Under the pieces are notes generated by a model. It ran no database searches, was not told where the DNA came from, and worked only from the letters and a program-made list of their open reading frames with translations. 38,588 nucleotides of DNA, from assembly GCA_964603235.1 (NCBI GenBank), contig CAZRUU010000001.1, positions 1 to 38,588 on the forward strand. The letters are read 5' to 3'. This DNA is from an uncultured Syntrophaceae bacterium. GTDB lineage: Bacteria; Desulfobacterota; Syntrophia; Syntrophales; UBA2210. Positions 1 to 38,588 of this stretch are shown here, piece after piece (within the stretch, counting starts at the first letter, position 1; every line of letters starts with the position of its first letter). Made by a program: the position numbers and the translations under genes.

Positions 1-87
1 CAGGTATATCACAAGACCTCGTTTCCATGTAGGTATATTGAAAGCGGGGTCTTGTTTTATCCTATACGCCTATGTGTTATCAGACAC

Positions 88-1188
88 CTAGGCCCGTTTC
101 TTCAAGACATGAACATTGCGGGAGACGGTCACATCCACCTTGTCCTTTTCCTTCAAAGGTACATGCTCCCTGGGATCCTGGATGTCCACGATTATTTCCT
201 TGTCATTCCCCAGGACCACGTGACATTTTGCAAGCGCCCCCGAATATATATACCGTCTCAGTGTGCCCTGGATCACGTTCTGTTTAACCGTTCCGTTGGC
301 TGGTGCGATCCTTATTGTTTCCGGTCTGATGACGAGCAACACTTCAGTCCCTGGGGCAAATTCAGTCTGCTCAATATCAATCTCAAGCTTCCCGTATTCA
401 GTTGATACGACAGCTGCATCAGTTTCCTTGATGATGCTGTCGATCTTTGCTGGGAGGAAATTGACGTAACCGACAAAACTCGCGATGAATTCATTGACGG
501 GATGATCGTATATCTCAATGGGAGAACCTACCTGCTGTATATACCCATCTGAGAGTACAACGATCTTGTCGGATATGGCCATTGCCTCATACTGGTCGTG
601 GGTGACAAAGACGGTTGTGATGGACAGTTCCGTCTGAAGCCTCCTGATTTCATCACGCATGAGAACCCGCAGGTTCGCGTCGAGGTTCGATATGGGTTCG
701 TCGAGGAGGAGCACCTTGGGTGAAAAGGCAAGTGCACGGGCAAAGGCGACGCGCTGCTGCTGACCACCGCTCATTTTATCGATCATCCTGTCGTTGTATC
801 CTTCCAGTTGCACCAGCGTCAGGAGTTCATCGACACGTTCCCGGATCTTTTTCTTGTCCCATTTTTTGATCTTCAGTCCGTAGGCAAGATTTTCACCTAC
901 CGTCAGATGAGGAAAGAGGGCATAGTTCTGGAAACAGATCCGTGTATCACGAAGATTGGGCGGCAGATTACTGATATCCCTCCCCTCAAGTATGATCTCG
1001 CCGGAATCCTGTTCAGTGAATCCTCCGATGACACGTAGAAGAGTGGTCTTTCCGCATCCGCTGGGCCCCACGAACGTTACCAGCTCTCCCTTATTTACCT
1101 CAATAGAAATGCCATTCAGGACCTTGTTCTTGCCGAAGGATTTGTGGATATCCTTTACGATCAACATTGGTTGCTCATTCGTACCCAT
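88..1188 (-). CDS. ABC transporter ATP-binding subunit with C-terminal TOBE-like domain (PotA/FbpC/PhnT type)
   Basis: 366-aa ORF. Walker A GPSGCGKTT, signature MSGGQQQRVAFARAL, Walker B VLLLDEP, H-loop VTHDQ. The ATG lies 1 nt after the permease stop. Confidence 0.9.
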   Translation of the reverse strand: MGTNEQPMLIVKDIHKSFGKNKVLNGISIEVNKGELVTFVGPSGCGKTTLLRVIGGFTEQDSGEIILEGRDISNLPPNLRDTRICFQNYALFPHLTVGENLAYGLKIKKWDKKKIRERVDELLTLVQLEGYNDRMIDKMSGGQQQRVAFARALAFSPKVLLLDEPISNLDANLRVLMRDEIRRLQTELSITTVFVTHDQYEAMAISDKIVVLSDGYIQQVGSPIEIYDHPVNEFIASFVGYVNFLPAKIDSIIKETDAAVVSTEYGKLEIDIEQTEFAPGTEVLLVIRPETIRIAPANGTVKQNVIQGTLRRYIYSGALAKCHVVLGNDKEIIVDIQDPREHVPLKEKDKVDVTVSRNVHVLKKRA

Positions 1189-1189
1189 A

Positions 1190-2881
1190 TTATGCAGCGC
1201 CTCTCTTTGGTTCTATATTGAGATTTGTAAATTTTGTTAACAGTTTAAGTGTAATCATGCACAGGATAACTATCATGATCATCTTCAAGGTAGTGGCCGA
1301 CGCAAGGCCTATTTTTCCGTATGCAGCTGCGTCGAATATGGTCACCGCCGCCAGTTCGTAGCCAGGGCTTACAAGGAATACTACCGCGCTGAGGGATACC
1401 ATTGTTGTCATGAAGGTATAGATAAAACCTGCGATAAAGGCAGGGAACATAATGGGAAGGACTATTCTCCTGAATGTTGTGATGAAGGTTGCCCCCATAT
1501 CCCATGATGCCTCCTCTATTTCGATATTGATCTGATGAAGCTTGGTGATTCCCGCTTCGACGCCGACGGCAAGAAAACGAAATACGCAGTTGAGGGCCAG
1601 TATCATGATTCCTCCCGTCAGTTTCATGGGAGGTGACGCGAAGGCTAGGAGATAGCCAACTCCGAGGACGGTGCCCGGCAAGGCAAATCCCGACAGGGCG
1701 ATCATCTCGATGAAATTTCTTCCGAAAAATTTTCCACGCACGATAATATAGGCGAGAAGAGTACCGATGATGCCGCCAATGAGCGCGGCGAGAAACGATA
1801 CTTTTACGCTGTTCCAGATTGCTATGTTGGAGCGGAAATCCATAATATGTCTCCAAACGAATTCATTTTTGACACCCAGAATGTTGACAAACGCGGCCAT
1901 TATGACCACTAAGAAGCAGATAAATATGGTGAATCCGAAGGTAAAGGTAATGGCAATGAAGGGTACTTTTACGAAGGGACTCATCTTTCGCGGTTCTGAG
2001 GCGATGGGCTTGCCTTCGATCGTAGTGAATTTCTTGCCCTTGAGCAGGTAATTATGGGCTATGAAGATCATGATGCATGGCATGATCAACATGACGGAAA
2101 GGACGCTACCCATACTGAAATCAGCTTCACCCGTTATCATTGTGTAGGTGTCGGGGGCCAGAAAGGGAACTCTGCCTCCAAGGACAGCGGCATTACCGAA
2201 CTCCGCGATGGTCATGACAAAAACCAGGAGGGCGGCCTTGAGCAGTCCGGGAGCGAGCAGAGGGAGTGTAATAGTCCTTATGATGTGTCCCTCCGTCGCG
2301 CCCATGTCGTAGGCGCTTTCCTCAAGGTTCGGATTCAGCGATTTGATATTATTTTCCAGTATCAGGAATGCCAGGGGTATGAAAGCGAGTGTCTGGGCTA
2401 TGACAACGCCGTCGAAGCCGTATATCTCCCAGTGAACACCGAAAGTGGTGGTGATCAACCCGACGCGTCCGAAGAGAATAATAAGGGAGAGCGCGAAGAG
2501 ATATGGCGGTGCAATCAACGGTATCATGGCGACGATCTTGAGAGGTTTACGCAGGGCCATGGGGCCGCGCGTCGTCATGTAGGCGAAACAGAAACCTACG
2601 GCCACGCATATAACGGTATTTATCACGCCTAGCCACAGTGTATTCTTCAGAGATTGGAAAAAATACGCATGGGTAAAAAAATTATTGTAGTGTGCGAGGG
2701 TAAAACCCCCAGGGCCTTGAAAGCTCTTTACCAGTACGGCGAATATGGGGTAGAGGAGAAAGACGGCGAGTAGCAGAAATAAAAGCAAAGCCAGGATGTT
2801 GATAAACTTCGCGTTGAAAAATTCTTTGATACTTTCCCATCCTGTCAGCTCAGCGTGGTATGGTGTTGCCGTTAAAGCCAT
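1190..2881 (-). CDS. Fused two-domain ABC transporter permease (Fe3+/2-aminoethylphosphonate-type, single polypeptide carrying both membrane domains)
   Basis: 563-aa highly hydrophobic ORF with two EAA-like loops (ESAYDMGATEGHIIRTITLPLLAPG and EEASWDMGATFITTFRRIVLPIMFPA). It sits between the binding-protein and ATPase genes. Confidence 0.85.
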   Translation of the reverse strand: MALTATPYHAELTGWESIKEFFNAKFINILALLLFLLLAVFLLYPIFAVLVKSFQGPGGFTLAHYNNFFTHAYFFQSLKNTLWLGVINTVICVAVGFCFAYMTTRGPMALRKPLKIVAMIPLIAPPYLFALSLIILFGRVGLITTTFGVHWEIYGFDGVVIAQTLAFIPLAFLILENNIKSLNPNLEESAYDMGATEGHIIRTITLPLLAPGLLKAALLVFVMTIAEFGNAAVLGGRVPFLAPDTYTMITGEADFSMGSVLSVMLIMPCIMIFIAHNYLLKGKKFTTIEGKPIASEPRKMSPFVKVPFIAITFTFGFTIFICFLVVIMAAFVNILGVKNEFVWRHIMDFRSNIAIWNSVKVSFLAALIGGIIGTLLAYIIVRGKFFGRNFIEMIALSGFALPGTVLGVGYLLAFASPPMKLTGGIMILALNCVFRFLAVGVEAGITKLHQINIEIEEASWDMGATFITTFRRIVLPIMFPAFIAGFIYTFMTTMVSLSAVVFLVSPGYELAAVTIFDAAAYGKIGLASATTLKMIMIVILCMITLKLLTKFTNLNIEPKRGAA

Positions 2882-2936
2882 CCTTCTCCCCTTTGTGTGA
2901 TAGTTGCCAGTAAATCTCAGATGTTAAAGACAACGG

Positions 2937-3938
2937 TTATTTGTAGGTGGTCCTGAATTTCGATTTCCAGATATCGTTATTCTTGGGCCTTTCTTTCGCG
3001 GCCTTTCCGAGGTCCAGATCGATGTACTTCGGCTGTATTTCTCCGTAGAGCTTGTTCGGCGCCGGACGGGGAGCCATATAGCCAATGTTAGCCATAACAG
3101 CGCTAAATTCTTGTTCTGCAAGCGCATCAATTACCTTCTTGCAGAGACTTAATTGTTTTCCCTCTGTAGTACTGAAGATAAACGCAAAGGTTCCGTCATA
3201 GCCGATACCCTCTTCTGGGACTCCCCAGACAATCGGATAACCCTGGTCGAGCCTGTTTTTGACGTTTTCATCTGAGGTGATACCCAGCGTGAATTCGCCA
3301 CGACCAACGAGGTCTGTCGGCGCATTGCCGCTTCTGGTGTAATGATGGATGTTTTTGTCAAGTTTCTGAAGGAAATCCCAACCTCCATCATCGCCATAGA
3401 GGGCGAGGAAGGTGAAGCGGATCATGTTTGCCGTTCCGGAGCTGAGGGGTGATGCCATGACGATCTCACCCTTCCACTTGGGATCCAGAAGCTCCTTCCA
3501 GCTGGTGGGAAGCTTGAGGCCTTTTTTAGCGAGGATATCCTTATTACCAACGAGCACAAAAGAGAAATTCCCGATGTTGTACCAGTATCCCTTGGGATCG
3601 GCGAAAACATTGCTGATTCCCTGCCATTTAGGAGACTTGTAAGACTGGGCCCATTTCTTCTCCGCTGCCATAAAGCACAGGGGAGAACCACAGCCAAGAA
3701 CCATATCAGCATTGAAATTGGGGGCTTCGGCCTTTACCTTGGCTTCAATTTCACCGAATGACTGAAAAGTCTGCTTAATGTCAATTCCTGTTTTTGCCTT
3801 GACGTAGTTTACGATAGCTATGTTGTTGTCGGGTGACGTACCCATGTAGGCGGTTATTTCATCACCAGCGTAAACACTGCCGCCTACTACCATGATTGCA
3901 AAAATGACGAGAACTGCCAAAGATATTTTTGTCTTCAT
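2937..3938 (-). CDS. Periplasmic substrate-binding protein of the ABC importer (FbpA/PhnS-like family)
   Basis: 333-aa ORF. Signal peptide MKTKISLAVLVIFAIMVVGGSVYA. Motif WKELLDPKWKGEIVMASPLSSGTA is typical of Fe3+/AEP-type binding proteins (from memory). RBS AAGGAGAAAC precedes the ATG. Confidence 0.8.
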   Translation of the reverse strand: MKTKISLAVLVIFAIMVVGGSVYAGDEITAYMGTSPDNNIAIVNYVKAKTGIDIKQTFQSFGEIEAKVKAEAPNFNADMVLGCGSPLCFMAAEKKWAQSYKSPKWQGISNVFADPKGYWYNIGNFSFVLVGNKDILAKKGLKLPTSWKELLDPKWKGEIVMASPLSSGTANMIRFTFLALYGDDGGWDFLQKLDKNIHHYTRSGNAPTDLVGRGEFTLGITSDENVKNRLDQGYPIVWGVPEEGIGYDGTFAFIFSTTEGKQLSLCKKVIDALAEQEFSAVMANIGYMAPRPAPNKLYGEIQPKYIDLDLGKAAKERPKNNDIWKSKFRTTYK

Positions 3939-3951
3939 AATGTTTCTCCTT

Positions 3952-3999
3952 TTGAGTGATCATTGGTTATACTTGTTGAGTGATCATTGGTTATACTTG
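3952..3999. repeat. Perfect 2 x 24-bp tandem direct repeat (TTGAGTGATCATTGGTTATACTTG) in the 5' leader of the ABC operon
   Basis: Copies at 3952-3975 and 3976-3999 are identical. They lie 14 nt upstream of the binding-protein start codon, next to its RBS. Each unit contains the palindrome TGATCA. Confidence 0.95.
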
Positions 4000-4065
4000 A
4001 AACAAGACACCTTTAACCTTATACCCCACCCCCTTTCATTATCCATTTCATACAATATGCTTTTC

Positions 4066-4087
4066 AAATATAAGTCAAACTAATAAT
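4066..4087 (-). promoter_or_regulatory. Candidate promoter/operator module for the ABC operon (minus strand ATTATTAGTTTGACTTATATTT, contains TTGACT -35-like hexamer)
   Basis: The 22-nt string is identical to 19860-19881 upstream of phnW. The -35-like TTGACT lies at 4073-4078 on the minus strand. The -10 element is not clear. Confidence 0.45.
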
Positions 4088-4238
4088 TATTATATTATAG
4101 ATAACCGATGATTATCGTATCCCCCCAGACGATGAAAGGATAGCTCTGGCCCTCAGGCTAAAACTCGATTTTATTTCGCAGGGATAGCAGAGGTACAGAG
4201 AAGAACAGCAATATTCGCCCTTGTGCCTCTATCCATCC

Positions 4239-5399
4239 CTATAACTCATCGATCACTTCATGTATATAGATCTGACGTTTTTCCAGTTCGGAGAAGACAT
4301 CCTCCGGATCGAAGGCGAATTCGGGCATTACCGCGCCCGTGCCGTGAGCCCTGCCGCGAGCGATCAACTGGACTCCTATGGACATGGGGATACCTACGCA
4401 TCTGGTATAGGCCCTGAGTTTTTCCCATCCCTCAACGGAGCCGTCCGATGAAGGGTGCGTATGGGTCAGGATATGCCGGTACTTCTTTCCCGCTTTCGTT
4501 CCGACAACCTCGACGTGCAGGGCATATCCGTACAGATCGGTGTTCTGCCCCTCGGGAGCCTGTTGGAGATAACTTCCGATGGCGTCCATGATACCGACTT
4601 CGGCGCCGTCCAACCGTATCCTGTCGTTTCTCATAAACCCCCACTCATACAGGGCCTTTACGAGCGCCATGTTCGCAGGGGGCCAAGTGCCGCGAACTTC
4701 TATCAGCTCTACCCCCTTGTCTTTGAGATATTCGTAGGCCGTCCTCGTCTCCGAGTGGGGAATGATCCATTGCGGATGAGTCCCGTACGGTTCCGGCAGT
4801 TCAATCTCCCGCTCCCTCGCGAATGGGGGCACCTGTATAAATTTTCCGTCTTCGAAGACCACCCTGCCCGGCAGGGCTGGATCGTATTCATAGGTCGTCG
4901 TTTCAGTGATAGAGGGAGAAAAGGCGATGGGCCGGAATGCCCCGTGGCTAACACGGACGATTTCAACGGTATCAAGCCTGTCGGCGGCGTATCTGACCAT
5001 CATGTCGGTGGTTCCCGGTGTCATGCCGAATCCCGGAACATGTATCTCCCCATGCTTTTTGAATATGTCATCGTACTTATATTCTTCCCCGAAGCCGTTG
5101 AGGTTGATCCCGCTGCAGCCTGCCCGGGCTATGCATTCCGTGGTGCGGTCATTGAGTTTTATGGTTGTCCCGTCCATAACGATCTCGTACTCTTTAAGGG
5201 TATTTATGGTTTCCTCCTTTTCGAGGACGTTAACCCTTACGAAATCTACCCGACTGTCGTTAAGCTCTTCTACGAGAGCGCGACCGGCCTCTTCATTGTA
5301 ATCACCTATGGTAATTTTTTCGAACTCGGAGAATTCCACCAGATCACGGGCCGCTTCACCGCATATTTTCCCAGCGCCGCCAAGACACAACACGTTCAT
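4239..5399 (-). CDS. Saccharopine dehydrogenase-family NAD(P)-dependent oxidoreductase
   Basis: N-terminal Rossmann motif MNVLCLGGAGKICGEAARDL and about 385 aa, typical of the saccharopine/carboxynorspermidine dehydrogenase family. I prefer the ATG at 5399 (RBS AGGGGGG upstream) to the TTG at 5435 in the ORF track. Confidence 0.75.
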   Translation of the reverse strand: MNVLCLGGAGKICGEAARDLVEFSEFEKITIGDYNEEAGRALVEELNDSRVDFVRVNVLEKEETINTLKEYEIVMDGTTIKLNDRTTECIARAGCSGINLNGFGEEYKYDDIFKKHGEIHVPGFGMTPGTTDMMVRYAADRLDTVEIVRVSHGAFRPIAFSPSITETTTYEYDPALPGRVVFEDGKFIQVPPFAREREIELPEPYGTHPQWIIPHSETRTAYEYLKDKGVELIEVRGTWPPANMALVKALYEWGFMRNDRIRLDGAEVGIMDAIGSYLQQAPEGQNTDLYGYALHVEVVGTKAGKKYRHILTHTHPSSDGSVEGWEKLRAYTRCVGIPMSIGVQLIARGRAHGTGAVMPEFAFDPEDVFSELEKRQIYIHEVIDEL

Positions 5400-5503
5400 A
5401 TTATCCCCCCTTTTTCTCATCAGACATGATTGCAATCCCCGAATGCCAAGGGTTCTTCATCGCTTATGCAGTCTTGATGGATTCGAAGAAAGTTTTTAAA
5501 CGT

Positions 5504-5582
5504 GTCATTTCGAACGAATGTGAGAAATCTTTACAATGTAACATTTTAAAGATACAAGATTTCTCTCTGCGATCGAAATGAC
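5504..5582. repeat. REP/MITE-like imperfect inverted repeat (GTCATTTCGAACGAATGTGAGAAATCT ... AGATTTCTCTCTGCGATCGAAATGAC)
   Basis: Arms at 5504-5530 and 5557-5582 are complementary apart from a few mismatches. It is intergenic, between the class-III PLP gene and the saccharopine-dehydrogenase-like gene. Confidence 0.7.
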
Positions 5583-5704
5583 AAATGATGATAGTTATTC
5601 AAACCTCTCCACTTATGTGATTTTAAGTATCTTCAAATATTATATTGGGTAAGTCAAAGGACTAATTATAGGTATTATGATAACCGCAGGTTATGGTTTG
5701 GGGA

Positions 5705-7069
5705 CTATACTCCTTGTTCCACTTCACCTATTGTTTCATCAAGGATATCCAGCGCCGTATCCATCTCTTCCTTTGTTATGACAAGGGCCGGCCTCAACGT
5801 TATGATGTTTCCCTCTATCGTCTTGAGGGACAGCCCCTTCTCGAGGCATCTGAACATGATGATCTCCGCCTCATCGACGGCCCTCTGCCTGGTTTTTCTG
5901 TCGGTAACGAGGTCGATCCCTATATGAAGGCCCACCCCCTTCACGTCTCCGATGAAGGGGTGCCTCTCTTTCATCTCAGACAGCCGATCCAGTGTATAGG
6001 CTCCCAGTTCCTCAGCGTGCCGGCACAGATCGTTCTTTTCTATATACTCGATTTCCCCGAGAGCGGCCGCGCAACAGAGGGCGTTCTTTTCATGCGTGTA
6101 ATGGCCTATGGACCGGTGCTGCAGTGTGTTGTATTCTTCTTTGGCGATAATTCCCGCGAAGGGGAGCAGGCCGCCCCCCATAGACTTCCCCAGCACGAGG
6201 ATGTCAGGGGTGAGATAATGCTCGCAGGCGAACATCTTCCCTGTCCTACCGAAACCTTCGATTATTTCGTCGAAGATAAGCAAGGCCCCGTATTCATCAC
6301 ACAGGCCTTTCACACCCTCCCAGAATCCCCTGCTCGGCACTACCGGTTTCGCGGAAATCGGCTCACCAATCAGCGCCGCCATCTCCGGCTCTCGCCGTAG
6401 CACCAGTTCGATCTGGCGGAGACACTCGGCGTCCACGTCAGATCTATCGGTGAATCCCCACGGGTTCCGGTAATAGTTGGGAAACTCCACATGAAAAGCC
6501 CCCGGAACCATAGGACCGAGACCCCCGTGAAAATGTTCTTCACCACCGACACTTGCCGCAGCGAATCCAGCTCCGTGAAAAGAATCCCAGAAAGAGATCG
6601 TCTTGAATCTTCCCGTTACCTGTTTCGCGAGCTTCAGTGCCATCTCGATTGCTTCGGACCCCCCCGGGCAGAACAGAGACCTGGAGAGACCCTGGGGAGT
6701 GATCTCCGAGAGCTTCTTTGCCAGAGATACTGCCGGTATGTTGGTATATCTCCGAGGACAGAACGTCATCTCCGAGTCCAGTTGTTTTCTGACAGCGGCG
6801 ATAATATCAGGGTTGTTAAAGCCCGCGTTATGGACACCGTTGCCATGCATATCGATGTAGCTTTTTCCGTCCAGATCTTCTATGCACGCACCGTGGGCCC
6901 TGGCCAGCACATTCAGGACAGGCGTGGAAAGATTCTGATGGAGGAAATACCGGTTATCCTCCTCAAACCACTTCCTGGCTTCTACCGACAGATTCCCTTC
7001 CCAGTATTTTTCCCTGCCGGGCGTGGTGTTGCTGTCTCCCTGTTCTCTGTTAAAACGAGATTCTTTCAT
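5705..7069 (-). CDS. Class-III PLP-dependent aminotransferase/lyase, dialkylglycine-decarboxylase/PbfA-like subgroup (paralog 1)
   Basis: 454 aa. DEIIEGFGRTGKMF and PLP-lysine context DILVLGKSMGGG. Subgroup marks FCPRRYTN, WDSFHG and GHYTHEKN. About half the residues match the 15802-17154 product by eye. Confidence 0.85.
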   Translation of the reverse strand: MKESRFNREQGDSNTTPGREKYWEGNLSVEARKWFEEDNRYFLHQNLSTPVLNVLARAHGACIEDLDGKSYIDMHGNGVHNAGFNNPDIIAAVRKQLDSEMTFCPRRYTNIPAVSLAKKLSEITPQGLSRSLFCPGGSEAIEMALKLAKQVTGRFKTISFWDSFHGAGFAAASVGGEEHFHGGLGPMVPGAFHVEFPNYYRNPWGFTDRSDVDAECLRQIELVLRREPEMAALIGEPISAKPVVPSRGFWEGVKGLCDEYGALLIFDEIIEGFGRTGKMFACEHYLTPDILVLGKSMGGGLLPFAGIIAKEEYNTLQHRSIGHYTHEKNALCCAAALGEIEYIEKNDLCRHAEELGAYTLDRLSEMKERHPFIGDVKGVGLHIGIDLVTDRKTRQRAVDEAEIIMFRCLEKGLSLKTIEGNIITLRPALVITKEEMDTALDILDETIGEVEQGV

Positions 7070-7285
7070 GGTGAGCTTCCCTCCTGCATATAATCATTAA
7101 AGGAAAAATGCATTTCTCCTTGTTTTCGATGATAACACCGGGTACATAAACAAAATTGGAAAAATCAAGGGGTATTTTTCCGTTTATATCTTTTTAATAT
7201 AAGAACAGATGGAATGTACTCTATGCCATGATAGCAACATCATATCAAATATTCCACTTATTAACACTGTTACGCCGTTGATATA

Positions 7286-7615
7286 TCAATTGAACACCAG
7301 ACCATAATCACACTCGCAAGCGCAGGCATCTCTTGCCAGACAGCTCTCCAACTCGCTCGTTTTGCCAAGAGACAACCTGCTGATGTCACATTCGTCAAAG
7401 GCCCCCTTGATTGGTGGATATGTCCGCCCGAAAGCCTCGCCCATTGGCTGAACGCCGGAATGCCTGACTTTAAACGCAAAGAAATATGTGTACGACGGGG
7501 CTCCGCCTGGTGGGAACGATTTGATATATTTTTCTGGCACGGTTTTCAAACAATACCGGAACTGGCCCGACCAAAGCAAGTGGTTCGGTGACGATATCGC
7601 CTGGGACGGAATCAT
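7286..7615 (-). CDS. Hypothetical small protein with Cys-rich C-terminus (CLARDACACECDYG)
   Basis: 109-aa ATG-initiated ORF with no family recognised. Coding status is uncertain. Confidence 0.3.
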   Translation of the reverse strand: MIPSQAISSPNHLLWSGQFRYCLKTVPEKYIKSFPPGGAPSYTYFFAFKVRHSGVQPMGEAFGRTYPPIKGAFDECDISRLSLGKTSELESCLARDACACECDYGLVFN

Positions 7616-7825
7616 AAGGCAATACCTCCCCGGCCAAAAGTTACGTTAGATTTCACGAGTTCGTTTAAGGTTATGGGATCGAGTTGTTATCAACATTGAA
7701 AGCTCAATTGTGATAGCGCATACCCTGACGAACTTGATCCATAAGCCGTAGCAAAAGGGATGTCCCCTTAATTTCTCCTTATTTTCCATGATAATTCGAT
7801 TTAAATTAGCAAAGGGGAAGAATCA

Positions 7826-7948
7826 GGAGAAATCTTATTTCAAGATATTGCAGCTCAATTCGATGAAGCATGGAATGATCGAGATGCGGCTAAAATTGCA
7901 GCCCTCCTCACTAAAGATGCTGACTTTGCTTTCCCTGATGGAGTAATA
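7826..7948 (+). pseudogene. N-terminal relic of a SnoaL-like/DUF4440 (NTF2-fold) protein, truncated at a REP-like element
   Basis: Translation ILFQDIAAQFDEAWNDRDAAKIAALLTKDADFAFPDGV matches the usual start of SnoaL-like proteins (xxFxxAWNxxDxxxxxxLxxxDAxF). There is no start codon, and the frame runs into the repeat at 7949. Confidence 0.4.
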
Positions 7949-8085
7949 TTTTACGCTTTCGTAAAAAGTCAGAATATGAACAATTTTGTCATTCCCATGA
8001 AAACGGGAATCTAGTATTTCTAGATAGTCATACGCTTCTGGATTCCCGCCTACGCAGGAATGACAGACTTTTTACAAAGCCATCA
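7949..8085. repeat. Composite REP-like element with inverted ends (TTTTACGCTTTCGTAAAAAGTC ... GACTTTTTACAAAGCCATCA) and internal GGGAAT/ATTCCC hairpins
   Basis: It contains GTCATTCCCATGAAAACGGGAATC and GGATTCCCGCCTACGCAGGAATGAC. These are the hairpin modules that translate as VIPxKxGI and LDSRLRxND in many environmental genomes. Confidence 0.65.
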
Positions 8086-8256
8086 TATGTTGAGCGCTAT
8101 CTGGTTTATATGGTCCGTGGGTCTCCTTGAAATCATTAAGAAACTACATGAGCTAAAGATTCTTCCTACAATATTTCATATATATTGATCTGTCCATCAA
8201 GCCCCTTGCAGCCGGCAGCTACCCGTTGTGGCCGCAAATATTCAAGAACAAATGTT

Positions 8257-8448
8257 TCAAACCTTTTCTTCCATTTCTGTCAGGCACGTATCAATAATAT
8301 CGAGCGCCCTGTCCATCTCTTCCTTTGTAATGATCAGGGGCGGGGTGAGGGTAATGATATTTCCCATAGTCAACTTGAAGCTCAGTCCCTTCGTCAGTGC
8401 CCTGTACATCACCTCTTCCGCCTCTTCACAAGCCCTTCTCCTATTACT
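8257..8448 (-). pseudogene. 3'-terminal relic of a third class-III PLP enzyme gene (paralog of 15802-17154)
   Basis: The minus strand translates as ...RRACEEAEEVMYRALTKGLSFKLTMGNIITLTPPLIITKEEMDRALDIIDTCLTEMEEKV*. By hand count, 46 of 51 aligned residues and 121 of 153 nt match the C-terminus encoded at 17002-17154. About 390 N-terminal codons are missing. Confidence 0.75.
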
Positions 8449-8483
8449 GCTGTGATTATGTTTATTGTCTTGTTTTTACACGA

Positions 8484-9356
8484 TTAGAATATGGCCCTTT
8501 TAATGGCCTCAGATGATTTTTCAATCGATGCCAATGCTTTATTATAATATTTTACTGCGTAACCAGCGTATAAAATATCAATTATAAGCATTTGAGACAT
8601 CCTCGATATTGGTCCTTCCTGAAAAAAAGGTGACTGTACAGTGGGTGTAAAAAACTTTATGTCAGCGTACCTGGTGATTGGGGATTTTCTATAGCCCGTA
8701 ATACAGATTGTTGTTGCGCCAGACTTTTTTGCAAATTTCATAGAATTAACGACGGATTTTGTTCTGCCCGAGTTGGCAATTCCTATGGCTACATTATTCT
8801 TGCCTAACAACGATGAAGATACAGCTTGTTGTGCCGGATCACTGTATAATATACATTTTTTGCCAACCCTGTAGAATCTGGATATTGCGTTTTGTCCGGC
8901 AACAATGGATGCGCCGCCGCAATAGACAGCTATAAAATTGGCCTTTTCGATAGCCGAAACACCTTTTTTGATTTCCGAAGGATTAATTATCTTTTTTGTT
9001 TCTCTCAGGATTTCAATATTCCGAAATGTTACTTTGTTGATTATATCTTCAACGGGATCCGTTTTTGTTATGCCATCATAAACAGACTTTTCCCCCAGGT
9101 TAATTGTCTCAATACCGTTGGACGATATTCCGGCAAGGGCAATTTTAAACTCTTGAAAACTGTTGAAATCTATTTCTTTTACAAATCGTGTAATTGTAGA
9201 TTCGGAGACCTTGCACTTTGCAGCGAGTTTCCTGATTTGTAACAGTTTTACCACATCCGGATTGTTTAGTGTGTATATCGCAACTCTTTTTAGAGCCGGA
9301 TTAAGATAAGATGACCGGCTTCTGATATTCGTCAGTATATTATGTTCACCATCCAT
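8484..9356 (-). CDS. RpiR/MurR-family transcriptional regulator (HTH_6 + SIS domain)
   Basis: 290 aa. N-terminal HTH IRKLAAKCKVSESTITRFVKEIDFNSFQEFK, then a SIS-like sugar-phosphate binding region (IAVYCGGASIVAGQNAISRF...GIANSGRTKS). It is divergent from the TAXI-TRAP operon. Confidence 0.85.
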   Translation of the reverse strand: MDGEHNILTNIRSRSSYLNPALKRVAIYTLNNPDVVKLLQIRKLAAKCKVSESTITRFVKEIDFNSFQEFKIALAGISSNGIETINLGEKSVYDGITKTDPVEDIINKVTFRNIEILRETKKIINPSEIKKGVSAIEKANFIAVYCGGASIVAGQNAISRFYRVGKKCILYSDPAQQAVSSSLLGKNNVAIGIANSGRTKSVVNSMKFAKKSGATTICITGYRKSPITRYADIKFFTPTVQSPFFQEGPISRMSQMLIIDILYAGYAVKYYNKALASIEKSSEAIKRAIF

Positions 9357-9462
9357 TACACCACCCCAACCTGCATTAAGATATCTTTAAATCCTCCACC
9401 CGTAACCGTTCAAAACCAACACTCACCGTAAGGCTTTAATGTTTTCTTCATATTTTTATCAA

Positions 9463-9491
9463 AGTATATATTTAAATCATGTATAAGTCAT
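9463..9491 (-). promoter_or_regulatory. Candidate sigma70 promoter of the RpiR gene (-35 ATGACT, 17-nt spacer, -10 TATACT)
   Basis: Read on the minus strand: ATGACT tatacatgatttaaata TATACT. It shares the TGACTTATA core with the modules at 4066 and 19860. Confidence 0.4.
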
Positions 9492-9523
9492 CTTTTAAAA
9501 TAAAATTCTTTTCAATAAAGAAC

Positions 9524-9553
9524 TTGACAAAATAAAATATTATTTTCTATACT
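9524..9553 (+). promoter_or_regulatory. Candidate sigma70 promoter of the TAXI-TRAP/M20 operon (-35 TTGACA, 18-nt spacer, -10 TATACT)
   Basis: TTGACA at 9524-9529 and TATACT at 9548-9553. This implies a leader of about 190 nt before the ATG at 9756. Confidence 0.5.
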
Positions 9554-9755
9554 GAGTTACGTTAAATTATAATTGTTGATATGTTCTTTTTTTCATTGTC
9601 ATGTTGTTTTTACCATTGAAGGAGATGTGGTGTTGATGAGTGTTTATTTTTTGTGGAGATTTTATAAATATGAATAAAAACAAGGAGGAGGTGACGGGGG
9701 AACAAAGAAGATAAGTATTAACCGCAGGTTTACATTAATTTAAGGAGGTAAGATC

Positions 9756-10727
9756 ATGAGGGATCTAAGATTTAAGGTGAAGTTGTTGTGCATAGCTTTA
9801 AGTTTAATTTTTGGGATTGCACTGGTCGGAATGACTCTCCAAGAGGCGGATGCAGCAAAGTTTATCAGGATAAAAGGCTCATCCCTCGGAGGTTCATGGT
9901 ATGCTGGAGGGGCAGCTTGGGCAAAGCTTATTTCTGACAACACAGATTATATTGCCATAAACGTTGCGGCTCCGGGATTGGACAATGAAAGTCTAAAACG
10001 CATGGCCCGGAAAGAATGCGAACTTGTTTTTCTGACGGGTCCCGGAGCATATAACGCCTACAAAGGAGTACCACCAACATGGAAAAACCCTCAGGACATA
10101 CGGGGTCTTTTCGGTTTGTGGCCGGGTGTTATGAATACAGTTGTCATGGCGGACTCCAAGTACAAGACATTGCAGGATCTGAAAGGAGAAAGTATCGCGA
10201 CCTATGTTCCCGGAGATGTGAATGGCGACCAGGTACTTGCATGCCTCAAGCACCATGGCATCACGGAAGAGAACACAAAGTTTTATAGAATCATGAAGGC
10301 CGATGCTTCAAGAATGTTTATTGACGGAAGAGTTGACGCTATAATGTTCTACTTTGGATACGGCCATGCCAATCTGAAGGAAATGTCCGCTTCCCGTAAA
10401 ATAAGATTCCTATCTCCTGATCCTGAATTGGTAAAAGGTTTCATTAAGGAAAATCCTTTTTACTACCTTGGAGATTTCGGAGAAGAATTTGGTGTGCCAA
10501 ACGCCAAACAGCTCGTCGGGCCTTATCTTACTGCCTGCAGAGCCGATGCGCCAATTGATTTTGCATATATGGTAACGAAAGTATGGTTTGAAAATCTCGA
10601 TTGGCTTCAGAAGGTTCTACCGTCAAATATTCCACATATGAATACAAAAGATCCGAGTGCTGGTGTGCCAATCCCACTTCATCCTGGCGCCATAAAATAT
10701 TTCAAGGAAGTTGGGTTAATGAAATAA
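9756..10727 (+). CDS. TRAP transporter solute receptor, TAXI family
   Basis: 323 aa. Signal peptide, then LGGSWYAGGAAWAKLISDNT...INVAAPGLDNESLKRMARKECELVF, which fits the TAXI pattern. Strong RBS AAGGAGG. The TAXI-associated fused permease follows. Confidence 0.85.
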   Translation: MRDLRFKVKLLCIALSLIFGIALVGMTLQEADAAKFIRIKGSSLGGSWYAGGAAWAKLISDNTDYIAINVAAPGLDNESLKRMARKECELVFLTGPGAYNAYKGVPPTWKNPQDIRGLFGLWPGVMNTVVMADSKYKTLQDLKGESIATYVPGDVNGDQVLACLKHHGITEENTKFYRIMKADASRMFIDGRVDAIMFYFGYGHANLKEMSASRKIRFLSPDPELVKGFIKENPFYYLGDFGEEFGVPNAKQLVGPYLTACRADAPIDFAYMVTKVWFENLDWLQKVLPSNIPHMNTKDPSAGVPIPLHPGAIKYFKEVGLMK

Positions 10728-10855
10728 TGGACGCTATATTGAAAAATCCTGATGTTCCGTGTAGAGAATAAGTATTAGAATCTCAGGATCTTTCAGCTTT
10801 GAAGTAAAACCAGTTGCAATAGTGATGCTAATGGGGAAGGTGGCCACGTGAAAAT

Positions 10856-12829
10856 ATGTTGAATTCTAATGCACGGAATCTCAAAAAGGATACGGATGCT
10901 GAATCAGTTCGAGTATGCGGTGTGGATATTTACAATGACGATGACATTAAAGGCATGCCGAAATTTAAAGGTGTTACAAAGGTAGTAACTTTCTGCATCG
11001 GGATACTTGTTAGTTGCTTGTCTATTTACGAAGCGGTATTCGGCAACTTTCAACCAGCTCTTCAAAGACCGTTGCACTTGTTTTTAATGTGTGCGCTGAC
11101 TCTTATCCTGTATCCCTCCGGTTCCTTCAAATACGGTAGCCTTAAAGAGGGGTTTTTAAACATCATTTTAATCCTTTTTCTCCTTTGGTCCTGTATGTGG
11201 GCATTTCTCAACTGGACTCCTCTCTACATCGACCCTTACCCTACGGCTCTTGGCATCGCAATAGGAATACTCTGCATTGCGCTGACATTAGAAGCTACAC
11301 GTAGGGCAGTCGGTCTTCCGATGGTGCTCATAGCTTTGGTAATGCTCGCCTATTGTTTTACAGGGCCATACATGCCTCGTTTTTTATCGCATCCGGGTTT
11401 TTCGCTTAGTAACGTTGTGGTTCATACAGTTGTTGGAACTGAAGGTATGATGGGATTACTGTTAAGCATCAGCGTCAACCAGATTATCTTTTTCATGATG
11501 TTTGCGGCTTTTCTGATAGTCTCTAATTCAACTGATCTTTTTATGAATTTGGCAAAAGCAATTGCCGGGGGTTATTCTGGTGGACCTGCCAAGGTAGCTG
11601 TCGTGGCCAGTGGCTTTATGGGAATGATATCGGGAAGCGCAAGTGGAAATACGGCTACAACTGGATCAGTTACGATTCCTCTCATGATTTCTATGGGGTT
11701 CAAGCGCCATATAGCGGCAGCAATCGAGGCAGTTTCTTCTACGGCAGGTCAGTTCATGCCTCCTATCATGGGGGCATCGGCATTTGTTATCGCCGAATAT
11801 ACGGGCGTAAGTTACTGGGGAGTATGTGTGGCGGCATTTGTTCCATCCGTTATGTATTTCATTGCGATGTTTCTAGTTGTCGATATTGAGGCTAGGATGG
11901 GAGGATTAATGGGATTACCTAAATCAGCACTTCCGCCGGTCTGGTATTCCCTTAAAAAAACGCTTCCTCTGCTTTTTCCCCTGGTTGTACTGGTTGTACT
12001 TTTGTCTATGCGATACAGTCCCCAATGGGCAATAATAAATTCTCTTGGCGTTCTCATTCTCACATGTATCCCCATTACAACGCAAAGGATGAATTTCAGG
12101 AAGATCGCAAGGGCTCTCTCCCTTACCTCAAAAATACTTATTCCCATTGCTACTTCTTGTGCCACATGTGGCTTAATAGTAGGGGTGATGTCATTGACCG
12201 GATTAGGCAATCGTTTGTCGTATGGAATTATTACGATAGCACATGGAAACCTTTTGGTGGGGTTGCTATTTACTATGTGTATGTCCATCATTATAGGTAT
12301 GGGTTTGCCTACACTTGGAGCATATGTTGTTTTAGCTACTCTTGGCGCTCCGGCACTGGCCCAATTGGGCGCTCCTATTATGGGAGCTCATCTGTTTATT
12401 TTCTATTTTGCCGCTATCTCAGCAATAACTCCTCCTGTTTGCCTTGCTGCATTTGTGGGTGCCGGAATTGCAGGCGCACCGCCTATGAAGGTTGGCTTTC
12501 ATGCCGTTCGTATTGGCATGATCAAATACATCATTCCTTACATGTTTGTATTTAGACCGGGATTGATGCTTGACGCATCATTGGGAACCATCGTTCTTAA
12601 TATTTTTGAACTGTTACTGATTGTGTTTCCCGTTTCTATGCTGGCGCAAAGATTCTGGCTTCAAAAGATCAGTTGGGTCGAGACCCTTCTTCTGATAGGG
12701 GCGATATTAATGGTATTTCCGCTATCGTTAAAAACTCTTCCGATTGCCGTGATCCTGGAACTAATTGCAGTAAGCAATCACATTATTCGTCATAGAAAAC
12801 TGACGAAAAAACAGTTTCAAATTTCTTGA
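10856..12829 (+). CDS. TRAP transporter fused permease (DctQ-like + DctM-like, TAXI-associated)
   Basis: 657-aa polytopic membrane ORF directly downstream of the TAXI receptor. Size and organisation fit the 4TM/12TM fusion permeases. Confidence 0.85.
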   Translation: MLNSNARNLKKDTDAESVRVCGVDIYNDDDIKGMPKFKGVTKVVTFCIGILVSCLSIYEAVFGNFQPALQRPLHLFLMCALTLILYPSGSFKYGSLKEGFLNIILILFLLWSCMWAFLNWTPLYIDPYPTALGIAIGILCIALTLEATRRAVGLPMVLIALVMLAYCFTGPYMPRFLSHPGFSLSNVVVHTVVGTEGMMGLLLSISVNQIIFFMMFAAFLIVSNSTDLFMNLAKAIAGGYSGGPAKVAVVASGFMGMISGSASGNTATTGSVTIPLMISMGFKRHIAAAIEAVSSTAGQFMPPIMGASAFVIAEYTGVSYWGVCVAAFVPSVMYFIAMFLVVDIEARMGGLMGLPKSALPPVWYSLKKTLPLLFPLVVLVVLLSMRYSPQWAIINSLGVLILTCIPITTQRMNFRKIARALSLTSKILIPIATSCATCGLIVGVMSLTGLGNRLSYGIITIAHGNLLVGLLFTMCMSIIIGMGLPTLGAYVVLATLGAPALAQLGAPIMGAHLFIFYFAAISAITPPVCLAAFVGAGIAGAPPMKVGFHAVRIGMIKYIIPYMFVFRPGLMLDASLGTIVLNIFELLLIVFPVSMLAQRFWLQKISWVETLLLIGAILMVFPLSLKTLPIAVILELIAVSNHIIRHRKLTKKQFQIS

Positions 12830-12847
12830 AAAGCAAAGGAGAAAAAA

Positions 12848-13240
12848 ATGAAAAGAAAAAGTTTTTTAATGGTTTTGGTGATAATATTTATGTGTCTTTC
12901 CTTCTTTTCTTCATCGGTTATAGCTGCGGTGATGACATACGATGTTACAAACAAGGCAGAGCTTAAAAAGATATCGATGCATATGAAGAAAATAAGGAAA
13001 AAGTCAGATCAAATGGCTGTTGTCTTTGAGCTTACAATCAAGAATGTAGATTCGAAGGCAAATCTTTACTCTGTAACAGTTTTTATTCCGGGGGCTGGTG
13101 GCGCTCAGAGTTTTGTCCCCTATAAAGGAGACAAAAAGATTGCTCCACAGACCGAGGGGACAGCCTCTATAGGAATAATCTATCCTAAATTTCCTGAAGA
13201 TGGATATAGCATAAAGATAGAAGCTGTTGAGTCGCGATGA
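12848..13240 (+). CDS. Small exported protein of unknown function, co-transcribed with the TAXI-TRAP genes
   Basis: 130 aa. RBS AAAGGAGA. N-terminal signal peptide MKRKSFLMVLVIIFMCLSFFSSSVIAA. No family recognised. Confidence 0.5.
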   Translation: MKRKSFLMVLVIIFMCLSFFSSSVIAAVMTYDVTNKAELKKISMHMKKIRKKSDQMAVVFELTIKNVDSKANLYSVTVFIPGAGGAQSFVPYKGDKKIAPQTEGTASIGIIYPKFPEDGYSIKIEAVESR

Positions 13241-13268
13241 CGAGTTAAGTCTGGAAGAGATGGAACCG

Positions 13269-13305
13269 GTATCCGGGGACTGTAACTTTTATGGTCCCCG
13301 GATAC
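13269..13305 (+). terminator. Perfect 12-bp stem-loop (GTATCCGGGGAC n13 GTCCCCGGATAC) between the small exported protein gene and the M20 gene
   Basis: The arms at 13269-13280 and 13294-13305 are exact reverse complements. No clear U-tract follows, so this may be an attenuator or mRNA-stability element rather than a full terminator. Confidence 0.45.
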
Positions 13306-13352
13306 ATTTGGTATAAATAATTCTGTTAAACAATACGGAAAGAATTTTAATC

Positions 13353-14702
13353 ATGATTGAAAAAATACTTGAAAGAGTCGAAGAGAAGAAAAGTGAAATT
13401 GTTGAATTATTGAGGAGAGTTATACAAATTCCAAGCTTAACGGGAGAAGAAGGAGAGGCGCAGGAATTTATAGCTGATTATTTAAAGCAATTGGGATTGC
13501 GAGTAGATGTCTGGGAGCCCGATATTGAAGAAATGTTCAATAAATTTCCGAAATCGGCTCAATATCCGTCTCACTGGAAACATGATCTTATCCTGCCTTA
13601 TGATCGTTTGCCCTCCTACGACGAGTTGATCAAGACGGGAAAGATAAAAATTCTTAACTATAAAAACCGTCCGAATGTTGTAGGAACGCTGCATGGGAAA
13701 GGAGGCGGGAAATCTTTACTTTTGAATGGTCACATAGATAATGTAACTGTAGAACCTGAGAGTGATTGGAATTATGATCCTTTCGGTGCCGAGGTTGTAG
13801 ATGGAAAAATATATGGACGTGGAGCCTCAGATATGAAGGGAGGGCTGGTTGCTTCTCTTGCAGCTATTCAGTGTCTGATTGAAAGTGGTGTTTCTTTAAA
13901 GGGTGATGTCATATTTTCCAGTGTGGTAAATGAAGAACACTCCGGGGGCGGTTCGCTTTCAATGGTTTGCAGAGGGATTACCGCAGATGCGGCTATTGTA
14001 ACCGAACCTTCCGAAAACCAGATATATATTGCTCAGCCAGGAGACTTGTACTGGCAATTGACAGTAAACGGGATTCCCCGATCGCCGGGTGCACGCTGGG
14101 AGGGGGAAAAATTAATAGGAGTCAGCGCCATTGAGAAATTGTCACCTGTTCTCCGGGGCCTGTTGAAGCTAGAAGAAGATTTCAACAGGAAAAAACGTGA
14201 CCCTCTCTATAAAAATATGAATCCTTTTTCATGTGTTATTGGAGAAGTGAATGGCGGAACATATACTACTGTTACGGCGAGTCGATGTATTCTCAGAGGA
14301 TGTGTGTATTTTAGTCCGGGGCTTGGTTCGGTTAATGAGATTATGGATAAAATCAGAGAGTATGTTGCAGGGGAAACGCAATCGGACCCGTGGTTCAGGG
14401 ATCATCCTGTGGAGGTGGCATTTTTACGTCATAAAAATGCGGCGAAAATTGATAAAAGTGAACCCATTGTTGATACCGTTTATACTTCTGCCAAAACTGT
14501 CAGCGGAAAGAATCCTCTAATTTGTGGAGGACCTTATGGCGCAGACATGGAGCTGTTTGCGAATCTGGGAAAGATTCCAACGATGATTTTTGGACCGGGA
14601 TCAATTGCCCATGCACATAAGCCTAACGAGCTGATATCTATTGATGAATATATATCCGCCGTAAAAACGCTTGCCCTCAGTATCTATAAGTGGTGCAAAT
14701 AG
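13353..14702 (+). CDS. M20-family metallo-amidohydrolase (ArgE/DapE/acylase-like deacylase or dipeptidase)
   Basis: 449 aa. LLLNGHIDNVTVEPESDWNYDPFGAEVVDGKIYGRGASDMKGGLVA and VVNEEHSGGGS match the M20 metal-binding and catalytic motifs. Confidence 0.85.
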   Translation: MIEKILERVEEKKSEIVELLRRVIQIPSLTGEEGEAQEFIADYLKQLGLRVDVWEPDIEEMFNKFPKSAQYPSHWKHDLILPYDRLPSYDELIKTGKIKILNYKNRPNVVGTLHGKGGGKSLLLNGHIDNVTVEPESDWNYDPFGAEVVDGKIYGRGASDMKGGLVASLAAIQCLIESGVSLKGDVIFSSVVNEEHSGGGSLSMVCRGITADAAIVTEPSENQIYIAQPGDLYWQLTVNGIPRSPGARWEGEKLIGVSAIEKLSPVLRGLLKLEEDFNRKKRDPLYKNMNPFSCVIGEVNGGTYTTVTASRCILRGCVYFSPGLGSVNEIMDKIREYVAGETQSDPWFRDHPVEVAFLRHKNAAKIDKSEPIVDTVYTSAKTVSGKNPLICGGPYGADMELFANLGKIPTMIFGPGSIAHAHKPNELISIDEYISAVKTLALSIYKWCK

Positions 14703-15092
14703 AAGTATAGATTTATTTTTTCCAGAAGATGTAGTATTTTTAGGCCTATATTTGCATCCTGTCAGTTTTTATTAAAAATCATCTATTGATGATTGGATGA
14801 CATTCTACCGAGAAGATATATACATATTCCAGCAATCAGACTGGCTAAAAAGTTTGCAGATATATCTACGGGGAATGTGTGAAGAAGGAATGGCCCTAAG
14901 ACATGCCAAGCTAATTACGGAAAATCCTAAGATCTTATCGTACTTGGGATTCGTTCTATGGTGTGGGTTTTAGAGCATCGAGAGAAGAACATTGGAGTGA
15001 CGGAGTCTTGGGAGTTAATCCCGGCACCGTACTCGTCATCGGGGAACGAAAACCCGGAAATCAAACCTTAGCGTCAATATGGTCAAAGGCAA

Positions 15093-15134
15093 GACAACCT
15101 CCTTGTAGGTTGCCTTGCCTTTGAGTACGAACTA
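15093..15134. repeat. 15-bp-stem hairpin built from an alanine-dehydrogenase 3'-end-like sequence
   Basis: AAGGCAAGACAACCT cc ttgt AGGTTGCCTTGCCTT. The right arm and loop (CCTTGTAGGTTGCCTTGCCTTT) match 17363-17385 inside ald at 22 of 23 nt. The minus strand encodes KGKATYKEV, against KGKVTYKGV in Ald. Confidence 0.5.
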
Positions 15135-15269
15135 ACCCGCTGGTGCCCTTTTTTGATCACGACTGAGAGGTCTGCTAGGTAGCCTCAGCGGTCAAATACG
15201 ATACAACCACCAAACCTCTTTTTTGTCCCTCGGGACAGGGACCAGCTTTTATTCCGGCCTCGCCTTTTT

Positions 15270-15407
15270 CTACCCCCTTTTTTTTTTCATAAATGCGACA
15301 GGACGATAGCCCTTATGATTCAATTTGCCTGAAACAACAATTATATGGTTCGGACAGAAGGATACACGGAGATAACAGCCCTTGCAAAGTTTCCTGTCAA
15401 ATATCAT
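15270..15407 (-). pseudogene. Relic of a 4Fe-4S ferredoxin-type gene (2-oxoacid:ferredoxin oxidoreductase delta-like)
   Basis: The minus strand translates MIFDRKLCKGCYLRVSFCPNHIIVVSGKLNHKGYRPVAFMKKKRG*. CKGCYLRVSFCP is a CxxCxxCxxxCP cluster motif with the third Cys replaced by Arg. The frame ends just after an A10 tract (T10 at 15278-15287 on the plus strand). Confidence 0.3.
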
Positions 15408-15728
15408 CTTATTATAATATTTTGTTCTTCCGGTTTTGAATCCTCCATATCCTGTAGCCTGGTCCAGTGTTTCTCCTCACATTAAATTCCAGTTATTGCC
15501 TCTGTCCTGATTCGGATACTTTTTTGATGCCGCAAGAAGTGTTCCTCCCTTTATCCATAAAGTAATATACGGTTCAATTTACATTTTGATAGTGCCGAAA
15601 ATACAAGCCAAAGTAATAATATTTTATATGATAAAAACCGATTTGTTGGCTGCTCTCGGTCAACACGGACCTCGCCATTACCTGCAGAACAATAGCTTTA
15701 TATTATCAATTACATAAGAAATATTATA

Positions 15729-15757
15729 TTGACTTCAGTATTTCAACATAGGATAAT
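15729..15757 (+). promoter_or_regulatory. Candidate sigma70 promoter of class-III PLP paralog 2 (-35 TTGACT, 17-nt spacer, -10 GATAAT)
   Basis: TTGACT at 15729-15734 and GATAAT at 15752-15757, preceded by AATATTATA. This is the same ATTAT-TTGACTT architecture as the other operon promoters. Confidence 0.5.
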
Positions 15758-15801
15758 TTTGATTTTAATCTCTGGGAAACTGGAAAAACAAGGAGGAGTT
15801 C

Positions 15802-17154
15802 ATGGACGAGCAACACAAATTAGAGGGAGATATAAACATCTCTCCACAACGGGATAAATGGCAGACAGAAAACATAGACAAAAAAACACGGAAGCTTCTG
15901 GACGAAGACGAACGCTATTTCCTCAGACAGTCGCTGTCAACCCCATGCCTTAATGCCCTGCAGGCCTGCGAGGGTATTTATATAGAGGATTTGCAGGGAC
16001 GTCGCTATATTGACTTTCACGGGAATAATCTCCACCAGGTTGGTTTTGCCAACCCGGAGGTTATTTCGGCCATCAAAGATCAGCTCGATAAGCTGCCCTT
16101 TTGCCCCAGACGTTACACCAACCAAGTTGCCGTGGACCTGGCCAAAAAGCTGTCACAGATTGCTCCCGGCAATCTTAACAAGGTACTACTGTGCCCGGGA
16201 GGCGCAGAGGGCATGGGCATAGCCCTAAAGCTTGCACGTATTGCCACTGGACGTCACAAGACAATCTCCATGTGGGAGTCTTTTCACGGGGCGTCACTGG
16301 ACACAATATCCATTGGAGGTGAAGCGGTATTTCGTCAGAATATAGGACCACTGATGTCGGGCACCGAACATGCACCACCTCCCGACGCATACCGGCGTTT
16401 CTGCGATATCGGGAACCCGGAAGAGTGGGAAATCATGTGCGCAAAGTACGTCGAATATATGCTGGAGAAGGAGGGAGATATTGCCGCTGTTATCTCTGAA
16501 CCAATTCGCAGTACTCCCTATGTTCCCAATGCGGAATACTGGAAAATCATCCGTCGCGCGTGTGACAAACATGGCGCCTTGCTCATCTTCGACGAAATTC
16601 CCCATGCCCTGGGTCGGACGGGCAAGATGTTTACCTGTGAAAACTTTGATGTTGTGCCGGATATACTGGTTATCGGCAAAGGTCTGGGAGGTGGCATATT
16701 TCCGATAGCCGCCGTTATCGCGCGCGAGGATCTGGATGTAGCCAGTGACAGGGCTTTGGGTCATTACACCCACGAAAAAAATCCTGTGGCCTGCGCGGCC
16801 GCACTTGCCGCCATTAACTATGTTGAAACGCACAAACTGGCGGAACACGCTGCCGAACTCGGTCGATACGCTCTGGAACGAGCGGTCAAAATGATGGAAA
16901 AGCACCCGCTGATAGGAGACGTGCGAGGATTGGGCCTGTTCCTGGGAATAGAACTGGTCAAAGATCGCGCTACCCACGAACGGGCACTTGATGAAGCCGA
17001 GGAGGTAATGTACAAAGCACTTACAAAGGGCCTGAGTTTCAAGCTGACGATGGGAAATATCATCACGCTCACACCGGCGCTGATCATTACAAGAGAAGAA
17101 ATGGACAGAGCCCTTGATATTATTGATGAATGTTTGGATGAGATGGAGGGGTAA
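15802..17154 (+). CDS. Class-III PLP-dependent aminotransferase/lyase, dialkylglycine-decarboxylase/PbfA-like subgroup (paralog 2)
   Basis: 450 aa. RBS AAGGAGG. DEIPHALGRTGKMF, PLP-lysine context DILVIGKGLGGG, and FCPRRYTN, WESFHG, GHYTHEKNP. Convergent with ald. Confidence 0.85.
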   Translation: MDEQHKLEGDINISPQRDKWQTENIDKKTRKLLDEDERYFLRQSLSTPCLNALQACEGIYIEDLQGRRYIDFHGNNLHQVGFANPEVISAIKDQLDKLPFCPRRYTNQVAVDLAKKLSQIAPGNLNKVLLCPGGAEGMGIALKLARIATGRHKTISMWESFHGASLDTISIGGEAVFRQNIGPLMSGTEHAPPPDAYRRFCDIGNPEEWEIMCAKYVEYMLEKEGDIAAVISEPIRSTPYVPNAEYWKIIRRACDKHGALLIFDEIPHALGRTGKMFTCENFDVVPDILVIGKGLGGGIFPIAAVIAREDLDVASDRALGHYTHEKNPVACAAALAAINYVETHKLAEHAAELGRYALERAVKMMEKHPLIGDVRGLGLFLGIELVKDRATHERALDEAEEVMYKALTKGLSFKLTMGNIITLTPALIITREEMDRALDIIDECLDEMEG

Positions 17155-17161
17155 AAACGGT

Positions 17162-17193
17162 AAGGGGAAACTTTTACAAAAAAGTTTCCCCTT
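17162..17193. terminator. Bidirectional intrinsic terminator-like hairpin (perfect 14-bp stem AAGGGGAAACTTTT acaa AAAAGTTTCCCCTT)
   Basis: It starts 8 nt after the stop codon of the plus-strand PLP gene, between the convergent genes. The A/T runs at the stem ends supply U-tracts in both orientations. Confidence 0.7.
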
Positions 17194-17309
17194 CACAAAC
17201 ATCCCGGACTTCCATTGAAATCTTTTAAAATCAAAAACTTCCAGAAATGTTGCCGGCTGCGGGATTAGTCTTTAAGATCCCTCAAACTCGCCTTGCCGGC
17301 TGATCATCT

Positions 17310-18422
17310 TTACAGAAGAGCATCAACCGGTACATACTCAAGCCCAAAAGCATCGGCAACACCCTTGTAGGTTACCTTGCCTTTTACCACATTGGCGCCC
17401 TGTTTGATTGCCGGATTTTCTCTAAAAGCGCCTTTCCATCCCTTGTTTGCGATTTCCACCGCGTATGGCAAAGTGGCATTAGTAAGGGCCCGTGTCGATG
17501 TCATGGATACGGCACCCGGCATATTGGCCACGCAGTAATGAATCACTCCGTCCACGGTGAAAACAGGATCCGTGTGTGTGGTGGGTGTTGATGTCTCGAA
17601 GCAACCGCCCTGATCTATGGCGACATCCACCATGACAGAACCTTTTTTCATGGTCTTTAACATGTCCCGGGTCACAAGTTTCGGCGCCTTGGCTCCAGGA
17701 ATAAGAACTGCCCCCACCACTAAATCAGCTTCCTTTATGAGCTTGCGAATTGTAACCGGTTTTGACATGAGCAGAAAACAGTTTTTCGGCATTACATCGC
17801 TCAGATAGCGTAACCGGGGAAGACTGTTGTCTAGAAGGTAAACTTTAGCGCCAAGGCCGCATGCCATCTTTGCGGCATTGGTTCCTACGATTCCGCCTCC
17901 AATGATGAGCACGGTGCCCGGATCAACGCCCGGAACTCCGCCCAGTAGAACTCCGGAACCGCCACGTGACATTTCAAGATACCTGGCTCCTTCCTGGACT
18001 GACATGCGTCCCGCCACCTCGCTCATGGGATTAAGGAGGGGCAGAGATCCATCTTTCTCCCGTATGGTTTCATAGGCTATGTTCACAGATCCGCTCTGGA
18101 GGAGGTATCTGGTCAGTTTTTCATTCGCGGCAAGATGGAGGTACGTGAAGACAATCTGACCATCCCTGATAAATTTATATTCCGACGGTATCGGCTCCTT
18201 GACATGCATTACCATTTCTGCGCGTTCGTAGATTTCCGCGGGGGATTCCACTATCTCTGCTCCGGCATTTACGTAAACTTTATCCGTGAATCCGCTCTTT
18301 ATTCCGGCCCTTTTCCCCACGAGAACGGTATGACCGTTCTGTTTCATCACTTCGACCCCTCCAGGGGTCATCGATACCCTGTTCTCTTCGGCCTTTATTT
18401 CTTTGAGAATTCCAACAATCAT
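17310..18422 (-). CDS. ald: L-alanine dehydrogenase
   Basis: 370 aa. N-terminus [23 protein letters not shown] and NAD fold [28 protein letters not shown] are characteristic of Ald. RBS AAGGAG. Confidence 0.9.
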
Positions 18423-18475
18423 TGCATACTCCTTCAGGATGGATATGTCTAATCTATAAGAATATTATTAAAGAG

Positions 18476-18498
18476 CTTCCGGGGCGCATTTCCCGAAG
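18476..18498 (-). terminator. Weak terminator-like hairpin between phnW and ald
   Basis: The minus strand reads CTTCGGG aaatgcg CCCCGGAAG (7 bp with a 1-nt bulge), followed by the U-rich tctttaataatattctt. Confidence 0.3.
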
Positions 18499-18573
18499 GC
18501 AGTCGGTACCAGGGATCACTGAACGGCTAAAATACCATGGAGTTTGTTCCGAGTTCCCGTCAGTTAGTATCTG

Positions 18574-19695
18574 TTACCAGAACATGGATTCTTCTATTGC
18601 CTTTAAGAGTCTTTTTATATCTTCAGGGTAGATGTCGCCAATGTTTCCGATCCTGAACGTATCGAGCTTTGTCACTTTGCCCGGGTAGATAACGAAACCC
18701 TTCTCTTTCAGTTTGTCATAGAATTTCTTAAAGTTGTACTTTTCGCTTTCGGGGCTGTAGAAGGATGTAATAATCGGTGACTGGAACTCGTCGGGCAGAA
18801 GAGTTTTGAATCCAAGTTTTCTCATTCCTTCGACCAGGATCTTCTGGCTGGTGCTGTATCGCTCGTGCCTCTTTTCAATTCCTCCCTCTTCTTCCAGTTC
18901 CAGCATCGCCTGGCAAAATGCCCTTACAACGTGGGTGGGAGAGGTGTACCGCCACTTGCCTCTGTCCGCTTCCATCATCTGCCACTGGTCATAGAGATCA
19001 AGGGAGAGCGAGCGGGCGTATCCCTTAATCTTTGTCATTTCCTCTTTCCTGGCGATGATAAAACCAAAGCCCGGAACTCCCTGGATACATTTGTTTGAGC
19101 TTCCAACACAGTAGTCGATGTTCAGGTCGGAAATATCCATAGGGACTCCACCGAAACTACTTATGGTGTCGGTAAAGTATACCTTCCCGTATTTTTTTGC
19201 TATCTCGCCTATCTTATTTATGGGATTGATCATACCCGTAGTCGTTTCACAGTGTACAACGGCAACGTGAGTTATATCCCTGTCTTCCTTCAGGGTTGAT
19301 TCAAGCTTTTCCAAGTCGGGCTTTGCCAGTTCCCCGCTGTTATGAACGATGGTGTTTATCTTGAGGGTTTTAGAGATCAGGGCGATCCTGTCTCCGTAGG
19401 CGCCGTTTGCGAGAACGAGAAGCTTGCCCTCGGGAGGGATTATGGAACCGATAATCGATTCAACGGAAAAGGTGCCGCTACCCTGCATAAGAGTGATTGT
19501 GTATTCTTCAGTTTTCTTCGTGGCCAGTGCGAGGAGCTTTGCCCGCAAATCTTCCACCAAGGTCTTGTAATCATCGTCCCAGGTGCACCAGTCTCTCAGC
19601 ATAACGGCCTTTACCGTTTTACTCGTCGACAATGGTCCCGGTGTCAAAAGTAAATAGGGATTATCTGGTATGTATTTTGTATCCATTGTATCCAT
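18574..19695 (-). CDS. phnW: 2-aminoethylphosphonate:pyruvate aminotransferase (class-V PLP enzyme)
   Basis: [30 protein letters not shown] and PLP-lysine context [16 protein letters not shown] fit PhnW. I prefer the ATG at 19695 (RBS AAGGAGG 6 nt upstream) to the GTG at 19791 in the ORF track. Confidence 0.8.
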
Positions 19696-19844
19696 TGTAC
19701 GCCTCCTTGATTTGATCTTTATGCTGACACCGGTGTAAACGACCCGACCTTCACAACGGGCAGCTATTAAAACGTATGTATTACAAGCCACGTAATATCG
19801 TATGAACCCTGAAGCATATTGTGGCTGCTCTTTTATGGTATGAA

Positions 19845-19881
19845 ATCATATCTCTGTAGAAATATAAGTCAAACTAATAAT
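19845..19881 (-). promoter_or_regulatory. Candidate sigma70 promoter of phnW (-35 TTGACT, 16-nt spacer, -10 TATGAT) within the shared 22-nt module
   Basis: The minus strand reads ATTATTAGTTTGACTTATATTTctacagagaTATGAT. 19860-19881 is identical to 4066-4087. Confidence 0.55.
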
Positions 19882-19908
19882 AATCATGGCTATAATGACT
19901 CTATGTTA

Positions 19909-21156
19909 TTATGAAAATCCATAGGTCTTCTGTCTACTCTCAGGTATAAGCAAAACAGCTAAGATGCCCAGCGCCGCCAGAAAACTAAGCAGAAAAAAGA
20001 CTGATGTATATGATCCGAAGGCGTCGATGAGAATACCTGTCAGAAACATGGCGCACATGCTCCCCAGATGTCCCCCTGCCTCAAGAAAGCCGGACGCGGT
20101 TCCTGTTAGATCTGGTGAAAGTATGTCCAGTTCCAGCGCGAAGAAAAGAGTCCCTATGGTCTGGTCGAAAAAACCGATGCCTGCTATGAGCATGAGTACG
20201 ATAATTAAGTTGTCGGAAAGGGCCAGAAGGGCGGTGAATATGAGGATCATGAATAATCCCACCAGAATAACGGGTTTCCTTCTCCCTTTGAGGGTGATGT
20301 CCGACAGATAGCCACCCAGGGGTCGCGCTATGATGCCCATAAGGGGATAGATGCTCGCGCAGAGACCGGCCGAAACGACACTGAGGCCGTGGAATTCGTA
20401 GAGATACGAGGGGATCCATACGAGGCTGCAGTACGTTATATAGCTATGACAGGAGAATCCCAGGCAGGCCAACCTCGTCGGTCCGTTTGAAATGACGGCA
20501 AAGAACCTGTTTTTTCTTTGTAACGATACACCTTCTGGTCTCTCGCTGGGGTTGTACTCCCCGGTAATTATGCCGGAGCTGTCAGGGTGATCGGTTACAA
20601 GAAGACGGAAAATGACAAGGCCGGGGACCATGATAAGAGACGATACTATGAATACGATCCTCCAGCCGAATCTGTGGCCGACATACCCTGAGAGCAGATA
20701 GGCAAGAACGGTAAAAGCGGAGGTGCAGGTGCAGAATATTCCAAGGGCGCGCCCTCTTTCGGAAGCGGGAAACCAGTCGTTGAGAAGCTTGATGCTCGGG
20801 CTGAAACCACAACCCTGTCCAAGACCGTTTACGCTCTGGAGGCCAATGAGGAATCCAAGTCCTGTACCGGCGCTGAAGAGGGCATTTGCTACTAATGATA
20901 AAAAGCCGCCGGTGATGATAATCTTTCTGGAACCAAAAATATCGCTCAGATAACCCGCAGGGAGTTGCGCTATGGCATAGAAGGCAAAAAAGGTGGTGCT
21001 GATGAGACCGATCTGGGTGTGCGTGAGATGCAGATCCCTCATCATTAAGGGAATAACCGGCGCCAGGTTAAGCCTGTTCAGGTAATAACACCCGTAAACG
21101 AGCCAAAGAACAGCCAGGACCTTGTAACGGGGCTGATATTGGAGTTTTGAGAACAT
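19909..21156 (-). CDS. MFS transporter, organophosphate:phosphate antiporter-like (GlpT/UhpT/PgtP family)
   Basis: 415 aa. YYLNRLNLAPVIP, NGLGQGCGFSPSIKLLNDWFPASERG and TGTASGFLEAGGHLG parallel the GlpT motifs [38 protein letters not shown] and AGTAAGFTGLFGYLG (from memory). Confidence 0.75.
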   Translation of the reverse strand: MFSKLQYQPRYKVLAVLWLVYGCYYLNRLNLAPVIPLMMRDLHLTHTQIGLISTTFFAFYAIAQLPAGYLSDIFGSRKIIITGGFLSLVANALFSAGTGLGFLIGLQSVNGLGQGCGFSPSIKLLNDWFPASERGRALGIFCTCTSAFTVLAYLLSGYVGHRFGWRIVFIVSSLIMVPGLVIFRLLVTDHPDSSGIITGEYNPSERPEGVSLQRKNRFFAVISNGPTRLACLGFSCHSYITYCSLVWIPSYLYEFHGLSVVSAGLCASIYPLMGIIARPLGGYLSDITLKGRRKPVILVGLFMILIFTALLALSDNLIIVLMLIAGIGFFDQTIGTLFFALELDILSPDLTGTASGFLEAGGHLGSMCAMFLTGILIDAFGSYTSVFFLLSFLAALGILAVLLIPESRQKTYGFS

Positions 21157-21270
21157 TTATATTTTTGTACAAATAAAAACCGGATATGTAAAGCCGAAAA
21201 TCCCATTCAACCCATCTGCCGACAGAACCAGTTGATTATTATTACTCCGGTAATAATATATGTCAAGGTT

Positions 21271-21358
21271 GTCTTTCCGGCGAAAGCCGGAATCCAGAAT
21301 GAATTTGACTGGATGCCGGATCAAGCCCGCCATGACGATTGCTGTTTTTAATCGCCGG
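21271..21358. repeat. REP-like composite element (CTTTCCGGCGAAAGCCGGAATCCAG ... CTGGATGCCGGATCAAGCCCGCCATGAC)
   Basis: Two hairpin modules of the same family as 7949-8085. The 82-aa ORF at 21157-21405 is their translation artefact (VMAGLIRHP...LDSGFRRKD). Confidence 0.65.
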
Positions 21359-21429
21359 AGCAATAATGATCCAGGTGGCAACGGGAACCGATTCCGGCAT
21401 CTCATAAAGTACGTAACTCTTCGGCATGG

Positions 21430-22086
21430 TTAGTTATTTGAGTCCAAGAGGCGAAGCAATTCGTTGGAGGCATCCAGCACTGTCTCATATATCCCATGCG
21501 CTCCGGAAAAATCACCGTCCATTGTCAGCCTGTTGGGGATTACTATGCATCTGATCCCCGCCGCGATTGCCGCTCTGAGGCCGCGTTCCGAATCCTCTAC
21601 GATTATGCAACGCTCTTTTTTGAAACCGTTTTTTACGATTGCGGTGAGAAAGGGATCGGGGTCCGGTTTGGAGTGTTCGTAATCCTCACGGGTCAGCACA
21701 AAATCAAAATACGGCAGGAGTCCAGTGGCGGCATGAATAATGTCAAAGTGTTCCTTCCGGGAGCTCGTTACCACACCCATAGACACCCTGCCCTGAAGTA
21801 AGCGGAGCGTATGCCCGACACCGTCTATCGGTCGAACACCGCTCCGCAGCAGGTTGCTGTAGAGTCGATTACGTTTCTGACGGAGACGATAAATCTTCTC
21901 CGCTGTTACACCCCTTTCGGCGGCAAGATCGAAGCAACTACGACCCTGCTTCAGGGAAATCATCTTGAACAGCTTCTCGGTCAGTTCGATCCCCGCCCCG
22001 GAGAGGGCCTCTTTCGTTGACTCATAGTATAGCTTTTCCGTGTCGACAAGGACACCGTCATTGTCCCACAAGATCGCTTCCAGCAT
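21430..22086 (-). CDS. HAD-superfamily subfamily IA phosphatase (not a PhnX-type phosphonatase)
   Basis: 218 aa. Motif I DNDGVLVDTE, motif II VVTSS, motif III KPDPDPF, motif IV EDSERG. The nucleophile motif is the generic DxDG, not the DxAGT of phosphonoacetaldehyde hydrolase. Confidence 0.8.
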   Translation of the reverse strand: MLEAILWDNDGVLVDTEKLYYESTKEALSGAGIELTEKLFKMISLKQGRSCFDLAAERGVTAEKIYRLRQKRNRLYSNLLRSGVRPIDGVGHTLRLLQGRVSMGVVTSSRKEHFDIIHAATGLLPYFDFVLTREDYEHSKPDPDPFLTAIVKNGFKKERCIIVEDSERGLRAAIAAGIRCIVIPNRLTMDGDFSGAHGIYETVLDASNELLRLLDSNN

Positions 22087-22104
22087 GTGTATCCGTTGTT
22101 TTCC

Positions 22105-23496
22105 CTAATCCCTGCCCCACTTCTTCAGATACGGGCCTAACAGTTCCTCCTCAGTGGGAACATGATAGTTCTCGATCGGCTGAGCGAGATTAGTATAATT
22201 CAGGAATTGCTTCCAGTTGACGTTCTGGCTGGTGATGTTGCCGGCCCATGTGCCGCACCCGAGGGTATCGGTAAATGCATTACCGCTGAACCAGGCGCCG
22301 CTGTTTGCCGCGCCGTGAGGCATATTGCAACAGACTCTTCCCACGTTTGCCTTGATGGCGAGTTCCATCATCCTGTCCTGACGAGTGGAGTGGATTGCAA
22401 TTGAATGTCCTTCGCCACAGAATTTGTGCATCTTTTTCGCTCGTTCAACCATCTCGCTGAAATCCGACCATTTCCATACGGTGAGCACGAGAGATATTTT
22501 TTCTCCGGAGAATCTGTCTTCAGGACCGATCTTTTCTCCCATGACCATGAGGCAGCGTGTGCCTTCGGGTATATCTATGCCAGCCATTTTTGCAGGATAT
22601 TCAACAGGCCTTGCCACACAGTCTCGGTTCAAAACTGTTCCCTCCGGCCACATCCATTTCCGAAGTCTCTCACGTTCTTCCGTGGTGCACAAGTAAGCGC
22701 CCTCTGCTTTCAGGCAGCCCATCATCTCGTCGAAGACACTTTCTTCAATGGCTACAGCGTTTTCCGAGGAACATGACGCAGAGTTATTGGCACATTTAGA
22801 TTTCATAATCTTGTTGGCGGCAGCTTTAAAATCAGCTGTAGAATCCACCATGGATATGACATTACCCGCACCGACCGTCTGTGCTGGTTTTCCGGCTTTA
22901 TAAACTACCTTGACCAGAGCCTCTCCACCGGTCGCAACAGCATAATCACAACTTGCCATGAGTTGCTGCGTCTTCTCATTAGTGGGCTGCTTGACGCACT
23001 GCATCAGGTCTTCAGGAGCACCAATTTTCTTCAGGGCCTTTCTGCCAAGTTCTACAGTCATGTATGAGCTTTTAGGCGTTCTCGGATGGGGAGACACGAT
23101 CATTGCGTTTCTTGTTTTTAATATACTAAGACCAAGTGCAGTAATAGTTGACTCGGGGTTTGTACAGGGCACCACATTAGCAATAACACCGATCGGCTTG
23201 GCCAGAATCTTGAGATTCTTTTCCGGTATATCTTCAACAACACCGCACGTCTTAACACCCTTTTGATCCCAGAGAGTGCCGAGACATTTATCCTTGATCT
23301 TGCCTAACTTGTCCTCGTAGCGGCCGATGCCGGATTCATCAACGGAAAGGTGTGCAAGAACCTTTCTGTTCTCCTCTTTCGACCACTCCCAGGCTGCTGC
23401 CTGGCACATCTCGTCGACTTTTTCCTGCGGCCAGAATTCGACGATTTCAAAGGCCTTCCGCGCCCTCTTGTACATTTCTTGAATGTTGTCTTCCAT
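22105..23496 (-). CDS. CoA-acylating aldehyde dehydrogenase (AdhE N-domain/EutE/PduP/SauS family)
   Basis: 463 aa. Catalytic Cys context KCANNSASCSSENAVAI. The C-terminal TLGCGTWAGNITSQNVNWKQFLNYT parallels AdhE LGCGSWGGNSISENVGPKHLIN. RBS GAGGAGG. Confidence 0.85.
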   Translation of the reverse strand: MEDNIQEMYKRARKAFEIVEFWPQEKVDEMCQAAAWEWSKEENRKVLAHLSVDESGIGRYEDKLGKIKDKCLGTLWDQKGVKTCGVVEDIPEKNLKILAKPIGVIANVVPCTNPESTITALGLSILKTRNAMIVSPHPRTPKSSYMTVELGRKALKKIGAPEDLMQCVKQPTNEKTQQLMASCDYAVATGGEALVKVVYKAGKPAQTVGAGNVISMVDSTADFKAAANKIMKSKCANNSASCSSENAVAIEESVFDEMMGCLKAEGAYLCTTEERERLRKWMWPEGTVLNRDCVARPVEYPAKMAGIDIPEGTRCLMVMGEKIGPEDRFSGEKISLVLTVWKWSDFSEMVERAKKMHKFCGEGHSIAIHSTRQDRMMELAIKANVGRVCCNMPHGAANSGAWFSGNAFTDTLGCGTWAGNITSQNVNWKQFLNYTNLAQPIENYHVPTEEELLGPYLKKWGRD

Positions 23497-23510
23497 GGTA
23501 TTTCTTACCT

Positions 23511-23562
23511 CCTCAAAAAAAGATTAAAGATACGGCCGACGGCTCACGCCTTCAGCCGTATC
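23511..23562 (-). terminator. Terminator/attenuator-like hairpin plus U-tract between the citrate-synthase-fold genes and the aldehyde dehydrogenase gene
   Basis: The minus strand reads GATACGGC tgaaggcgtgagccgtcg GCCGTATC (8-bp outer stem), followed by TTTAATCTTTTTTT and then the RBS of the aldehyde dehydrogenase gene. Confidence 0.4.
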
Positions 23563-23634
23563 GAGTACGTGACATTGCTACAATGCTGTATGGAATCATC
23601 CCCGTATGGAGGAATAACCCATTTTTGTGTTCAA

Positions 23635-24657
23635 TTACTTTTTCCCCTGCTTCTTTAGAGAATCACGGGGGTCAACAACATCTTCAATGATGCGCCAGCC
23701 CGTTCCGTACATCTTCTGCTTTTCTTCGAAACCTTTTTTCCATTCTTCGGGTGTCTTATACTCAACAGCAGAAGCAACTTTCTTCCTTTCCTCGAGGGTG
23801 GGTATCGACCGATCTTCCGGTCCATCATAGTCCTCTTTCGGGGTAAGGTCTTCACCGAATCTCCGTTGGGGTTCCCTCTCTACTTCCTCACACCAGTGAG
23901 CACCAGCCCCGAACGACCTGGTAATCGCCACAATGACCCATGTGGCGTCAGAGGAAAATCCCAGGTCCATCATGATAGCCCCAGTGGCTCCAAGCATATC
24001 GAGGTCAACGGGTTTGTCGCTAAGCTTCTGGGCTGCCGCCACTACTTCCTTCATGAAGGCAATGTATTTGCCGGAAACTCCCAGTTTTTCTGCCCGGGCA
24101 ACAGCCCTCTTGGCGGCCGGATCCTTCAGCATCAAATCGGAGACACCGAGGTGAACCGCGTCAAGATGTTCCTTTGCAAGCAATTCAGCAGCTTCTGTGG
24201 TTGTTTTTCCCTCGTTCTCCACCAGGGCGAGATACGTATCGAGCATCTTCCCGAAGGCGTCAAAAGCGCCATATGCGTGGCCAAAGGCGAGTATGGAAGC
24301 CCCGCATGCCTGGGTGAGGAGAGTGGTACTGCTTCCCGCGATCCGTGCAATTGCCGCGGGTGAAGACAGACCGTCATCAAGAGAAAGAACCATGAGGTAG
24401 TTCAGCATCTGAGTTTCTTCTATAAGGGGAATCCGTGCCTGGAAGTCAACGAAGATAATATCGGGAAGCCCGTATCCCGATTCAACCAGTTCGGTGGTGT
24501 CATAGCCCCTTGTCACAATACGGTGAACGTTTTTGTAGGCAACCTCGGAAACCCACTGGAAAGGATCCCGCTTCTTGTCCTGAGGAACAGTGCCCCGCTC
24601 CCTCTTTGAATAATCAAAATTTAACCTTGGATCATCTAAGTTACCTATAACACCCAT
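23635..24657 (-). CDS. Citrate-synthase-fold protein, citryl-CoA-lyase-like, subunit A (divergent active site)
   Basis: About 340 aa. VTRGYDTTELVESGYGLPDIIFVDFQARIP, LSLDDGLSSPAAIARIAGSS...AFGHAYGA and VDLDMLGATGAIMMDLGF follow the citryl-CoA lyase/citrate synthase small-form layout. I prefer the ATG at 24657 (RBS AAGGAGGG) to the GTG at 24666. The start overlaps the upstream paralog by 13 nt. Confidence 0.7.
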   Translation of the reverse strand: MGVIGNLDDPRLNFDYSKRERGTVPQDKKRDPFQWVSEVAYKNVHRIVTRGYDTTELVESGYGLPDIIFVDFQARIPLIEETQMLNYLMVLSLDDGLSSPAAIARIAGSSTTLLTQACGASILAFGHAYGAFDAFGKMLDTYLALVENEGKTTTEAAELLAKEHLDAVHLGVSDLMLKDPAAKRAVARAEKLGVSGKYIAFMKEVVAAAQKLSDKPVDLDMLGATGAIMMDLGFSSDATWVIVAITRSFGAGAHWCEEVEREPQRRFGEDLTPKEDYDGPEDRSIPTLEERKKVASAVEYKTPEEWKKGFEEKQKMYGTGWRIIEDVVDPRDSLKKQGKK

Positions 24658-25541
24658 TTTTTCCACCCTCCTTCCTCTTTCTGTTTCTTAGCGTATTCCT
24701 GTCTCTCTGCCTGGCTTGGGACTTCTCTGTCCTCGGGGCCCACGTATTTTATCATGGACAAATCGAGCATCTGTACCATAGGTTCCCTTTTCGACGCGGC
24801 CCAGGCGCGGCCTTTTTTCATCTGATAGAGGGCATGAGCTGCACAGCTGTATCCCCTGGTGACGCATCCGATACACCAGGCGGCATTGGGTGCGAACCCT
24901 ATCTCGGCAAGGGCGGTATTCCCCGCTCCGATCATATTGACAGCTACATAGGATTTACCCTCTCTTTTCCTCCGCGCATTGAAGTGCTTCTCTATCGACC
25001 TTTGAAGTTCCAGGTACACACCGTTTATACCCAGCTGTTCGTGCTTGATATGCGTCGGCTCGGCCCGGGGGTCCCCATCGAGATGCTGTGGCTGTCCCAT
25101 GCCCATAACGGCGAAACCGGCATCCATGTGCTCATCAACGAGAATCTTGCCCATTTCCTCCAGGGATATGCCCTCCACACGGGCACGTTCGATGTACTTA
25201 TGCATCATGTATCCGTGGGCAGCTCCCGGTCCATGGGCACTGCCAAAGGTCGAGACGGCGGCCGCGGCTGCGGCCGTAATACTGGGTCTTCCACTGATTA
25301 CCCCGAAGGCTGATGCCGCAGAGGGCGACATGGAATGTTCCAGGAATTCTCCCATTTCATATTCGAGCATTTTTTCCTCTTCCTCGGTGGGAAGCCTCTG
25401 CTGAAACAGGACAAACATAGCGTCGCAAAAGGTATATCCGGCCTCTGCCAGATCGCTTACGTTATAGCCACGTAAGACGGTCTTTTCTTCTGTCTTGTAG
25501 GAAATTGATGTCTTCCTGCGGAAGAATGGTTCTCTATTCAT
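24645..25541 (-). CDS. Citrate-synthase-fold protein, citryl-CoA-lyase-like, subunit B (divergent active site)
   Basis: 298 aa. TSISYKTEEKTVLRGYNVSDLAEAGYTFCDAMFVLFQQRLP, LEHSMSPSAASAFGVISGRPSITAAAAAAVSTFGSAHGPGA, VMGMGQPQHLDGDPRA and AVNMIGAGNTALAEIGF are collinear with citryl-CoA lyase motifs. RBS GGAGGAG. Confidence 0.7.
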   Translation of the reverse strand: MNREPFFRRKTSISYKTEEKTVLRGYNVSDLAEAGYTFCDAMFVLFQQRLPTEEEEKMLEYEMGEFLEHSMSPSAASAFGVISGRPSITAAAAAAVSTFGSAHGPGAAHGYMMHKYIERARVEGISLEEMGKILVDEHMDAGFAVMGMGQPQHLDGDPRAEPTHIKHEQLGINGVYLELQRSIEKHFNARRKREGKSYVAVNMIGAGNTALAEIGFAPNAAWCIGCVTRGYSCAAHALYQMKKGRAWAASKREPMVQMLDLSMIKYVGPEDREVPSQAERQEYAKKQKEEGGWKKWVL

Positions 25542-25724
25542 ATCTACTCCTCCTTCTATGGTTTTTTTCTTTTCTCAAGCATCAGAGGCAAACAGACCTC
25601 TGTACTTCTGATTTTAACTGTCTGTAATATATATATTTAAGCACGTATATGCTCCCATACCCTGAACCGTTCTTGCCGGTCCGGACACGATGATGGTAAG
25701 TTAAAGAAGCCTCATATATAAATC

Positions 25725-25752
25725 AAGTCAATAATAATCATGATATTCATTA
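25725..25752 (-). promoter_or_regulatory. Candidate promoter region of the citrate-synthase-fold/aldehyde dehydrogenase operon (ATTATTATTGACTTGATTTATAT)
   Basis: The minus strand carries TTGACT (25736-25741) preceded by ATGATTATTA, as in the other modules. The -10 is not obvious. It implies a leader of about 160 nt. Confidence 0.35.
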
Positions 25753-25767
25753 CTGTTTGTTATGATC

Positions 25768-26640
25768 TCATTGGCTTACCCCTATGAAAATTACTCCCAG
25801 CGCAATGATGACAGAACCCGTCATCTTCTGCATGACATGCTGTTCTTTGAGCCATACAAGACCGTAAATCGTAGACAATACGATACTCACTTCTCGGACT
25901 GCGACGACGTAACTCACTTTGCTTATACGAAACGCAAAGAGCACCATCATATAAGTCAGGAGCACAACAACTCCCAGGGCAAGTATATTGTTTCTATTAC
26001 AGCGCCATTCCTTTTTCAGTGCCTCTCTTTTTTTTGTCAACACGAAGGGCGTCAACAGCACCACGACAATCAGCAGCATGATATATATATACAACGGCGG
26101 CTCCACAAAACCCACGCCTACCTTATCGACGAGTGAATAGCCTGCAATCGTAAGGCCCGTCATGATCGCCCAGGCTGACGCGCTATCCTTCACTGCGTGA
26201 AAAGGTTCTACGAAAGAATTGAATGCAAAGGATCTCAGGTGAATCACGTATATCCCTAACACAATCAGCGCGATACCAAGGGCCCCCAGCGGATAAATTT
26301 TTTCGTGCAGAAACAATACGGCCAGCAGCGGCACCAAAAGCGGTCCCGCGCCCCTGGAAATAGGATATACCAGCGAGAGATCGCCACGCTCGTAGGCACC
26401 ACTCATAAAAGTGAAATATAAAAGATGCAGCAGTCCCGTTGCAATGATACACAGCCATCCTTCCATTGCAATGTCAGCGCGAACCCAATAATAGAAAAAC
26501 ATTGGTGAATAAAAGACAAGCGACACAAGCAAGAAAGACCAGATGTAGGTAAGTTTATCGAGACTTTTTTTCAGAAAGAAATTCCACCCGGAATGCAAAA
26601 AAGCCGCCATTATCACTATCAAAAGAGCAACGTCACTCAC
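25768..26640 (-). CDS. EamA/DMT-family transporter (10-TM drug/metabolite exporter type)
   Basis: 290-aa hydrophobic ORF with two EamA-like halves. The ORF track start is a GTG, so the start is uncertain. Confidence 0.75.
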   Translation of the reverse strand: MSDVALLIVIMAAFLHSGWNFFLKKSLDKLTYIWSFLLVSLVFYSPMFFYYWVRADIAMEGWLCIIATGLLHLLYFTFMSGAYERGDLSLVYPISRGAGPLLVPLLAVLFLHEKIYPLGALGIALIVLGIYVIHLRSFAFNSFVEPFHAVKDSASAWAIMTGLTIAGYSLVDKVGVGFVEPPLYIYIMLLIVVVLLTPFVLTKKREALKKEWRCNRNNILALGVVVLLTYMMVLFAFRISKVSYVVAVREVSIVLSTIYGLVWLKEQHVMQKMTGSVIIALGVIFIGVSQ

Positions 26641-26725
26641 CTTAAAATCCCTGCACTTCCGAGCGGTTTTATCTGCACTGAATCAAGAATCCCTTCGTGG
26701 TACACCATGAGACACACTCTGCTTT

Positions 26726-27820
26726 TCACATAATGACGGCGACTCTTATCGCTTCGCCCGATTCCGCAATTCTCAACCCTTCGTTGATATCGTCCAGACT
26801 TACCCTGTGCGTGACAATTTCACTGAAGGGAAAATCCTTATGTCGCGCCTCGAGGAACTCGAGTCCCGCTTTTAAATGTTTTGCATCATAATTATGAATG
26901 CCTCTGAGAGTAAGTCTCCTGAAAACGAGGTCTCCGGCATCATAGGAAAAATCGGCACCATTGAAAACACACCCTACTTCAACATACCGTCCTCCGATCC
27001 GAAGACATTTGAGGCCGAGACCGATGAGACCCGGTACACCCGCCACTTCCATGGCGCAATCGACTCCATGATCGTCTGTAAGACTTTTAATCGCATCGAC
27101 GACTTCATCTTCTCTCATATTCCGTACATTTATCGTATCAGTAGCACCGAACCGTTTTATAAAATCCAACCGGTGCTCCAATATATCGGTAACAATAATT
27201 TTTCTGCATCCGTAATGCGATGCCAGCGCGGCGGCATAAAATCCAAGCGCTCCAGCTCCCTGGATTAGTACGTTCTCAAAGGGTTTGACTTCGCCCGCCT
27301 CCCATCCAGCCACCACGGTTGCAAGGGCGCAGTTTGCCGGCGCCACTTCTTCGTCCGTGAGGTTTTCCGGAATCTTGAAGACGCAGGTGCCGGGTGTAAT
27401 ATAACAGTATTCGGCAAAACCGCCTTTGAAATGTGGAGAATCCGCACAACTGTCGTGACCGTACTTTTTCAGGTTTCGGCATTTCATGGGCAGGCCTTTA
27501 TCACGGCAATAATAACATTTTCCGCAGTTGTCCATAATCGTCCACGTGATCCGGTCACCGATCTGTAGCGGCTTGTCCGCGGTGTCATGCGTCACCCCCT
27601 TGCCGAATTCTACAATCGTTCCGACTATTTCATGGCCGAGAATAATAGGAACAGGCGCGGGCCTGTGGCCCAGCCATGAATGAACGTCGGAGCCGCAGAT
27701 GGTGCAGCAGGTTATCTTAACAAGGATACATCCCTTTTCTACCTCAGGTAAGGGATATTCTATGAATTCAAGATCCTTTTTCTGGGCCGTCATCACAGCG
27801 GCTCTTGCCATCTTGGTCAT
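26726..27820 (-). CDS. Zn-dependent medium-chain alcohol dehydrogenase
   Basis: 364 aa. Catalytic Zn ligands in CTICGSDVHSW...GHEIVG. Structural Zn CGKCYYCRDKGLPMKC. Rossmann LIQGAGALGFYAAALA. Confidence 0.85.
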   Translation of the reverse strand: MTKMARAAVMTAQKKDLEFIEYPLPEVEKGCILVKITCCTICGSDVHSWLGHRPAPVPIILGHEIVGTIVEFGKGVTHDTADKPLQIGDRITWTIMDNCGKCYYCRDKGLPMKCRNLKKYGHDSCADSPHFKGGFAEYCYITPGTCVFKIPENLTDEEVAPANCALATVVAGWEAGEVKPFENVLIQGAGALGFYAAALASHYGCRKIIVTDILEHRLDFIKRFGATDTINVRNMREDEVVDAIKSLTDDHGVDCAMEVAGVPGLIGLGLKCLRIGGRYVEVGCVFNGADFSYDAGDLVFRRLTLRGIHNYDAKHLKAGLEFLEARHKDFPFSEIVTHRVSLDDINEGLRIAESGEAIRVAVIM

Positions 27821-27855
27821 TTTGATACCTCAATAAACAGATGATAAATAGTCAG

Positions 27856-27876
27856 GTCGGCCAGATTGCGGCCGAC
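27856..27876 (-). terminator. Hairpin (GTCGGCC n7 GGCCGAC) between the TRAP large-permease gene and the alcohol dehydrogenase gene
   Basis: Perfect 7-bp GC-rich stem. On the minus strand the U-rich ctgactatttatcatctgtttatt follows. Confidence 0.4.
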
Positions 27877-27963
27877 TTAAAACAGGATTGTCAGCATCCC
27901 CACCCAATCTCTGCTGTCCTGAAGAGTAACACTCCCTCTGAATCGCACTCCGCCATCATTCTC

Positions 27964-29280
27964 TCAATCGAACAGAAGACCGGGAAGCCAGAGCGCAATC
28001 TGCGGAAAGAAATAAATCAAAGCCACGCCCACGACTTGCAGAGCCATGAACGGCATCATTCCCTTATAGATATCCATGAGTGACCACTCCGGCATAATTC
28101 CCTTGATATAGTAGGCCGATAAAGCCACCGGAGGGGAGAGCCAGCATGTCTGCAGCACGACGGCCAGCAGAATGCAAAACCATAACATATTGATATCCAT
28201 CCCCATGAGAACCGGAATAAAGATAGGTATAATGATCACCACGATGGGAACCCACTCCAGGGGCCAGCCCAGGATAAAACAGACTATCAGGATGCCGGCC
28301 AGAAAAACCCAGTTGGGCAAATTCCAGGAAAGGAGAGTGTTGGCGATGAAGGCCGGCGTTCCCATCGAGGAAAAAACCACTCCCATGAATGTGGAAGCCG
28401 CGAGAAGAACCATCACCATGCTCGTCGTTTCGGCAGTGCGGAAGACGGCTTCCTTCACGAGCTTTAAGTTCAGTCTCCCGTTCAGCCATGTTACTATCAA
28501 GGCCCCAAGGCATCCGAGGGCCGCCCCTTCTGTGGGTGTGGCAATTCCTGATATAATGCTCCCCAGTGTCGCCAGGATGAGGACTGTCGGGGGCAGAAGT
28601 CCCAGAAAAAACTCACGAGCCTTGTAACTTGCGGCTACGTCGAGTTCCTCATCGGACAGAGGCGGACCCAGCTCCGGGTTGATCATGACCCTGATCATCG
28701 TGTATACGACGTACATGCTCGCGAGCATGATCCCTGGCAGGATCGCTGCGGAAAACAGCCGGGCCACGGAAACCTGCATCACCGGTCCCATGACCACTAG
28801 CATAATGCTGGGCGGTATCAGGATCCCCAGCGTTCCGCCGGCGCAAATACTTCCGGCGCTGAGCGAGGGGTTGTAATTGGCCTTGTTCATGACGGGAGCG
28901 GCCATCACTCCGATGATGGTGACGGCGGCGCCCACAATCCCCGTTGCCGCCGCGAACAAAGTTGCCGAAAAGATGGTCCCTATGTACAATGAGCCCTTGA
29001 GCCGGCCGGAAATGAGAAGAAGAGATCTGAAGAGACGTTCCATCAGTCCCGCCTTCTCGAGTATATAGCCCATAAAGGTAAAAAGCGCCACAGCCGCGAG
29101 AACCGTATCTGTCATCGTGTCGAACCAGGTAAGAGTCATAAGGTAGAACACCTTAGTGCCTAACCCGATAAAACCGAATGCCATGCCGAGTGCGATCAGC
29201 GTGAAAGAAATGGGGAATCCCACACAGATAAAGACGAATAGAGCCACCAAAAGTATTAAACCGTATATTTCCAAACTCAT
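27964..29280 (-). CDS. TRAP transporter large permease (DctM family)
   Basis: 438-aa polytopic ORF of typical DctM size and composition, downstream of the DctQ-like and DctP-like genes. Confidence 0.9.
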   Translation of the reverse strand: MSLEIYGLILLVALFVFICVGFPISFTLIALGMAFGFIGLGTKVFYLMTLTWFDTMTDTVLAAVALFTFMGYILEKAGLMERLFRSLLLISGRLKGSLYIGTIFSATLFAAATGIVGAAVTIIGVMAAPVMNKANYNPSLSAGSICAGGTLGILIPPSIMLVVMGPVMQVSVARLFSAAILPGIMLASMYVVYTMIRVMINPELGPPLSDEELDVAASYKAREFFLGLLPPTVLILATLGSIISGIATPTEGAALGCLGALIVTWLNGRLNLKLVKEAVFRTAETTSMVMVLLAASTFMGVVFSSMGTPAFIANTLLSWNLPNWVFLAGILIVCFILGWPLEWVPIVVIIIPIFIPVLMGMDINMLWFCILLAVVLQTCWLSPPVALSAYYIKGIMPEWSLMDIYKGMMPFMALQVVGVALIYFFPQIALWLPGLLFD

Positions 29281-29385
29281 TTATTCCTCCTACTACATGT
29301 CGTTTCCATGCATTCAAAAAGTTCCGCCGTTCCCTGAATCAACAGAAGAGTCAAGGGCAATGCTGTACCAGGGTGGATAACGGAT

Positions 29386-29928
29386 TCATGTAATCTCAGT
29401 GGGTTCCTCTTCCCGGTGGCGAGTATCCTCCCCCGTCCGTAAAAACTTTATCGATTTGAGAAGTTCCGAGATCCCCTGGAGAAACAGCAGGGTGCCACCT
29501 AAGGGAATTGTCGATTTGTACCAGTATGCCGGGGGCCTCCACGTCGTCATCAGCTCTTCCCTCAAGGCCCAGGAACCGGCAGCATACTCCATGCTCAGCC
29601 AGACGAACATCGCTATCCCGGGTAGAAAGAGGAAGACATAGCAAAACACGTCAACCCAGCACTGCGTCCGTGGTTTCCAATTTTGATAAAGAAAATCAGT
29701 CCGGATATGTTTCCCCATGTAGAGAGTCATGGCTGCAGCAAGCCAATAATGAGTCCCGTAGCACATGGTAGATATATCAATAGCCCATAACGTTGGGCGG
29801 TACGTATAACGGATAAAGACCTCCCAGACCAGCGCGCCCGCCATCGGGAGGATAAGCCAAGCAGCGGTTTTCCCTGTCCATATGCTGATCTGATCGATCA
29901 CTTTGGTGATCCGATCCATATTTTTCAT
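29386..29928 (-). CDS. TRAP transporter small permease (DctQ family)
   Basis: About 180 aa with four predicted TM segments. I prefer the ATG at 29928 (GGAG 9 nt upstream) to the GTG at 29943. Confidence 0.8.
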   Translation of the reverse strand: MKNMDRITKVIDQISIWTGKTAAWLILPMAGALVWEVFIRYTYRPTLWAIDISTMCYGTHYWLAAAMTLYMGKHIRTDFLYQNWKPRTQCWVDVFCYVFLFLPGIAMFVWLSMEYAAGSWALREELMTTWRPPAYWYKSTIPLGGTLLFLQGISELLKSIKFLRTGEDTRHREEEPTEIT

Positions 29929-30038
29929 AGCTTCAGTCTCCACAATCTCGCGATGGCCCAGCCCTGAGCCATCGCTCCTTGTTGAAATGGTAGTTTTTCT
30001 AACGCTCTCTCGGCATCTTCACCCACAATATCTTACCC

Positions 30039-30076
30039 GGCCAACCTTTCCCGACAATATCCGGGAAGGGTTGGCC
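30039..30076 (-). promoter_or_regulatory. Strong intercistronic stem-loop between the TRAP receptor and small-permease genes
   Basis: GGCCAACCTTTCCCG acaatatc CGGGAAGGGTTGGCC pairs 14 of 15 positions. No U-tract follows, so it resembles an mRNA-stability or differential-expression hairpin downstream of a binding-protein gene. Confidence 0.55.
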
Positions 30077-30138
30077 CAAGCAAGATGTTTGTGGCGATCA
30101 GACCCGCCATGCGACGCATTCGCCGCTTTTATAAGCGC

Positions 30139-31260
30139 TTATTTTTTGATCTCCGCAGCTCCGGCGATCAACTGCCCCAGCTTGTTGGTCTCTTTGGTGA
30201 AAGGGACCACCAGAGTGGCATATTTGCGCTGTGAATCGAGGACCTTTTTAAAGAACGGTTCTTTCGCCTCGATTTTACCGAGCACTCTTTTCGCTGATTT
30301 AATGAAGGCCTCCGAATACCCGGGAGGCGCGTCGAACACATTGACGCCCTTTTCCTCGATCAGTATCTTCAGGGCCTTGGAATTCTCTTCAATAAAGAAC
30401 ATCAAACCATCGATGATCGACTTTGAGGTTGCACAGGTGATGATCGCCTGGAGATCCGGGGGCAGTGCACGCCATGCCTCGCCGTTGATTATAATATCCT
30501 GGATGCCGATCGCCTGGTGGAGCCCCTGAAGGGAGTAGTTCTTACACACGTCATAGAGCCCCATCTTCAGGTCACTGGACGTATTGATCCACTCCCCACC
30601 ATCGAGAAGACCCCTCTCCAACGCGGGGATGATCTCGGCTCCATGCATATTCACCGGGATACCGCCCATATCCTTCAGGACATCCGACGACAGGCCCGAA
30701 GACATGCGGTATCTCTTTTTCAGGTAATCTTTGAGCGTCTTGGGCTGCACCCGGGACCACCCGAAGGCCTCAGGTCCGTCCGGCGCGATCATGAAGGGCA
30801 TGACGTCCGCACCGAGGATCTTAGTGTAATATTCCAGGTAGAGATCCCTTCCTTCCCCTTGCAGGTACCAGGAAAGATGGTTGAACATGTCAAGCCCGCT
30901 TCCTGCACCGCCAAGCGGGGAGCTGAAGAGACTACCGGCCGGGTTTTTCCCCATCGTGTAATGGGTCCAAAACTGTCCGCACTGGATGATCCCCTTGTCG
31001 ACAGCGTCCAAAAGTTGAAAGGGTTTCACGATGGCTCCACTCGCGAGGACTTCGATCTTCAGTCTCCCTGCCGACATCTTATCAATGTCGTCAGCCATTC
31101 TGTTCAGCAACACAATTTGAGGGGCCCCTGCTGGGTGTGAGCTTTGCATCTTCCACTTGATCTGTGCCGCATGCGCTGACACTGTAAGACCGGAAATGCT
31201 CAAGGTCAAAGCGCAGGCAACAACCACTGCCAACGAAACACCTAAAATTTTTCTTTTCAT
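30139..31260 (-). CDS. TRAP transporter periplasmic solute receptor (DctP family, long subtype)
   Basis: 373 aa with a signal peptide ending SAHAAQ. Strong RBS AAGGAGGAAG. It is the first gene of the DctP-Q-M array. Confidence 0.85.
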   Translation of the reverse strand: MKRKILGVSLAVVVACALTLSISGLTVSAHAAQIKWKMQSSHPAGAPQIVLLNRMADDIDKMSAGRLKIEVLASGAIVKPFQLLDAVDKGIIQCGQFWTHYTMGKNPAGSLFSSPLGGAGSGLDMFNHLSWYLQGEGRDLYLEYYTKILGADVMPFMIAPDGPEAFGWSRVQPKTLKDYLKKRYRMSSGLSSDVLKDMGGIPVNMHGAEIIPALERGLLDGGEWINTSSDLKMGLYDVCKNYSLQGLHQAIGIQDIIINGEAWRALPPDLQAIITCATSKSIIDGLMFFIEENSKALKILIEEKGVNVFDAPPGYSEAFIKSAKRVLGKIEAKEPFFKKVLDSQRKYATLVVPFTKETNKLGQLIAGAAEIKK

Positions 31261-31469
31261 GGTCTTCCTCCTTAGTACGTTAGGTTAGTAGTTCAACTAA
31301 TTTTAAAATCCCAACTATATTCTACCACTTGTCGCTCTTTGTTCCCTCCTTTCTCTTCGTATTTGATATGATTTTGAGAAAATCCCTTACTATCGGATAT
31401 TGGTTTGGCAGGACAGCATGTCTTTCCAGGTATCCTTAACGATATTGCCGTCTCTCGATCCGAATCATT

Positions 31470-32435
31470 TTACTGTTTCTTTTTTTTAGACTTCATTTCC
31501 TCATAGGTCCTGTTTAAAAGCCGTATTACGTCATAATCCGTGTCTTGCATGCTCACGCACTTTTCGGCCTTGACATTGTCAAGCCACGCCTGGCATGTGG
31601 GCTCTTCATGGATGGTAAGAAATGCCTGCCTGATTTTTTCTCTCAAGTCCGGAGGGAGGTCCATCCTGTACGCAAAGGGATCCTGGGGAATCGTTGCGGA
31701 CCACCAGATGTAATTGAAATCCTCTTTTTTCACGACGTTGCGCTCTACAACGTTGTCGAATCGATGGCTGGCGACAAATGCGCAGTCTATCTTGCCGTCA
31801 TAAACCGCCATGATGGAAAGATCATGTCCCCCTGAATAGACTACCTTCTTGAAATACTCCTCCAGGGGCATTCCGATCTCTTTTGCGAAAACCACCCGGG
31901 GCACCAGATTTCCCGACGTGCTTTCAGGATCAGTCAGAACGATAGTCGCTCCCTTTATGGATTCAACCGATGTATATTTGCTGCCCTTTTTTGTTATGAT
32001 GACGGCCTGGTATCCCGGGCCGCTTTTGCTGATATATCCCTGTTTCTTCTTGTAGGTGGCGAATACCACTATGTTGGGATCTTTTTCGTGGGCAATCACG
32101 TATGAAAATGGTCCGTGAACGGCGACATCCACCCACCCATTAACCTGCGCTTCCACAACGCTGGAATAGGAGGCGGGCATATAGAAATTTATTTTTTTCC
32201 CGGTGCATTTTGAAAGATAGTCTATAAGAGGCTTATAGATGTTAAGTTCCTGGATGGTTTCCTCGGTGGGGATGATGGAAAATGTGAGAACCTCAGGATT
32301 CTTCAACCTGTCATCCGCAGAGAGACAGCCTGCCCCTGAGAGGATGAGACATGCCGATGCAAAGAAGGCGACCACTAATCTTGAGATTATTATTTTCTTC
32401 ACAATGCCAACCTTACTGCGCTTGTAACTAATCAA
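31470..32435 (-). CDS. PhnD-like phosphate/phosphonate-type periplasmic binding protein, orphan (no cognate ABC permease or ATPase adjacent)
   Basis: LTFSIIPTEETIQELNIYKPLIDYLSKCTGKKINFYMPASYSSVVEAQVNGWVDVAVHGPFSYV fits the PhnD family. The ORF track start is a TTG; a GTG at 32402 would give an MKKIIISRL... signal peptide. Confidence 0.75.
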   Translation of the reverse strand: MISYKRSKVGIVKKIIISRLVVAFFASACLILSGAGCLSADDRLKNPEVLTFSIIPTEETIQELNIYKPLIDYLSKCTGKKINFYMPASYSSVVEAQVNGWVDVAVHGPFSYVIAHEKDPNIVVFATYKKKQGYISKSGPGYQAVIITKKGSKYTSVESIKGATIVLTDPESTSGNLVPRVVFAKEIGMPLEEYFKKVVYSGGHDLSIMAVYDGKIDCAFVASHRFDNVVERNVVKKEDFNYIWWSATIPQDPFAYRMDLPPDLREKIRQAFLTIHEEPTCQAWLDNVKAEKCVSMQDTDYDVIRLLNRTYEEMKSKKKKQ

Positions 32436-32546
32436 TTTATAAGGATACTTTTCACTCCCGCAGTGCGAATAACAACTAGTATTGTTGCCATCTGTAATTG
32501 TAATAACATGGGGGAAACTCCGTTAAGTTTCCTGAGACACTCCTTA

Positions 32547-32946
32547 TCAGGGTACATAAATAACCTTCAGCTCCGTCCTGTAGATCCTGCCCGTTGAGCG
32601 GTCCCTCGCGCTTATCGAAAGGACGTTGTCTCCCGGTTGCAGATCTACCCCGTGAATCCGCCAGTTAACGGTCCCCTCTGCTATACCGCTCCCCCCCCCT
32701 GTTGTTAATCCAGTATAGTGCGTCAATGTCACTGAAGGTCAGTCCGGCAAGCTCGATGGGCGATGTTTTCAGGATCTTCCCATCGCCCACAAACTGGGGT
32801 TCGGTGATTACGATCTCGGGTAACTTCCGGTCTTCTTCCTTCAGCACACCGCTTCCTCTCAAGTCTCCCTTCATTTCTGTGTAGCCGGAAAGAGCAAAAC
32901 TTGAGGCTATAAGGATTATAATAAAAGATAAAAAATACTTTTTCAT
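32547..32946 (-). pseudogene. Small exported protein gene interrupted by a frameshift at a G9 tract
   Basis: ORF 32665-32946 (signal peptide MKKYFLSFIIILIASSFALSG) and ORF 32547-32732 are in different frames and overlap at the homopolymer 32691-32699 (C9 on the plus strand). Removing one G joins ...ALYWINNRGG to SGIAEGTVNWRIHGVDLQPGDN... Confidence 0.55.
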
Positions 32947-33097
32947 TTGGTATATTGTTTTTTCCTTTGTCGGAATCGGTTGCCTGTTAAATCTACTGAG
33001 GGTATCGTACTTCCTGAAGGGATATAACCGAGTAGAAAAACCCTTCTTTAGTATAATAAGTTATACAGCGAAAACGGATGAAGACAATAGCATGATA

Positions 33098-33117
33098 TAC
33101 TCATTTACACATGAGTA
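33098..33117. promoter_or_regulatory. Inverted repeat of NarL-type heptamers (TACTCAT n6 ATGAGTA)
   Basis: TACTCAT fits the NarL heptamer consensus TACYYMT exactly. The repeat lies 24 nt downstream of the NarL-family regulator gene and upstream of the exported-protein, PhnD-like and TRAP genes. Confidence 0.35.
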
Positions 33118-33140
33118 AAAATACCTATCAAATGAGCGTC

Positions 33141-33797
33141 TTAGCCGCTAATTGAGATATAGTTTTTGCTGATGGCGTATTTTACCAGTTCTGAGATGTT
33201 CTTGAGATTCAGCTTTTTCATTATATTTGCGCGGTGATTTTCTACTGTTCGAGTGCTTATACACAGCATACCTGCGATTTCTTTGTTCTTTTTACCTTCG
33301 GCGATGAATTTTATGATCTCCCTTTCACGAGAGGTAAGGATTTCAAAATCGTGACGGCTATTTCCCCTGCACATCTGAACGAAATTATCGGCAAGATCAT
33401 TTGCAAGGATGGGGGAAATGAAAACGCCCCCTTCCCGGATCTTTTCTATCGCCATATACAATTCGGTGTCGGCATCTTCTTTCAGGAGGTAACCCTCGGC
33501 ACCTGCTGAAATGCAATGGTACAGATAGTCCCTTCCCTTATGCATGGTCAGGATGAGAATTTTTGTATTGGGGTTCGACATTTTTATTTCGCGCGTGGCT
33601 TCGATTCCCCGTATGTTCGGCATGGATATATCAAGAATAACCATGTGGGGAGTTATCTTTTTTAACAGGTGAAGAAGTTCCAGGCCGTCGCTTGCCTCTC
33701 CTATAACTGTCACATCGTCCAGTTCCTCAAGTATCTTCCGTATTCCCTGACGGAACATCTTATGGTCGTCGGCCAGTATGATGTTGTAGCGTTCCAT
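33141..33797 (-). CDS. NarL/FixJ-family response regulator (REC + LuxR-type HTH)
   Basis: 218 aa. ILADDHKMFRQG, phospho-acceptor context VILDISMPNIRG, and HTH LTSREREIIKFIAEGKKNKEIAGMLCISTRTVENHRANIMKKL. The start overlaps the kinase stop (TAATG). Confidence 0.9.
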   Translation of the reverse strand: MERYNIILADDHKMFRQGIRKILEELDDVTVIGEASDGLELLHLLKKITPHMVILDISMPNIRGIEATREIKMSNPNTKILILTMHKGRDYLYHCISAGAEGYLLKEDADTELYMAIEKIREGGVFISPILANDLADNFVQMCRGNSRHDFEILTSREREIIKFIAEGKKNKEIAGMLCISTRTVENHRANIMKKLNLKNISELVKYAISKNYISISG

Positions 33798-35848
33798 TAC
33801 TGATTGACCTCCCTGTCTATGGGAGCAGAAAATGTTATTTCGGTTCCCATGCCTTCCCTGCTCTTTATATTGAAGAATGAACCCAGCATCCTCGAGCGTT
33901 CCTGCATGGCTGCCAAACCAATCCCTTCTCTTGATGAATATTTACCGGAACGTTTCTTGGTCTTAAAGCCCTTTCCGTTGTCTTTTACCGTAAAGAAGAT
34001 CGATCCACCGATATTTTTTATAATGACGGATACGCGGCTTGCCTCGGCGTGTTTCTCAATATTCGTGAGGATTTCCTGAAAGACCCTGTAAATAATAATC
34101 TGCTTCTCGGAAGAGAAAAAGTCATCGATCTCTTCGATATCAATGTCCGCATCGATAGTACAATATTTCATGAAGTCGTCAACGAGTCGCTGTATTGCCG
34201 CTGAGAGCCCGATGTCTTCGAGTATCGAGGGGCTGAGGTCATGCGAAAGCCTCCGCACGTTTTCGATAACAGAGCGAATATACGCGAGCATCTCGTCGCA
34301 TTCCGTTATTAATTTTGTCTGGTCCCCGCTTAGGTTTCTTCTTATGAAGCTGATCTGCATTTTTAACAGAGACAGGGACTGTCCGAGATCATCGTGAAGT
34401 TCGTAAGAAAGCTTTCTTCTCTCCTTTTCCTGAGCCGTAAGGATATGTGATGAGAGGACGCGCAGTTCGTTTCTGGAATCTATAAGGGCGTCTTCTGTTT
34501 TTTTATGTTCATCAATTTCCGTCAGCAACTGGACGTTCGCCTTTGACAGATCGGTCGTCCTTTCCTTTACCCGCTTTTCCAGTTCACGATGAGCTTCCTG
34601 AAGGACCATCTCACTTTTCTTACGTTCGATGATATCCCTGGCGACGCATACTATTCCCTGAATATCACCTCCGTCTTGCTTCATCACCGCACCTGAAAAG
34701 AGAACGGGTATCCTTTTCCCATCCTTTGTGAGATAGGTCTTCTCCATATTGACGACGGCATCCGTTGACACCAGTTTGCTAATTACCGAATCACCCGTTG
34801 ACGCCTCTTCCGGGATTATTTCCTGTATCGATTTCCCGACGAGTTCATCTCGTTCATATCCAAGAAGATTGAGTGCTGATTGATTGACCTTTATGATTTT
34901 TCCATCAGGATCGATAACAATGAGAGTGTCGAGCATGGACTTGATTATATTATCCACGTATGATTTTGAGACAGTAGTCCTGCTCAGATTATGTGCCATC
35001 TCATTAAACGCGTTTCCCAGTACACCAACTTCACCCGAGGAGGTGATATCTATCTGGGTATCCAGTTGCCCTCGGCCTATATCAAGCGCCGCTGTGGCCA
35101 GTCTGTTTATGGGTCTTGAAACGGATCGGGAAATCCAGTATCCCATAATGACCACGGTAAATATTGTGCCCATGGTCAAGAGGATTATCATGATTGTGGC
35201 ATTGGGAATGGATTCATCTATGATTTTTGAGAGGTGTACCTCCATCTCCTCCATGGTTTTTTCCCTATATCTGTTGATGACGGGATATATGTTCTTTCTG
35301 TAATGTGGCTCAAGGGTTTTTCTGAAAAAATCATAGGCCTGGTTCGGCACTTTATCTGAAAGATTGATAAAGTGCGACAGGTACTTCCAATGGTAATAGA
35401 AATCTCGTTTGCGGAGGCTGACCCATTTCTGGAGGTCTTCATCACTAATATTGTCAATATAGTCGGGTCTGCGGATGTCTCCTTCCCCTACCGGTGACAT
35501 GTCGGTCAGGTTCGGTTCTATGGTGGCTGAAAGAAAATGTTCCAGTCTCTGCACATTCGATTTGATATTCTTTTGTTCCCGGTCAAAAACATCCCTGTGC
35601 TGGCTCTTGTCCGGAAATGTGTATATGATTCTGTATTTCTTGTTTACCAGGTCCTGAACGGATTCCTGACATCTTTCCATAACGAGAAGTACTTCGTCCG
35701 ACGCCCCCGACTCAACGAGTGAATATTTATCCAGTTTTACAACCTTGAGTTTGATGTCGTTGTATATCTTAATATAGAGACAGCCGGCACAGATTATCAT
35801 TACGGACATAATCAAATATCCGAGCATTAATTTATGACTTATTTTCAT
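33797..35848 (-). CDS. Sensor histidine kinase (2 TM + periplasmic domain, HAMP, PAS, HisKA_3, HATPase_c)
   Basis: 683 aa. H-box SYELHDDLGQSLS, N-box EILTNIEKHA, G-boxes KDNGKGF and GIGLAAMQER. PAS-like LIVIDPDGKIIKVNQSALNLLGYERDELVGKSIQEI. Confidence 0.9.
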   Translation of the reverse strand: MKISHKLMLGYLIMSVMIICAGCLYIKIYNDIKLKVVKLDKYSLVESGASDEVLLVMERCQESVQDLVNKKYRIIYTFPDKSQHRDVFDREQKNIKSNVQRLEHFLSATIEPNLTDMSPVGEGDIRRPDYIDNISDEDLQKWVSLRKRDFYYHWKYLSHFINLSDKVPNQAYDFFRKTLEPHYRKNIYPVINRYREKTMEEMEVHLSKIIDESIPNATIMIILLTMGTIFTVVIMGYWISRSVSRPINRLATAALDIGRGQLDTQIDITSSGEVGVLGNAFNEMAHNLSRTTVSKSYVDNIIKSMLDTLIVIDPDGKIIKVNQSALNLLGYERDELVGKSIQEIIPEEASTGDSVISKLVSTDAVVNMEKTYLTKDGKRIPVLFSGAVMKQDGGDIQGIVCVARDIIERKKSEMVLQEAHRELEKRVKERTTDLSKANVQLLTEIDEHKKTEDALIDSRNELRVLSSHILTAQEKERRKLSYELHDDLGQSLSLLKMQISFIRRNLSGDQTKLITECDEMLAYIRSVIENVRRLSHDLSPSILEDIGLSAAIQRLVDDFMKYCTIDADIDIEEIDDFFSSEKQIIIYRVFQEILTNIEKHAEASRVSVIIKNIGGSIFFTVKDNGKGFKTKKRSGKYSSREGIGLAAMQERSRMLGSFFNIKSREGMGTEITFSAPIDREVNQ

Positions 35849-36330
35849 ACCGCCACGCTTTGCCTGAAAATATGTACCGCTCTTTTTTTACTTTTTCACA
35901 GCATCCCGCACAATTGACCATCTAAAACCTGGTTTAACGAACTACCCCGCCGCAAGCAGCAGGGTATCTATAAAAGCAATGAACGCCCCAAGGAGCGGGG
36001 AATATAATCCTGCTGTGATTTAAATATCGCAAACGTCTCCATTTATCTAATACATTTTTGCTGAAACCACAAGATACGGTTTTCCAGGAAAGGTATGAAA
36101 AGCTATTCTGTAAATTTTCATTGTAAACTGACCCGGTTTTTTCATGATAATTGACACTATCCAGCTGGGAATCACATAGAAAATGAGATATTACTTGTCA
36201 TGAGATTTTTAGTTTGATATTAGAGGGCAAATTGAAGTTGGGATTTTTTGTATGCTGGTTATCGGTGGATTCGGCCTTCTGGATTTAATTCACCCCGCTT
36301 AACCTGATCAGGATCAAGTGGTTAATATAT

Positions 36331-37380
36331 ATGGAAACTTTTCGCTGGCTGTGGGACGGGGGTGCGCTTAACAATCTAATGGCGGGGGCCCCCACCCTTC
36401 TCCTTCTGGTTTTAATCATCATCTGCATAGTGATCCTTTCCAAAGGCGCTGACTGGATGGTGGACGGCGTTGTCGGATTGGCAACGCGAACCGGCCTTCC
36501 CAAAATCGTAATTGGCGCGACCATCATTTCTCTCGGCACCACGATGCCGGAAGCTTTTGTGTCCGTCATGGCAGCATGGATGGGAAATCCGGGACTTGCT
36601 CTGGGCAATGGCGTCGGTTCTATCATTGCCGACACCGGTTTGATCCTCGGCCTTTCCTGCATACTGGCGCCCATTCCGGTAAATCGATTTATCCTCAACA
36701 GGACAGGCTGGGTACAGGTGGGAGCTGCCACGCTGCTTGTCATTATCTCCATCTACGCCCTCGCTTCAACGGCGGGGGAACCGGTGCTGCATCGATCGGT
36801 GGGGATCTTCTTCCTGATACTCCTCGCGGTTTATATGTACATGACCTACCGGTGGTCCAGACAGGACCCGGCCTCGATCGAAGAAAACCAGAGTGATGAG
36901 AAAATTGCCAATACAGGCACCTGCCTGGGAATGGTTGCCGGAGGGTTGTTTCTGATAATTGCCGGGGCACGTTTACTGGTCCCGGGGGCGGCTCAAATCG
37001 CGCTGCGAATCGGCGTACCCGATGATGTCATAGCCGCCACTATGGTTGCTCTGGGCACTTCATTACCGGAGCTTATGACAGCCCTGGCATCCATCCGAAA
37101 GGGTCACCCGGAGATCATGGTCGGGAATATCGTGGGGGCCGATGTGCTCAACTGTCTTTTCGTCATAGGGGCCGCGTCAGCGGTTCGGCCACTGTCCATA
37201 CCGCCGAACTTCTTCGCATTCCATTTTCCCGCCATGCTCATCATTCTTTACTCATTCAGGACCTTTATCTTTATGAACAAAGGAGGATGGTTCAAAAAAT
37301 GGCAGGGGGTATGGTTGCTGGGTGTGTATGTGATCTACATAGTACTCCAGTATGCCTTCAACATCGAGATGCTCGGATAG
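36331..37380 (+). CDS. CaCA-family cation/Ca2+ antiporter (YrbG-like)
   Basis: 349 aa. Alpha-repeat motifs GTTMPEAFVSVMAA and GTSLPELMTALASIRKGHPEIMVGNIVGADVLN. Confidence 0.85.
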   Translation: METFRWLWDGGALNNLMAGAPTLLLLVLIIICIVILSKGADWMVDGVVGLATRTGLPKIVIGATIISLGTTMPEAFVSVMAAWMGNPGLALGNGVGSIIADTGLILGLSCILAPIPVNRFILNRTGWVQVGAATLLVIISIYALASTAGEPVLHRSVGIFFLILLAVYMYMTYRWSRQDPASIEENQSDEKIANTGTCLGMVAGGLFLIIAGARLLVPGAAQIALRIGVPDDVIAATMVALGTSLPELMTALASIRKGHPEIMVGNIVGADVLNCLFVIGAASAVRPLSIPPNFFAFHFPAMLIILYSFRTFIFMNKGGWFKKWQGVWLLGVYVIYIVLQYAFNIEMLG

Positions 37381-37491
37381 TATCCAGCCTTACAGCATGA
37401 CCATTCCTTCATACATACTTTTCGTGAAGGATTTCATCTAATCCTTCACGATCCATCTTTACCTCAAGGGATAGATAATCCATAATATCCT

Positions 37492-38166
37492 GTGCAGTTA
37501 TGCCGTCTTCGCTTTCATATTCCGTGGCGAGGTCACCCGAGACTCCATGAGCGAATAATGTCGGAACGGGAACTTGCCGCAGCTTTCGACGTCAGCCACA
37601 CTTCGGTAAGGGAGACACTCAACAGGCTCACAGCTATGGGATTCCTCGAACAGAAGCAGGGACGTGGCACCTTTGTCTCCCTCCCCGCACCCGAGGAAAA
37701 AAATGCGCTCGTTGTAGCAATGAAAGGGAAAGCTCTGCCCATCCAAGATCTGTTTGAGGTACGGATTGGGCTTGAATGTAACGCAACCTATCTCGCCGCT
37801 GAGAGGGCAACCGAAAAAGACATTTACCTCCTGGAACAGAGCATAACGACACTGAAACAATCAACTGAAGAGGGGATAATGAATGCGGAAGCAGATGTGT
37901 CTTTCCACATGGCAATCGCATATGTCACGAACAACTCGCTCCATATCCAGATAATGAGGGATTTATACGATTACCTTTCGATCGGAATCAAGGAAAATTA
38001 ATACCATCTGCTCGAAGGATCCAACGAAATGAAAGAGATTGTCAAGCAGCACGCTCGGATTGCTGCTCTGATAAAAAAACGCGATCGGGAACATGCGTTT
38101 CGAGCCATGTACAATCATCTCCGTTTTGTCCGGGATTTTGTCAAGGACAAAAAAAGCATTGCATAG
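37492..38166 (+). pseudogene. GntR-family (FadR/FCD subfamily) regulator with in-frame TAA and defective N-terminus
   Basis: HTH SERELAAAFDVSHTSVRETLNRLTAMGFLEQKQGRGTFV and the FCD start EVRIGLECNATYLAAERAT. A TAA at 37999-38001 is followed in the same frame by the rest of an FCD domain (YHLLEGSNEMKEIVKQHARIAALIKKRDREHAFRAMYNHLRFV...), ending at TAG 38164-38166. Confidence 0.65.
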
Positions 38167-38191
38167 CACCCATACCTACTGGCCAGTACCT

Positions 38192-38588
38192 CTACGGGGT
38201 CATACCGTAGCGAACCACGGCGTTTTCGTAAAGATCTTCCCCTCTTGTGTTGTTTATAACAATCAGAGGGAAATCTTTTATTTCAAGGCGCATGATTGAT
38301 TCAGGCCCAAGATCCTCATAGGCAATAATGTCGGCTTTCTTTATACATCCAGCCATCAGGGCGGCAATTCCTCCCATAGCTCCGAAATACACGGCCTTAT
38401 ATTTCATGATGGCAGTTCTGCCCTCGGCAGAACGTTTCCCCTTTCCTATCATTCCCTTGATTCCCGCCTCCATCAGCATGGGGGCGAACGCGTCCATCCG
38501 GTAACTGGTCGTCGGCCCTATGGAGCCTATGATCCGACCGGGGCCCGGCGGTGTGGGGGCCGCGTAAAAGATCGTCTCGCCGTCGAGT
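38192..38588 (-). CDS. Class-I (Fe-S) fumarate hydratase/tartrate dehydratase beta subunit, 5'-partial at the window edge
   Basis: The frame is open to the window end. ...GPGRIIGSIGPTTSYRMDAFAPMLMEAGIKGMIGKGKRS contains the GPTTSxRMD and KGKR hallmarks of the hydrolyase beta/C-terminal domain. Confidence 0.8.
   Translation of the reverse strand, partial: LDGETIFYAAPTPPGPGRIIGSIGPTTSYRMDAFAPMLMEAGIKGMIGKGKRSAEGRTAIMKYKAVYFGAMGGIAALMAGCIKKADIIAYEDLGPESIMRLEIKDFPLIVINNTRGEDLYENAVVRYGMTP

Follow-up and report, generated by a model that had tools for sequence, protein, structure and literature searches.

The five genes at one end of the window, the 38,588-nucleotide stretch of DNA analysed here, are best read as the arm of a large anaerobic island for phosphonate catabolism that takes up substrates and funnels them onward. 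Among them is a saccharopine-dehydrogenase-like (SDH-like) protein, for which we put forward, as an evenly balanced proposition, a role as an NAD+-dependent aminophosphonate dehydrogenase that would convert 2-aminoethylphosphonate (AEP) or N-alkyl-AEP directly to phosphonoacetaldehyde (PAA), parallel to the lyase PbfA. In the proposed scheme, a binding protein, a fused permease and an ATPase would import an aminophosphonate related to AEP, and two parallel enzymes, PbfA1 and the SDH-like protein, would yield PAA for use by a downstream module. PbfA1 would eliminate ammonia from (R)-1-hydroxy-AEP, while the SDH-like protein would abstract hydride at C2 of AEP or, as the more useful activity, of N-methyl- or N-alkyl-AEP, with hydrolysis of the imine giving PAA plus ammonia or amine. 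Such an enzyme, with the substrate, direction and cofactor predicted here, would do the work of the flavoenzymes PbfC and PbfD independently of oxygen and without being homologous to them.

All five open reading frames are present and lie on one strand, as the first-pass annotation had them. Because that strand is the minus strand, the enzymes are transcribed ahead of the transporter, reversing the transporter-first order given there: the PbfA-type lyase PbfA1 (5705..7069; Aminotran_3 over its full length) is followed by the SDH-like protein (386 aa, 4239..5399; Sacchrp_dh_NADP and Sacchrp_dh_C), a periplasmic solute-binding protein with a signal peptide (2937..3938; SBP_bac_6, PF13343), a fused two-domain ABC permease (1190..2881; two BPD_transp_1 stretches) and an ABC ATPase with a C-terminal TOBE domain (88..1188; ABC_tran and TOBE_2). 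Family matches are well above chance (Aminotran_3, 1.8e-83; PbfA, 1.1e-194; PhnT2, 3e-115). The SDH-family frame was called as 5435..4239 on the minus strand; translation almost certainly begins at the ATG at 5399, judged from the resulting 386 aa, as in all homologues, and from a GGGGGG Shine-Dalgarno sequence 6–7 nt upstream. In this lineage the five genes are not the single tight operon suggested earlier: the binding-protein, permease and ATPase genes are closely spaced (55-nt and 1-nt gaps), but the PbfA1–SDH (~300 nt) and SDH–binding protein (300 nt) gaps are wide, and each contains one copy of a common upstream motif. In other Syntrophales the PbfA1–SDH gap is only ~27–51 nt, and the ancestral unit is therefore PbfA1–SDH–binding protein–permease–ATPase.

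Before the SDH-like gene (5651..5694, minus strand), the motif consists of the dyad ATAACC-TGC-GGTTAT, a LysR-type box of the form T-N11-A, followed by TTAGTCCTTTGACTTA. A second copy (repeat family D1) together with a sigma-70-like promoter (TTGAAA-18-GATAAT) precedes the binding-protein gene (4038..4118, minus strand), the leader of which also carries a perfect 24-bp tandem duplication (3952..3999; family D14, two copies, 100% identical). Four copies were aligned, with four pattern matches observed against 0.59 expected by chance; the dyad-plus-TTGACT motif precedes the SDH, binding-protein, PhnW and citryl-CoA-lyase-like genes, and is kept ahead of the SDH-like gene in loci L006–L009. A common, putative LysR-type operator probably places these genes under joint control with PhnW and the downstream genes.

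The PLP enzyme passes the NCBI curated PbfA model NF049939 (647 bits, cut-off 525), bearing out its earlier designation as PbfA-type. A second PbfA copy at 15802–17154 scores 702 bits and is 52% identical to PbfA1, and in 11 loci the gene immediately 5' of SDH is a PbfA1 orthologue (73–91% identity). For the importer, PhnS2, PhnT2 and PhnU2 are the best family matches, although all three parts score under the curated cut-offs: the binding protein (PF13343, 82 bits) reaches 152 bits against 393 for PhnS2 (TIGR03261), the permease 303 against 593 for PhnU2 (TIGR03262) and the ATPase 385 against 458 for PhnT2 (TIGR03265). In line with the suspected kinship to the second-type putative AEP transporter, PhnS2/PhnT2/PhnU2, the layout is the same, one PF13343 binding protein, one fused permease and one ATPase, located among AEP-catabolic genes. 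A ferric transporter was rejected: a comparison of pocket motifs found no Tyr-Tyr pair in the binding protein, and the solved structures closest to it, AfuA (4r72) and P5PA (6wce), are of proteins that bind organophosphates, not iron. The binding protein is nevertheless a divergent relative, only 24–26% identical to true PhnS2 proteins; the closest known systems also include the binding proteins AepX, AepS and PhnS (PMC8316502). The window's protein has GITSDENV where true PhnS2 have GISF(G/A)Y, suggesting that its ligand may be different.

By Pfam and an AlphaFold2 model (pLDDT 95.8), the SDH-like protein has the saccharopine-reductase/carboxyspermidine-dehydrogenase fold, matching CASDH, LysDH, saccharopine reductase and homospermidine synthase (Foldseek TM 0.82–0.85 to CASDH and 0.75–0.82 to LysDH). 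The best structural matches, CASDH/CANSDH (B. fragilis 8DEB, H. pylori 8H4Z/8H52), have the same domain plan; yet identity is only 14–19% to CASDH and 12–19% to solved relatives, while the family itself is tight (61–93%). Fold relatives cleave secondary amines; to our knowledge, all characterised enzymes of this fold interconvert an R-CH2-N bond and an aldehyde, by oxidation or reduction, and we know of none that oxidises an alcohol. Residues were mapped onto B. fragilis CASDH (PMC10413350) by sequence alignment, the pocket being placed from that alignment alone. The His-Glu-Ser/Thr proton relay of CASDH is kept and invariant (His228 as H215, Glu230 as E217, Ser144 as T131), whereas the acidic residues reported to position aspartate semialdehyde (PMC10413350) are lost, Glu229 being replaced by Ser216 and Glu188 being absent; Asp140 of the GFDPG loop is likewise replaced, by Thr127. 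R156, R179, H315 and R375 are conserved in both clades, and R195 and H313 are specific to the SDH-like clade; this Arg/His count may exceed the needs of one phosphonate and could hint at a larger, doubly anionic substrate, a point against the dehydrogenase reading. In contrast to the NADP-type site of CASDH, with Ser34-Arg35, the SDH-like protein has Asp33-Tyr34, an NAD-type signature by which NAD is the predicted cofactor. CASDH, the nearest structural relative, runs in the reductive direction (PMC10413350), and PAA is produced by both PbfA and PhnW; the SDH-like enzyme might reduce the imine that it forms from PAA and ammonia or an amine, buffering the reactive aldehyde or making an N-(2-phosphonoethyl) product. 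We consider this very improbable, given the catabolic contexts (importers, PhnX, regulators), the Asp33 signature, which favours NAD+, typical of catabolic oxidation, and the finding of no relative next to the PEP mutase gene in 17 Clostridia genomes.

The genomic context of the SDH-like gene is largely one of phosphonates, and not the polyamine context of CASDH. Across 50 loci spanning Thermodesulfobacteriota, Spirochaetia and Clostridia, ~37 place it beside PhnS2T2U2-type importers (22–23 loci), PbfA (17), PhnW (13) or PhnX (12), in agreement with the earlier proposal that the dehydrogenase is tied to phosphonate catabolism and not to polyamines. LysR/DeoR/RpiR regulators also accompany it, and eutABC adjoins it in one locus. 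The other ~13 loci, mostly short contigs or stand-alone DeoR-SDH-kinase units, show none of the phosphonate genes in the flanking sequence retrieved; this, the fold in common with CASDH and LysDH, and the JGI label "lysine 6-dehydrogenase" on some members would suit a polyamine (CASDH/CANSDH), lysine (LysDH/saccharopine) or amino-acceptor-recycling dehydrogenase adjacent to phosphonate genes by chance. Such an origin is extremely unlikely: carboxy(nor)spermidine dehydrogenase identity was rejected at 23 bits against the NF043000 cut-off of 800, solved relatives are distant in sequence, none of the 50 loci contains polyamine or lysine genes, a genuine alanine dehydrogenase already adjoins PhnW in the window, and adjacency to phosphonate genes recurs in three phyla.

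Members 61–69% identical to the window's protein sit in PhnW-SDH-PhnX operons, and many operons pair the gene with PhnW-PhnX only. In L047 and L048 the order is RpiR-PhnS2-T2-U2-PhnW-SDH-PhnX, with PhnS2 (455 bits) and PhnX (350 bits) both over cut-off. Five genomes with importer+SDH units have no PbfA above cut-off; in four of these, PhnW-PhnX pairs occur elsewhere with their own PhnS2T2U2-like importer, and the importer+SDH unit therefore looks like a separate feeder line. Nothing in the 70%-complete source genome passes the PhnX cut-off, yet that genome retains the SDH-like gene; the SDH-like protein is thus not downstream of PAA cleavage.

The first-pass annotation had arranged the enzymes in series, the dehydrogenase freeing a primary amine for the PLP enzyme to convert. 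Its PbfA-type PLP enzyme, AEP-type importer and non-polyamine dehydrogenase stand, but the order does not agree with PhnW-SDH-PhnX operons and PbfA-less genomes. In a series of this kind, the SDH-like enzyme would oxidise the substituent side of an imported N-substituted AEP or hydroxy-AEP (HAEP), and PhnW or PbfA would turn the freed AEP or HAEP into PAA. Secondary-amine cleavage among fold relatives, importer+SDH units in genomes with PhnW-PhnX elsewhere, and a gene almost always near PhnW or PbfA (the short PbfA1–SDH gaps of Syntrophales; PhnW-SDH overlaps in L003 and L047) are in its favour. We still regard it as unlikely, since N-methyl forms are the only natural N-substituted AEP known to us, and the kept relay and lost acidic ligands suit PAA as the aldehyde better than an unknown second one (PMC10413350). 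In a Desulfovibrio locus (L043), moreover, PhnX-like, MFS and SDH genes follow one another on a contig that lacks both PhnW and PbfA. More probably, the SDH-like protein would make PAA itself, parallel to PbfA, because it occurs without PbfA and with PhnW-PhnX, and characterised members of the fold oxidise R-CH2-NH to an aldehyde.

PbfF, an NAD-dependent HAEP racemase (fold PF02826), was found from just such pbfA adjacency (PMC12366243). PbfA adjoins the SDH-like gene in 17 loci, among them the minimal Spirochaetia unit PbfA-LysR-SDH, and this, with the predicted use of NAD, invites a similar role, in which C1 of hydroxy-AEP would be oxidised and re-reduced, by a racemase or 1-hydroxy dehydrogenase, giving PbfA its R-enantiomer. 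However, PbfF is of an unrelated fold and always occurs with PbfA (PMC12366243). The SDH-like gene is often found apart from PbfA, in the five PbfA-less genomes and many PhnW-PhnX operons. With no alcohol-oxidising enzyme of the fold known to us either, this role is very improbable.

Hydrolytic AEP/HAEP clusters combine PhnW, PhnX and PbfA with ancillary "phosphonate breakdown factors" (Zangelmi et al. 2021, PMC8154272). The island resembles them in its PbfA-type lyase passing the curated model, its PhnW, its dedicated importer and several feeder enzymes converging on PAA; it differs in its anaerobic host, two PbfA paralogues, no PhnX above cut-off, and an extra enzyme of a fold not described in papers on such clusters. 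Our literature search found no published link between the SDH fold and phosphonates. PbfC and PbfD are FAD-dependent N-methyl-AEP/AEP oxidoreductases; PbfD uses O2, and the natural acceptor of PbfC is unknown (PMC10590968). The SDH-like protein would do the same job, turning AEP-type amines into PAA where PhnW is either unable to act on them or not needed, and shows the same cluster patterns (with PhnW and PhnX, with PhnX alone, together with PbfA). Unlike these PF01266 flavoproteins, it has an NAD(P) Rossmann SDH fold and is not homologous. While PbfD requires O2, NAD+ is the predicted acceptor of the SDH-like protein, and its family was seen only in anaerobes, all 48 genome loci coming, judged by record title, from lineages known as anaerobic. 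Several points weigh against the dehydrogenase reading: with AEP as substrate the enzyme would duplicate PhnW, although the two genes are in some loci (L003, L047) coupled in translation; guts and anoxic sediments are not known to be rich in N-methyl-AEP; and NAD+-dependent oxidative deamination is thermodynamically uphill, needing a pull from PAA consumption.

Taken together, the cluster of this anaerobe appears to serve the uptake and breakdown of natural carbon-phosphorus compounds. If the proposed activity is true, an unstudied, recurrent dehydrogenase family would supply an oxygen-free step, so far undescribed, in phosphonate catabolism.

The five open reading frames predicted in this part of the window are all present, and all lie on the minus strand, encoding in order a PLP enzyme (PbfA1, 7069..5705), a protein of the saccharopine-dehydrogenase (SDH) family (5435..4239), a solute-binding protein (3938..2937), a fused permease (2881..1190) and an ATPase (1188..88). 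The first-pass annotation had put the transporter ahead of the enzymes; the order is in fact reversed, with transcription reaching the two enzymes first and the transporter after them. The window is a single 38.6-kb contig of a 1.5-Mb metagenome-assembled genome (MAG) that is 70% complete, and its closest relatives are Syntrophaceae/Syntrophales. The true start of the dehydrogenase is almost certainly the ATG at 5399, because this start yields a 386-residue protein, as in all homologs, and has a G-rich ribosome-binding site ahead of it. The binding-protein, permease and ATPase genes are tightly spaced, and the PbfA–SDH and SDH–binding protein gaps are about 300 nt each in the window's lineage; the PbfA1–SDH gap is just 27–51 nt in other Syntrophales. 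A perfect 24-bp tandem duplication (3952-3999) stops 14 nt short of the binding-protein start codon.

In line with its earlier description as PbfA-like, PbfA1 passes the NCBI curated equivalog model for PbfA, the (R)-1-hydroxy-2-aminoethylphosphonate (HAEP) ammonia-lyase, scoring 647 bits (cut-off 525) over profile positions 2-441 of 442, which places it in the PbfA family at the sequence level; no PbfA structure was found in the PDB. A second copy, PbfA2 (15802-17154), scores 702 bits on the same model and is 52% identical to PbfA1; the two paralogs could differ in substrate or stereochemistry. PbfA1 sits in a cluster with genes producing or consuming phosphonoacetaldehyde (PAA), including PhnW (576 bits) in the window, and its orthologs adjoin PhnW, importers and genes resembling aldehyde dehydrogenases or citryl-CoA lyases at seven of the fetched loci (L016-L019, L030, L041 and L044). 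In relatives, PbfA1 and PbfA2 are divergent neighbors about 260 bp apart, with the PbfA1 type directly upstream of the dehydrogenase. In the window the paralogs are parted by a block of lower GC content (7616-15801; 0.38–0.44 versus about 0.48–0.50) containing RpiR, a TAXI-TRAP transporter, a 130-residue ORF and an M20 deacylase, and its junction is marked by a PbfA 3′ stump (8275-8451) and a repeated leader segment (7112-7154 and 7771-7813). Farther along, on the minus strand at 26726-27820, lies a gene for a threonine-dehydrogenase-like zinc alcohol dehydrogenase, which scores 308 bits on TIGR03366 ("phosphonate catabolism associated alcohol dehydrogenase"; cut-off 328) and is similar to the 2-hydroxyethylphosphonate dehydrogenases of the recently described PbfG class (PMC13576164).

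The importer had been likened to the second-type putative transporter of 2-aminoethylphosphonate (AEP). Its make-up (a single binding protein, a single fused double permease and a single ATPase), its AEP-catabolic context and its best NCBIfam matches (PhnS2, PhnU2 and PhnT2) all agree with this assignment, yet the three parts fall below the curated cut-offs (152 of 393 bits for TIGR03261, 303 of 593 for TIGR03262 and 385 of 458 for TIGR03265). True PhnS2 proteins, scoring 412–464 bits, are found beside the same dehydrogenase at other loci; the window's binding protein shares only 24–26% identity with them, and the Syntrophales type reads GITSDENV where true PhnS2 reads GISF(G/A)Y. It carries a signal peptide and the Pfam domain SBP_bac_6, a family that includes the known AEP binders AepX, AepS and PhnS (PMC8316502). 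Its nearest solved relatives are AfuA, which binds sugar phosphates, and P5PA, which binds pyridoxal phosphate, neither of them a ferric binder. Iron is held in Haemophilus influenzae FbpA by His9, Glu57, Tyr195 and Tyr196, and the first-pass annotation had taken such Tyr/Tyr/His/Glu ligands as the mark of a ferric importer; inspection of the whole 333-residue binding protein found no YY dipeptide. With no ferric family among its NCBIfam matches and with solved relatives that bind organophosphates, we reject an FbpABC-type Fe3+ importer on sequence grounds. Compared with AfuA, in which Thr150 of the SSGT loop binds phosphate and His205, Asp206 and Glu229 coordinate the sugar (PMC4546632), the binding protein keeps the SSGT anion loop, whereas its alignment shows the sugar motif changed to Glu, Asn and Asp, respectively, unlike an AfuA-type protein. 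These solved relatives, the retained SSGT loop, the ligand swaps and the divergence from PhnS2 argue for a protein from the AEP-importer lineage that binds organophosph(on)ates in an altered, more acidic predicted pocket and may take a ligand other than plain AEP.

The dehydrogenase belongs to a compact family. Both saccharopine-dehydrogenase Pfam domains, PF03435 for the Rossmann NAD(P) domain and PF16653 for the C-terminal catalytic domain, match weakly though above gathering thresholds (40 and 46 bits), and the sole NCBIfam match is to carboxynorspermidine synthase, NF043000, which requires 800 bits and gives only 23. Identity to the dehydrogenase is 67–95% across the 120 best database clusters; in a search of 1.8 billion representatives, a single full-length cluster stood at 58% and the next at no more than 39%. 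The next clade is archaeal, at 35–40% identity. Members longer than usual (P0054, P0063 and P0066), considered as possible Rosetta-stone fusions, proved to be mis-called starts only. All 48 species-level genome loci come from lineages that, judged by their record titles, we take to be anaerobic, among them Syntrophales, Desulfobacteraceae, Desulfovibrio, Salidesulfovibrio, Spirochaetia, Anaerovoracaceae, Hominibacterium, Zhenpiania, Blautia and Lachnospiraceae.

An AlphaFold2 model built from 55 sequences has a pLDDT of 95.8 and a pTM of 0.93. By Foldseek it is closest to carboxyspermidine dehydrogenases (TM-scores 0.82–0.85), followed by Pyrococcus lysine 6-dehydrogenase (0.75–0.82), saccharopine reductases (0.73–0.79) and then homospermidine synthase, at 12–19% identity throughout; scores to 3abi, 1e5l, 2axq and 8deb span 0.73–0.85, and profile search agrees with this placement. 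To our knowledge, all these fold relatives interconvert R-CH2-NH-R′ and R-CHO + H2N-R′ with NAD(P). The two Pfam domains and the fold assign the dehydrogenase to the saccharopine reductase/L-lysine 6-dehydrogenase superfamily, an assignment that holds at superfamily level only. In B. fragilis CASDH, His228 is the proposed general base, with Glu230 as partner and Ser144, whereas Glu229 and Glu188 are said to position aspartate semialdehyde (PMC10413350). By profile alignment, the former three correspond to H215, E217 and T131 of the dehydrogenase, invariant or nearly so in both the phosphonate clade and the archaeal clade, whereas Ser216 takes the place of Glu229 and the segment carrying Glu188 is missing from the dehydrogenase; the CASDH motif YHEE accordingly reads PHSE, and Asp140 of the GFDPG loop becomes Thr127. 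R156, R179, H315 and R375 are conserved in both clades, R195 and H313 only in the phosphonate clade. With pocket placement taken from the alignment, this pattern reads as retention of the imine redox machinery, loss of cation-binding residues and gain of anion-binding ones. Ser34/Arg35 of CASDH, in the region of the NADP 2′-phosphate, are replaced by Asp33/Tyr34, the usual NAD signature, which predicts an NAD-type cofactor site.

We compared gene context at 50 loci, using tblastn with the window's proteins and clustering of all ORFs; most of the genomes are incomplete MAGs, and absences are provisional. Recurrent neighbors of the dehydrogenase are the fused permease (23 loci), the binding protein and the ATPase (22 each), PbfA-type enzymes (17), PhnW (13) and PhnX (12), together with the regulators DeoR (12), LysR (11) and RpiR. 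In Syntrophales a PbfA2 gene diverges from PbfA1-SDH-SBP-permease-ATPase, with PhnW farther on; two Clostridia carry RpiR-PhnS2-T2-U2-PhnW-SDH-PhnX, with PhnS2 and PhnX over their cut-offs; two further loci (L003 and L020) read importer-PhnX-PbfA-PhnW-SDH; one Desulfovibrio has a PhnX-like gene, an MFS gene and SDH; complete spirochaete chromosomes hold a PbfA-LysR-SDH unit; and Blautia-type genomes have RpiR-importer-SDH alone. Every one of these contexts combines an organophosphonate importer, or a regulator, with enzymes making or using PAA. The fetched flank contains one or more phosphonate markers at about 37 of the 50 loci, the other 13 or so being short contigs or stand-alone DeoR-SDH-kinase units beside housekeeping genes. 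No polyamine genes were recognized around the dehydrogenase at any of the 50 loci; this context, the NF043000 score and the changed active-site residues lead us to reject a polyamine enzyme (CASDH or CANSDH) or a lysine enzyme, and the carboxynorspermidine grouping that the first-pass annotation had kept in view finds no footing.

In a Desulfobacteraceae MAG (L022:6270-14023), the genes immediately downstream of a 69%-identical dehydrogenase are eutA-eutB-eutC and one for an acylating aldehyde dehydrogenase, and no phosphonate gene is in view, a single case; ethanolamine is the hydroxy analog of AEP. A class-III enzyme resembling glutamate-1-semialdehyde aminomutase/GntE adjoins the SDH-like gene at a Syntrophaceae phosphonate locus (L001:3596-4870), and such a neighbor recurs in the archaeal sister clade (Bathyarchaeia, L066:8251-9621) as a second recurrent PLP partner; the archaeal contexts gave no phosphonate link and no other usable hint. 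Two Blautia/Lachnospiraceae genomes (L067:313-7164 and L068:2085-8475) have two PhnS2T2U2-like importers, the true PhnS2 system with the dehydrogenase and a divergent importer with PhnW-PhnX, joined in one of them by a class-II aldolase-like gene. Profile search of 17 Clostridia genomes carrying PEP mutase found no dehydrogenase relative near the mutase gene.

A shared upstream motif, consisting of a T-N11-A dyad (which reads ATAACC-TGC-GGTTAT in the dehydrogenase copy) plus a TTAGT..TTGACTTA box, precedes four genes, namely the dehydrogenase gene, the binding-protein gene, PhnW and the first citryl-CoA-lyase-like gene; the dyad-plus-TTGACT copies before the latter two lie at 19862-19912 and 25716-25766. 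The strict pattern gave three matches against 0.01 expected by chance. Exact −35/−10 elements before the SDH-like gene, sought by hand, were not assigned, and the claim concerns the shared motif only. The motif is kept in the closest relatives, which have a LysR gene just past the ATPase, where the window's contig ends; a LysR regulator gene adjoins the operon at L007, L009 and L017. The copies before PhnW and the citryl-CoA-lyase-like gene suggest that the whole island forms one regulon, and co-regulation of the importer/dehydrogenase arm with the PAA-consuming module is thus likely.

PAA (OHC-CH2-PO3) resembles aspartate semialdehyde minus its amino group, and because of this likeness we propose that the "aldehyde-side" substrate bound by the dehydrogenase would be the 2-phosphonoethyl moiety. 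AEP or N-alkyl-AEP would be oxidized with NAD+ to the imine, whose hydrolysis would give PAA and ammonia or an amine; we consider this reading about evenly poised between right and wrong. PbfC and PbfD are flavoenzymes filling the same niche in aerobes, PbfD requiring O2 and PbfC using an acceptor that is unknown (PMC10590968), and they occur in the same cluster patterns, with PhnW and PhnX, with PhnX alone or with PbfA (PMC10590968; Table 1 of PMC12366243). Both have the FAD-dependent PF01266 fold, which the dehydrogenase does not match, so that the likeness is one of proposed function and cluster pattern only; an NAD-linked analog confined to anaerobes would make a coherent counterpart.

The first-pass annotation had instead proposed a sequence in which the dehydrogenase releases a primary amine for the PLP enzyme. 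Five genomes, however, carry the dehydrogenase gene with no PbfA above cut-off, which argues against a fixed order and for a dehydrogenase independent of PbfA, and we regard the sequential variant, with AEP or HAEP released, as unlikely; in four of the five, an adjacent PhnW-PhnX pair with its own PhnS2T2U2-like importer lies on another contig. The remaining rivals, even pooled, appear improbable to a similar degree. The same five genomes make a PbfF-like HAEP racemase unlikely: PbfF belongs to PF02826 and is invariably co-present with pbfA (PMC12366243), whereas the dehydrogenase differs in fold and occurs without PbfA. Recycling of the amino acceptor is also unlikely, since a true alanine dehydrogenase already accompanies PhnW in the window and the gene also occurs in PbfA-LysR-SDH units with no neighboring PhnW. 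A role after C–P cleavage, such as acetaldehyde handling, is rejected. The window's genome (70% complete) keeps the gene with no PhnX above cut-off, and neither of two complete spirochaete chromosomes (L011 and L042) has a PhnX at E≤1e-30, the one PhnW-like gene elsewhere being sub-threshold, which argues that the dehydrogenase does not act on PhnX products. The importer and dehydrogenase might instead serve an undescribed natural phosphonate, an opine-like N-(2-phosphonoethyl) secondary amine or an N-substituted HAEP, which the dehydrogenase would cleave in the manner of saccharopine reductase acting on saccharopine, a proposal we consider quite improbable. Such a larger, doubly charged substrate would explain the acidic SDEN pocket motif, the extra Syntrophales PbfA paralog and the conserved Arg/His residues.

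As a whole the cluster is of a known kind; what sets it apart is its dehydrogenase, together with a divergent binding protein and a second PbfA paralog. None of the described ancillary enzymes, PbfA, PbfB/C/D, PbfF and PbfG (PMC8154272, PMC10590968, PMC12366243, PMC13576164), has a saccharopine-dehydrogenase fold, and in our literature search no paper linked "saccharopine dehydrogenase" to PbfA, nor in any meaningful way to aminoethylphosphonate. The known routes feeding N-methylated AEP into hydrolytic phosphonate pathways are flavoenzymes, one O2-dependent and the other with an acceptor unknown, and N-methyl-AEP, as the authors of that study point out, is not a compound that the anaerobe-compatible PhnWYA route can handle (PMC10590968). 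The dehydrogenase is a small, soluble-looking protein with orthologs of about 68–69% identity in cultured strains such as Salidesulfovibrio brasiliensis JCM 12178, Anaerovorax odorimutans, Hominibacterium faecale and Zhenpiania hominis, and PhnX-coupled assays are already published. The labels "lysine 6-dehydrogenase" and "saccharopine dehydrogenase" on some 1,700 database proteins are misleading, and the result would correct them. Gut Clostridia, spirochaetes, sulfate reducers and syntrophs all have this conserved NAD-type dehydrogenase in their AEP clusters, and, should the proposed oxidation of AEP or N-alkyl-AEP hold, it would provide an entry step that needs no oxygen and bring a new fold into the "phosphonate breakdown factors".

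Follow-up and report, generated by a model that had tools for sequence, protein, structure and literature searches.

A phosphonate-utilisation island with a conserved citrate-synthase-fold protein pair as a candidate carbon-phosphorus bond-cleaving enzyme

In the reviews and primary papers available up to September 2026, phosphonoacetaldehyde is handed on to PhnX or to PhnY-PhnA only, and phosphonoacetyl-CoA was not found as a catabolic intermediate in the literature searched. The SauS aldehyde dehydrogenase acts on the sulfonate analogue of phosphonoacetaldehyde. Two further enzymes of phosphonate metabolism, PbfA (PMC8154272) and PbfG (PMC13576164), have also been described. Here we analyse a contig from an uncultured Desulfobacterota bacterium, on which window-wide gene assignment identifies the whole 38.6-kb stretch of DNA (the window) as a phosphonate-utilisation island with the following features.

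88..3938, minus strand: PhnS2/PhnU2/PhnT2-like ABC transporter for aminoethylphosphonate (best matches TIGR03261, TIGR03262 and TIGR03265, each under its own cutoff)
5705..7069, minus strand: PbfA, second paralog (NF049939, 647 bits)
15802..17154, plus strand: PbfA, first copy, product phosphonoacetaldehyde (NF049939, 702 bits, cutoff 525)
17162..17193, no strand: terminator-like hairpin with a stem of 14 bp, in the gap where ald and pbfA converge (the overall number of terminator-like sites is no higher than chance)
17310..18422, minus strand: alanine dehydrogenase (TIGR00518, 499 bits, cutoff 392)
18574..19791, minus strand: PhnW, 2-aminoethylphosphonate:pyruvate transaminase (TIGR02326, 576 bits, cutoff 401)
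19909..21156, minus strand: GlpT/PgtP-like MFS organophosphate:phosphate antiporter (PF07690, 267 bits; TIGR00881, 162 bits)
21430..22086, minus strand: HAD-IA hydrolase, beta-phosphoglucomutase-like (PF13419)
22105..23496, minus strand: ALDHa, CoA-acylating aldehyde dehydrogenase, SauS/SucD-like (NCBIfam SauS)
23635..24666/24657, minus strand: CSB, paralogous citrate-synthase-fold protein of 343/340 aa (PF00285, 39 bits)
24645..25541, minus strand: CSA, citrate-synthase-fold protein of 298 aa (PF00285, 59 bits)
25768..26640, minus strand: EamA-family membrane transporter, phn_DUF6-like (PF00892)
26726..27820, minus strand: Zn-dependent MDR alcohol dehydrogenase, PbfG-like (Pfam ADH_N and ADH_zinc_N)
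27964..32435, minus strand: TRAP transporter DctM, DctQ and DctP with a PhnD-like phosphonate-binding protein (TIGR01098, 237 bits, cutoff 112)
33141..35848, minus strand: two-component system, a PAS/HAMP histidine kinase and a NarL/MctR-type response regulator

The nine-gene row from alanine dehydrogenase to the alcohol dehydrogenase, all on the minus strand, lies where the initial annotation had placed it. The locus extends beyond that annotation and its tie to phosphonates is plainer, with two copies of PbfA, additional transporters and a two-component regulator. A TAXI-TRAP system also lies within the window. The TRAP and PhnD-like block recurs in related loci L007, L008 and L017, and the upstream position of the two-component system is shared by L007, L008, L010 and L019. 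The EamA transporter, present in 21 of 80 related loci, scores 147 bits against TIGR03340 (phosphonate utilization associated putative membrane protein), short of the cutoff of 288.

Phosphonoacetaldehyde is the predicted product of three enzyme types encoded here: PhnW and both PbfA copies score above curated cutoffs, and the PbfG-like dehydrogenase falls just below its own. According to the curated family models, PhnW would convert 2-aminoethylphosphonate to phosphonoacetaldehyde, with the resulting alanine recycled by alanine dehydrogenase, which would regenerate pyruvate and release ammonium. PhnW is 62% identical to a Vibrio PhnW whose gene adjoins phnX. The two PbfA lyases (52% identical to each other) would form phosphonoacetaldehyde from the hydroxy-amino compound, again following the family models. 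The best NCBIfam match of the PbfG-like dehydrogenase, found in 23 of the 80 loci, is TIGR03366 (phosphonate catabolism associated alcohol dehydrogenase; 308 bits, just under the cutoff of 328), the second-best being threonine dehydrogenase; the enzyme probably converts 2-hydroxyethylphosphonate to phosphonoacetaldehyde. This gene content is best explained by a catabolic island for the use of 2-aminoethylphosphonate, (R)-1-hydroxy-2-aminoethylphosphonate and 2-hydroxyethylphosphonate by an anaerobe of the Desulfobacterota type. The earlier reading of the locus as aminophosphonate-catabolic holds and widens to hydroxyphosphonates, with routes that converge on phosphonoacetaldehyde and no known C-P cleaving enzyme to follow them.

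That no recognised C-P or C-S cleaving continuation is encoded in the window, as previously proposed, was borne out by both tblastn and family assignment. Searches of the window with Vibrio PhnX, a phosphonatase-like hydrolase and bona fide PhnA gave no match (best E = 0.75), and none of the window ORFs of at least 150 aa fell into a further family known to cleave C-P or C-S bonds; all were assigned elsewhere, the scan covering all but a few shadow ORFs opposite assigned genes. Within the stretches fetched for the 80 related loci, PhnX was likewise not found.

ALDHa scores best against SauS (464 bits, cutoff 600), followed by AdhE (355) and EutE (300), and its closest structure is the succinyl-CoA reductase CkSucD (8cei). 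In CkSucD the distal carboxylate is bound by a Lys and a Ser equivalent to Lys70 and Ser243 of ALDHa, whereas AdhE-type enzymes, and four acetaldehyde-specific structures, carry Ala at both. Lys70 and Ser243 are present in 61 of 61 orthologs and His364 in 60 of 61, and Cys242 is invariant or nearly so. Retention of this pair, suited to an acyl substrate with an anionic tail, favours phosphonoacetaldehyde over acetaldehyde as the substrate, in support of the earlier suggestion that an acylating dehydrogenase acts on phosphonoacetaldehyde.

The nearest solved structure to CSA is the citryl-CoA lyase 6hxp (E = 6e-18), which is also the top Foldseek match (TM 0.60/0.69) of its AF2 model (pLDDT 72). 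CSA is 73-96% identical across phyla, with H69, H103, R159 and R229 invariant; the equivalents of citrate synthase His274, His238, Arg329 and Arg401 are kept in all 81 sequences. Q150 stands in place of His320 and I/V204 in place of Asp375, and the Arg324-type contact with CoA is not kept. Compared with citrate synthase, CSA retains the enolate-stabilising His and the oxaloacetate-site residues but lacks two catalytic residues, the Asp and the second His. CSB, 32% identical to CSA, has lost the catalytic triad entirely (Tyr132 for His274, a variable residue for His320 and Leu225 for Asp375). The CSB reading frame begins before the CSA stop codon is passed; the overlap measures 13 nt in all homologous loci for which called-gene coordinates were returned. 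CSA is the probable catalytic subunit, and CSB is best explained as a catalytically degenerate partner. This residue pattern therefore speaks against an ordinary citryl-CoA lyase. As judged from the conserved positions, the pair is predicted to retain exactly the elements for stabilising a thioester enolate beside an anion pocket, and the loss of the catalytic Asp from both proteins would fit an enolate formed by phosphoryl loss, not proton loss.

The CSA/CSB pair and a SauS/SucD-like acylating dehydrogenase occur in at least 242 species-level genomes. We fetched and examined 80 loci, all from uncultured MAGs of about nine phyla, of which 80 carry CSA, 80 CSB and 64 ALDHa. Because this block recurs in other genomes, the gene order is no chance juxtaposition. 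Among the 44 well-flanked loci, ALDHa is present in 40, at least one phosphonate marker in 31, a phosphonoacetaldehyde-forming enzyme in 29 and PhnX in none. The co-localisation that the initial annotation had proposed to look for was found: homologs of the pair lie with the acylating dehydrogenase and with phnW, pbfA, pbfG-like, phnD, phnS2 and phosphate-transporter genes. L016, L025, L030 and L041 have PiT and DUF47 phosphate-transport genes separating CSB from ALDHa, and GlpT-like genes adjoin the module in about ten other loci. The alternative that the module serves taurine or sulfoacetaldehyde finds no support, sulfonate genes occurring in none of the loci. ALDHa is missing within 10 kb of CSA/CSB in five well-flanked loci, and L061 lacks it although PhnW, PbfA and the PbfG-like gene are there.

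These neighbourhoods also contain HAD and PhnA-like hydrolases, which are rival candidates for the C-P step. A HAD hydrolase adjoins or follows the module in 31 of the 44 well-flanked loci, and the commoner type (42 of 80 loci) has the motif D-F-G-Q-T without Asp+2, like phosphonatase and dehalogenases. Bona fide PhnA is present in five of the 80 loci and a PhnA-like clade in eight (13 in all), often in the same operon. The window HAD is of a different type, found in 12 of 80 loci: its motif, WDNDGV, confirms the DxDG reported earlier, it reaches only 27.9 bits with the phosphonatase model, whose cutoff is 220, and it is best explained as an accessory phosphohydrolase. A separate difficulty arises for CSA itself. 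Proteins 77-80% identical to it, with all invariant residues kept, are fused to a Fom1-type cytidylyltransferase and are found in surface-polymer clusters alongside CSB, an HD hydrolase and an NTP-transferase; one such fusion (L045) lies inside a PEP-mutase biosynthetic cluster with a true PEP mutase. A pure C-P hydrolase role would leave this setting unexplained, a C-P-destroying enzyme being hard to place there.

Weighing this evidence, we assign a probability of about 0.4 to a route in which phosphonoacetaldehyde is oxidised to phosphonoacetyl-CoA and the C-P bond is then broken by CSA/CSB, the cleavage by the citrate-synthase-fold pair being inferred. ALDHa would convert phosphonoacetaldehyde, NAD(P)+ and CoA to phosphonoacetyl-CoA, which would be held in the CSA active site of a CSA/CSB heterodimer, with CSB as degenerate structural partner. 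The cationic pocket of CSA (His238-, Arg329- and Arg401-type residues) would hold the phosphonate and its His274-type histidine would stabilise the acetyl-CoA enolate as leaving group; Asp375 would be dispensable because the acyl group need lose no proton. Breakage of the C-P bond would yield orthophosphate and acetyl-CoA, or the enolate might be captured by a bound 2-oxo acid. Phosphate would exit through the GlpT-like antiporter here and PiT in other loci, and the HAD hydrolase would be accessory.

The argument that such a route is attractive for conserving the thioester is weak, given that PhnX and an ordinary acetaldehyde dehydrogenase have the same yield. The proposed chemistry has a precedent: to our knowledge, in every hydrolytic C-P enzyme (PhnX, PhnA and PalA) the group that leaves is a beta-carbonyl enol(ate) or an enamine. 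If the proposed route is correct, the widely conserved, uncharacterised trio of ALDHa and CSA/CSB would represent a new way of breaking the C-P bond.

All nine genes that the initial annotation had named in its aminophosphonate-type locus were found on the minus strand between positions 27820 and 17310, within an island that extends beyond them. They are listed below, together with two further entries from the window.

Genes of the phosphonate island and its surroundings, with bit scores and cutoffs of curated families
27820-26726, minus strand: Zn-dependent alcohol dehydrogenase of the MDR family; highest-scoring curated model TIGR03366 ("phosphonate catabolism associated alcohol dehydrogenase"), 308 bits against a cutoff of 328
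26640-25768, minus strand: EamA transporter, TIGR03340-like
25541-24645, minus strand: CSA, citrate-synthase fold, 298 aa
24666-23635, minus strand: CSB, citrate-synthase fold, 340-343 aa; start overlaps the CSA stop
23496-22105, minus strand: ALDHa, CoA-acylating aldehyde dehydrogenase; best family SauS, 464 bits (cutoff 600); AdhE 355, EutE 300
22086-21430, minus strand: HAD hydrolase, motif DxDG
21156-19909, minus strand: GlpT/PgtP-like MFS transporter
19791-18574, minus strand: PhnW, 576 bits, cutoff 401
18422-17310, minus strand: alanine dehydrogenase
7069-5705, minus strand: second PbfA paralog, 647 bits
88-3938: PhnS2T2U2-like ABC transporter

The phosphonate reading of the locus put forward in that annotation is borne out at equivalog level by PhnW, which passes the cutoffs of both TIGR02326 (576 bits, cutoff 401) and NF010006 (559 bits, cutoff 296), and by two paralogs of the (R)-HAEP ammonia-lyase PbfA above the NF049939 cutoff of 525 (702 and 647 bits). 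The MDR dehydrogenase falls just under the TIGR03366 cutoff and its gene context fits PbfG, a 2-hydroxyethylphosphonate dehydrogenase of the Zn-MDR type with substrate residues Arg56, His124 and Asn298. Phosphonoacetaldehyde is the product of PbfA (PMC8154272) and of PbfG-type dehydrogenases (PMC13576164). Given that PhnW and PbfA pass their equivalog cutoffs, the upstream half of the pathway belongs with the known hydrolytic clusters for phosphonate catabolism. Five transport systems are encoded in the window: besides the MFS antiporter and EamA, these are the PhnS2T2U2-like ABC transporter, a TAXI-TRAP system and a DctPQM TRAP system that comes with a PhnD-like binding protein. Genes for regulation (an RpiR protein and a two-component system) and for an M20 deacylase are also present.

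Several further features of the window were recorded. A remnant of a third PbfA (8448-8269, minus strand), comprising 60 C-terminal residues with 82% identity to residues 390-449 of the PbfA encoded at 15802-17154, sits inside a gene-poor, low-GC stretch of 1.4 kb (7070-8484) without any long ORF, and the two together suggest a past duplication or rearrangement of the island. The second pbfA (5705-7069, minus strand) adjoins a gene for a saccharopine-dehydrogenase-like NAD(P) enzyme (4239-5435, minus strand) with no NCBIfam match, homologs of which occur in the related loci L009, L033 and L080, in L033 beside pbfA and phnS2. This gene is not PbfF, the known HAEP racemase, because PbfF belongs to PF02826, and its product could be an ancillary enzyme analogous to PbfF. 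An 82-codon ORF without family match (21157-21405, minus strand) lies in frame with the MFS transporter gene, separated from it by a single stop codon, and the transporter appears full length. An Rfam scan of the window returned no matches, and a promoter and terminator scan gave counts not above those of shuffled controls, the only notable site being a hairpin after ald.

Relatives of CSA were sought in one genome per GTDB species and found in at least 242 genomes, of which the best 80 loci were analysed. All 80 come from metagenome-assembled genomes, assigned to Desulfobacterales, Syntrophales, Anaerolineales and other Chloroflexota, Planctomycetota, Opitutales, Spirochaetota, Gemmatimonadota, Acidiferrobacterales and other taxa. 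The CSA and CSB genes are adjacent in 80/80 of these loci, with an overlap of 13 nt in every locus for which called-gene coordinates were returned, and ALDHa, the third member of what we call the module, is present in 64/80, most absences being contig ends. In a well-flanked set of 44 loci (4 kb or more upstream, 6 kb or more downstream), ALDHa is found in 40, a HAD hydrolase in 31 (~70%), at least one phosphonate marker in 31 and a phosphonoacetaldehyde-forming enzyme in 29. Typically the genes run CSA-CSB-(PhnW/AepZ-type transaminase)-ALDHa-HAD, between genes for PhnD or PhnS2 ABC, TRAP or GlpT transporters. The co-localisation of the citrate-synthase-fold pair with phosphonate and acylating dehydrogenase genes, which the initial annotation had proposed as a check, came out positive. 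Five well-flanked loci lack ALDHa, among them L024 and L061, the latter with PhnW, PbfA and a PbfG-like gene. Sequence identity to CSA is unusually high across phyla (73-96%); it reaches 87% for CSB and 90-91% for ALDHa in the nearest relatives, L007 and L008, and elsewhere amounts to 59-72% and 62-73%, respectively.

The related loci differ in the genes that accompany the module. In L016, L025, L030 and L041 (e.g. L030 11911-13050; L016 13169-13792), phosphate-transport genes of the PiT (PHO4) and DUF47 (PhoU_div) families separate CSB from ALDHa, an arrangement consistent with phosphate release by the module. Tandem homologs of methylamine methyltransferases, MtmB-like (PF05369) or MttB-like (PF06253), lie between pbfA or phnW and CSA in L031, L055, L056 and L057 (e.g. 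L057 7154-8527) and in L075 and L078 (e.g. L078 15320-16756), and are candidates for the anaerobic demethylation of N-methylated aminoethylphosphonates, as an oxygen-free counterpart of PbfC and PbfD. In four Opitutales loci, L046, L047, L083 and L085 (e.g. L047 6512-7630), the module is accompanied by genes for a CehA/McbA-type metallohydrolase (PHP-like), for an RpiR regulator and for a GlpT-like transporter. L085 has a PbfG-like alcohol dehydrogenase and PhnA, but PhnW, PbfA and PbfG-like genes were not found in the other three, which hints at a different, perhaps esterified, phosphonate substrate.

Searches for PhnX and PhnA covered the window and the fetched related loci. Both tblastn and ORF assignment agree with the earlier statement that the window holds no known C-P or C-S cleaving enzyme: PhnX (Vibrio PhnX query), phosphonatase-like hydrolases and bona fide PhnA gave no tblastn match in the window, where every ORF of at least 150 aa was otherwise assigned, apart from a few unscanned opposite-strand shadow ORFs overlapping assigned genes. 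A protein was taken to be PhnX if it scored above the TIGR01422 cutoff and had both motif I D-x-A-G-T and the Schiff-base lysine of the cap domain; the window HAD scores 27.9 bits (cutoff 220) and carries D-N-D-G-V, i.e. the DxDG motif already noted in place of the DxAGT of PhnX. PhnY was likewise not found in the window locus, ALDHa scoring 25 bits against TIGR03250 (cutoff 636). PhnX is present in 0/44 of the well-flanked loci and in 0 of the best 80, in which tblastn with Vibrio PhnX recovered only PhnX-like (TIGR03351) genes, in 4/80. These encode a phosphonatase-like HAD (169 bits, cutoff 219) in L024, L041, L057 and L053 (e.g. L024 6877-7605), and in the first three the gene is directly beside that of the PbfG-like dehydrogenase. 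The sulfonate alternative of the initial annotation, with taurine or sulfoacetaldehyde as substrate, was abandoned in view of the equivalog-level PhnW, the PhnD- and PhnS2-type binding proteins and the lack of sulfonate genes in any locus; SauT/SauCD, Xsc, SarD and IslAB were not recognised in the window or among the recurrent gene clusters of the best 80 loci.

ALDHa aligned over its full length with CkSucD (8cei, 268 bits) and AdhE (256 bits), and has the Cys and the His-Thr/Ser dyad of CoA-acylating dehydrogenases (AdhE-N/EutE/PduP/SucD), with Cys242 and Ser365 invariant and His364 present in 60/61 orthologs. SauS is its best-scoring family, though at 464 bits ALDHa remains under the NF047625 equivalog cutoff of 600. 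Lys70 and Ser243 are found in 61/61 orthologs, and their equivalents in CkSucD bind the distal carboxylate of the acyl group (PMC10249356). Because these two residues are kept, and both positions are Ala in the AdhE/acetaldehyde dehydrogenase structures 13he, 8uhw, 3my7 and 5j78, the sequence argues for an anionic aldehyde, not acetaldehyde, as the probable substrate of ALDHa.

The same residues bear on the suggestion that CSA/CSB could be a CoA-independent analogue of phosphonatase, converting phosphonoacetaldehyde to acetaldehyde and phosphate, with ALDHa taking acetaldehyde on to acetyl-CoA. We consider this quite improbable. The well-flanked loci without ALDHa that pair CSA/CSB with phosphonoacetaldehyde-forming genes speak for it, and polarisation of a carbonyl by a His274-type residue could in principle work on an aldehyde; yet the SucD-type anion-binding pair is invariant in ALDHa, SauS outscores the acetaldehyde dehydrogenase families, the citrate-synthase fold is known only with CoA thioesters, and linkage to ALDHa in 40/44 loci is tighter than a generic detoxifying enzyme would need.

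CSA and CSB, which share 32% identity, both match the citrate synthase family PF00285 (59 and 39 bits, cutoff 27), and their nearest relative by sequence is the Hydrogenobacter citryl-CoA lyase 6hxp (phmmer E = 6e-18 for CSA and 4e-14 for CSB). An AF2 model of CSA built with 20 close orthologs was unusable (pLDDT 47); addition of CSB homologs gave a model of moderate quality (pLDDT 72), for which the top Foldseek match was again 6hxp (TM 0.60/0.69), followed by citrate synthase and ACLY entries. Active-site residues were mapped by motif alignment to citryl-CoA lyase and two citrate synthases.

Equivalents of active-site residues in CSA and CSB (pig citrate synthase numbering)
His238: CSA H69, kept in 81/81; CSB Asp98
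His274: CSA H103, kept in 81/81; CSB Tyr132
His320: CSA Q150 (Gln in 81/81); CSB position 177, variable
Arg329: CSA R159, kept in 81/81; CSB Ala184
Asp375: CSA Ile/Val204; CSB Leu225
Arg401: CSA R229, kept in 81/81; CSB R250, kept

The catalytic triad His274/His320/Asp375 is thereby reduced to H103 in CSA and absent from CSB, and the oxaloacetate-binding residues His238, Arg329 and Arg401 are all present in CSA, with only the Arg401 equivalent in CSB. The best NCBIfam citryl-CoA lyase/citrate synthase model, NF004869, scores 109 bits with CSA and 101 bits with CSB (cutoff 212), and all other curated models of these enzymes also remain below their cutoffs. Since the curated models all fall short and catalytic residues are missing, assignment of CSA/CSB as an ordinary citryl-CoA lyase was rejected. 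Judged from the alignment, CSA retains the residue that stabilises a thioester enol(ate) and the neighbouring cationic pocket, and has lost the proton-abstracting base.

These results also weigh on the most ordinary account of the locus, which holds that the pair and the dehydrogenase serve general carbon metabolism (as a citryl-CoA lyase-like enzyme and as a succinate-/malonate-semialdehyde or acetaldehyde dehydrogenase) and just happen to lie beside phosphonate genes, with a canonical PhnX or PhnY-PhnA elsewhere in the genome. The search for PhnX and PhnA was confined to the fetched loci, and 13/44 well-flanked loci carry no scored phosphonate marker, both of which favour this account. Most of those 13 still have GlpT, EamA, PiT or HAD, however, co-localisation is far above chance over about nine phyla, and a phnW or AepZ-type transaminase gene often stands between CSB and ALDHa; together with the absent citryl-CoA lyase residues and the NCBIfam scores, this renders it very improbable.

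The reading that we consider most likely, with a probability of roughly 0.4, assigns consecutive steps to the members of the module. ALDHa would convert phosphonoacetaldehyde to phosphonoacetyl-CoA, which CSA/CSB would hold with its thioester carbonyl on H103 and its phosphonate in the pocket formed by H69, R159 and R229. Cleavage of the C-P bond, with the acetyl-CoA enolate as leaving group, would then yield phosphate and acetyl-CoA, unless the enolate were trapped by a bound 2-oxo acid. Tentatively, CSA/CSB would thus represent an unrecognised C-P-cleaving class, a heteromeric citrate-synthase-fold enzyme in which thioester-enolate stabilisation expels phosphate from phosphonoacetyl-CoA, and would form with ALDHa, as a dedicated acylating dehydrogenase, a third, CoA-dependent route that starts at phosphonoacetaldehyde. 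The proposed mechanism would explain why the catalytic Asp is dispensable in CSA/CSB, and it fits the embedded phosphate transporters and the organophosphate:phosphate antiporter. We place the chance that the module harbours a categorically new C-P-cleaving enzyme somewhat short of even. In the interpretation offered by the initial annotation, the phosphonate branch and the predicted co-localisation have therefore held and the sulfonate branch has not; C-P cleavage by the citrate-synthase-fold pair is what we infer, against serious rivals.

One such rival arises from the hydrolases encoded next to the module. The commoner HAD type of the related loci (HAD2, motif D-F-G-Q-T) was found by tblastn in 42/80 of the best loci and is devoid of the Asp+2 general acid, as are phosphonatase and dehalogenases. 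Bona fide PhnA occurs in 5 of the best 80 loci, four of which also encode a non-acylating aldehyde dehydrogenase close by, and PhnA or a PhnA-like protein often shares an operon with the module. The PhnA-like proteins form a distant clade in eight loci (L010, L015, L021, L023, L028, L030, L033 and L036; e.g. L033 9070-10080), whose members are 57-83% identical to the L033 representative and 27-31% identical to bona fide PhnA (TIGR02335 215 bits, cutoff 408), and in several loci, such as L010 and L033, the gene lies directly 3' of the HAD genes after ALDHa. In L017, L019 and L078 (e.g. L017 14282-14824) the gene after HAD2 encodes a NUDIX hydrolase, as does the one after the PhnA-like gene in L015; this hydrolase might act on CoA derivatives or nucleotide-linked phosphonates.

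It is accordingly conceivable that ALDHa makes phosphonoacetyl-CoA and that breakage of the C-P bond falls to the HAD, by way of an aspartyl-phosphate as in PhnX, or to a PhnA or PhnA-like enzyme of the alkaline-phosphatase fold, leaving CSA/CSB another thioester step: formation of an enol-phosphate isomer, hydrolysis to phosphonoacetate, or a condensation. The frequency of HAD among well-flanked loci, the phosphonatase-like lack of the general acid in HAD2, the 13 loci with PhnA or PhnA-like genes, often straight after HAD, and a biosynthetic variant in which CSA/CSB also precedes a phosphohydrolase (an HD-domain protein) all point this way. Nevertheless, CSA/CSB is present throughout, while the hydrolases are of three unrelated types and missing from ~30% of the well-flanked loci; in the window the DxDG HAD stands alone, a PhnA-like gene being absent; hydrolysis to phosphonoacetate would waste the thioester and duplicate PhnY; and HAD enzymes are not known to bind acyl-CoA. 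We therefore regard a division of labour of this kind as rather unlikely.

In this biosynthetic-looking variant, the N-terminus of CSA is joined to a cytidylyltransferase domain of the Fom1 type (L045 9521-11901, with 1969-13189; L091 10001-11284; L092 8259-12004; L093; L094). This domain shares 57-71% identity with domains that frequently occur joined to PEP mutase and that JGI annotates as 2-hydroxyethylphosphonate (HEP) cytidylyltransferase, and the fused CSA is 77-80% identical to catabolic CSA, with all invariant residues kept. CSB, a 193-aa HD protein (hydrolase) and an NTP-transferase follow, and CDP-alcohol phosphotransferases and B12-radical-SAM enzymes are encoded nearby. Locus L045 encodes a true PEP mutase, with the EDKxxxxxNS motif, as well as an AepZ-type transaminase; its CobD-like decarboxylase lies beside an NTP-transferase, a pairing that resembles a split FrbH. 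Phosphonopyruvate decarboxylase and ALDHa were not found in this locus, nor were aconitase/isocitrate-dehydrogenase homologs nearby. An L045 phosphodiesterase considered as a PhnA candidate was dismissed at 23% identity. In L091, the surface-polysaccharide cluster bearing the fused CSA includes a gene for an NAD-dependent epimerase/dehydratase (1679-4003) split by an intein (Intein_splicing and LAGLIDADG domains).

In the PEP-mutase setting of L045 it is difficult to see a role for an enzyme that destroys C-P bonds, and this supports the alternatives in which CSA/CSB forms or rearranges bonds instead of cleaving C-P by hydrolysis. Formation of a C-P bond from acetyl-CoA, as the reverse reaction in this variant, was rejected on thermodynamic grounds, by our own estimate from the PEP mutase equilibrium. 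CSA/CSB might instead be a condensing or lyase enzyme that joins an acyl-CoA enolate to phosphonopyruvate or phosphonoacetaldehyde, in the manner of Pms and the FrbC-type synthases, or catalyses the reverse cleavage; it would then serve biosynthetic and catabolic clusters alike, with C-P cleavage occurring later or elsewhere. Clustering of so similar a pair with PEP mutase, without phosphonopyruvate decarboxylase, and its fusion there to a HEP-type cytidylyltransferase domain favour a condensation, the invariant oxaloacetate-site residues could bind phosphonopyruvate as an oxaloacetate analogue, and citrate-synthase-like chemistry on phosphonopyruvate has precedent (PMC8942020). We still deem it unlikely: both subunits are missing His320 and the Asp375 base needed for acetyl-CoA enolisation, catabolic loci contain neither a maker of phosphonopyruvate nor a processor of a C4/C5 phosphonate product and would be left without any C-P cleavage, and L045 is without the neighbouring aconitase/isocitrate-dehydrogenase homologs.

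The described ways of breaking C-P bonds are C-P lyase, the oxidative PhnY*/PhnZ pair and the hydrolytic enzymes PhnX, PhnA and PalA (PMC13576164; PMC10574752). In the literature to September 2026, the fate of phosphonoacetaldehyde is given only as PhnX or PhnY-PhnA, and our searches found neither phosphonoacetyl-CoA as a catabolic intermediate nor an enzyme of the citrate-synthase fold that takes part in degrading phosphonates. In those searches phosphonoacetyl-CoA was mentioned solely as an unrealised prediction in flavophos biosynthesis. If the proposed C-P cleavage by CSA/CSB holds, it would introduce phosphonoacetyl-CoA as a new intermediate, probably a new C-P-cleaving enzyme family, and a new catalytic use of the citrate-synthase fold. 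The module occurs in hundreds of uncultured anaerobes (Desulfobacterota, Planctomycetota, Verrucomicrobiota, Chloroflexota, Spirochaetota and others), so that a CoA-dependent route would be widespread in anoxic sediments, and recruited in cytidylyltransferase-fused form to PEP-mutase clusters. It would explain the use of phosphonates by strict anaerobes as carbon, nitrogen and energy source, beyond phosphorus, and the marker genes by which phosphonate cycling is surveyed in sediments and anoxic waters would have to change. Should the mechanism prove to be another, the three genes of the module would still make a well-defined target for tests.

With PhnX, PhnA and PhnY absent, ALDHa under the SauS cutoff and the catalytic features of citryl-CoA lyase lacking, the downstream half belongs to none of the routes described so far. 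The PhnW-PhnX (phosphonatase) pathway for 2-aminoethylphosphonate, with the ancillary enzymes PbfA and PbfG, has an identical upstream half, in which PhnW, PbfA and the PbfG-like dehydrogenase lead to phosphonoacetaldehyde, clustered phosphonate transporters and regulators, and alanine dehydrogenase to recycle the amino acceptor; it differs in that PhnX is missing from the window and the best 80 loci, the DxDG HAD reaching 28 bits (cutoff 220), and in that the downstream half proposed here is CoA-dependent. PhnY and PhnA convert phosphonoacetaldehyde to phosphonoacetate and then to acetate and phosphate. As in that route, oxidation of phosphonoacetaldehyde would precede C-P cleavage, with the enolate of an acetyl derivative as leaving group, and five loci combine bona fide PhnA with the module; unlike in that route, the dehydrogenase is of the acylating Cys-His type (AdhE/EutE/SucD/SauS) rather than PhnY, its product would be a thioester, and the window has no PhnA.

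SauS, the acylating sulfoacetaldehyde dehydrogenase and best-scoring curated family for ALDHa, shares its thiohemiacetal and thioester chemistry and acts on the sulfonate isostere of phosphonoacetaldehyde, but the score of ALDHa is below 600 and no locus has sulfoacetate, taurine, Xsc or IslAB genes. In C. necator sulfoacetate degradation, SauS works reductively. The same direction, towards the aldehyde, is described for characterised sulfoacetate degradation (PMC10413351).

Citryl-CoA lyase (Ccl, 6hxp), the CCL module of ATP-citrate lyase and citrate synthase have the same fold as CSA/CSB, the equivalents of His274, His238, Arg329 and Arg401 kept in CSA and, probably, the same dimeric architecture with active sites at the interface. 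CSA/CSB departs from Ccl and citrate synthase in being a putative heteromer of two paralogs instead of a homodimer, in the loss of the Asp375 and His320 equivalents from CSA and of all three catalytic residues from CSB, and in scores of ~100 bits against curated cutoffs of 193-409, and from Ccl in its context of phosphonate metabolism in place of the reductive TCA cycle. The phosphinomethylmalate and phosphonomethylmalate synthases Pms, FrbC and Pfs2 perform citrate-synthase-type chemistry on a phosphonate analogue of oxaloacetate, and their clusters, like L045, have PEP mutase without phosphonopyruvate decarboxylase. They require a base to deprotonate acetyl-CoA, which CSA/CSB lacks, are not known from catabolic clusters and, in the case of FrbC and Pfs2, adopt the homocitrate-synthase fold, unlike CSA/CSB.

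PalA, the phosphonopyruvate hydrolase, and PEP mutase resemble the proposed reaction in a dissociative C-P cleavage from which a stabilised beta-carbonyl enolate departs, and differ in their unrelated isocitrate-lyase/PEP-mutase barrel, their dependence on Mg2+ and their use of a free 2-oxo acid rather than a thioester. PhnX, PhnA and PalA all use a beta-carbonyl enol(ate) or enamine as leaving group, and the mechanism put forward for CSA/CSB would apply this chemical logic to a thioester, in another fold.

Follow-up and report, generated by a model that had tools for sequence, protein, structure and literature searches.

2-Aminoethylphosphonate (AEP) is the most abundant natural phosphonate, and its use by strict anaerobes is poorly understood. 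In the PhnW-PhnY-PhnA pathway, phosphonoacetaldehyde produced by the AEP transaminase is oxidized by PhnY (TIGR03250), an NAD-dependent, non-acylating aldehyde dehydrogenase, which delivers free phosphonoacetate to PhnA. A different branch of the aldehyde dehydrogenases is CoA-acylating, and includes the N-terminal domain of AdhE, EutE and PduP, which act on neutral substrates (acetaldehyde, propionaldehyde) and have in common their fold, a catalytic Cys and His, and an LGCGxWGGN motif. The same acylating branch contains SauS (NF047625, sauRSTU), which acts on a C2 aldehyde bearing an anionic group and whose gene is linked to sulfoacetate-CoA ligase genes, and SucD of Clostridium kluyveri, a succinyl-CoA reductase or acylating succinate-semialdehyde dehydrogenase with a C4 carboxylate substrate. 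At the level of expression, intercistronic stem-loops are known to set ratios within operons, as leaky terminators or as 3'-end stabilizers (malE-malF REP, puf operon). For SucD (structures 8cei, 8cej and 8cek), roles have been assigned to Cys242, His364, Thr365, Lys66, Lys70 and Ser243, with the His364/Thr365 pair handling the CoA thiol proton, and Lys70 and Ser243 binding the distal carboxylate (PMC10249356).

The window examined here, a 38,588-nucleotide stretch of DNA from an uncultured Syntrophaceae bacterium, carries on its minus strand a gene (22105..23496, start ATG at 23496) whose 463-residue product is, by sequence, fold and phylogeny, a CoA-acylating aldehyde dehydrogenase, and which we propose to be an acylating phosphonoacetaldehyde dehydrogenase. 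When the protein was compared with NCBIfam profiles, SauS came first, at 464 bits (cut-off 600), with AdhE- and EutE-type models next, and matches among PDB sequences were to acylating enzymes only, AdhE among them, with SucD (8cei) found at E = 1e-78. The AF2 model (pLDDT 84) gave the same picture, since acylating enzymes filled ranks 1-33 of the Foldseek search of the PDB (E 1e-38 to 1e-27), and hydrolytic (non-acylating) aldehyde dehydrogenases entered the list at rank 34 with E of ~1e-20. SucD was also the best match of solved structure (TM 0.84-0.87), although the two proteins are only 33% identical. The catalytic cysteine lies in the context ANNSASC242SSENA (Cys242 codon at 22771..22773, minus strand), and residues 411-420, TLGCGTWAGN, align with the equivalent motifs of AdhE, SucD and SauS. 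The PhnY model, in contrast, scored 25.4 bits against a cut-off of 635.65. These results bear out the original prediction, which had read an acylating layout, distinct from that of PhnY, from the cysteine context and the C-terminal motif, and had pointed to SauS as a precedent for accepting a C2 aldehyde with an anionic group; SauS-like enzymes are indeed the nearest named family.

The prediction had also described the enzyme as AdhE/SauS-type, and here the acylating class stands but identity with SauS does not. In a tree built with AdhE, EutE and SauS sequences, the dehydrogenase was one of 52 sequences, drawn from several phyla, that formed a single clade (SH-aLRT 100), whose sister is an orphan clade without a link to phosphonate genes. 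SauS sequences and those of the phosphonate clusters fell into separate groups, each with full support. AdhE/EutE-type enzymes formed the outgroup, and the dehydrogenase groups with SucD and SauS, the enzymes of anionic substrates. On the SauS model, clade members scored between 464 and 514 bits, with the window protein at the lower end and all below the cut-off of 600, compared with 800 bits for a control from a sauRSTU-type locus of Caballeronia and 676 bits for one from Ruegeria, both linked to sauRSTU and drawn from plasmid records. No true SauS above the cut-off was present in a 400-genome sample of the window's phylum. The dehydrogenase thus belongs to a distinct clade, which occurs only within phosphonate-catabolic gene clusters of anaerobes.

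Alignment with SucD placed the functional residues of the dehydrogenase at identical numbers. Cys242, with Ser243 adjoining, occupies the SucD cysteine column and is invariant in the 52 clade members and in 30 database homologues; His364 and Ser365, in the motif GEGHS, align with SucD His364 and Thr365, and Lys66, Lys70 and Ser243 likewise align with residues of assigned role. SauS has Cys242, His364, Ser365, Lys70, Ser243 and His394 in common with the clade. At position 70, Lys is found in the clade, SauS and SucD, whereas AdhE and EutE-like sequences have Ala and E. coli EutE has Gln; since the orphan sister clade has Lys70 as well, the retention of this residue may be a matter of simple inheritance. 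Other residues set the clade apart. Within it, 156 positions are invariant, and at 31 of these the same residue is rare or absent (≤15%) in the other groups compared, among them N107, A236, N237, R352 and W402. The pair Ala236-Asn237 replaces the Phe/Tyr-Asp seen in every other group compared (Phe-Asp in SauS, Tyr-Asp before the catalytic cysteine in SucD), the pocket residue Thr395 of SucD is Gly or Ala in the clade, and Ala418 in place of Gly in the C-terminal motif is specific to the clade. Residues 236, 237 and 394 probably line the substrate pocket, judging from the SucD alignment and from general knowledge of aldehyde dehydrogenases. Together, Ala236, Asn237, Asn107 and His394 offer a signature for telling the clade from SauS in metagenomes, and targets for mutagenesis.

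The neighbourhood of the gene points to phosphonates. PhnW, the 2-aminoethylphosphonate--pyruvate transaminase, is encoded at 18574..19791 on the minus strand (TIGR02326, 576 bits, cut-off 401), and PbfA, the (R)-1-hydroxy-2-aminoethylphosphonate ammonia-lyase, at 15802..17154 on the plus strand (NF049939, 702 bits, cut-off 525); the product of PhnW is phosphonoacetaldehyde, as is that of PbfA. A Zn-dependent alcohol dehydrogenase of the phosphonate-catabolism type is encoded at 26726..27820 (minus strand), with a score of 308 bits on TIGR03366 (HpnZ_proposed), just under the cut-off of 328. Directly upstream of the dehydrogenase gene lie two overlapping minus-strand genes with the Pfam domain Citrate_synt, CSa (24645-25541) and CSb (23635-24666; together 23635..25541), which resemble citrate synthases and citryl-CoA lyases and scored under the cut-offs of the NCBIfam citryl-CoA lyase models. 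Downstream, a HAD-family hydrolase gene (21430..22086, minus strand; Pfam HAD_2, motif DNDG, 102 bits on the beta-phosphoglucomutase family model, below cut-off) begins 18 nt past the dehydrogenase gene.

The same associations were found in related loci. Citrate-synthase-like genes stood directly upstream of the dehydrogenase gene in 35 of the 37 loci with enough sequence, a HAD gene of either of two subfamilies stood downstream in 24 of 35, and an AEP aminotransferase gene stood directly upstream in at least 22. Three of these aminotransferases were tested on TIGR03301 and scored 420-430 bits, above the cut-off of 361 (AepZ-type). Across 58 loci, the recurrent neighbours were citrate-synthase-like, AEP aminotransferase, HAD, PbfA and Phn transporter genes, and one locus (L038) carried PhnS2 and PhnU2 transporter genes above their cut-offs. 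We also searched five genomes for known enzymes of phosphonate breakdown, comprising the genome of the window (70% complete) and four more, of which three are complete chromosomes; PhnX, PhnA, PhnY and PhnJ were not found above cut-off in any of them.

Taken with the chemistry of the branch, this gene linkage makes the conversion of phosphonoacetaldehyde and CoA to phosphonoacetyl-CoA, with reduction of NAD(P)+ to NAD(P)H, the most likely role of the dehydrogenase; the reaction would thus use the substrate of PhnY and stand at the same place, after the AEP transaminase, but yield a CoA thioester instead of the free acid. The aldehyde would be supplied by PhnW, by PbfA and probably by the Zn-dependent alcohol dehydrogenase of the cluster. 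Catalysis is expected to proceed through a thiohemiacetal on Cys242, hydride transfer, and thiolysis of the acyl-cysteine by CoA, aided by His364 and Ser365, with the anionic group held by Lys70, Ser243 and His394. The replacement of Phe236 by Ala and of Asp237 by Asn would give a wider pocket with one negative charge fewer, which would suit a dianionic phosphonate. The two citrate-synthase-like proteins and/or the HAD hydrolase might then take over the thioester and cleave its C-P bond, which would yield acetyl-CoA and phosphate. We infer substrate, product and onward fate alike from this setting, and put the full sequence, in which the dehydrogenase makes phosphonoacetyl-CoA and the citrate-synthase-like pair and/or the HAD enzyme cleaves the C-P bond of this thioester, at slightly short of an even prospect. 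We found no description of catabolic phosphonoacetyl-CoA in the literature. If the proposal is right, phosphonoacetyl-CoA formation would open a CoA-dependent route of C-P cleavage that has so far not been described, oxygen-independent, energy-saving and widespread in sediment anaerobes, which would add a further means of phosphonate breakdown and would keep the carbon as acetyl-CoA, of value to fermenters and sulfate reducers.

The presence of a HAD gene downstream of the dehydrogenase in most loci raised a different explanation, namely that an ordinary acetylating acetaldehyde dehydrogenase works here behind a HAD protein that serves as a phosphonatase and splits phosphonoacetaldehyde into acetaldehyde and phosphate, the acetaldehyde then being turned into acetyl-CoA. 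PhnX, the phosphonatase, is itself a HAD enzyme, and acetaldehyde enzymes belong to the superfamily of the dehydrogenase. The commoner of the two HAD subfamilies, HADb, has the motif D-F-G-Q-T and so lacks the Asp+2, as does PhnX, and four loci encode a PhnX-like protein that reaches 170 of the required 219 bits on TIGR03351. HADb, however, is without an invariant cap-domain Lys as a candidate for Schiff-base formation, the HAD protein adjacent to the dehydrogenase in the window has a normal D-N-D-G phosphatase motif, and true PhnX was not found in the five genomes searched. The position of the dehydrogenase in the tree, with SucD and SauS rather than with AdhE and EutE, and its retention of Lys70 and Ser243, where AdhE and EutE-like sequences have Ala70 and E. 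coli EutE has Gln70, also argue against a neutral substrate, and the route would leave the linked citrate-synthase-like pair without a role. We therefore regard the acetaldehyde route as unlikely.

Phosphonoacetyl-CoA formation was also weighed against the reverse reaction, in which the enzyme would act as an acyl-CoA reductase, turning phosphonoacetyl-CoA into phosphonoacetaldehyde for AEP biosynthesis with the AepZ-type transaminase. In most loci the upstream transaminase hits TIGR03301, which we take to cover catabolic and biosynthetic AEP aminotransferases alike; the neighbours, in contrast, are those of catabolism and uptake (PbfA lyase, alanine dehydrogenase, TRAP and PhnS2T2U2 transporters, PhnD). 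We know of no reaction that forms phosphonoacetyl-CoA de novo, which counts against biosynthesis. PEP mutase exceeded its cut-off in only one of the five genomes, where it was unlinked to the cluster, and although the related SucD does act reductively in vivo (PMC10249356), a biosynthetic role here seems very improbable.

That the enzyme is a true SauS, and that the cluster degrades taurine or sulfoacetate and supplies sulfite to its sulfate- and sulfite-reducing hosts, is similarly far-fetched, since the protein falls short of the SauS cut-off and has its place elsewhere than in the SauS clade, the SauS-conserved Phe-Asp at 236-237 is Ala-Asn in its clade, no sulfonate-specific gene (sauT, sauCD, xsc, tauE or others) was among the recurrent neighbours of the 58 loci, and models specific for phosphonate genes recognize the linked transaminases, lyase and transporters above cut-off, and this despite SauS being the top-scoring named family, His394 being common to both groups, many of the hosts being Desulfobacterales, and JGI labelling many clade members "sulfoacetaldehyde dehydrogenase", a label that would have to be corrected for many database entries if the phosphonoacetaldehyde assignment holds.

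We also examined how the dehydrogenase gene is joined to the genes upstream. The stop codon of CSb ends at 23635, and the spacer that follows (23497..23634, minus strand) contains, after two weaker hairpins (about 23622-23590 and 23586-23572), a terminator-like stem-loop at 23529..23562. Its arms, GATACGGC...GCCGTATC (23562-23529), form a perfect 8-bp stem that can be extended to an outer stem of 11 bp, with an inner 3-bp stem and a GUGA loop. Directly 3' of it is a U-rich tail, TTTAATCTTTTTTT (23515..23528), followed by GAGGAGG at 23508..23514, which we read as the Shine-Dalgarno sequence of the dehydrogenase gene; most of the 58 related loci have a GGAGG-type site at this position. The prediction of a 138-nt gap holding an 8-bp-stem hairpin and the tail, immediately before the ribosome-binding site, is therefore correct. 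The hairpin folds with -25.6 kcal/mol and makes up 86% of the ensemble, compared with a mean of -10.65 for shuffled sequences (z = -6.44), none of the 200 shuffles being as stable, and the spacer as a whole gave a z of -4.3 in one analysis and -4.0 in another. Other junctions in the cluster are strongly structured too, for example DctP>DctQ, with a z of -6.3.

The tail (UUUAAUCUUUUUUU) consists of three U, AAUC, and seven U, and the site was missed by a scan with the consensus terminator, but listed by a wider one. The 1.53-Mb assembly was scanned on both strands for single hairpins (dG ≤ -14) with TTT directly on their 3' side and nine or more T among 14 nt, and only 36 such sites were detected, of which the hairpin studied here is the third in stability. 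Comparable sites in the genome mostly fall 20-100 nt past the end of an open reading frame, like real terminators, and this hairpin starts 73 nt past the CSb stop codon.

Several other identities for the element were considered and rejected. It is not a copy of a REP- or MITE-like repeat, since blastn-short against the whole assembly returned no second copy and the sequence is unlike three elements in the window. No Rfam family reached its gathering score across the window, and matches in the spacer were at chance level (E about 4-5), which leaves no known riboswitch or leader. Attenuation through a leader peptide was also set aside, because the 15-codon reading frame whose end lies within the 5' arm lacks a proper ribosome-binding site and shrinks to 4 codons in the related locus L002. 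An internal promoter for the dehydrogenase was rejected in the same way: neither a sigma-70-like site (23497-23700, minus strand) nor, nearby, a sigma-54-like site was found in or near the spacer. With no promoter-like site from the hairpin to the ATG, the dehydrogenase gene must be transcribed through the hairpin.

Conservation of the hairpin was uneven. Between the window and L002, 32 of its 34 nt are identical (94%), whereas the remainder of the spacer agrees at 78 of 104 (75%; Fisher p = 0.015) and the third codon positions of the dehydrogenase gene at 63%; the two weaker upstream hairpins are not kept in L002. In L004, whose dehydrogenase is 90% identical, the hairpin is deleted, and it is absent from L001 and L003, where a transaminase gene stands between CSb and the dehydrogenase gene. 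From this pattern, we conclude that the hairpin is specific to this lineage and is not a fixed part of the system. The idea that the spacer is a scar of a deleted transaminase gene was dropped, since its alignment to the 3' end of the gene in L001 and L003 was unconvincing. TTTAAT with a T-rich run after it is common to the window, L002 and L004, and an AT-rich leader ahead of the Shine-Dalgarno sequence is frequent in relatives without the hairpin. In another lineage (L043-L046, L051 and L057), the same spacer carries unrelated GC-rich hairpins with U-rich tails, and in L013, L018, L020 and L047, CSb and the dehydrogenase gene are adjacent, with short, unstructured spacers.

Like the intercistronic stem-loops described in other operons, the hairpin is stable, lies between co-directional genes and has a U-rich tail with no promoter after it, but in contrast to REP-type elements it is single-copy and conserved only in the nearest lineage. 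The original prediction of an attenuator is consistent with these features, and the hairpin, with its interrupted U-tract, plausibly works as a leaky intrinsic terminator, a stabilizer of 3' ends, or both; the genes up to CSb would then be expressed above those for the dehydrogenase and the HAD protein, the latter two being reached by read-through. Alternatively, the hairpin may be an incidental or recent palindrome that has no part in expression ratios, and the U-rich run nothing other than the usual AT-rich leader or a translation enhancer. Its deletion in L004 and absence from L001 and L003, the short spacers of the four loci above, the general occurrence of AT-rich leaders ahead of the gene, and the break in the U-tract after three U all fit this explanation, whereas the excess conservation relative to L002, the high rank in stability among terminator-like sites, the analogous hairpins of the second lineage and the strong structure at several other cluster junctions argue for a function; on this evidence, we consider an element without a role a possibility of some weight, though the less probable one. 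The combined proposal, in which the clade enzyme forms phosphonoacetyl-CoA and the lineage-specific hairpin is a leaky terminator and/or stabilizer, stands in our judgment in even balance. In either case, the hairpin matters much less than the enzyme, and would at most fine-tune expression in one lineage.

The 463-residue product of the dehydrogenase gene (window 22105-23496, minus strand, ATG at 23496) matched the Pfam Aldedh model over only the N-terminal two thirds of that model. Among NCBIfam models, SauS scored highest (464 bits, cut-off 600), followed by AdhE and acetylating acetaldehyde dehydrogenase, and the PhnY model gave 25 bits. The nearest solved relatives were SucD of Clostridium kluyveri (8cei, E 1e-78) and several AdhE structures, and when the PDB was searched with an AlphaFold model of the dehydrogenase (pLDDT 84, pTM 0.81), ranks 1-33 were all CoA-acylating enzymes, with hydrolytic aldehyde dehydrogenases appearing later at much weaker scores. 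Residue numbers coincide with those of SucD in the alignment, and Cys242, His364 and Ser365 align with SucD's catalytic Cys, His and Thr; in SucD, Cys242 forms the acyl-enzyme, His364 and Thr365 act in proton transfer to CoA, and Lys70 and Ser243 bind the distal carboxylate (PMC10249356). Lys66, Lys70 and Ser243 of SucD were also kept in the dehydrogenase, and position 70 is Lys in SauS, SucD and the related dehydrogenases of phosphonate clusters, but Ala in AdhE and EutE-like enzymes and Gln in E. coli EutE. The catalytic-residue alignment, the structural matches and the low PhnY score bear out the original prediction of a CoA-acylating enzyme that is not of the PhnY type, and the predicted LGCG(T/S)W(A/G)GN motif was found as TLGCGTWAGN.

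For comparison with SauS, we used two plasmid-borne enzymes as controls, one from Caballeronia, in a locus with the gene order of sauRSTU (IclR regulator, aldehyde dehydrogenase, AMP-binding ligase, MFS), and one from Ruegeria, in a locus with an aldehyde dehydrogenase and a ligase gene. The controls scored 800 and 676 bits, respectively, on the SauS model, and the window protein and three other members of its group scored 464-514. In a maximum-likelihood tree of 83 sequences, the 52 enzymes of related loci formed one clade (SH-aLRT 100, stem length 0.46), true SauS fell into a different clade with enzymes from Azospirillum and Haloterrigena, and SucD, then AdhE and EutE, lay farther out than both. 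The enzyme is thus not a SauS: SauS is its top-scoring named model, but the score is below cut-off and the two clades are separate. The sister of the phosphonate-cluster clade (support 98) was an orphan clade holding a second, 44% identical copy from the window's own genome (contig C110:2437-3816; L059:1483-2883). This copy adjoins fabD, and in relatives the orphan-clade genes lie beside Dsr/Hmc-like membrane redox complex genes or fabD, not phosphonate genes. The SauS-like enzymes of an Azospirillum plasmid (L088, NZ_CP032324.1) and a Haloterrigena plasmid (L089), annotated just as 'aldehyde dehydrogenase family protein', adjoin genes for SucCD-like ADP-forming CoA ligase or CoA transferase in clusters that also carry TTT transporter genes, and these are probably sulfoacetate-type clusters.

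Within the phosphonate-cluster clade 156 positions were invariant, and at 31 of these the clade's residue occurred in ≤15% of the sequences of the comparison groups, or in none. The most telling residues were Ala236-Asn237, at positions -6 and -5 from the catalytic Cys, where all other groups have Phe or Tyr (Gly in a single Ponticoccus sequence) and then Asp; Asn107, Glu115, Arg352, Trp402 and Ala418 also belong to this set, and His394 is common to the clade and SauS. In aldehyde dehydrogenases, the residue six positions before the catalytic Cys lines the substrate channel, and with the aromatic ring and acidic side chain gone from 236-237, the enzyme would be suited to a substituent of greater bulk and double charge. 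The separate clade and its residue signature are new here, as is the doubt they cast on existing annotation: 'sulfoacetaldehyde dehydrogenase' database labels are probably wrong for many clade members.

In the window, genes on the same (minus) strand are ordered PhnD-like, DctPQM, Zn-ADH, EamA, the overlapping citrate-synthase-like genes CSa (24645-25541) and CSb (23635-24666), dehydrogenase, HAD, a GlpT/PgtP-like MFS transporter, PhnW and alanine dehydrogenase, with PbfA on the plus strand. PhnW (576 bits, cut-off 401) and PbfA (702 bits, cut-off 525) yield phosphonoacetaldehyde, as possibly does the phosphonate-associated type Zn-ADH (308 bits, cut-off 328). Citrate-synthase-like genes were directly upstream of the dehydrogenase in 35 of the 37 loci with enough sequence, and a HAD gene was downstream in 24/35. 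At least 22 of the 58 loci had a class-V aminotransferase gene immediately before the dehydrogenase; the three tested gave 420-430 bits on TIGR03301 (2-aminoethylphosphonate (AEP) aminotransferase, cut-off 361). Genes for PbfA, PhnD, LysR regulators, PhnX-like and PhnA-like proteins recurred among the 58 loci, L038 carried PhnS2 and PhnU2 AEP transporter genes above their cut-offs, and no sulfonate-specific genes were seen among the recurrent neighbours. PhnX, PhnA, PhnY and PhnJ stayed below cut-off or were missing both from the window's genome (70% complete) and from four others, three of them complete chromosomes; PEP mutase exceeded its cut-off in a single one of these five genomes, where it was unlinked.

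The closest relatives, L001 (620-1798 and 4209-5342) and L003 (1168-2304 and 6023-7144), encode AEP aminotransferases of both kinds in one cluster, the TIGR03301 type before the dehydrogenase and PhnW of the TIGR02326 type after it, of which only the TIGR02326 type occurs in the window. PhnS2/T2/U2-like ABC transporter genes at the window edge (88-3938, minus strand), all below cut-off (152-385 bits), make a third candidate phosphonate uptake system in the window along with the TRAP system and the orphan PhnD-like protein. Some cassettes have MttB-type (trimethylamine-methyltransferase-like) genes near a LysR gene (L005:3913-5349, L011:8306-9742, L014:14350-15786), with 366 bits on TIGR02369 (cut-off 525).

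The simplest and most likely reading of these sequence data is that the dehydrogenase turns its neighbours' phosphonoacetaldehyde into phosphonoacetyl-CoA, which the two citrate-synthase-like proteins, the HAD hydrolase or both would then process. Full-text literature searches turned up no description of phosphonoacetyl-CoA in catabolism or of an acylating phosphonoacetaldehyde dehydrogenase. The main rival is that a HAD protein is a phosphonatase and the dehydrogenase merely turns the resulting acetaldehyde into acetyl-CoA. The commoner HAD subfamily, HADb, which follows the dehydrogenase in 28 loci (range L005-L058; e.g., L007:3096-3983), speaks for this, since its motif I, DFGQT, lacks the Asp+2 residue, as in PhnX. 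Its cap region, however, lacks an invariant Lys, the HAD adjacent to the window's dehydrogenase carries an ordinary DNDG motif, the dehydrogenase itself clusters with enzymes of anionic substrates and keeps Lys70 and Ser243, and the ever-present citrate-synthase-like pair would be left without a function. The HADb motif and the cap, in which many Arg but no Lys are invariant, are unusual for a plain phosphatase, and HADb may join in C-P cleavage. Sulfoacetaldehyde is an unlikely substrate despite the ranking of the SauS model, given the gene context and the enzyme's position outside SauS, and a reductive, biosynthetic role is unlikely beside uptake and catabolic genes.

A second HAD gene of the window's genome, of the HADb subfamily, lies on contig C35 (3918-6800, 7007-9893) beside a PhnA-like alkaline-phosphatase-superfamily gene (202 bits on TIGR02335, cut-off 408), a divergent LysR regulator, and PhoU-like and Pit phosphate transporter genes, so the module seems to be split over two contigs.

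CSb ends at 23635, leaving a 138-nt spacer before the dehydrogenase. In it a hairpin (23562-23529, minus strand) reads GATACGGCTGAAGGCGTGAGCCGTCGGCCGTATC, followed at once by TTTAATCTTTTTTT, and the Shine-Dalgarno sequence GAGGAGG was read directly at 23514-23508 (minus strand); the gap, hairpin and U-tract before the ribosome-binding site, as first noted, were correct in every detail. Folded alone, the hairpin forms an 11-bp outer stem, an inner 3-bp stem and a GUGA loop (-25.6 kcal/mol; 86% of the ensemble; z-score -6.44, with 0/200 shuffles equally stable), and the entire spacer has a fold z of -4.3. When both strands of the 1.53-Mb assembly were scanned for terminator-like sites (single hairpin with dG ≤ -14, then TTT and ≥9 T in 14 nt), 36 were found, this hairpin being the third most stable; most of the strong sites were 20-100 nt past the end of a same-strand ORF, the position of real terminators. 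The hairpin is not a chance feature. A repeat was rejected, as the assembly holds no second copy, and neither hairpin nor spacer matched an Rfam family.

We compared the spacer among the 58 related loci, taken from species-representative genomes. In four close relatives the enzyme shares 90-91% identity with that of the window. L002 matches the window in gene order and retains the hairpin, which differs there at 2 of 34 nt, an alignment deletion of ∼60 nt removes most of it in L004, and L001 and L003, where an extra transaminase gene separates CSb from the dehydrogenase, have no such hairpin. The stem looks constrained between the window and L002, because hairpin identity is 94%, against 75% for the remaining spacer (Fisher p 0.015) and 63% for third codon positions in the dehydrogenase gene. 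In a second lineage with CSb adjoining the dehydrogenase (L043-L046, L051, L057), the same spacer is occupied by unrelated hairpins that are GC-rich and have U-rich tails, and in other lineages with this adjacency (L013, L018, L020, L047) spacers are short and plain; an AT-rich leader 5' of the Shine-Dalgarno sequence is general among related loci. The stretch from hairpin to ATG held no sigma-70-like or sigma-54-like promoter. Transcription of the dehydrogenase gene must therefore pass through the hairpin, which we read as a putative leaky terminator and/or 3'-end stabiliser. This test of the hairpin, also new here, points to a real, locally constrained and lineage-specific structure that is neither essential to the system nor one of its conserved parts.

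Other junctions of the cluster were also structured. The DctP-DctQ spacer (29944-30138, minus strand) folds at -87.8 kcal/mol over 195 nt (z -6.3), making it extremely structured; a stem-loop at such a junction classically serves to raise the expression of a binding protein above that of its membrane subunits. The 273-nt HAD-MFS spacer has a fold z of -4.4, and the strong structure of these junctions is consistent with a regular use of stem-loops as punctuation in the cluster. The latter spacer also holds the region's best sigma-70-like match (21238-21266, minus strand; TTGACA-17-AATAAT, 11/12), so a separate transcription unit may comprise the genes for MFS, PhnW and alanine dehydrogenase.

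Follow-up and report, generated by a model that had tools for sequence, protein, structure and literature searches.

The window, a 38,588-nucleotide stretch of contig CAZRUU010000001.1 from an uncultured Syntrophaceae bacterium, contains two adjacent minus-strand ORFs that a preliminary description of this DNA had picked out as tandem citrate synthase-like paralogs. Both ORFs were confirmed; we term them X1 and X2. They lie among genes of phosphonate metabolism and transport, as follows.

15802..17154 (+): PbfA, (R)-1-hydroxy-2-aminoethylphosphonate ammonia-lyase (NF049939, 702 bits vs 525)
17310..18422 (-): alanine dehydrogenase (TIGR00518, 499 bits vs 392)
18574..19791 (-): PhnW, 2-aminoethylphosphonate (AEP):pyruvate transaminase (TIGR02326, 576 bits vs 401)
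19909..21156 (-): MFS transporter, best matches to sugar-phosphate and phosphoglycerate transporter families
21430..22086 (-): HAD-IA hydrolase, beta-PGM-like by family models
22105..23496 (-): CoA-acylating aldehyde dehydrogenase (ALDH), candidate acylating phosphonoacetaldehyde dehydrogenase yielding phosphonoacetyl-CoA
23529..23562 (-): hairpin and U tract in the X2-ALDH spacer, strong (z = -3.8)
23635..24657 (-): X2, 340 aa, X1 paralog with conserved N- and C-terminal extensions
24645..24657 (-): X1/X2 overlap ATGGGTGTTATAG, 13 nt, X1 stop to X2 start
24645..25541 (-): X1, 298 aa, citryl-CoA lyase (CCL)-like, proposed catalytic subunit
25768..26640 (-): EamA-type membrane protein, phosphonate-utilization-associated (phn_DUF6), present in 22 loci
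26726..27820 (-): Zn-dependent alcohol dehydrogenase (Zn-ADH), phosphonate-catabolism-associated, HpnZ-like (TIGR03366, 308 bits vs 328)
27964..32435 (-): TRAP transporter (DctM, a small DctQ-sized ORF, DctP-like) and PhnD-like phosphonate-binding protein
33141..35848 (-): two-component system, NarL/MctR-type response regulator and PAS histidine kinase

The two-component system is likely the regulator of the island; it is syntenic in one other locus (L010). The Zn-ADH recurs in 23 loci. The HAD hydrolase was considered as a phosphonatase (PhnX) and ruled out, scoring 27.9 bits against TIGR01422 vs 220. The hairpin in the X2-ALDH spacer was not flagged by a simple terminator scan, and could serve as an attenuator or a partial terminator. 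An Rfam scan of the window gave no matches, promoter and terminator scans of the window did no better than on shuffled sequence, and the leader upstream of X1 likewise folded no better than shuffles. No succinyl-CoA-synthetase-like or ATP-grasp gene, as for citryl-CoA synthetase or ATP-citrate lyase (ACL), was found among the annotated window ORFs; nor was either family seen among the 30 commonest neighbor clusters, several of which are unannotated.

The X1 and X2 proteins

X1 and X2 align collinearly with one another (32% identity, E 4e-43) and with the Hydrogenobacter CCL structure 6hxp (E 6e-18 for X1, 4e-14 for X2), as had been proposed; 6hxp is the best PDB relative of both. Each matches the Pfam profile Citrate_synt (PF00285) above its gathering score of 27, X1 at 59.4 and X2 at 39.4 bits, and neither reaches the NCBIfam citryl-CoA lyase cutoff of 212 (PRK06224 subfamilies; 109 and 101 bits). 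These matches assign both proteins to the citrate synthase/CCL fold. Their tails, YVGPEDREVPSQAERQE and YDGPEDRSIPTLEERKK, are related as first noted, and correspond to the usual C-terminal Y-x-G-x(3)-R-x-x-P motif, which reads YTGSPPRELP in CCL.

The 13-nt overlap between the genes, also reported at the outset, holds if the ATG at 24657 is taken as the start of X2; this ATG has a GGAGG ∼10 nt upstream, and the alternative start is a GTG at 24666. An overlap of this length with an in-frame ATG or GTG was found in 80 of 81 loci. Together the overlap and the GGAGG point to translational coupling of X1 and X2. Each gene has hundreds of orthologs at 60–95% identity. Mean column identity is 84% for X1 (84 sequences) and 72% for X2, and crude pN/pS is about 0.05 for X1 and about 0.10–0.12 for X2. 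Both genes are under purifying selection, and with so many orthologs and such low pN/pS the ORFs are not due to chance. In 81 of 83 loci X2 is the gene right after X1. From this adjacency, the conserved overlap and a fold that is obligately oligomeric, we infer that X1 and X2 almost certainly form an obligate heteromer.

Active-site positions were read from phmmer, hhalign and MAFFT alignments. We take the catalytic triad of pig citrate synthase to be His274 (in HGGA, contacting the acetyl-CoA carbonyl), His320 (in G-x-G-H) and Asp375 (in N-V-D-G); the G-x-G-H motif is a PROSITE-type signature. The first-His column holds H103 in X1 (invariant, with a Pro inserted to give AHGPGA), Y129 in X2 and Phe in the CCL module of ACL, so a His in this column is not a strict criterion for a canonical enzyme. 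The second-His column, which is His in CCL, ACL and Bacillus subtilis citrate synthase, holds Q150 in X1 (GMGQPQH) and V172 in X2, or D174 according to phmmer. The Asp column holds I204 in X1 (NMIG) and L222 in X2 (LDMLG). The alignments thus agree with the preliminary description that X1 keeps the first His (FGSAHGPGA) and has GMGQ and NMIG where GxGH and NVDG are expected, and that X2 has Tyr in place of the first His and lacks the second. It had further taken the Asp in VDLDMLGA of X2 as catalytic, and the triad as split over the two subunits. Neither idea survived: D220 is matched to the Asn of NVDG, and the two chains alike lack a His in the second column and an Asp in the catalytic column. 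The pair retains only one of the three triad residues. The second His and the Asp, common to citrate synthase, CCL and ACLY sequences, are gone from both chains, which bears out the remodelled active site that had been suspected and makes citrate or citryl-CoA chemistry unlikely, also as first supposed.

X1 keeps the substrate-binding His and two Arg residues (H69, R159 and R229), all invariant like H103. X2 has lost most of the substrate-binding residues (D95, A181), and has its own invariant residues near the motif positions, D218, D220 and H127. Because X1 alone keeps the first His, the substrate-binding His and the two Arg, the asymmetry looks like that of one catalytic subunit with a diverged partner, with no composite triad. 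The basic residue that presumably binds the CoA diphosphate in citrate synthase, four positions past the second-His column, is absent at that position in X1, and X2 has a Lys nearby. AlphaFold2 models were poor (mean pLDDT 46 for X1 and 55 for X2), which we link to input alignments with many sequences that were too alike (Neff about 1.3).

Genomic neighborhoods

At least 242 species-level genomes, belonging to sediment and anoxic lineages, carry the X1X2 module. Carriers include Desulfobacterales, Syntrophales, Planctomycetota, Opitutales, Chloroflexota, Spirochaetota, Gemmatimonadota and others, and the 80 retrieved loci are all from metagenome-assembled genomes. An acylating ALDH gene follows X2 in 58 of the 64 loci with at least 3.5 kb of sequence past X2, and this X1X2-ALDH association is the only constant partnership across loci. 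The minimal operon is PhnW-X1-X2-ALDH (L006). In the other six of the 64 loci no ALDH was nearby; for ALDH-less loci L027, L040, L057, L064 and L008, no alternative partner was found among the neighbors.

Phosphonate genes scoring above curated cutoffs, in the window and other loci, were PhnW, PbfA, PhnE, PhnS2 and TIGR01098, the last a general phosphate/phosphonate binding-protein model; the specific PhnD model fell just under its cutoff (230 vs 261 bits). One locus (L003) has a PhnW-AepZ-type transaminase above the curated cutoff. A role in sulfonate metabolism, acting on sulfoacetyl-CoA, was rejected given the neighbors PhnW, PbfA, PhnD (below the specific cutoff), PhnE and PhnS2, and the lack of sulfonate genes. 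A HAD hydrolase adjoins the ALDH in ∼37 loci and is of two non-orthologous types, that of the window (13 loci) and a second (24 loci) matching CTE7/YjjG models, with TIGR01422 not among its matches listed. NUDIX hydrolases occur in 7 loci. A PhnA-like protein of the alkaline phosphatase superfamily (TIGR02335, 208 bits) was found in 15 of 83 loci; its presence could mean that phosphonoacetate is the species cleaved.

The ALDH has the catalytic Cys, the CoA-protonating His and homology to SucD, AdhE and EutE that place it in the CoA-acylating class. Among NCBIfam models SauS, acylating sulfoacetaldehyde dehydrogenase, fits it best, at 464 bits and so below the equivalog cutoff of 600, and the structure nearest to the ALDH is the succinyl-CoA reductase SucD (8cei, E 1e-78); the ALDH also matches AdhE (355 bits) and EutE (300 bits). 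C242, K70 and S243 do not vary among 65 orthologs, of which 64 have H364. AdhE has Ala at both positions equivalent to Lys70 and Ser243. In SucD these two residues bind the distal carboxylate (PMC10249356). Their invariance here points to an anionic acyl group.

Beyond the X1 and X2 families, the closest sequence relatives are single-copy sister proteins (P0397 in L091, P0440 in L095) with an X1-type site: HGPG, HQPQH and NMLG, without the Asp. Their genes sit between two CoA-transferase subunit genes, which suggests that this clade works on an acyl-CoA made in situ. A thioesterase role is unlikely for this clade, since together with the transferase it would form a futile cycle.

Nanoarchaeial loci encode an X1 (77% identical) fused to a cytidylyltransferase-like domain, with X2 alongside. 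The cluster looks biosynthetic, with PEP-mutase and no acylating ALDH; a C–P hydrolase would be hard to rationalize in it. No phosphonopyruvate decarboxylase (Ppd) was seen there, and we considered whether X1X2 replaces it, but alpha-keto acid decarboxylation needs other chemistry. The cluster also encodes a CobD-like PLP decarboxylase and an AepZ-type transaminase, which can account for a route via phosphonoalanine that needs no Ppd.

A possible CoA-dependent route from AEP to acetyl-CoA

The occurrence of the pair with a CoA-acylating ALDH inside phosphonate-degradation clusters suggests CoA-dependent C–P cleavage. The reading that we favor, with moderate confidence, is that phosphonoacetaldehyde is converted to phosphonoacetyl-CoA, and that an X1X2 heteromer, with X1 catalytic, cuts the C–P bond to give acetyl-CoA and phosphate. 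PhnW, acting on AEP, and PbfA, acting on 1-hydroxy-AEP, would converge on phosphonoacetaldehyde; alanine dehydrogenase would regenerate pyruvate for PhnW, and the Zn-ADH would perhaps feed in phosphonoacetaldehyde from 2-hydroxyethylphosphonate. The adjacent ALDH would then form phosphonoacetyl-CoA, whose CH2–P bond would be cleaved by X1X2 in the last step. At the scissile bond this substrate would be isosteric with citryl-CoA, with tetrahedral P in place of the quaternary C3. The thioester carbonyl, stabilized by X1 H103, would serve as electron sink, while the phosphonate would be held by H69, R159 and R229, whose counterparts in citrate synthase bind oxaloacetate. Claisen and retro-Claisen reactions need the second His and the Asp as proton shuttles; C–P cleavage would not, and both residues are absent. 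X2, diverged yet constrained, would complete the dimer and may supply residues in trans. Counting against phosphonoacetyl-CoA cleavage are the Nanoarchaeial cluster, the six ALDH-less loci, the PhnA-like hydrolase of 15 loci, the missing basic residue of X1 past the second-His column, and the HAD hydrolases, which stand outside the scheme.

X1X2 might instead act without CoA, as an analog of PhnX that hydrolyzes phosphonoacetaldehyde to acetaldehyde and Pi, with the ALDH serving as an acetylating acetaldehyde dehydrogenase that makes acetyl-CoA. The net stoichiometry and gene set would be identical, the matches of the ALDH to AdhE and EutE would fit, and so would the few loci that have X1X2 but no ALDH. 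We nonetheless consider this unlikely. SauS and SucD are the top matches of the ALDH, in which the distal-anion Lys70 and Ser243 are invariant, and CoA-transferases flank the sister families. To our knowledge the characterized members of the citrate synthase fold all act on an acyl-CoA, and a tight, obligatory ALDH linkage is not known from PhnX clusters.

Quite unlikely is a phosphonoacetyl-CoA thioesterase or CoA-recycling enzyme that releases phosphonoacetate, with the PhnA-like hydrolase of 15 loci left to cut the C–P bond. Citrate synthase does carry out a hydrolytic half-reaction on citryl-CoA, but most loci, the window and minimal operons included, have no PhnA-like gene. Making a thioester only to hydrolyze it would forfeit what is gained over PhnY, the known non-acylating enzyme, and would be futile beside the CoA-transferases of the sister families. 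There is likewise only a slim chance that X1X2, instead of simply hydrolyzing the C–P bond of phosphonoacetyl-CoA, transfers its phosphoryl group to an acceptor; products could include ATP made from ADP, acetyl phosphate, or a phosphorylated compound on which the recurrent HAD hydrolases act next. If so, C–P bond energy would be conserved in addition to thioester energy, and the cytidylyltransferase-X1 fusion of the archaeal phosphonate-biosynthetic clusters would be accounted for by the same chemistry, run with a nucleotide donor.

That fusion, found in clusters rich in nucleotidyltransferases, and the NUDIX hydrolases of 7 loci could also be taken to mean that X1X2 acts on CMP-phosphonate or another non-CoA ligand in a role common to biosynthesis and catabolism, such as processing of cytidylylated AEP or phosphonoacetaldehyde. 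This is very unlikely, as a nucleotidyltransferase is missing from most catabolic loci, again including the window and minimal operons, and the sole constant partner is a CoA-acylating ALDH. Finally, we give hardly any credence to the model put forward at first, a composite His/His/Asp triad drawn from both chains for some other Claisen-type reaction: the conserved overlap and adjacency support a heteromer well, and X2 D218, D220 and H127 are invariant near motif positions, but the X2 Asp lies two columns off the catalytic one, the second-His column has no His in either chain, and in a citrate synthase dimer one chain provides most of each site while the other contributes only Arg residues in trans.

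We searched open-access papers and bioRxiv, and found nothing relevant on phosphonoacetyl-CoA or an acylating phosphonoacetaldehyde dehydrogenase, nor on citrate synthase-like or CCL proteins with PhnW, AEP or PepM. This suggests that cleavage of phosphonoacetyl-CoA by X1X2 would be an undescribed CoA-dependent route for AEP catabolism in anaerobes. AEP is the most abundant natural phosphonate, and we know of only a handful of C–P-cleaving types: PhnX, PhnA, PalA, the oxidative PhnY*/PhnZ type and C–P lyase. If our proposal is true, thioester-activated C–P cleavage in a citrate synthase fold would be a further route for AEP, its direct yield of acetyl-CoA would suit energy-limited anaerobes, and a Claisen enzyme would have been repurposed by dropping the proton shuttles and retaining the sites that bind the enolate and the anion. 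Existing annotation of the module is only “citrate synthase” or “hypothetical”, so current surveys of phosphonate cycling would overlook the module, which may also be mistaken for a TCA-cycle marker in counts.

Comparison with known systems

The sister CCL-like proteins share HGPG, HQPQH, N-M-L-G and the missing Asp with X1. They differ in being encoded by a single gene, in taking their acyl-CoA from a CoA-transferase and in having no phosphonate context; they are likewise uncharacterized. SauS, the best family model for the ALDH partner, acts on sulfoacetaldehyde, the sulfonate analog of phosphonoacetaldehyde, whereas the partner ALDH scores under the equivalog cutoff and its neighbors are phosphonate rather than sulfonate genes. 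We know of no CCL-like desulfonating partner for sulfoacetyl-CoA.

X1X2 resembles Hydrogenobacter thermophilus Ccl (6hxp) and the CCL module of ACLY in fold, short length and collinear motifs. Formally, the reaction we propose is an identical bond heterolysis, X-CH2-CO-SCoA going to acetyl-CoA enolate and an electrophile, but the leaving group would be phosphate instead of oxaloacetate. X1X2 lacks the second His and catalytic Asp in both chains, and would be a heteromer of two paralogs where CCL is a homo-oligomer.

With the PhnW-PhnX (phosphonatase) and PhnW-PhnY-PhnA (phosphonoacetate hydrolase) pathways, the proposed route would share its entry enzymes, PhnW and PbfA, its intermediate phosphonoacetaldehyde, and the principle of a carbonyl beta to phosphorus as electron sink. 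X1 and X2 are of a fold unrelated to that of PhnX, a member of the HAD superfamily. The sink would be a CoA thioester in X1X2, in place of the Schiff base of PhnX or the metal-bound carboxylate of PhnA, and the product would be acetyl-CoA, with energy conserved, rather than the acetaldehyde or acetate of the PhnX and PhnA routes.

X1, X2 and their catalytic columns

The preliminary description had placed two adjacent ORFs with a citrate-synthase fold at 23635-25541, and both are present there, on the minus strand:

24645-25541, minus strand: X1, 298 aa, ATG start, AGGAGG 7 nt upstream
23635-24657, minus strand (23635-24666 in the ORF listing): X2, 340 aa from the ATG at 24657, GGAGG upstream

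X2 almost certainly begins with the ATG at 24657, not at 24666, given the upstream GGAGG and the 13-nt overlap with X1 (ATGGGTGTTATAG), which was confirmed with this start.

Both proteins matched Pfam Citrate_synt above its threshold of 27 bits (X1 59.4, X2 39.4). Against the NCBIfam citryl-CoA lyase (CCL) subfamilies they scored only ~100–109 bits, far below thresholds of at least 193. The closest solved structure for both was Hydrogenobacter thermophilus CCL, 6hxp (E 6e-18 for X1, 4e-14 for X2). They are nearer each other (32% identity, E 4e-43) than either is to CCL; they are paralogs, duplicated inside a CCL-like lineage. The related tails noted earlier exist, but each is the normal C-terminal motif, Y-x-G-x(3)-R-x-x-P, which CCL has too. 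X2 has conserved N- and C-terminal extensions, absent from X1 and CCL in the MAFFT alignment.

Catalytic columns were assigned by phmmer alignment of X1 and X2 to 6hxp, by profile-profile alignment of 20 X1 against 24 X2 sequences, and by MAFFT alignment with CCL, the CCL module of an ATP-citrate lyase (ACL) and a B. subtilis citrate synthase (CS) fragment. The three alignments, independent of one another, were concordant. The established pig CS numbers and roles serve as reference.

Residues of X1 and X2 at pig CS catalytic columns
His274, triad: X1 H103; X2 Y129
His320, triad: X1 Q150; X2 V172 (D174 in the phmmer alignment)
Asp375, triad: X1 I204; X2 L222
His238, oxaloacetate/citrate ligand: X1 H69; X2 D95
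Arg329, oxaloacetate/citrate ligand: X1 R159; X2 A181
Arg401, oxaloacetate/citrate ligand: X1 R229; X2 R247

His320 and Asp375, the two residues common to CS, CCL and ACL sequences, are thus absent from both X1 and X2. The ACL CCL module departs the other way, with Phe at the His274 column and no Arg329 equivalent but with His320 and Asp375 kept (MAFFT). The observations of the preliminary description largely held; its reading of a triad split over two chains did not, since the Asp it assigned to X2, conserved D220, aligns with the Asn and not the Asp of N-V-D-G. Its broader proposal still stands as a prediction: that the pair is a heteromer whose site is remodelled and whose chemistry is not that of citrate.

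All six X1 residues in the table are invariant among 20 diverse X1 orthologs, as are H109, Q152, H153, N202, N208, C233 and H236. X1 is the more conserved chain, with a mean column identity of 84% vs 72% for X2 over 84 sequences and a crude pN/pS of ~0.05 vs ~0.11. X2 is constrained at H127, D218, D220, R247 and H254.

Gene neighbourhoods and the acylating dehydrogenase

X1 had 517 matches at E < 1e-5 in a 5.8-billion-protein set; the best 120 of these were 74–94% identical, ~298 aa long, and named only "citrate synthase" or "hypothetical". The X2 search had a similar outcome. A relative was encoded in 242 stretches of the GTDB species set, and all 80 loci retrieved came from MAGs, mostly of anoxic-habitat lineages. 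ORFs were called in 83 non-redundant loci and compared with the window proteins.

Genes found with X1 among the 83 loci
X2 directly after X1: 81/83 (the remaining two are contig ends)
13-nt overlap with in-frame start: 80/81
Aldehyde dehydrogenase (ALDH) ortholog, 62–90% identity: 58/64 with at least 3.5 kb past X2
PhnW/AepZ-type transaminase: 27
PbfA: 15
Zn-ADH: 23
EamA: 22
PhnD: 11
PhnA-like hydrolase: 15/83

The ALDH gene lies immediately 3' or with only a PhnW-type transaminase between, and the minimal operon is PhnW-X1-X2-ALDH (L006/L007; also Chloroflexota and Anaerolineales loci). From these counts the constant functional unit is X1, X2 and ALDH. In loci other than the window, PhnE, PhnS2 and an AepZ-type transaminase (that of L003) also scored above their cutoffs.

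Three loci carry a 329–332-aa protein of no Pfam family adjoining the module (L008 8433-9422; L045 4221-5219 and L052 6201-7196, both Spirochaetota), followed 3' by an extracellular solute-binding protein in L008 and by an unannotated ORF of about that size in the others. At L064 8865-10495 a PHO4 phosphate transporter and a PhoU_div protein adjoin the module, which would fit phosphate as a product needing handling.

In the window, X1 and X2 reside in a minus-strand phosphonate-catabolic island, with PbfA on the opposite strand:

minus strand: PhnD-like binding protein and TRAP transporter
minus strand: HpnZ-like Zn-ADH
minus strand: EamA membrane protein, phosphonate-associated type
minus strand: X1 and X2
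22105-23496, minus strand: ALDH, 463 aa
21430-22086, minus strand: HAD hydrolase
minus strand: MFS transporter, best matching sugar-phosphate and phosphoglycerate transporter families
minus strand: PhnW, 576 bits vs cutoff 401
minus strand: alanine dehydrogenase
plus strand: PbfA, 702 bits vs cutoff 525

Phosphonoacetaldehyde is the product of both PhnW and PbfA. Neither of the C-P hydrolases PhnX and PhnA was found in the window; its HAD hydrolase scored 28 bits against a PhnX cutoff of 220. A Deltaproteobacteria MAG locus (L010) is syntenic with the window at 86–90% DNA identity, and a Syntrophales MAG locus (L011) is 81–83% identical.

The 138-nt X2-ALDH spacer (23497-23634, minus strand) holds a strong hairpin (~23529-23562) followed by a U tract (MFE -45 kcal/mol, z = -3.8), just 5' of the ALDH ribosome-binding site. 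A simple terminator scan made no call here; the hairpin may be an attenuator setting the X1X2:ALDH ratio.

Further genes for uptake and catabolism lie in the 5' part of the window (88-7069 and 8484-14702). They encode an ABC transporter (SBP_bac_6, permease, ATPase with TOBE), a saccharopine-dehydrogenase-like protein, a second class-III aminotransferase, an RpiR regulator, an M20 peptidase, and a TAXI-type TRAP system (NMT1_3-family binding protein and 657-aa DctM-type permease). These may be part of a larger island for the use of aminophosphonates or amines.

By its relatives the ALDH is a member of the CoA-acylating class. Among solved structures it is closest to succinyl-CoA reductase SucD of Clostridium kluyveri (8cei, E 1e-78), to AdhE and to acetylating acetaldehyde dehydrogenases. 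The top NCBIfam model, acylating sulfoacetaldehyde dehydrogenase SauS, gave 464 bits, under its equivalog cutoff of 600 (AdhE 355, EutE-type 300). Catalytic Cys242 does not vary, and 64/65 orthologs keep His364. In SucD the distal carboxylate is bound by Lys70 and Ser243, which are Leu and Val in PduP (PMC10249356). Lys70 and Ser243 are both invariant in the 65/65 ALDH orthologs adjoining X1X2, which argues for an aldehyde with an anionic group, presumptively phosphonoacetaldehyde, as substrate and phosphonoacetyl-CoA as product. E. coli AdhE has Ala at both positions.

Sister families and features that do not fit

When 1.84 billion representatives were searched exhaustively with HMMER, just 382 relatives passed E < 0.001, and 25 passed E < 1e-30. 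Outside X1 and X2 they form a graded series: single-copy proteins P0242 and P0397 with an X1-type site (FAHGPG, GLHQPQH, N-M/V-L-G); P0274 and P0440 with GFHHPQH and no Asp; and ordinary CCL-like P0285 and P0286 with GFGHPQH and NVDG. P0397 has a CoA-transferase subunit on either side (L091 4066-6829); P0440 lies 3' of two such subunits and is followed by an ALDH and two class-III aminotransferases (L095 6234-10331). The series and these neighbours point to an X1-type site older than the X1/X2 duplication, in a clade acting on acyl-CoA supplied by a neighbouring enzyme. A thioesterase would be futile beside a CoA-transferase, so it makes better sense to read the enzyme as a lyase whose product is still a CoA ester. 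The single-copy, Asp-less CCL-like proteins of L091 and L095 would then be an acyl-CoA lyase clade of their own.

Several features do not fit C-P hydrolysis by X1X2. Foremost are Nanoarchaeial MAG loci (L001 10001-12309, equal to L048, and L090 10001-11284) whose X1 is 77% identical with every invariant residue kept, fused to an N-terminal cytidylyltransferase-like domain (PF01467, RfaE-domain-II/TagD-like). The cluster of this fusion and X2 includes a PepM-nucleotidyltransferase (NTP_transf) fusion, an AepZ-type transaminase, a CobD-like PLP decarboxylase, three B12-radical-SAM enzymes, an HD protein, nucleotidyltransferases and a CDP-alcohol phosphatidyltransferase (CDP-OH_P_transf); neither Ppd nor an acylating ALDH is visible in it. 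It resembles a cluster for phosphonate biosynthesis, where a C-P hydrolase is hard to account for, and this counts against the proposed reaction.

Two non-orthologous HAD-IA hydrolases, which also do not fit, occupy the same slot right after ALDH (in the window and, e.g., at L003 15141-15851 and L013 14583-15284), one beta-PGM-like, the type in the window (13 loci), and one CTE7/YjjG-like (24 loci); neither is PhnX. Nor does the scheme accommodate a PhnA-like protein of the alkaline-phosphatase superfamily (L003 15866-16951 and 14 other loci; TIGR02335 208 bits vs cutoff 407). NUDIX hydrolases lie near the module in 7/83 loci; these and the PhnA-like protein may add phosphonoacetate or nucleotide-linked phosphonates to the substrates used. 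The six of 64 loci without a nearby ALDH we likewise count as misfits.

A proposed CoA-dependent C-P cleavage

We propose that X1X2 and ALDH form a CoA-dependent C-P cleavage module. Their assignment to phosphonoacetaldehyde catabolism is probable; toward the specific X1X2 reaction we lean only modestly. ALDH would convert phosphonoacetaldehyde, CoA and NAD(P)+ to phosphonoacetyl-CoA, which X1X2 would hydrolyse to acetyl-CoA and Pi. We found no description of phosphonoacetyl-CoA cleavage, of an acylating phosphonoacetaldehyde dehydrogenase or of a CCL-like protein in phosphonate catabolism in the open-access literature searched.

X1 would be the catalytic chain and X2 a constrained partner completing the dimer. 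X1 H69, R159 and R229, whose CS equivalents hold the oxaloacetate carboxylates, would hold the phosphonate, and the new invariant H109 and H153 are candidates for water activation or enolate protonation. In CS an Arg is supplied in trans from the region matching an R-E-P segment whose Arg is kept in both X1 and X2; it aligns with K-P of CCL (MAFFT).

The scissile bond of citryl-CoA joins the thioester CH2 to tetrahedral C3; in phosphonoacetyl-CoA the same CH2 is joined to tetrahedral phosphorus. C-P heterolysis would yield the same acetyl-CoA enolate as citryl-CoA does, stabilised by the retained X1 H103. There would be no hydroxyl (the role of His320) and no methyl (the role of Asp375) to deprotonate, consistent with the loss of both equivalents. 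To our knowledge, the three known C-P hydrolases, PhnX, PhnA and PalA, each rely on an electron sink of the carbonyl type, beta to phosphorus, and a thioester would likewise be a good one. If the proposal is right, the gain over PhnY/PhnA would be that the energy of aldehyde oxidation is kept as acetyl-CoA, which fits anaerobic hosts.
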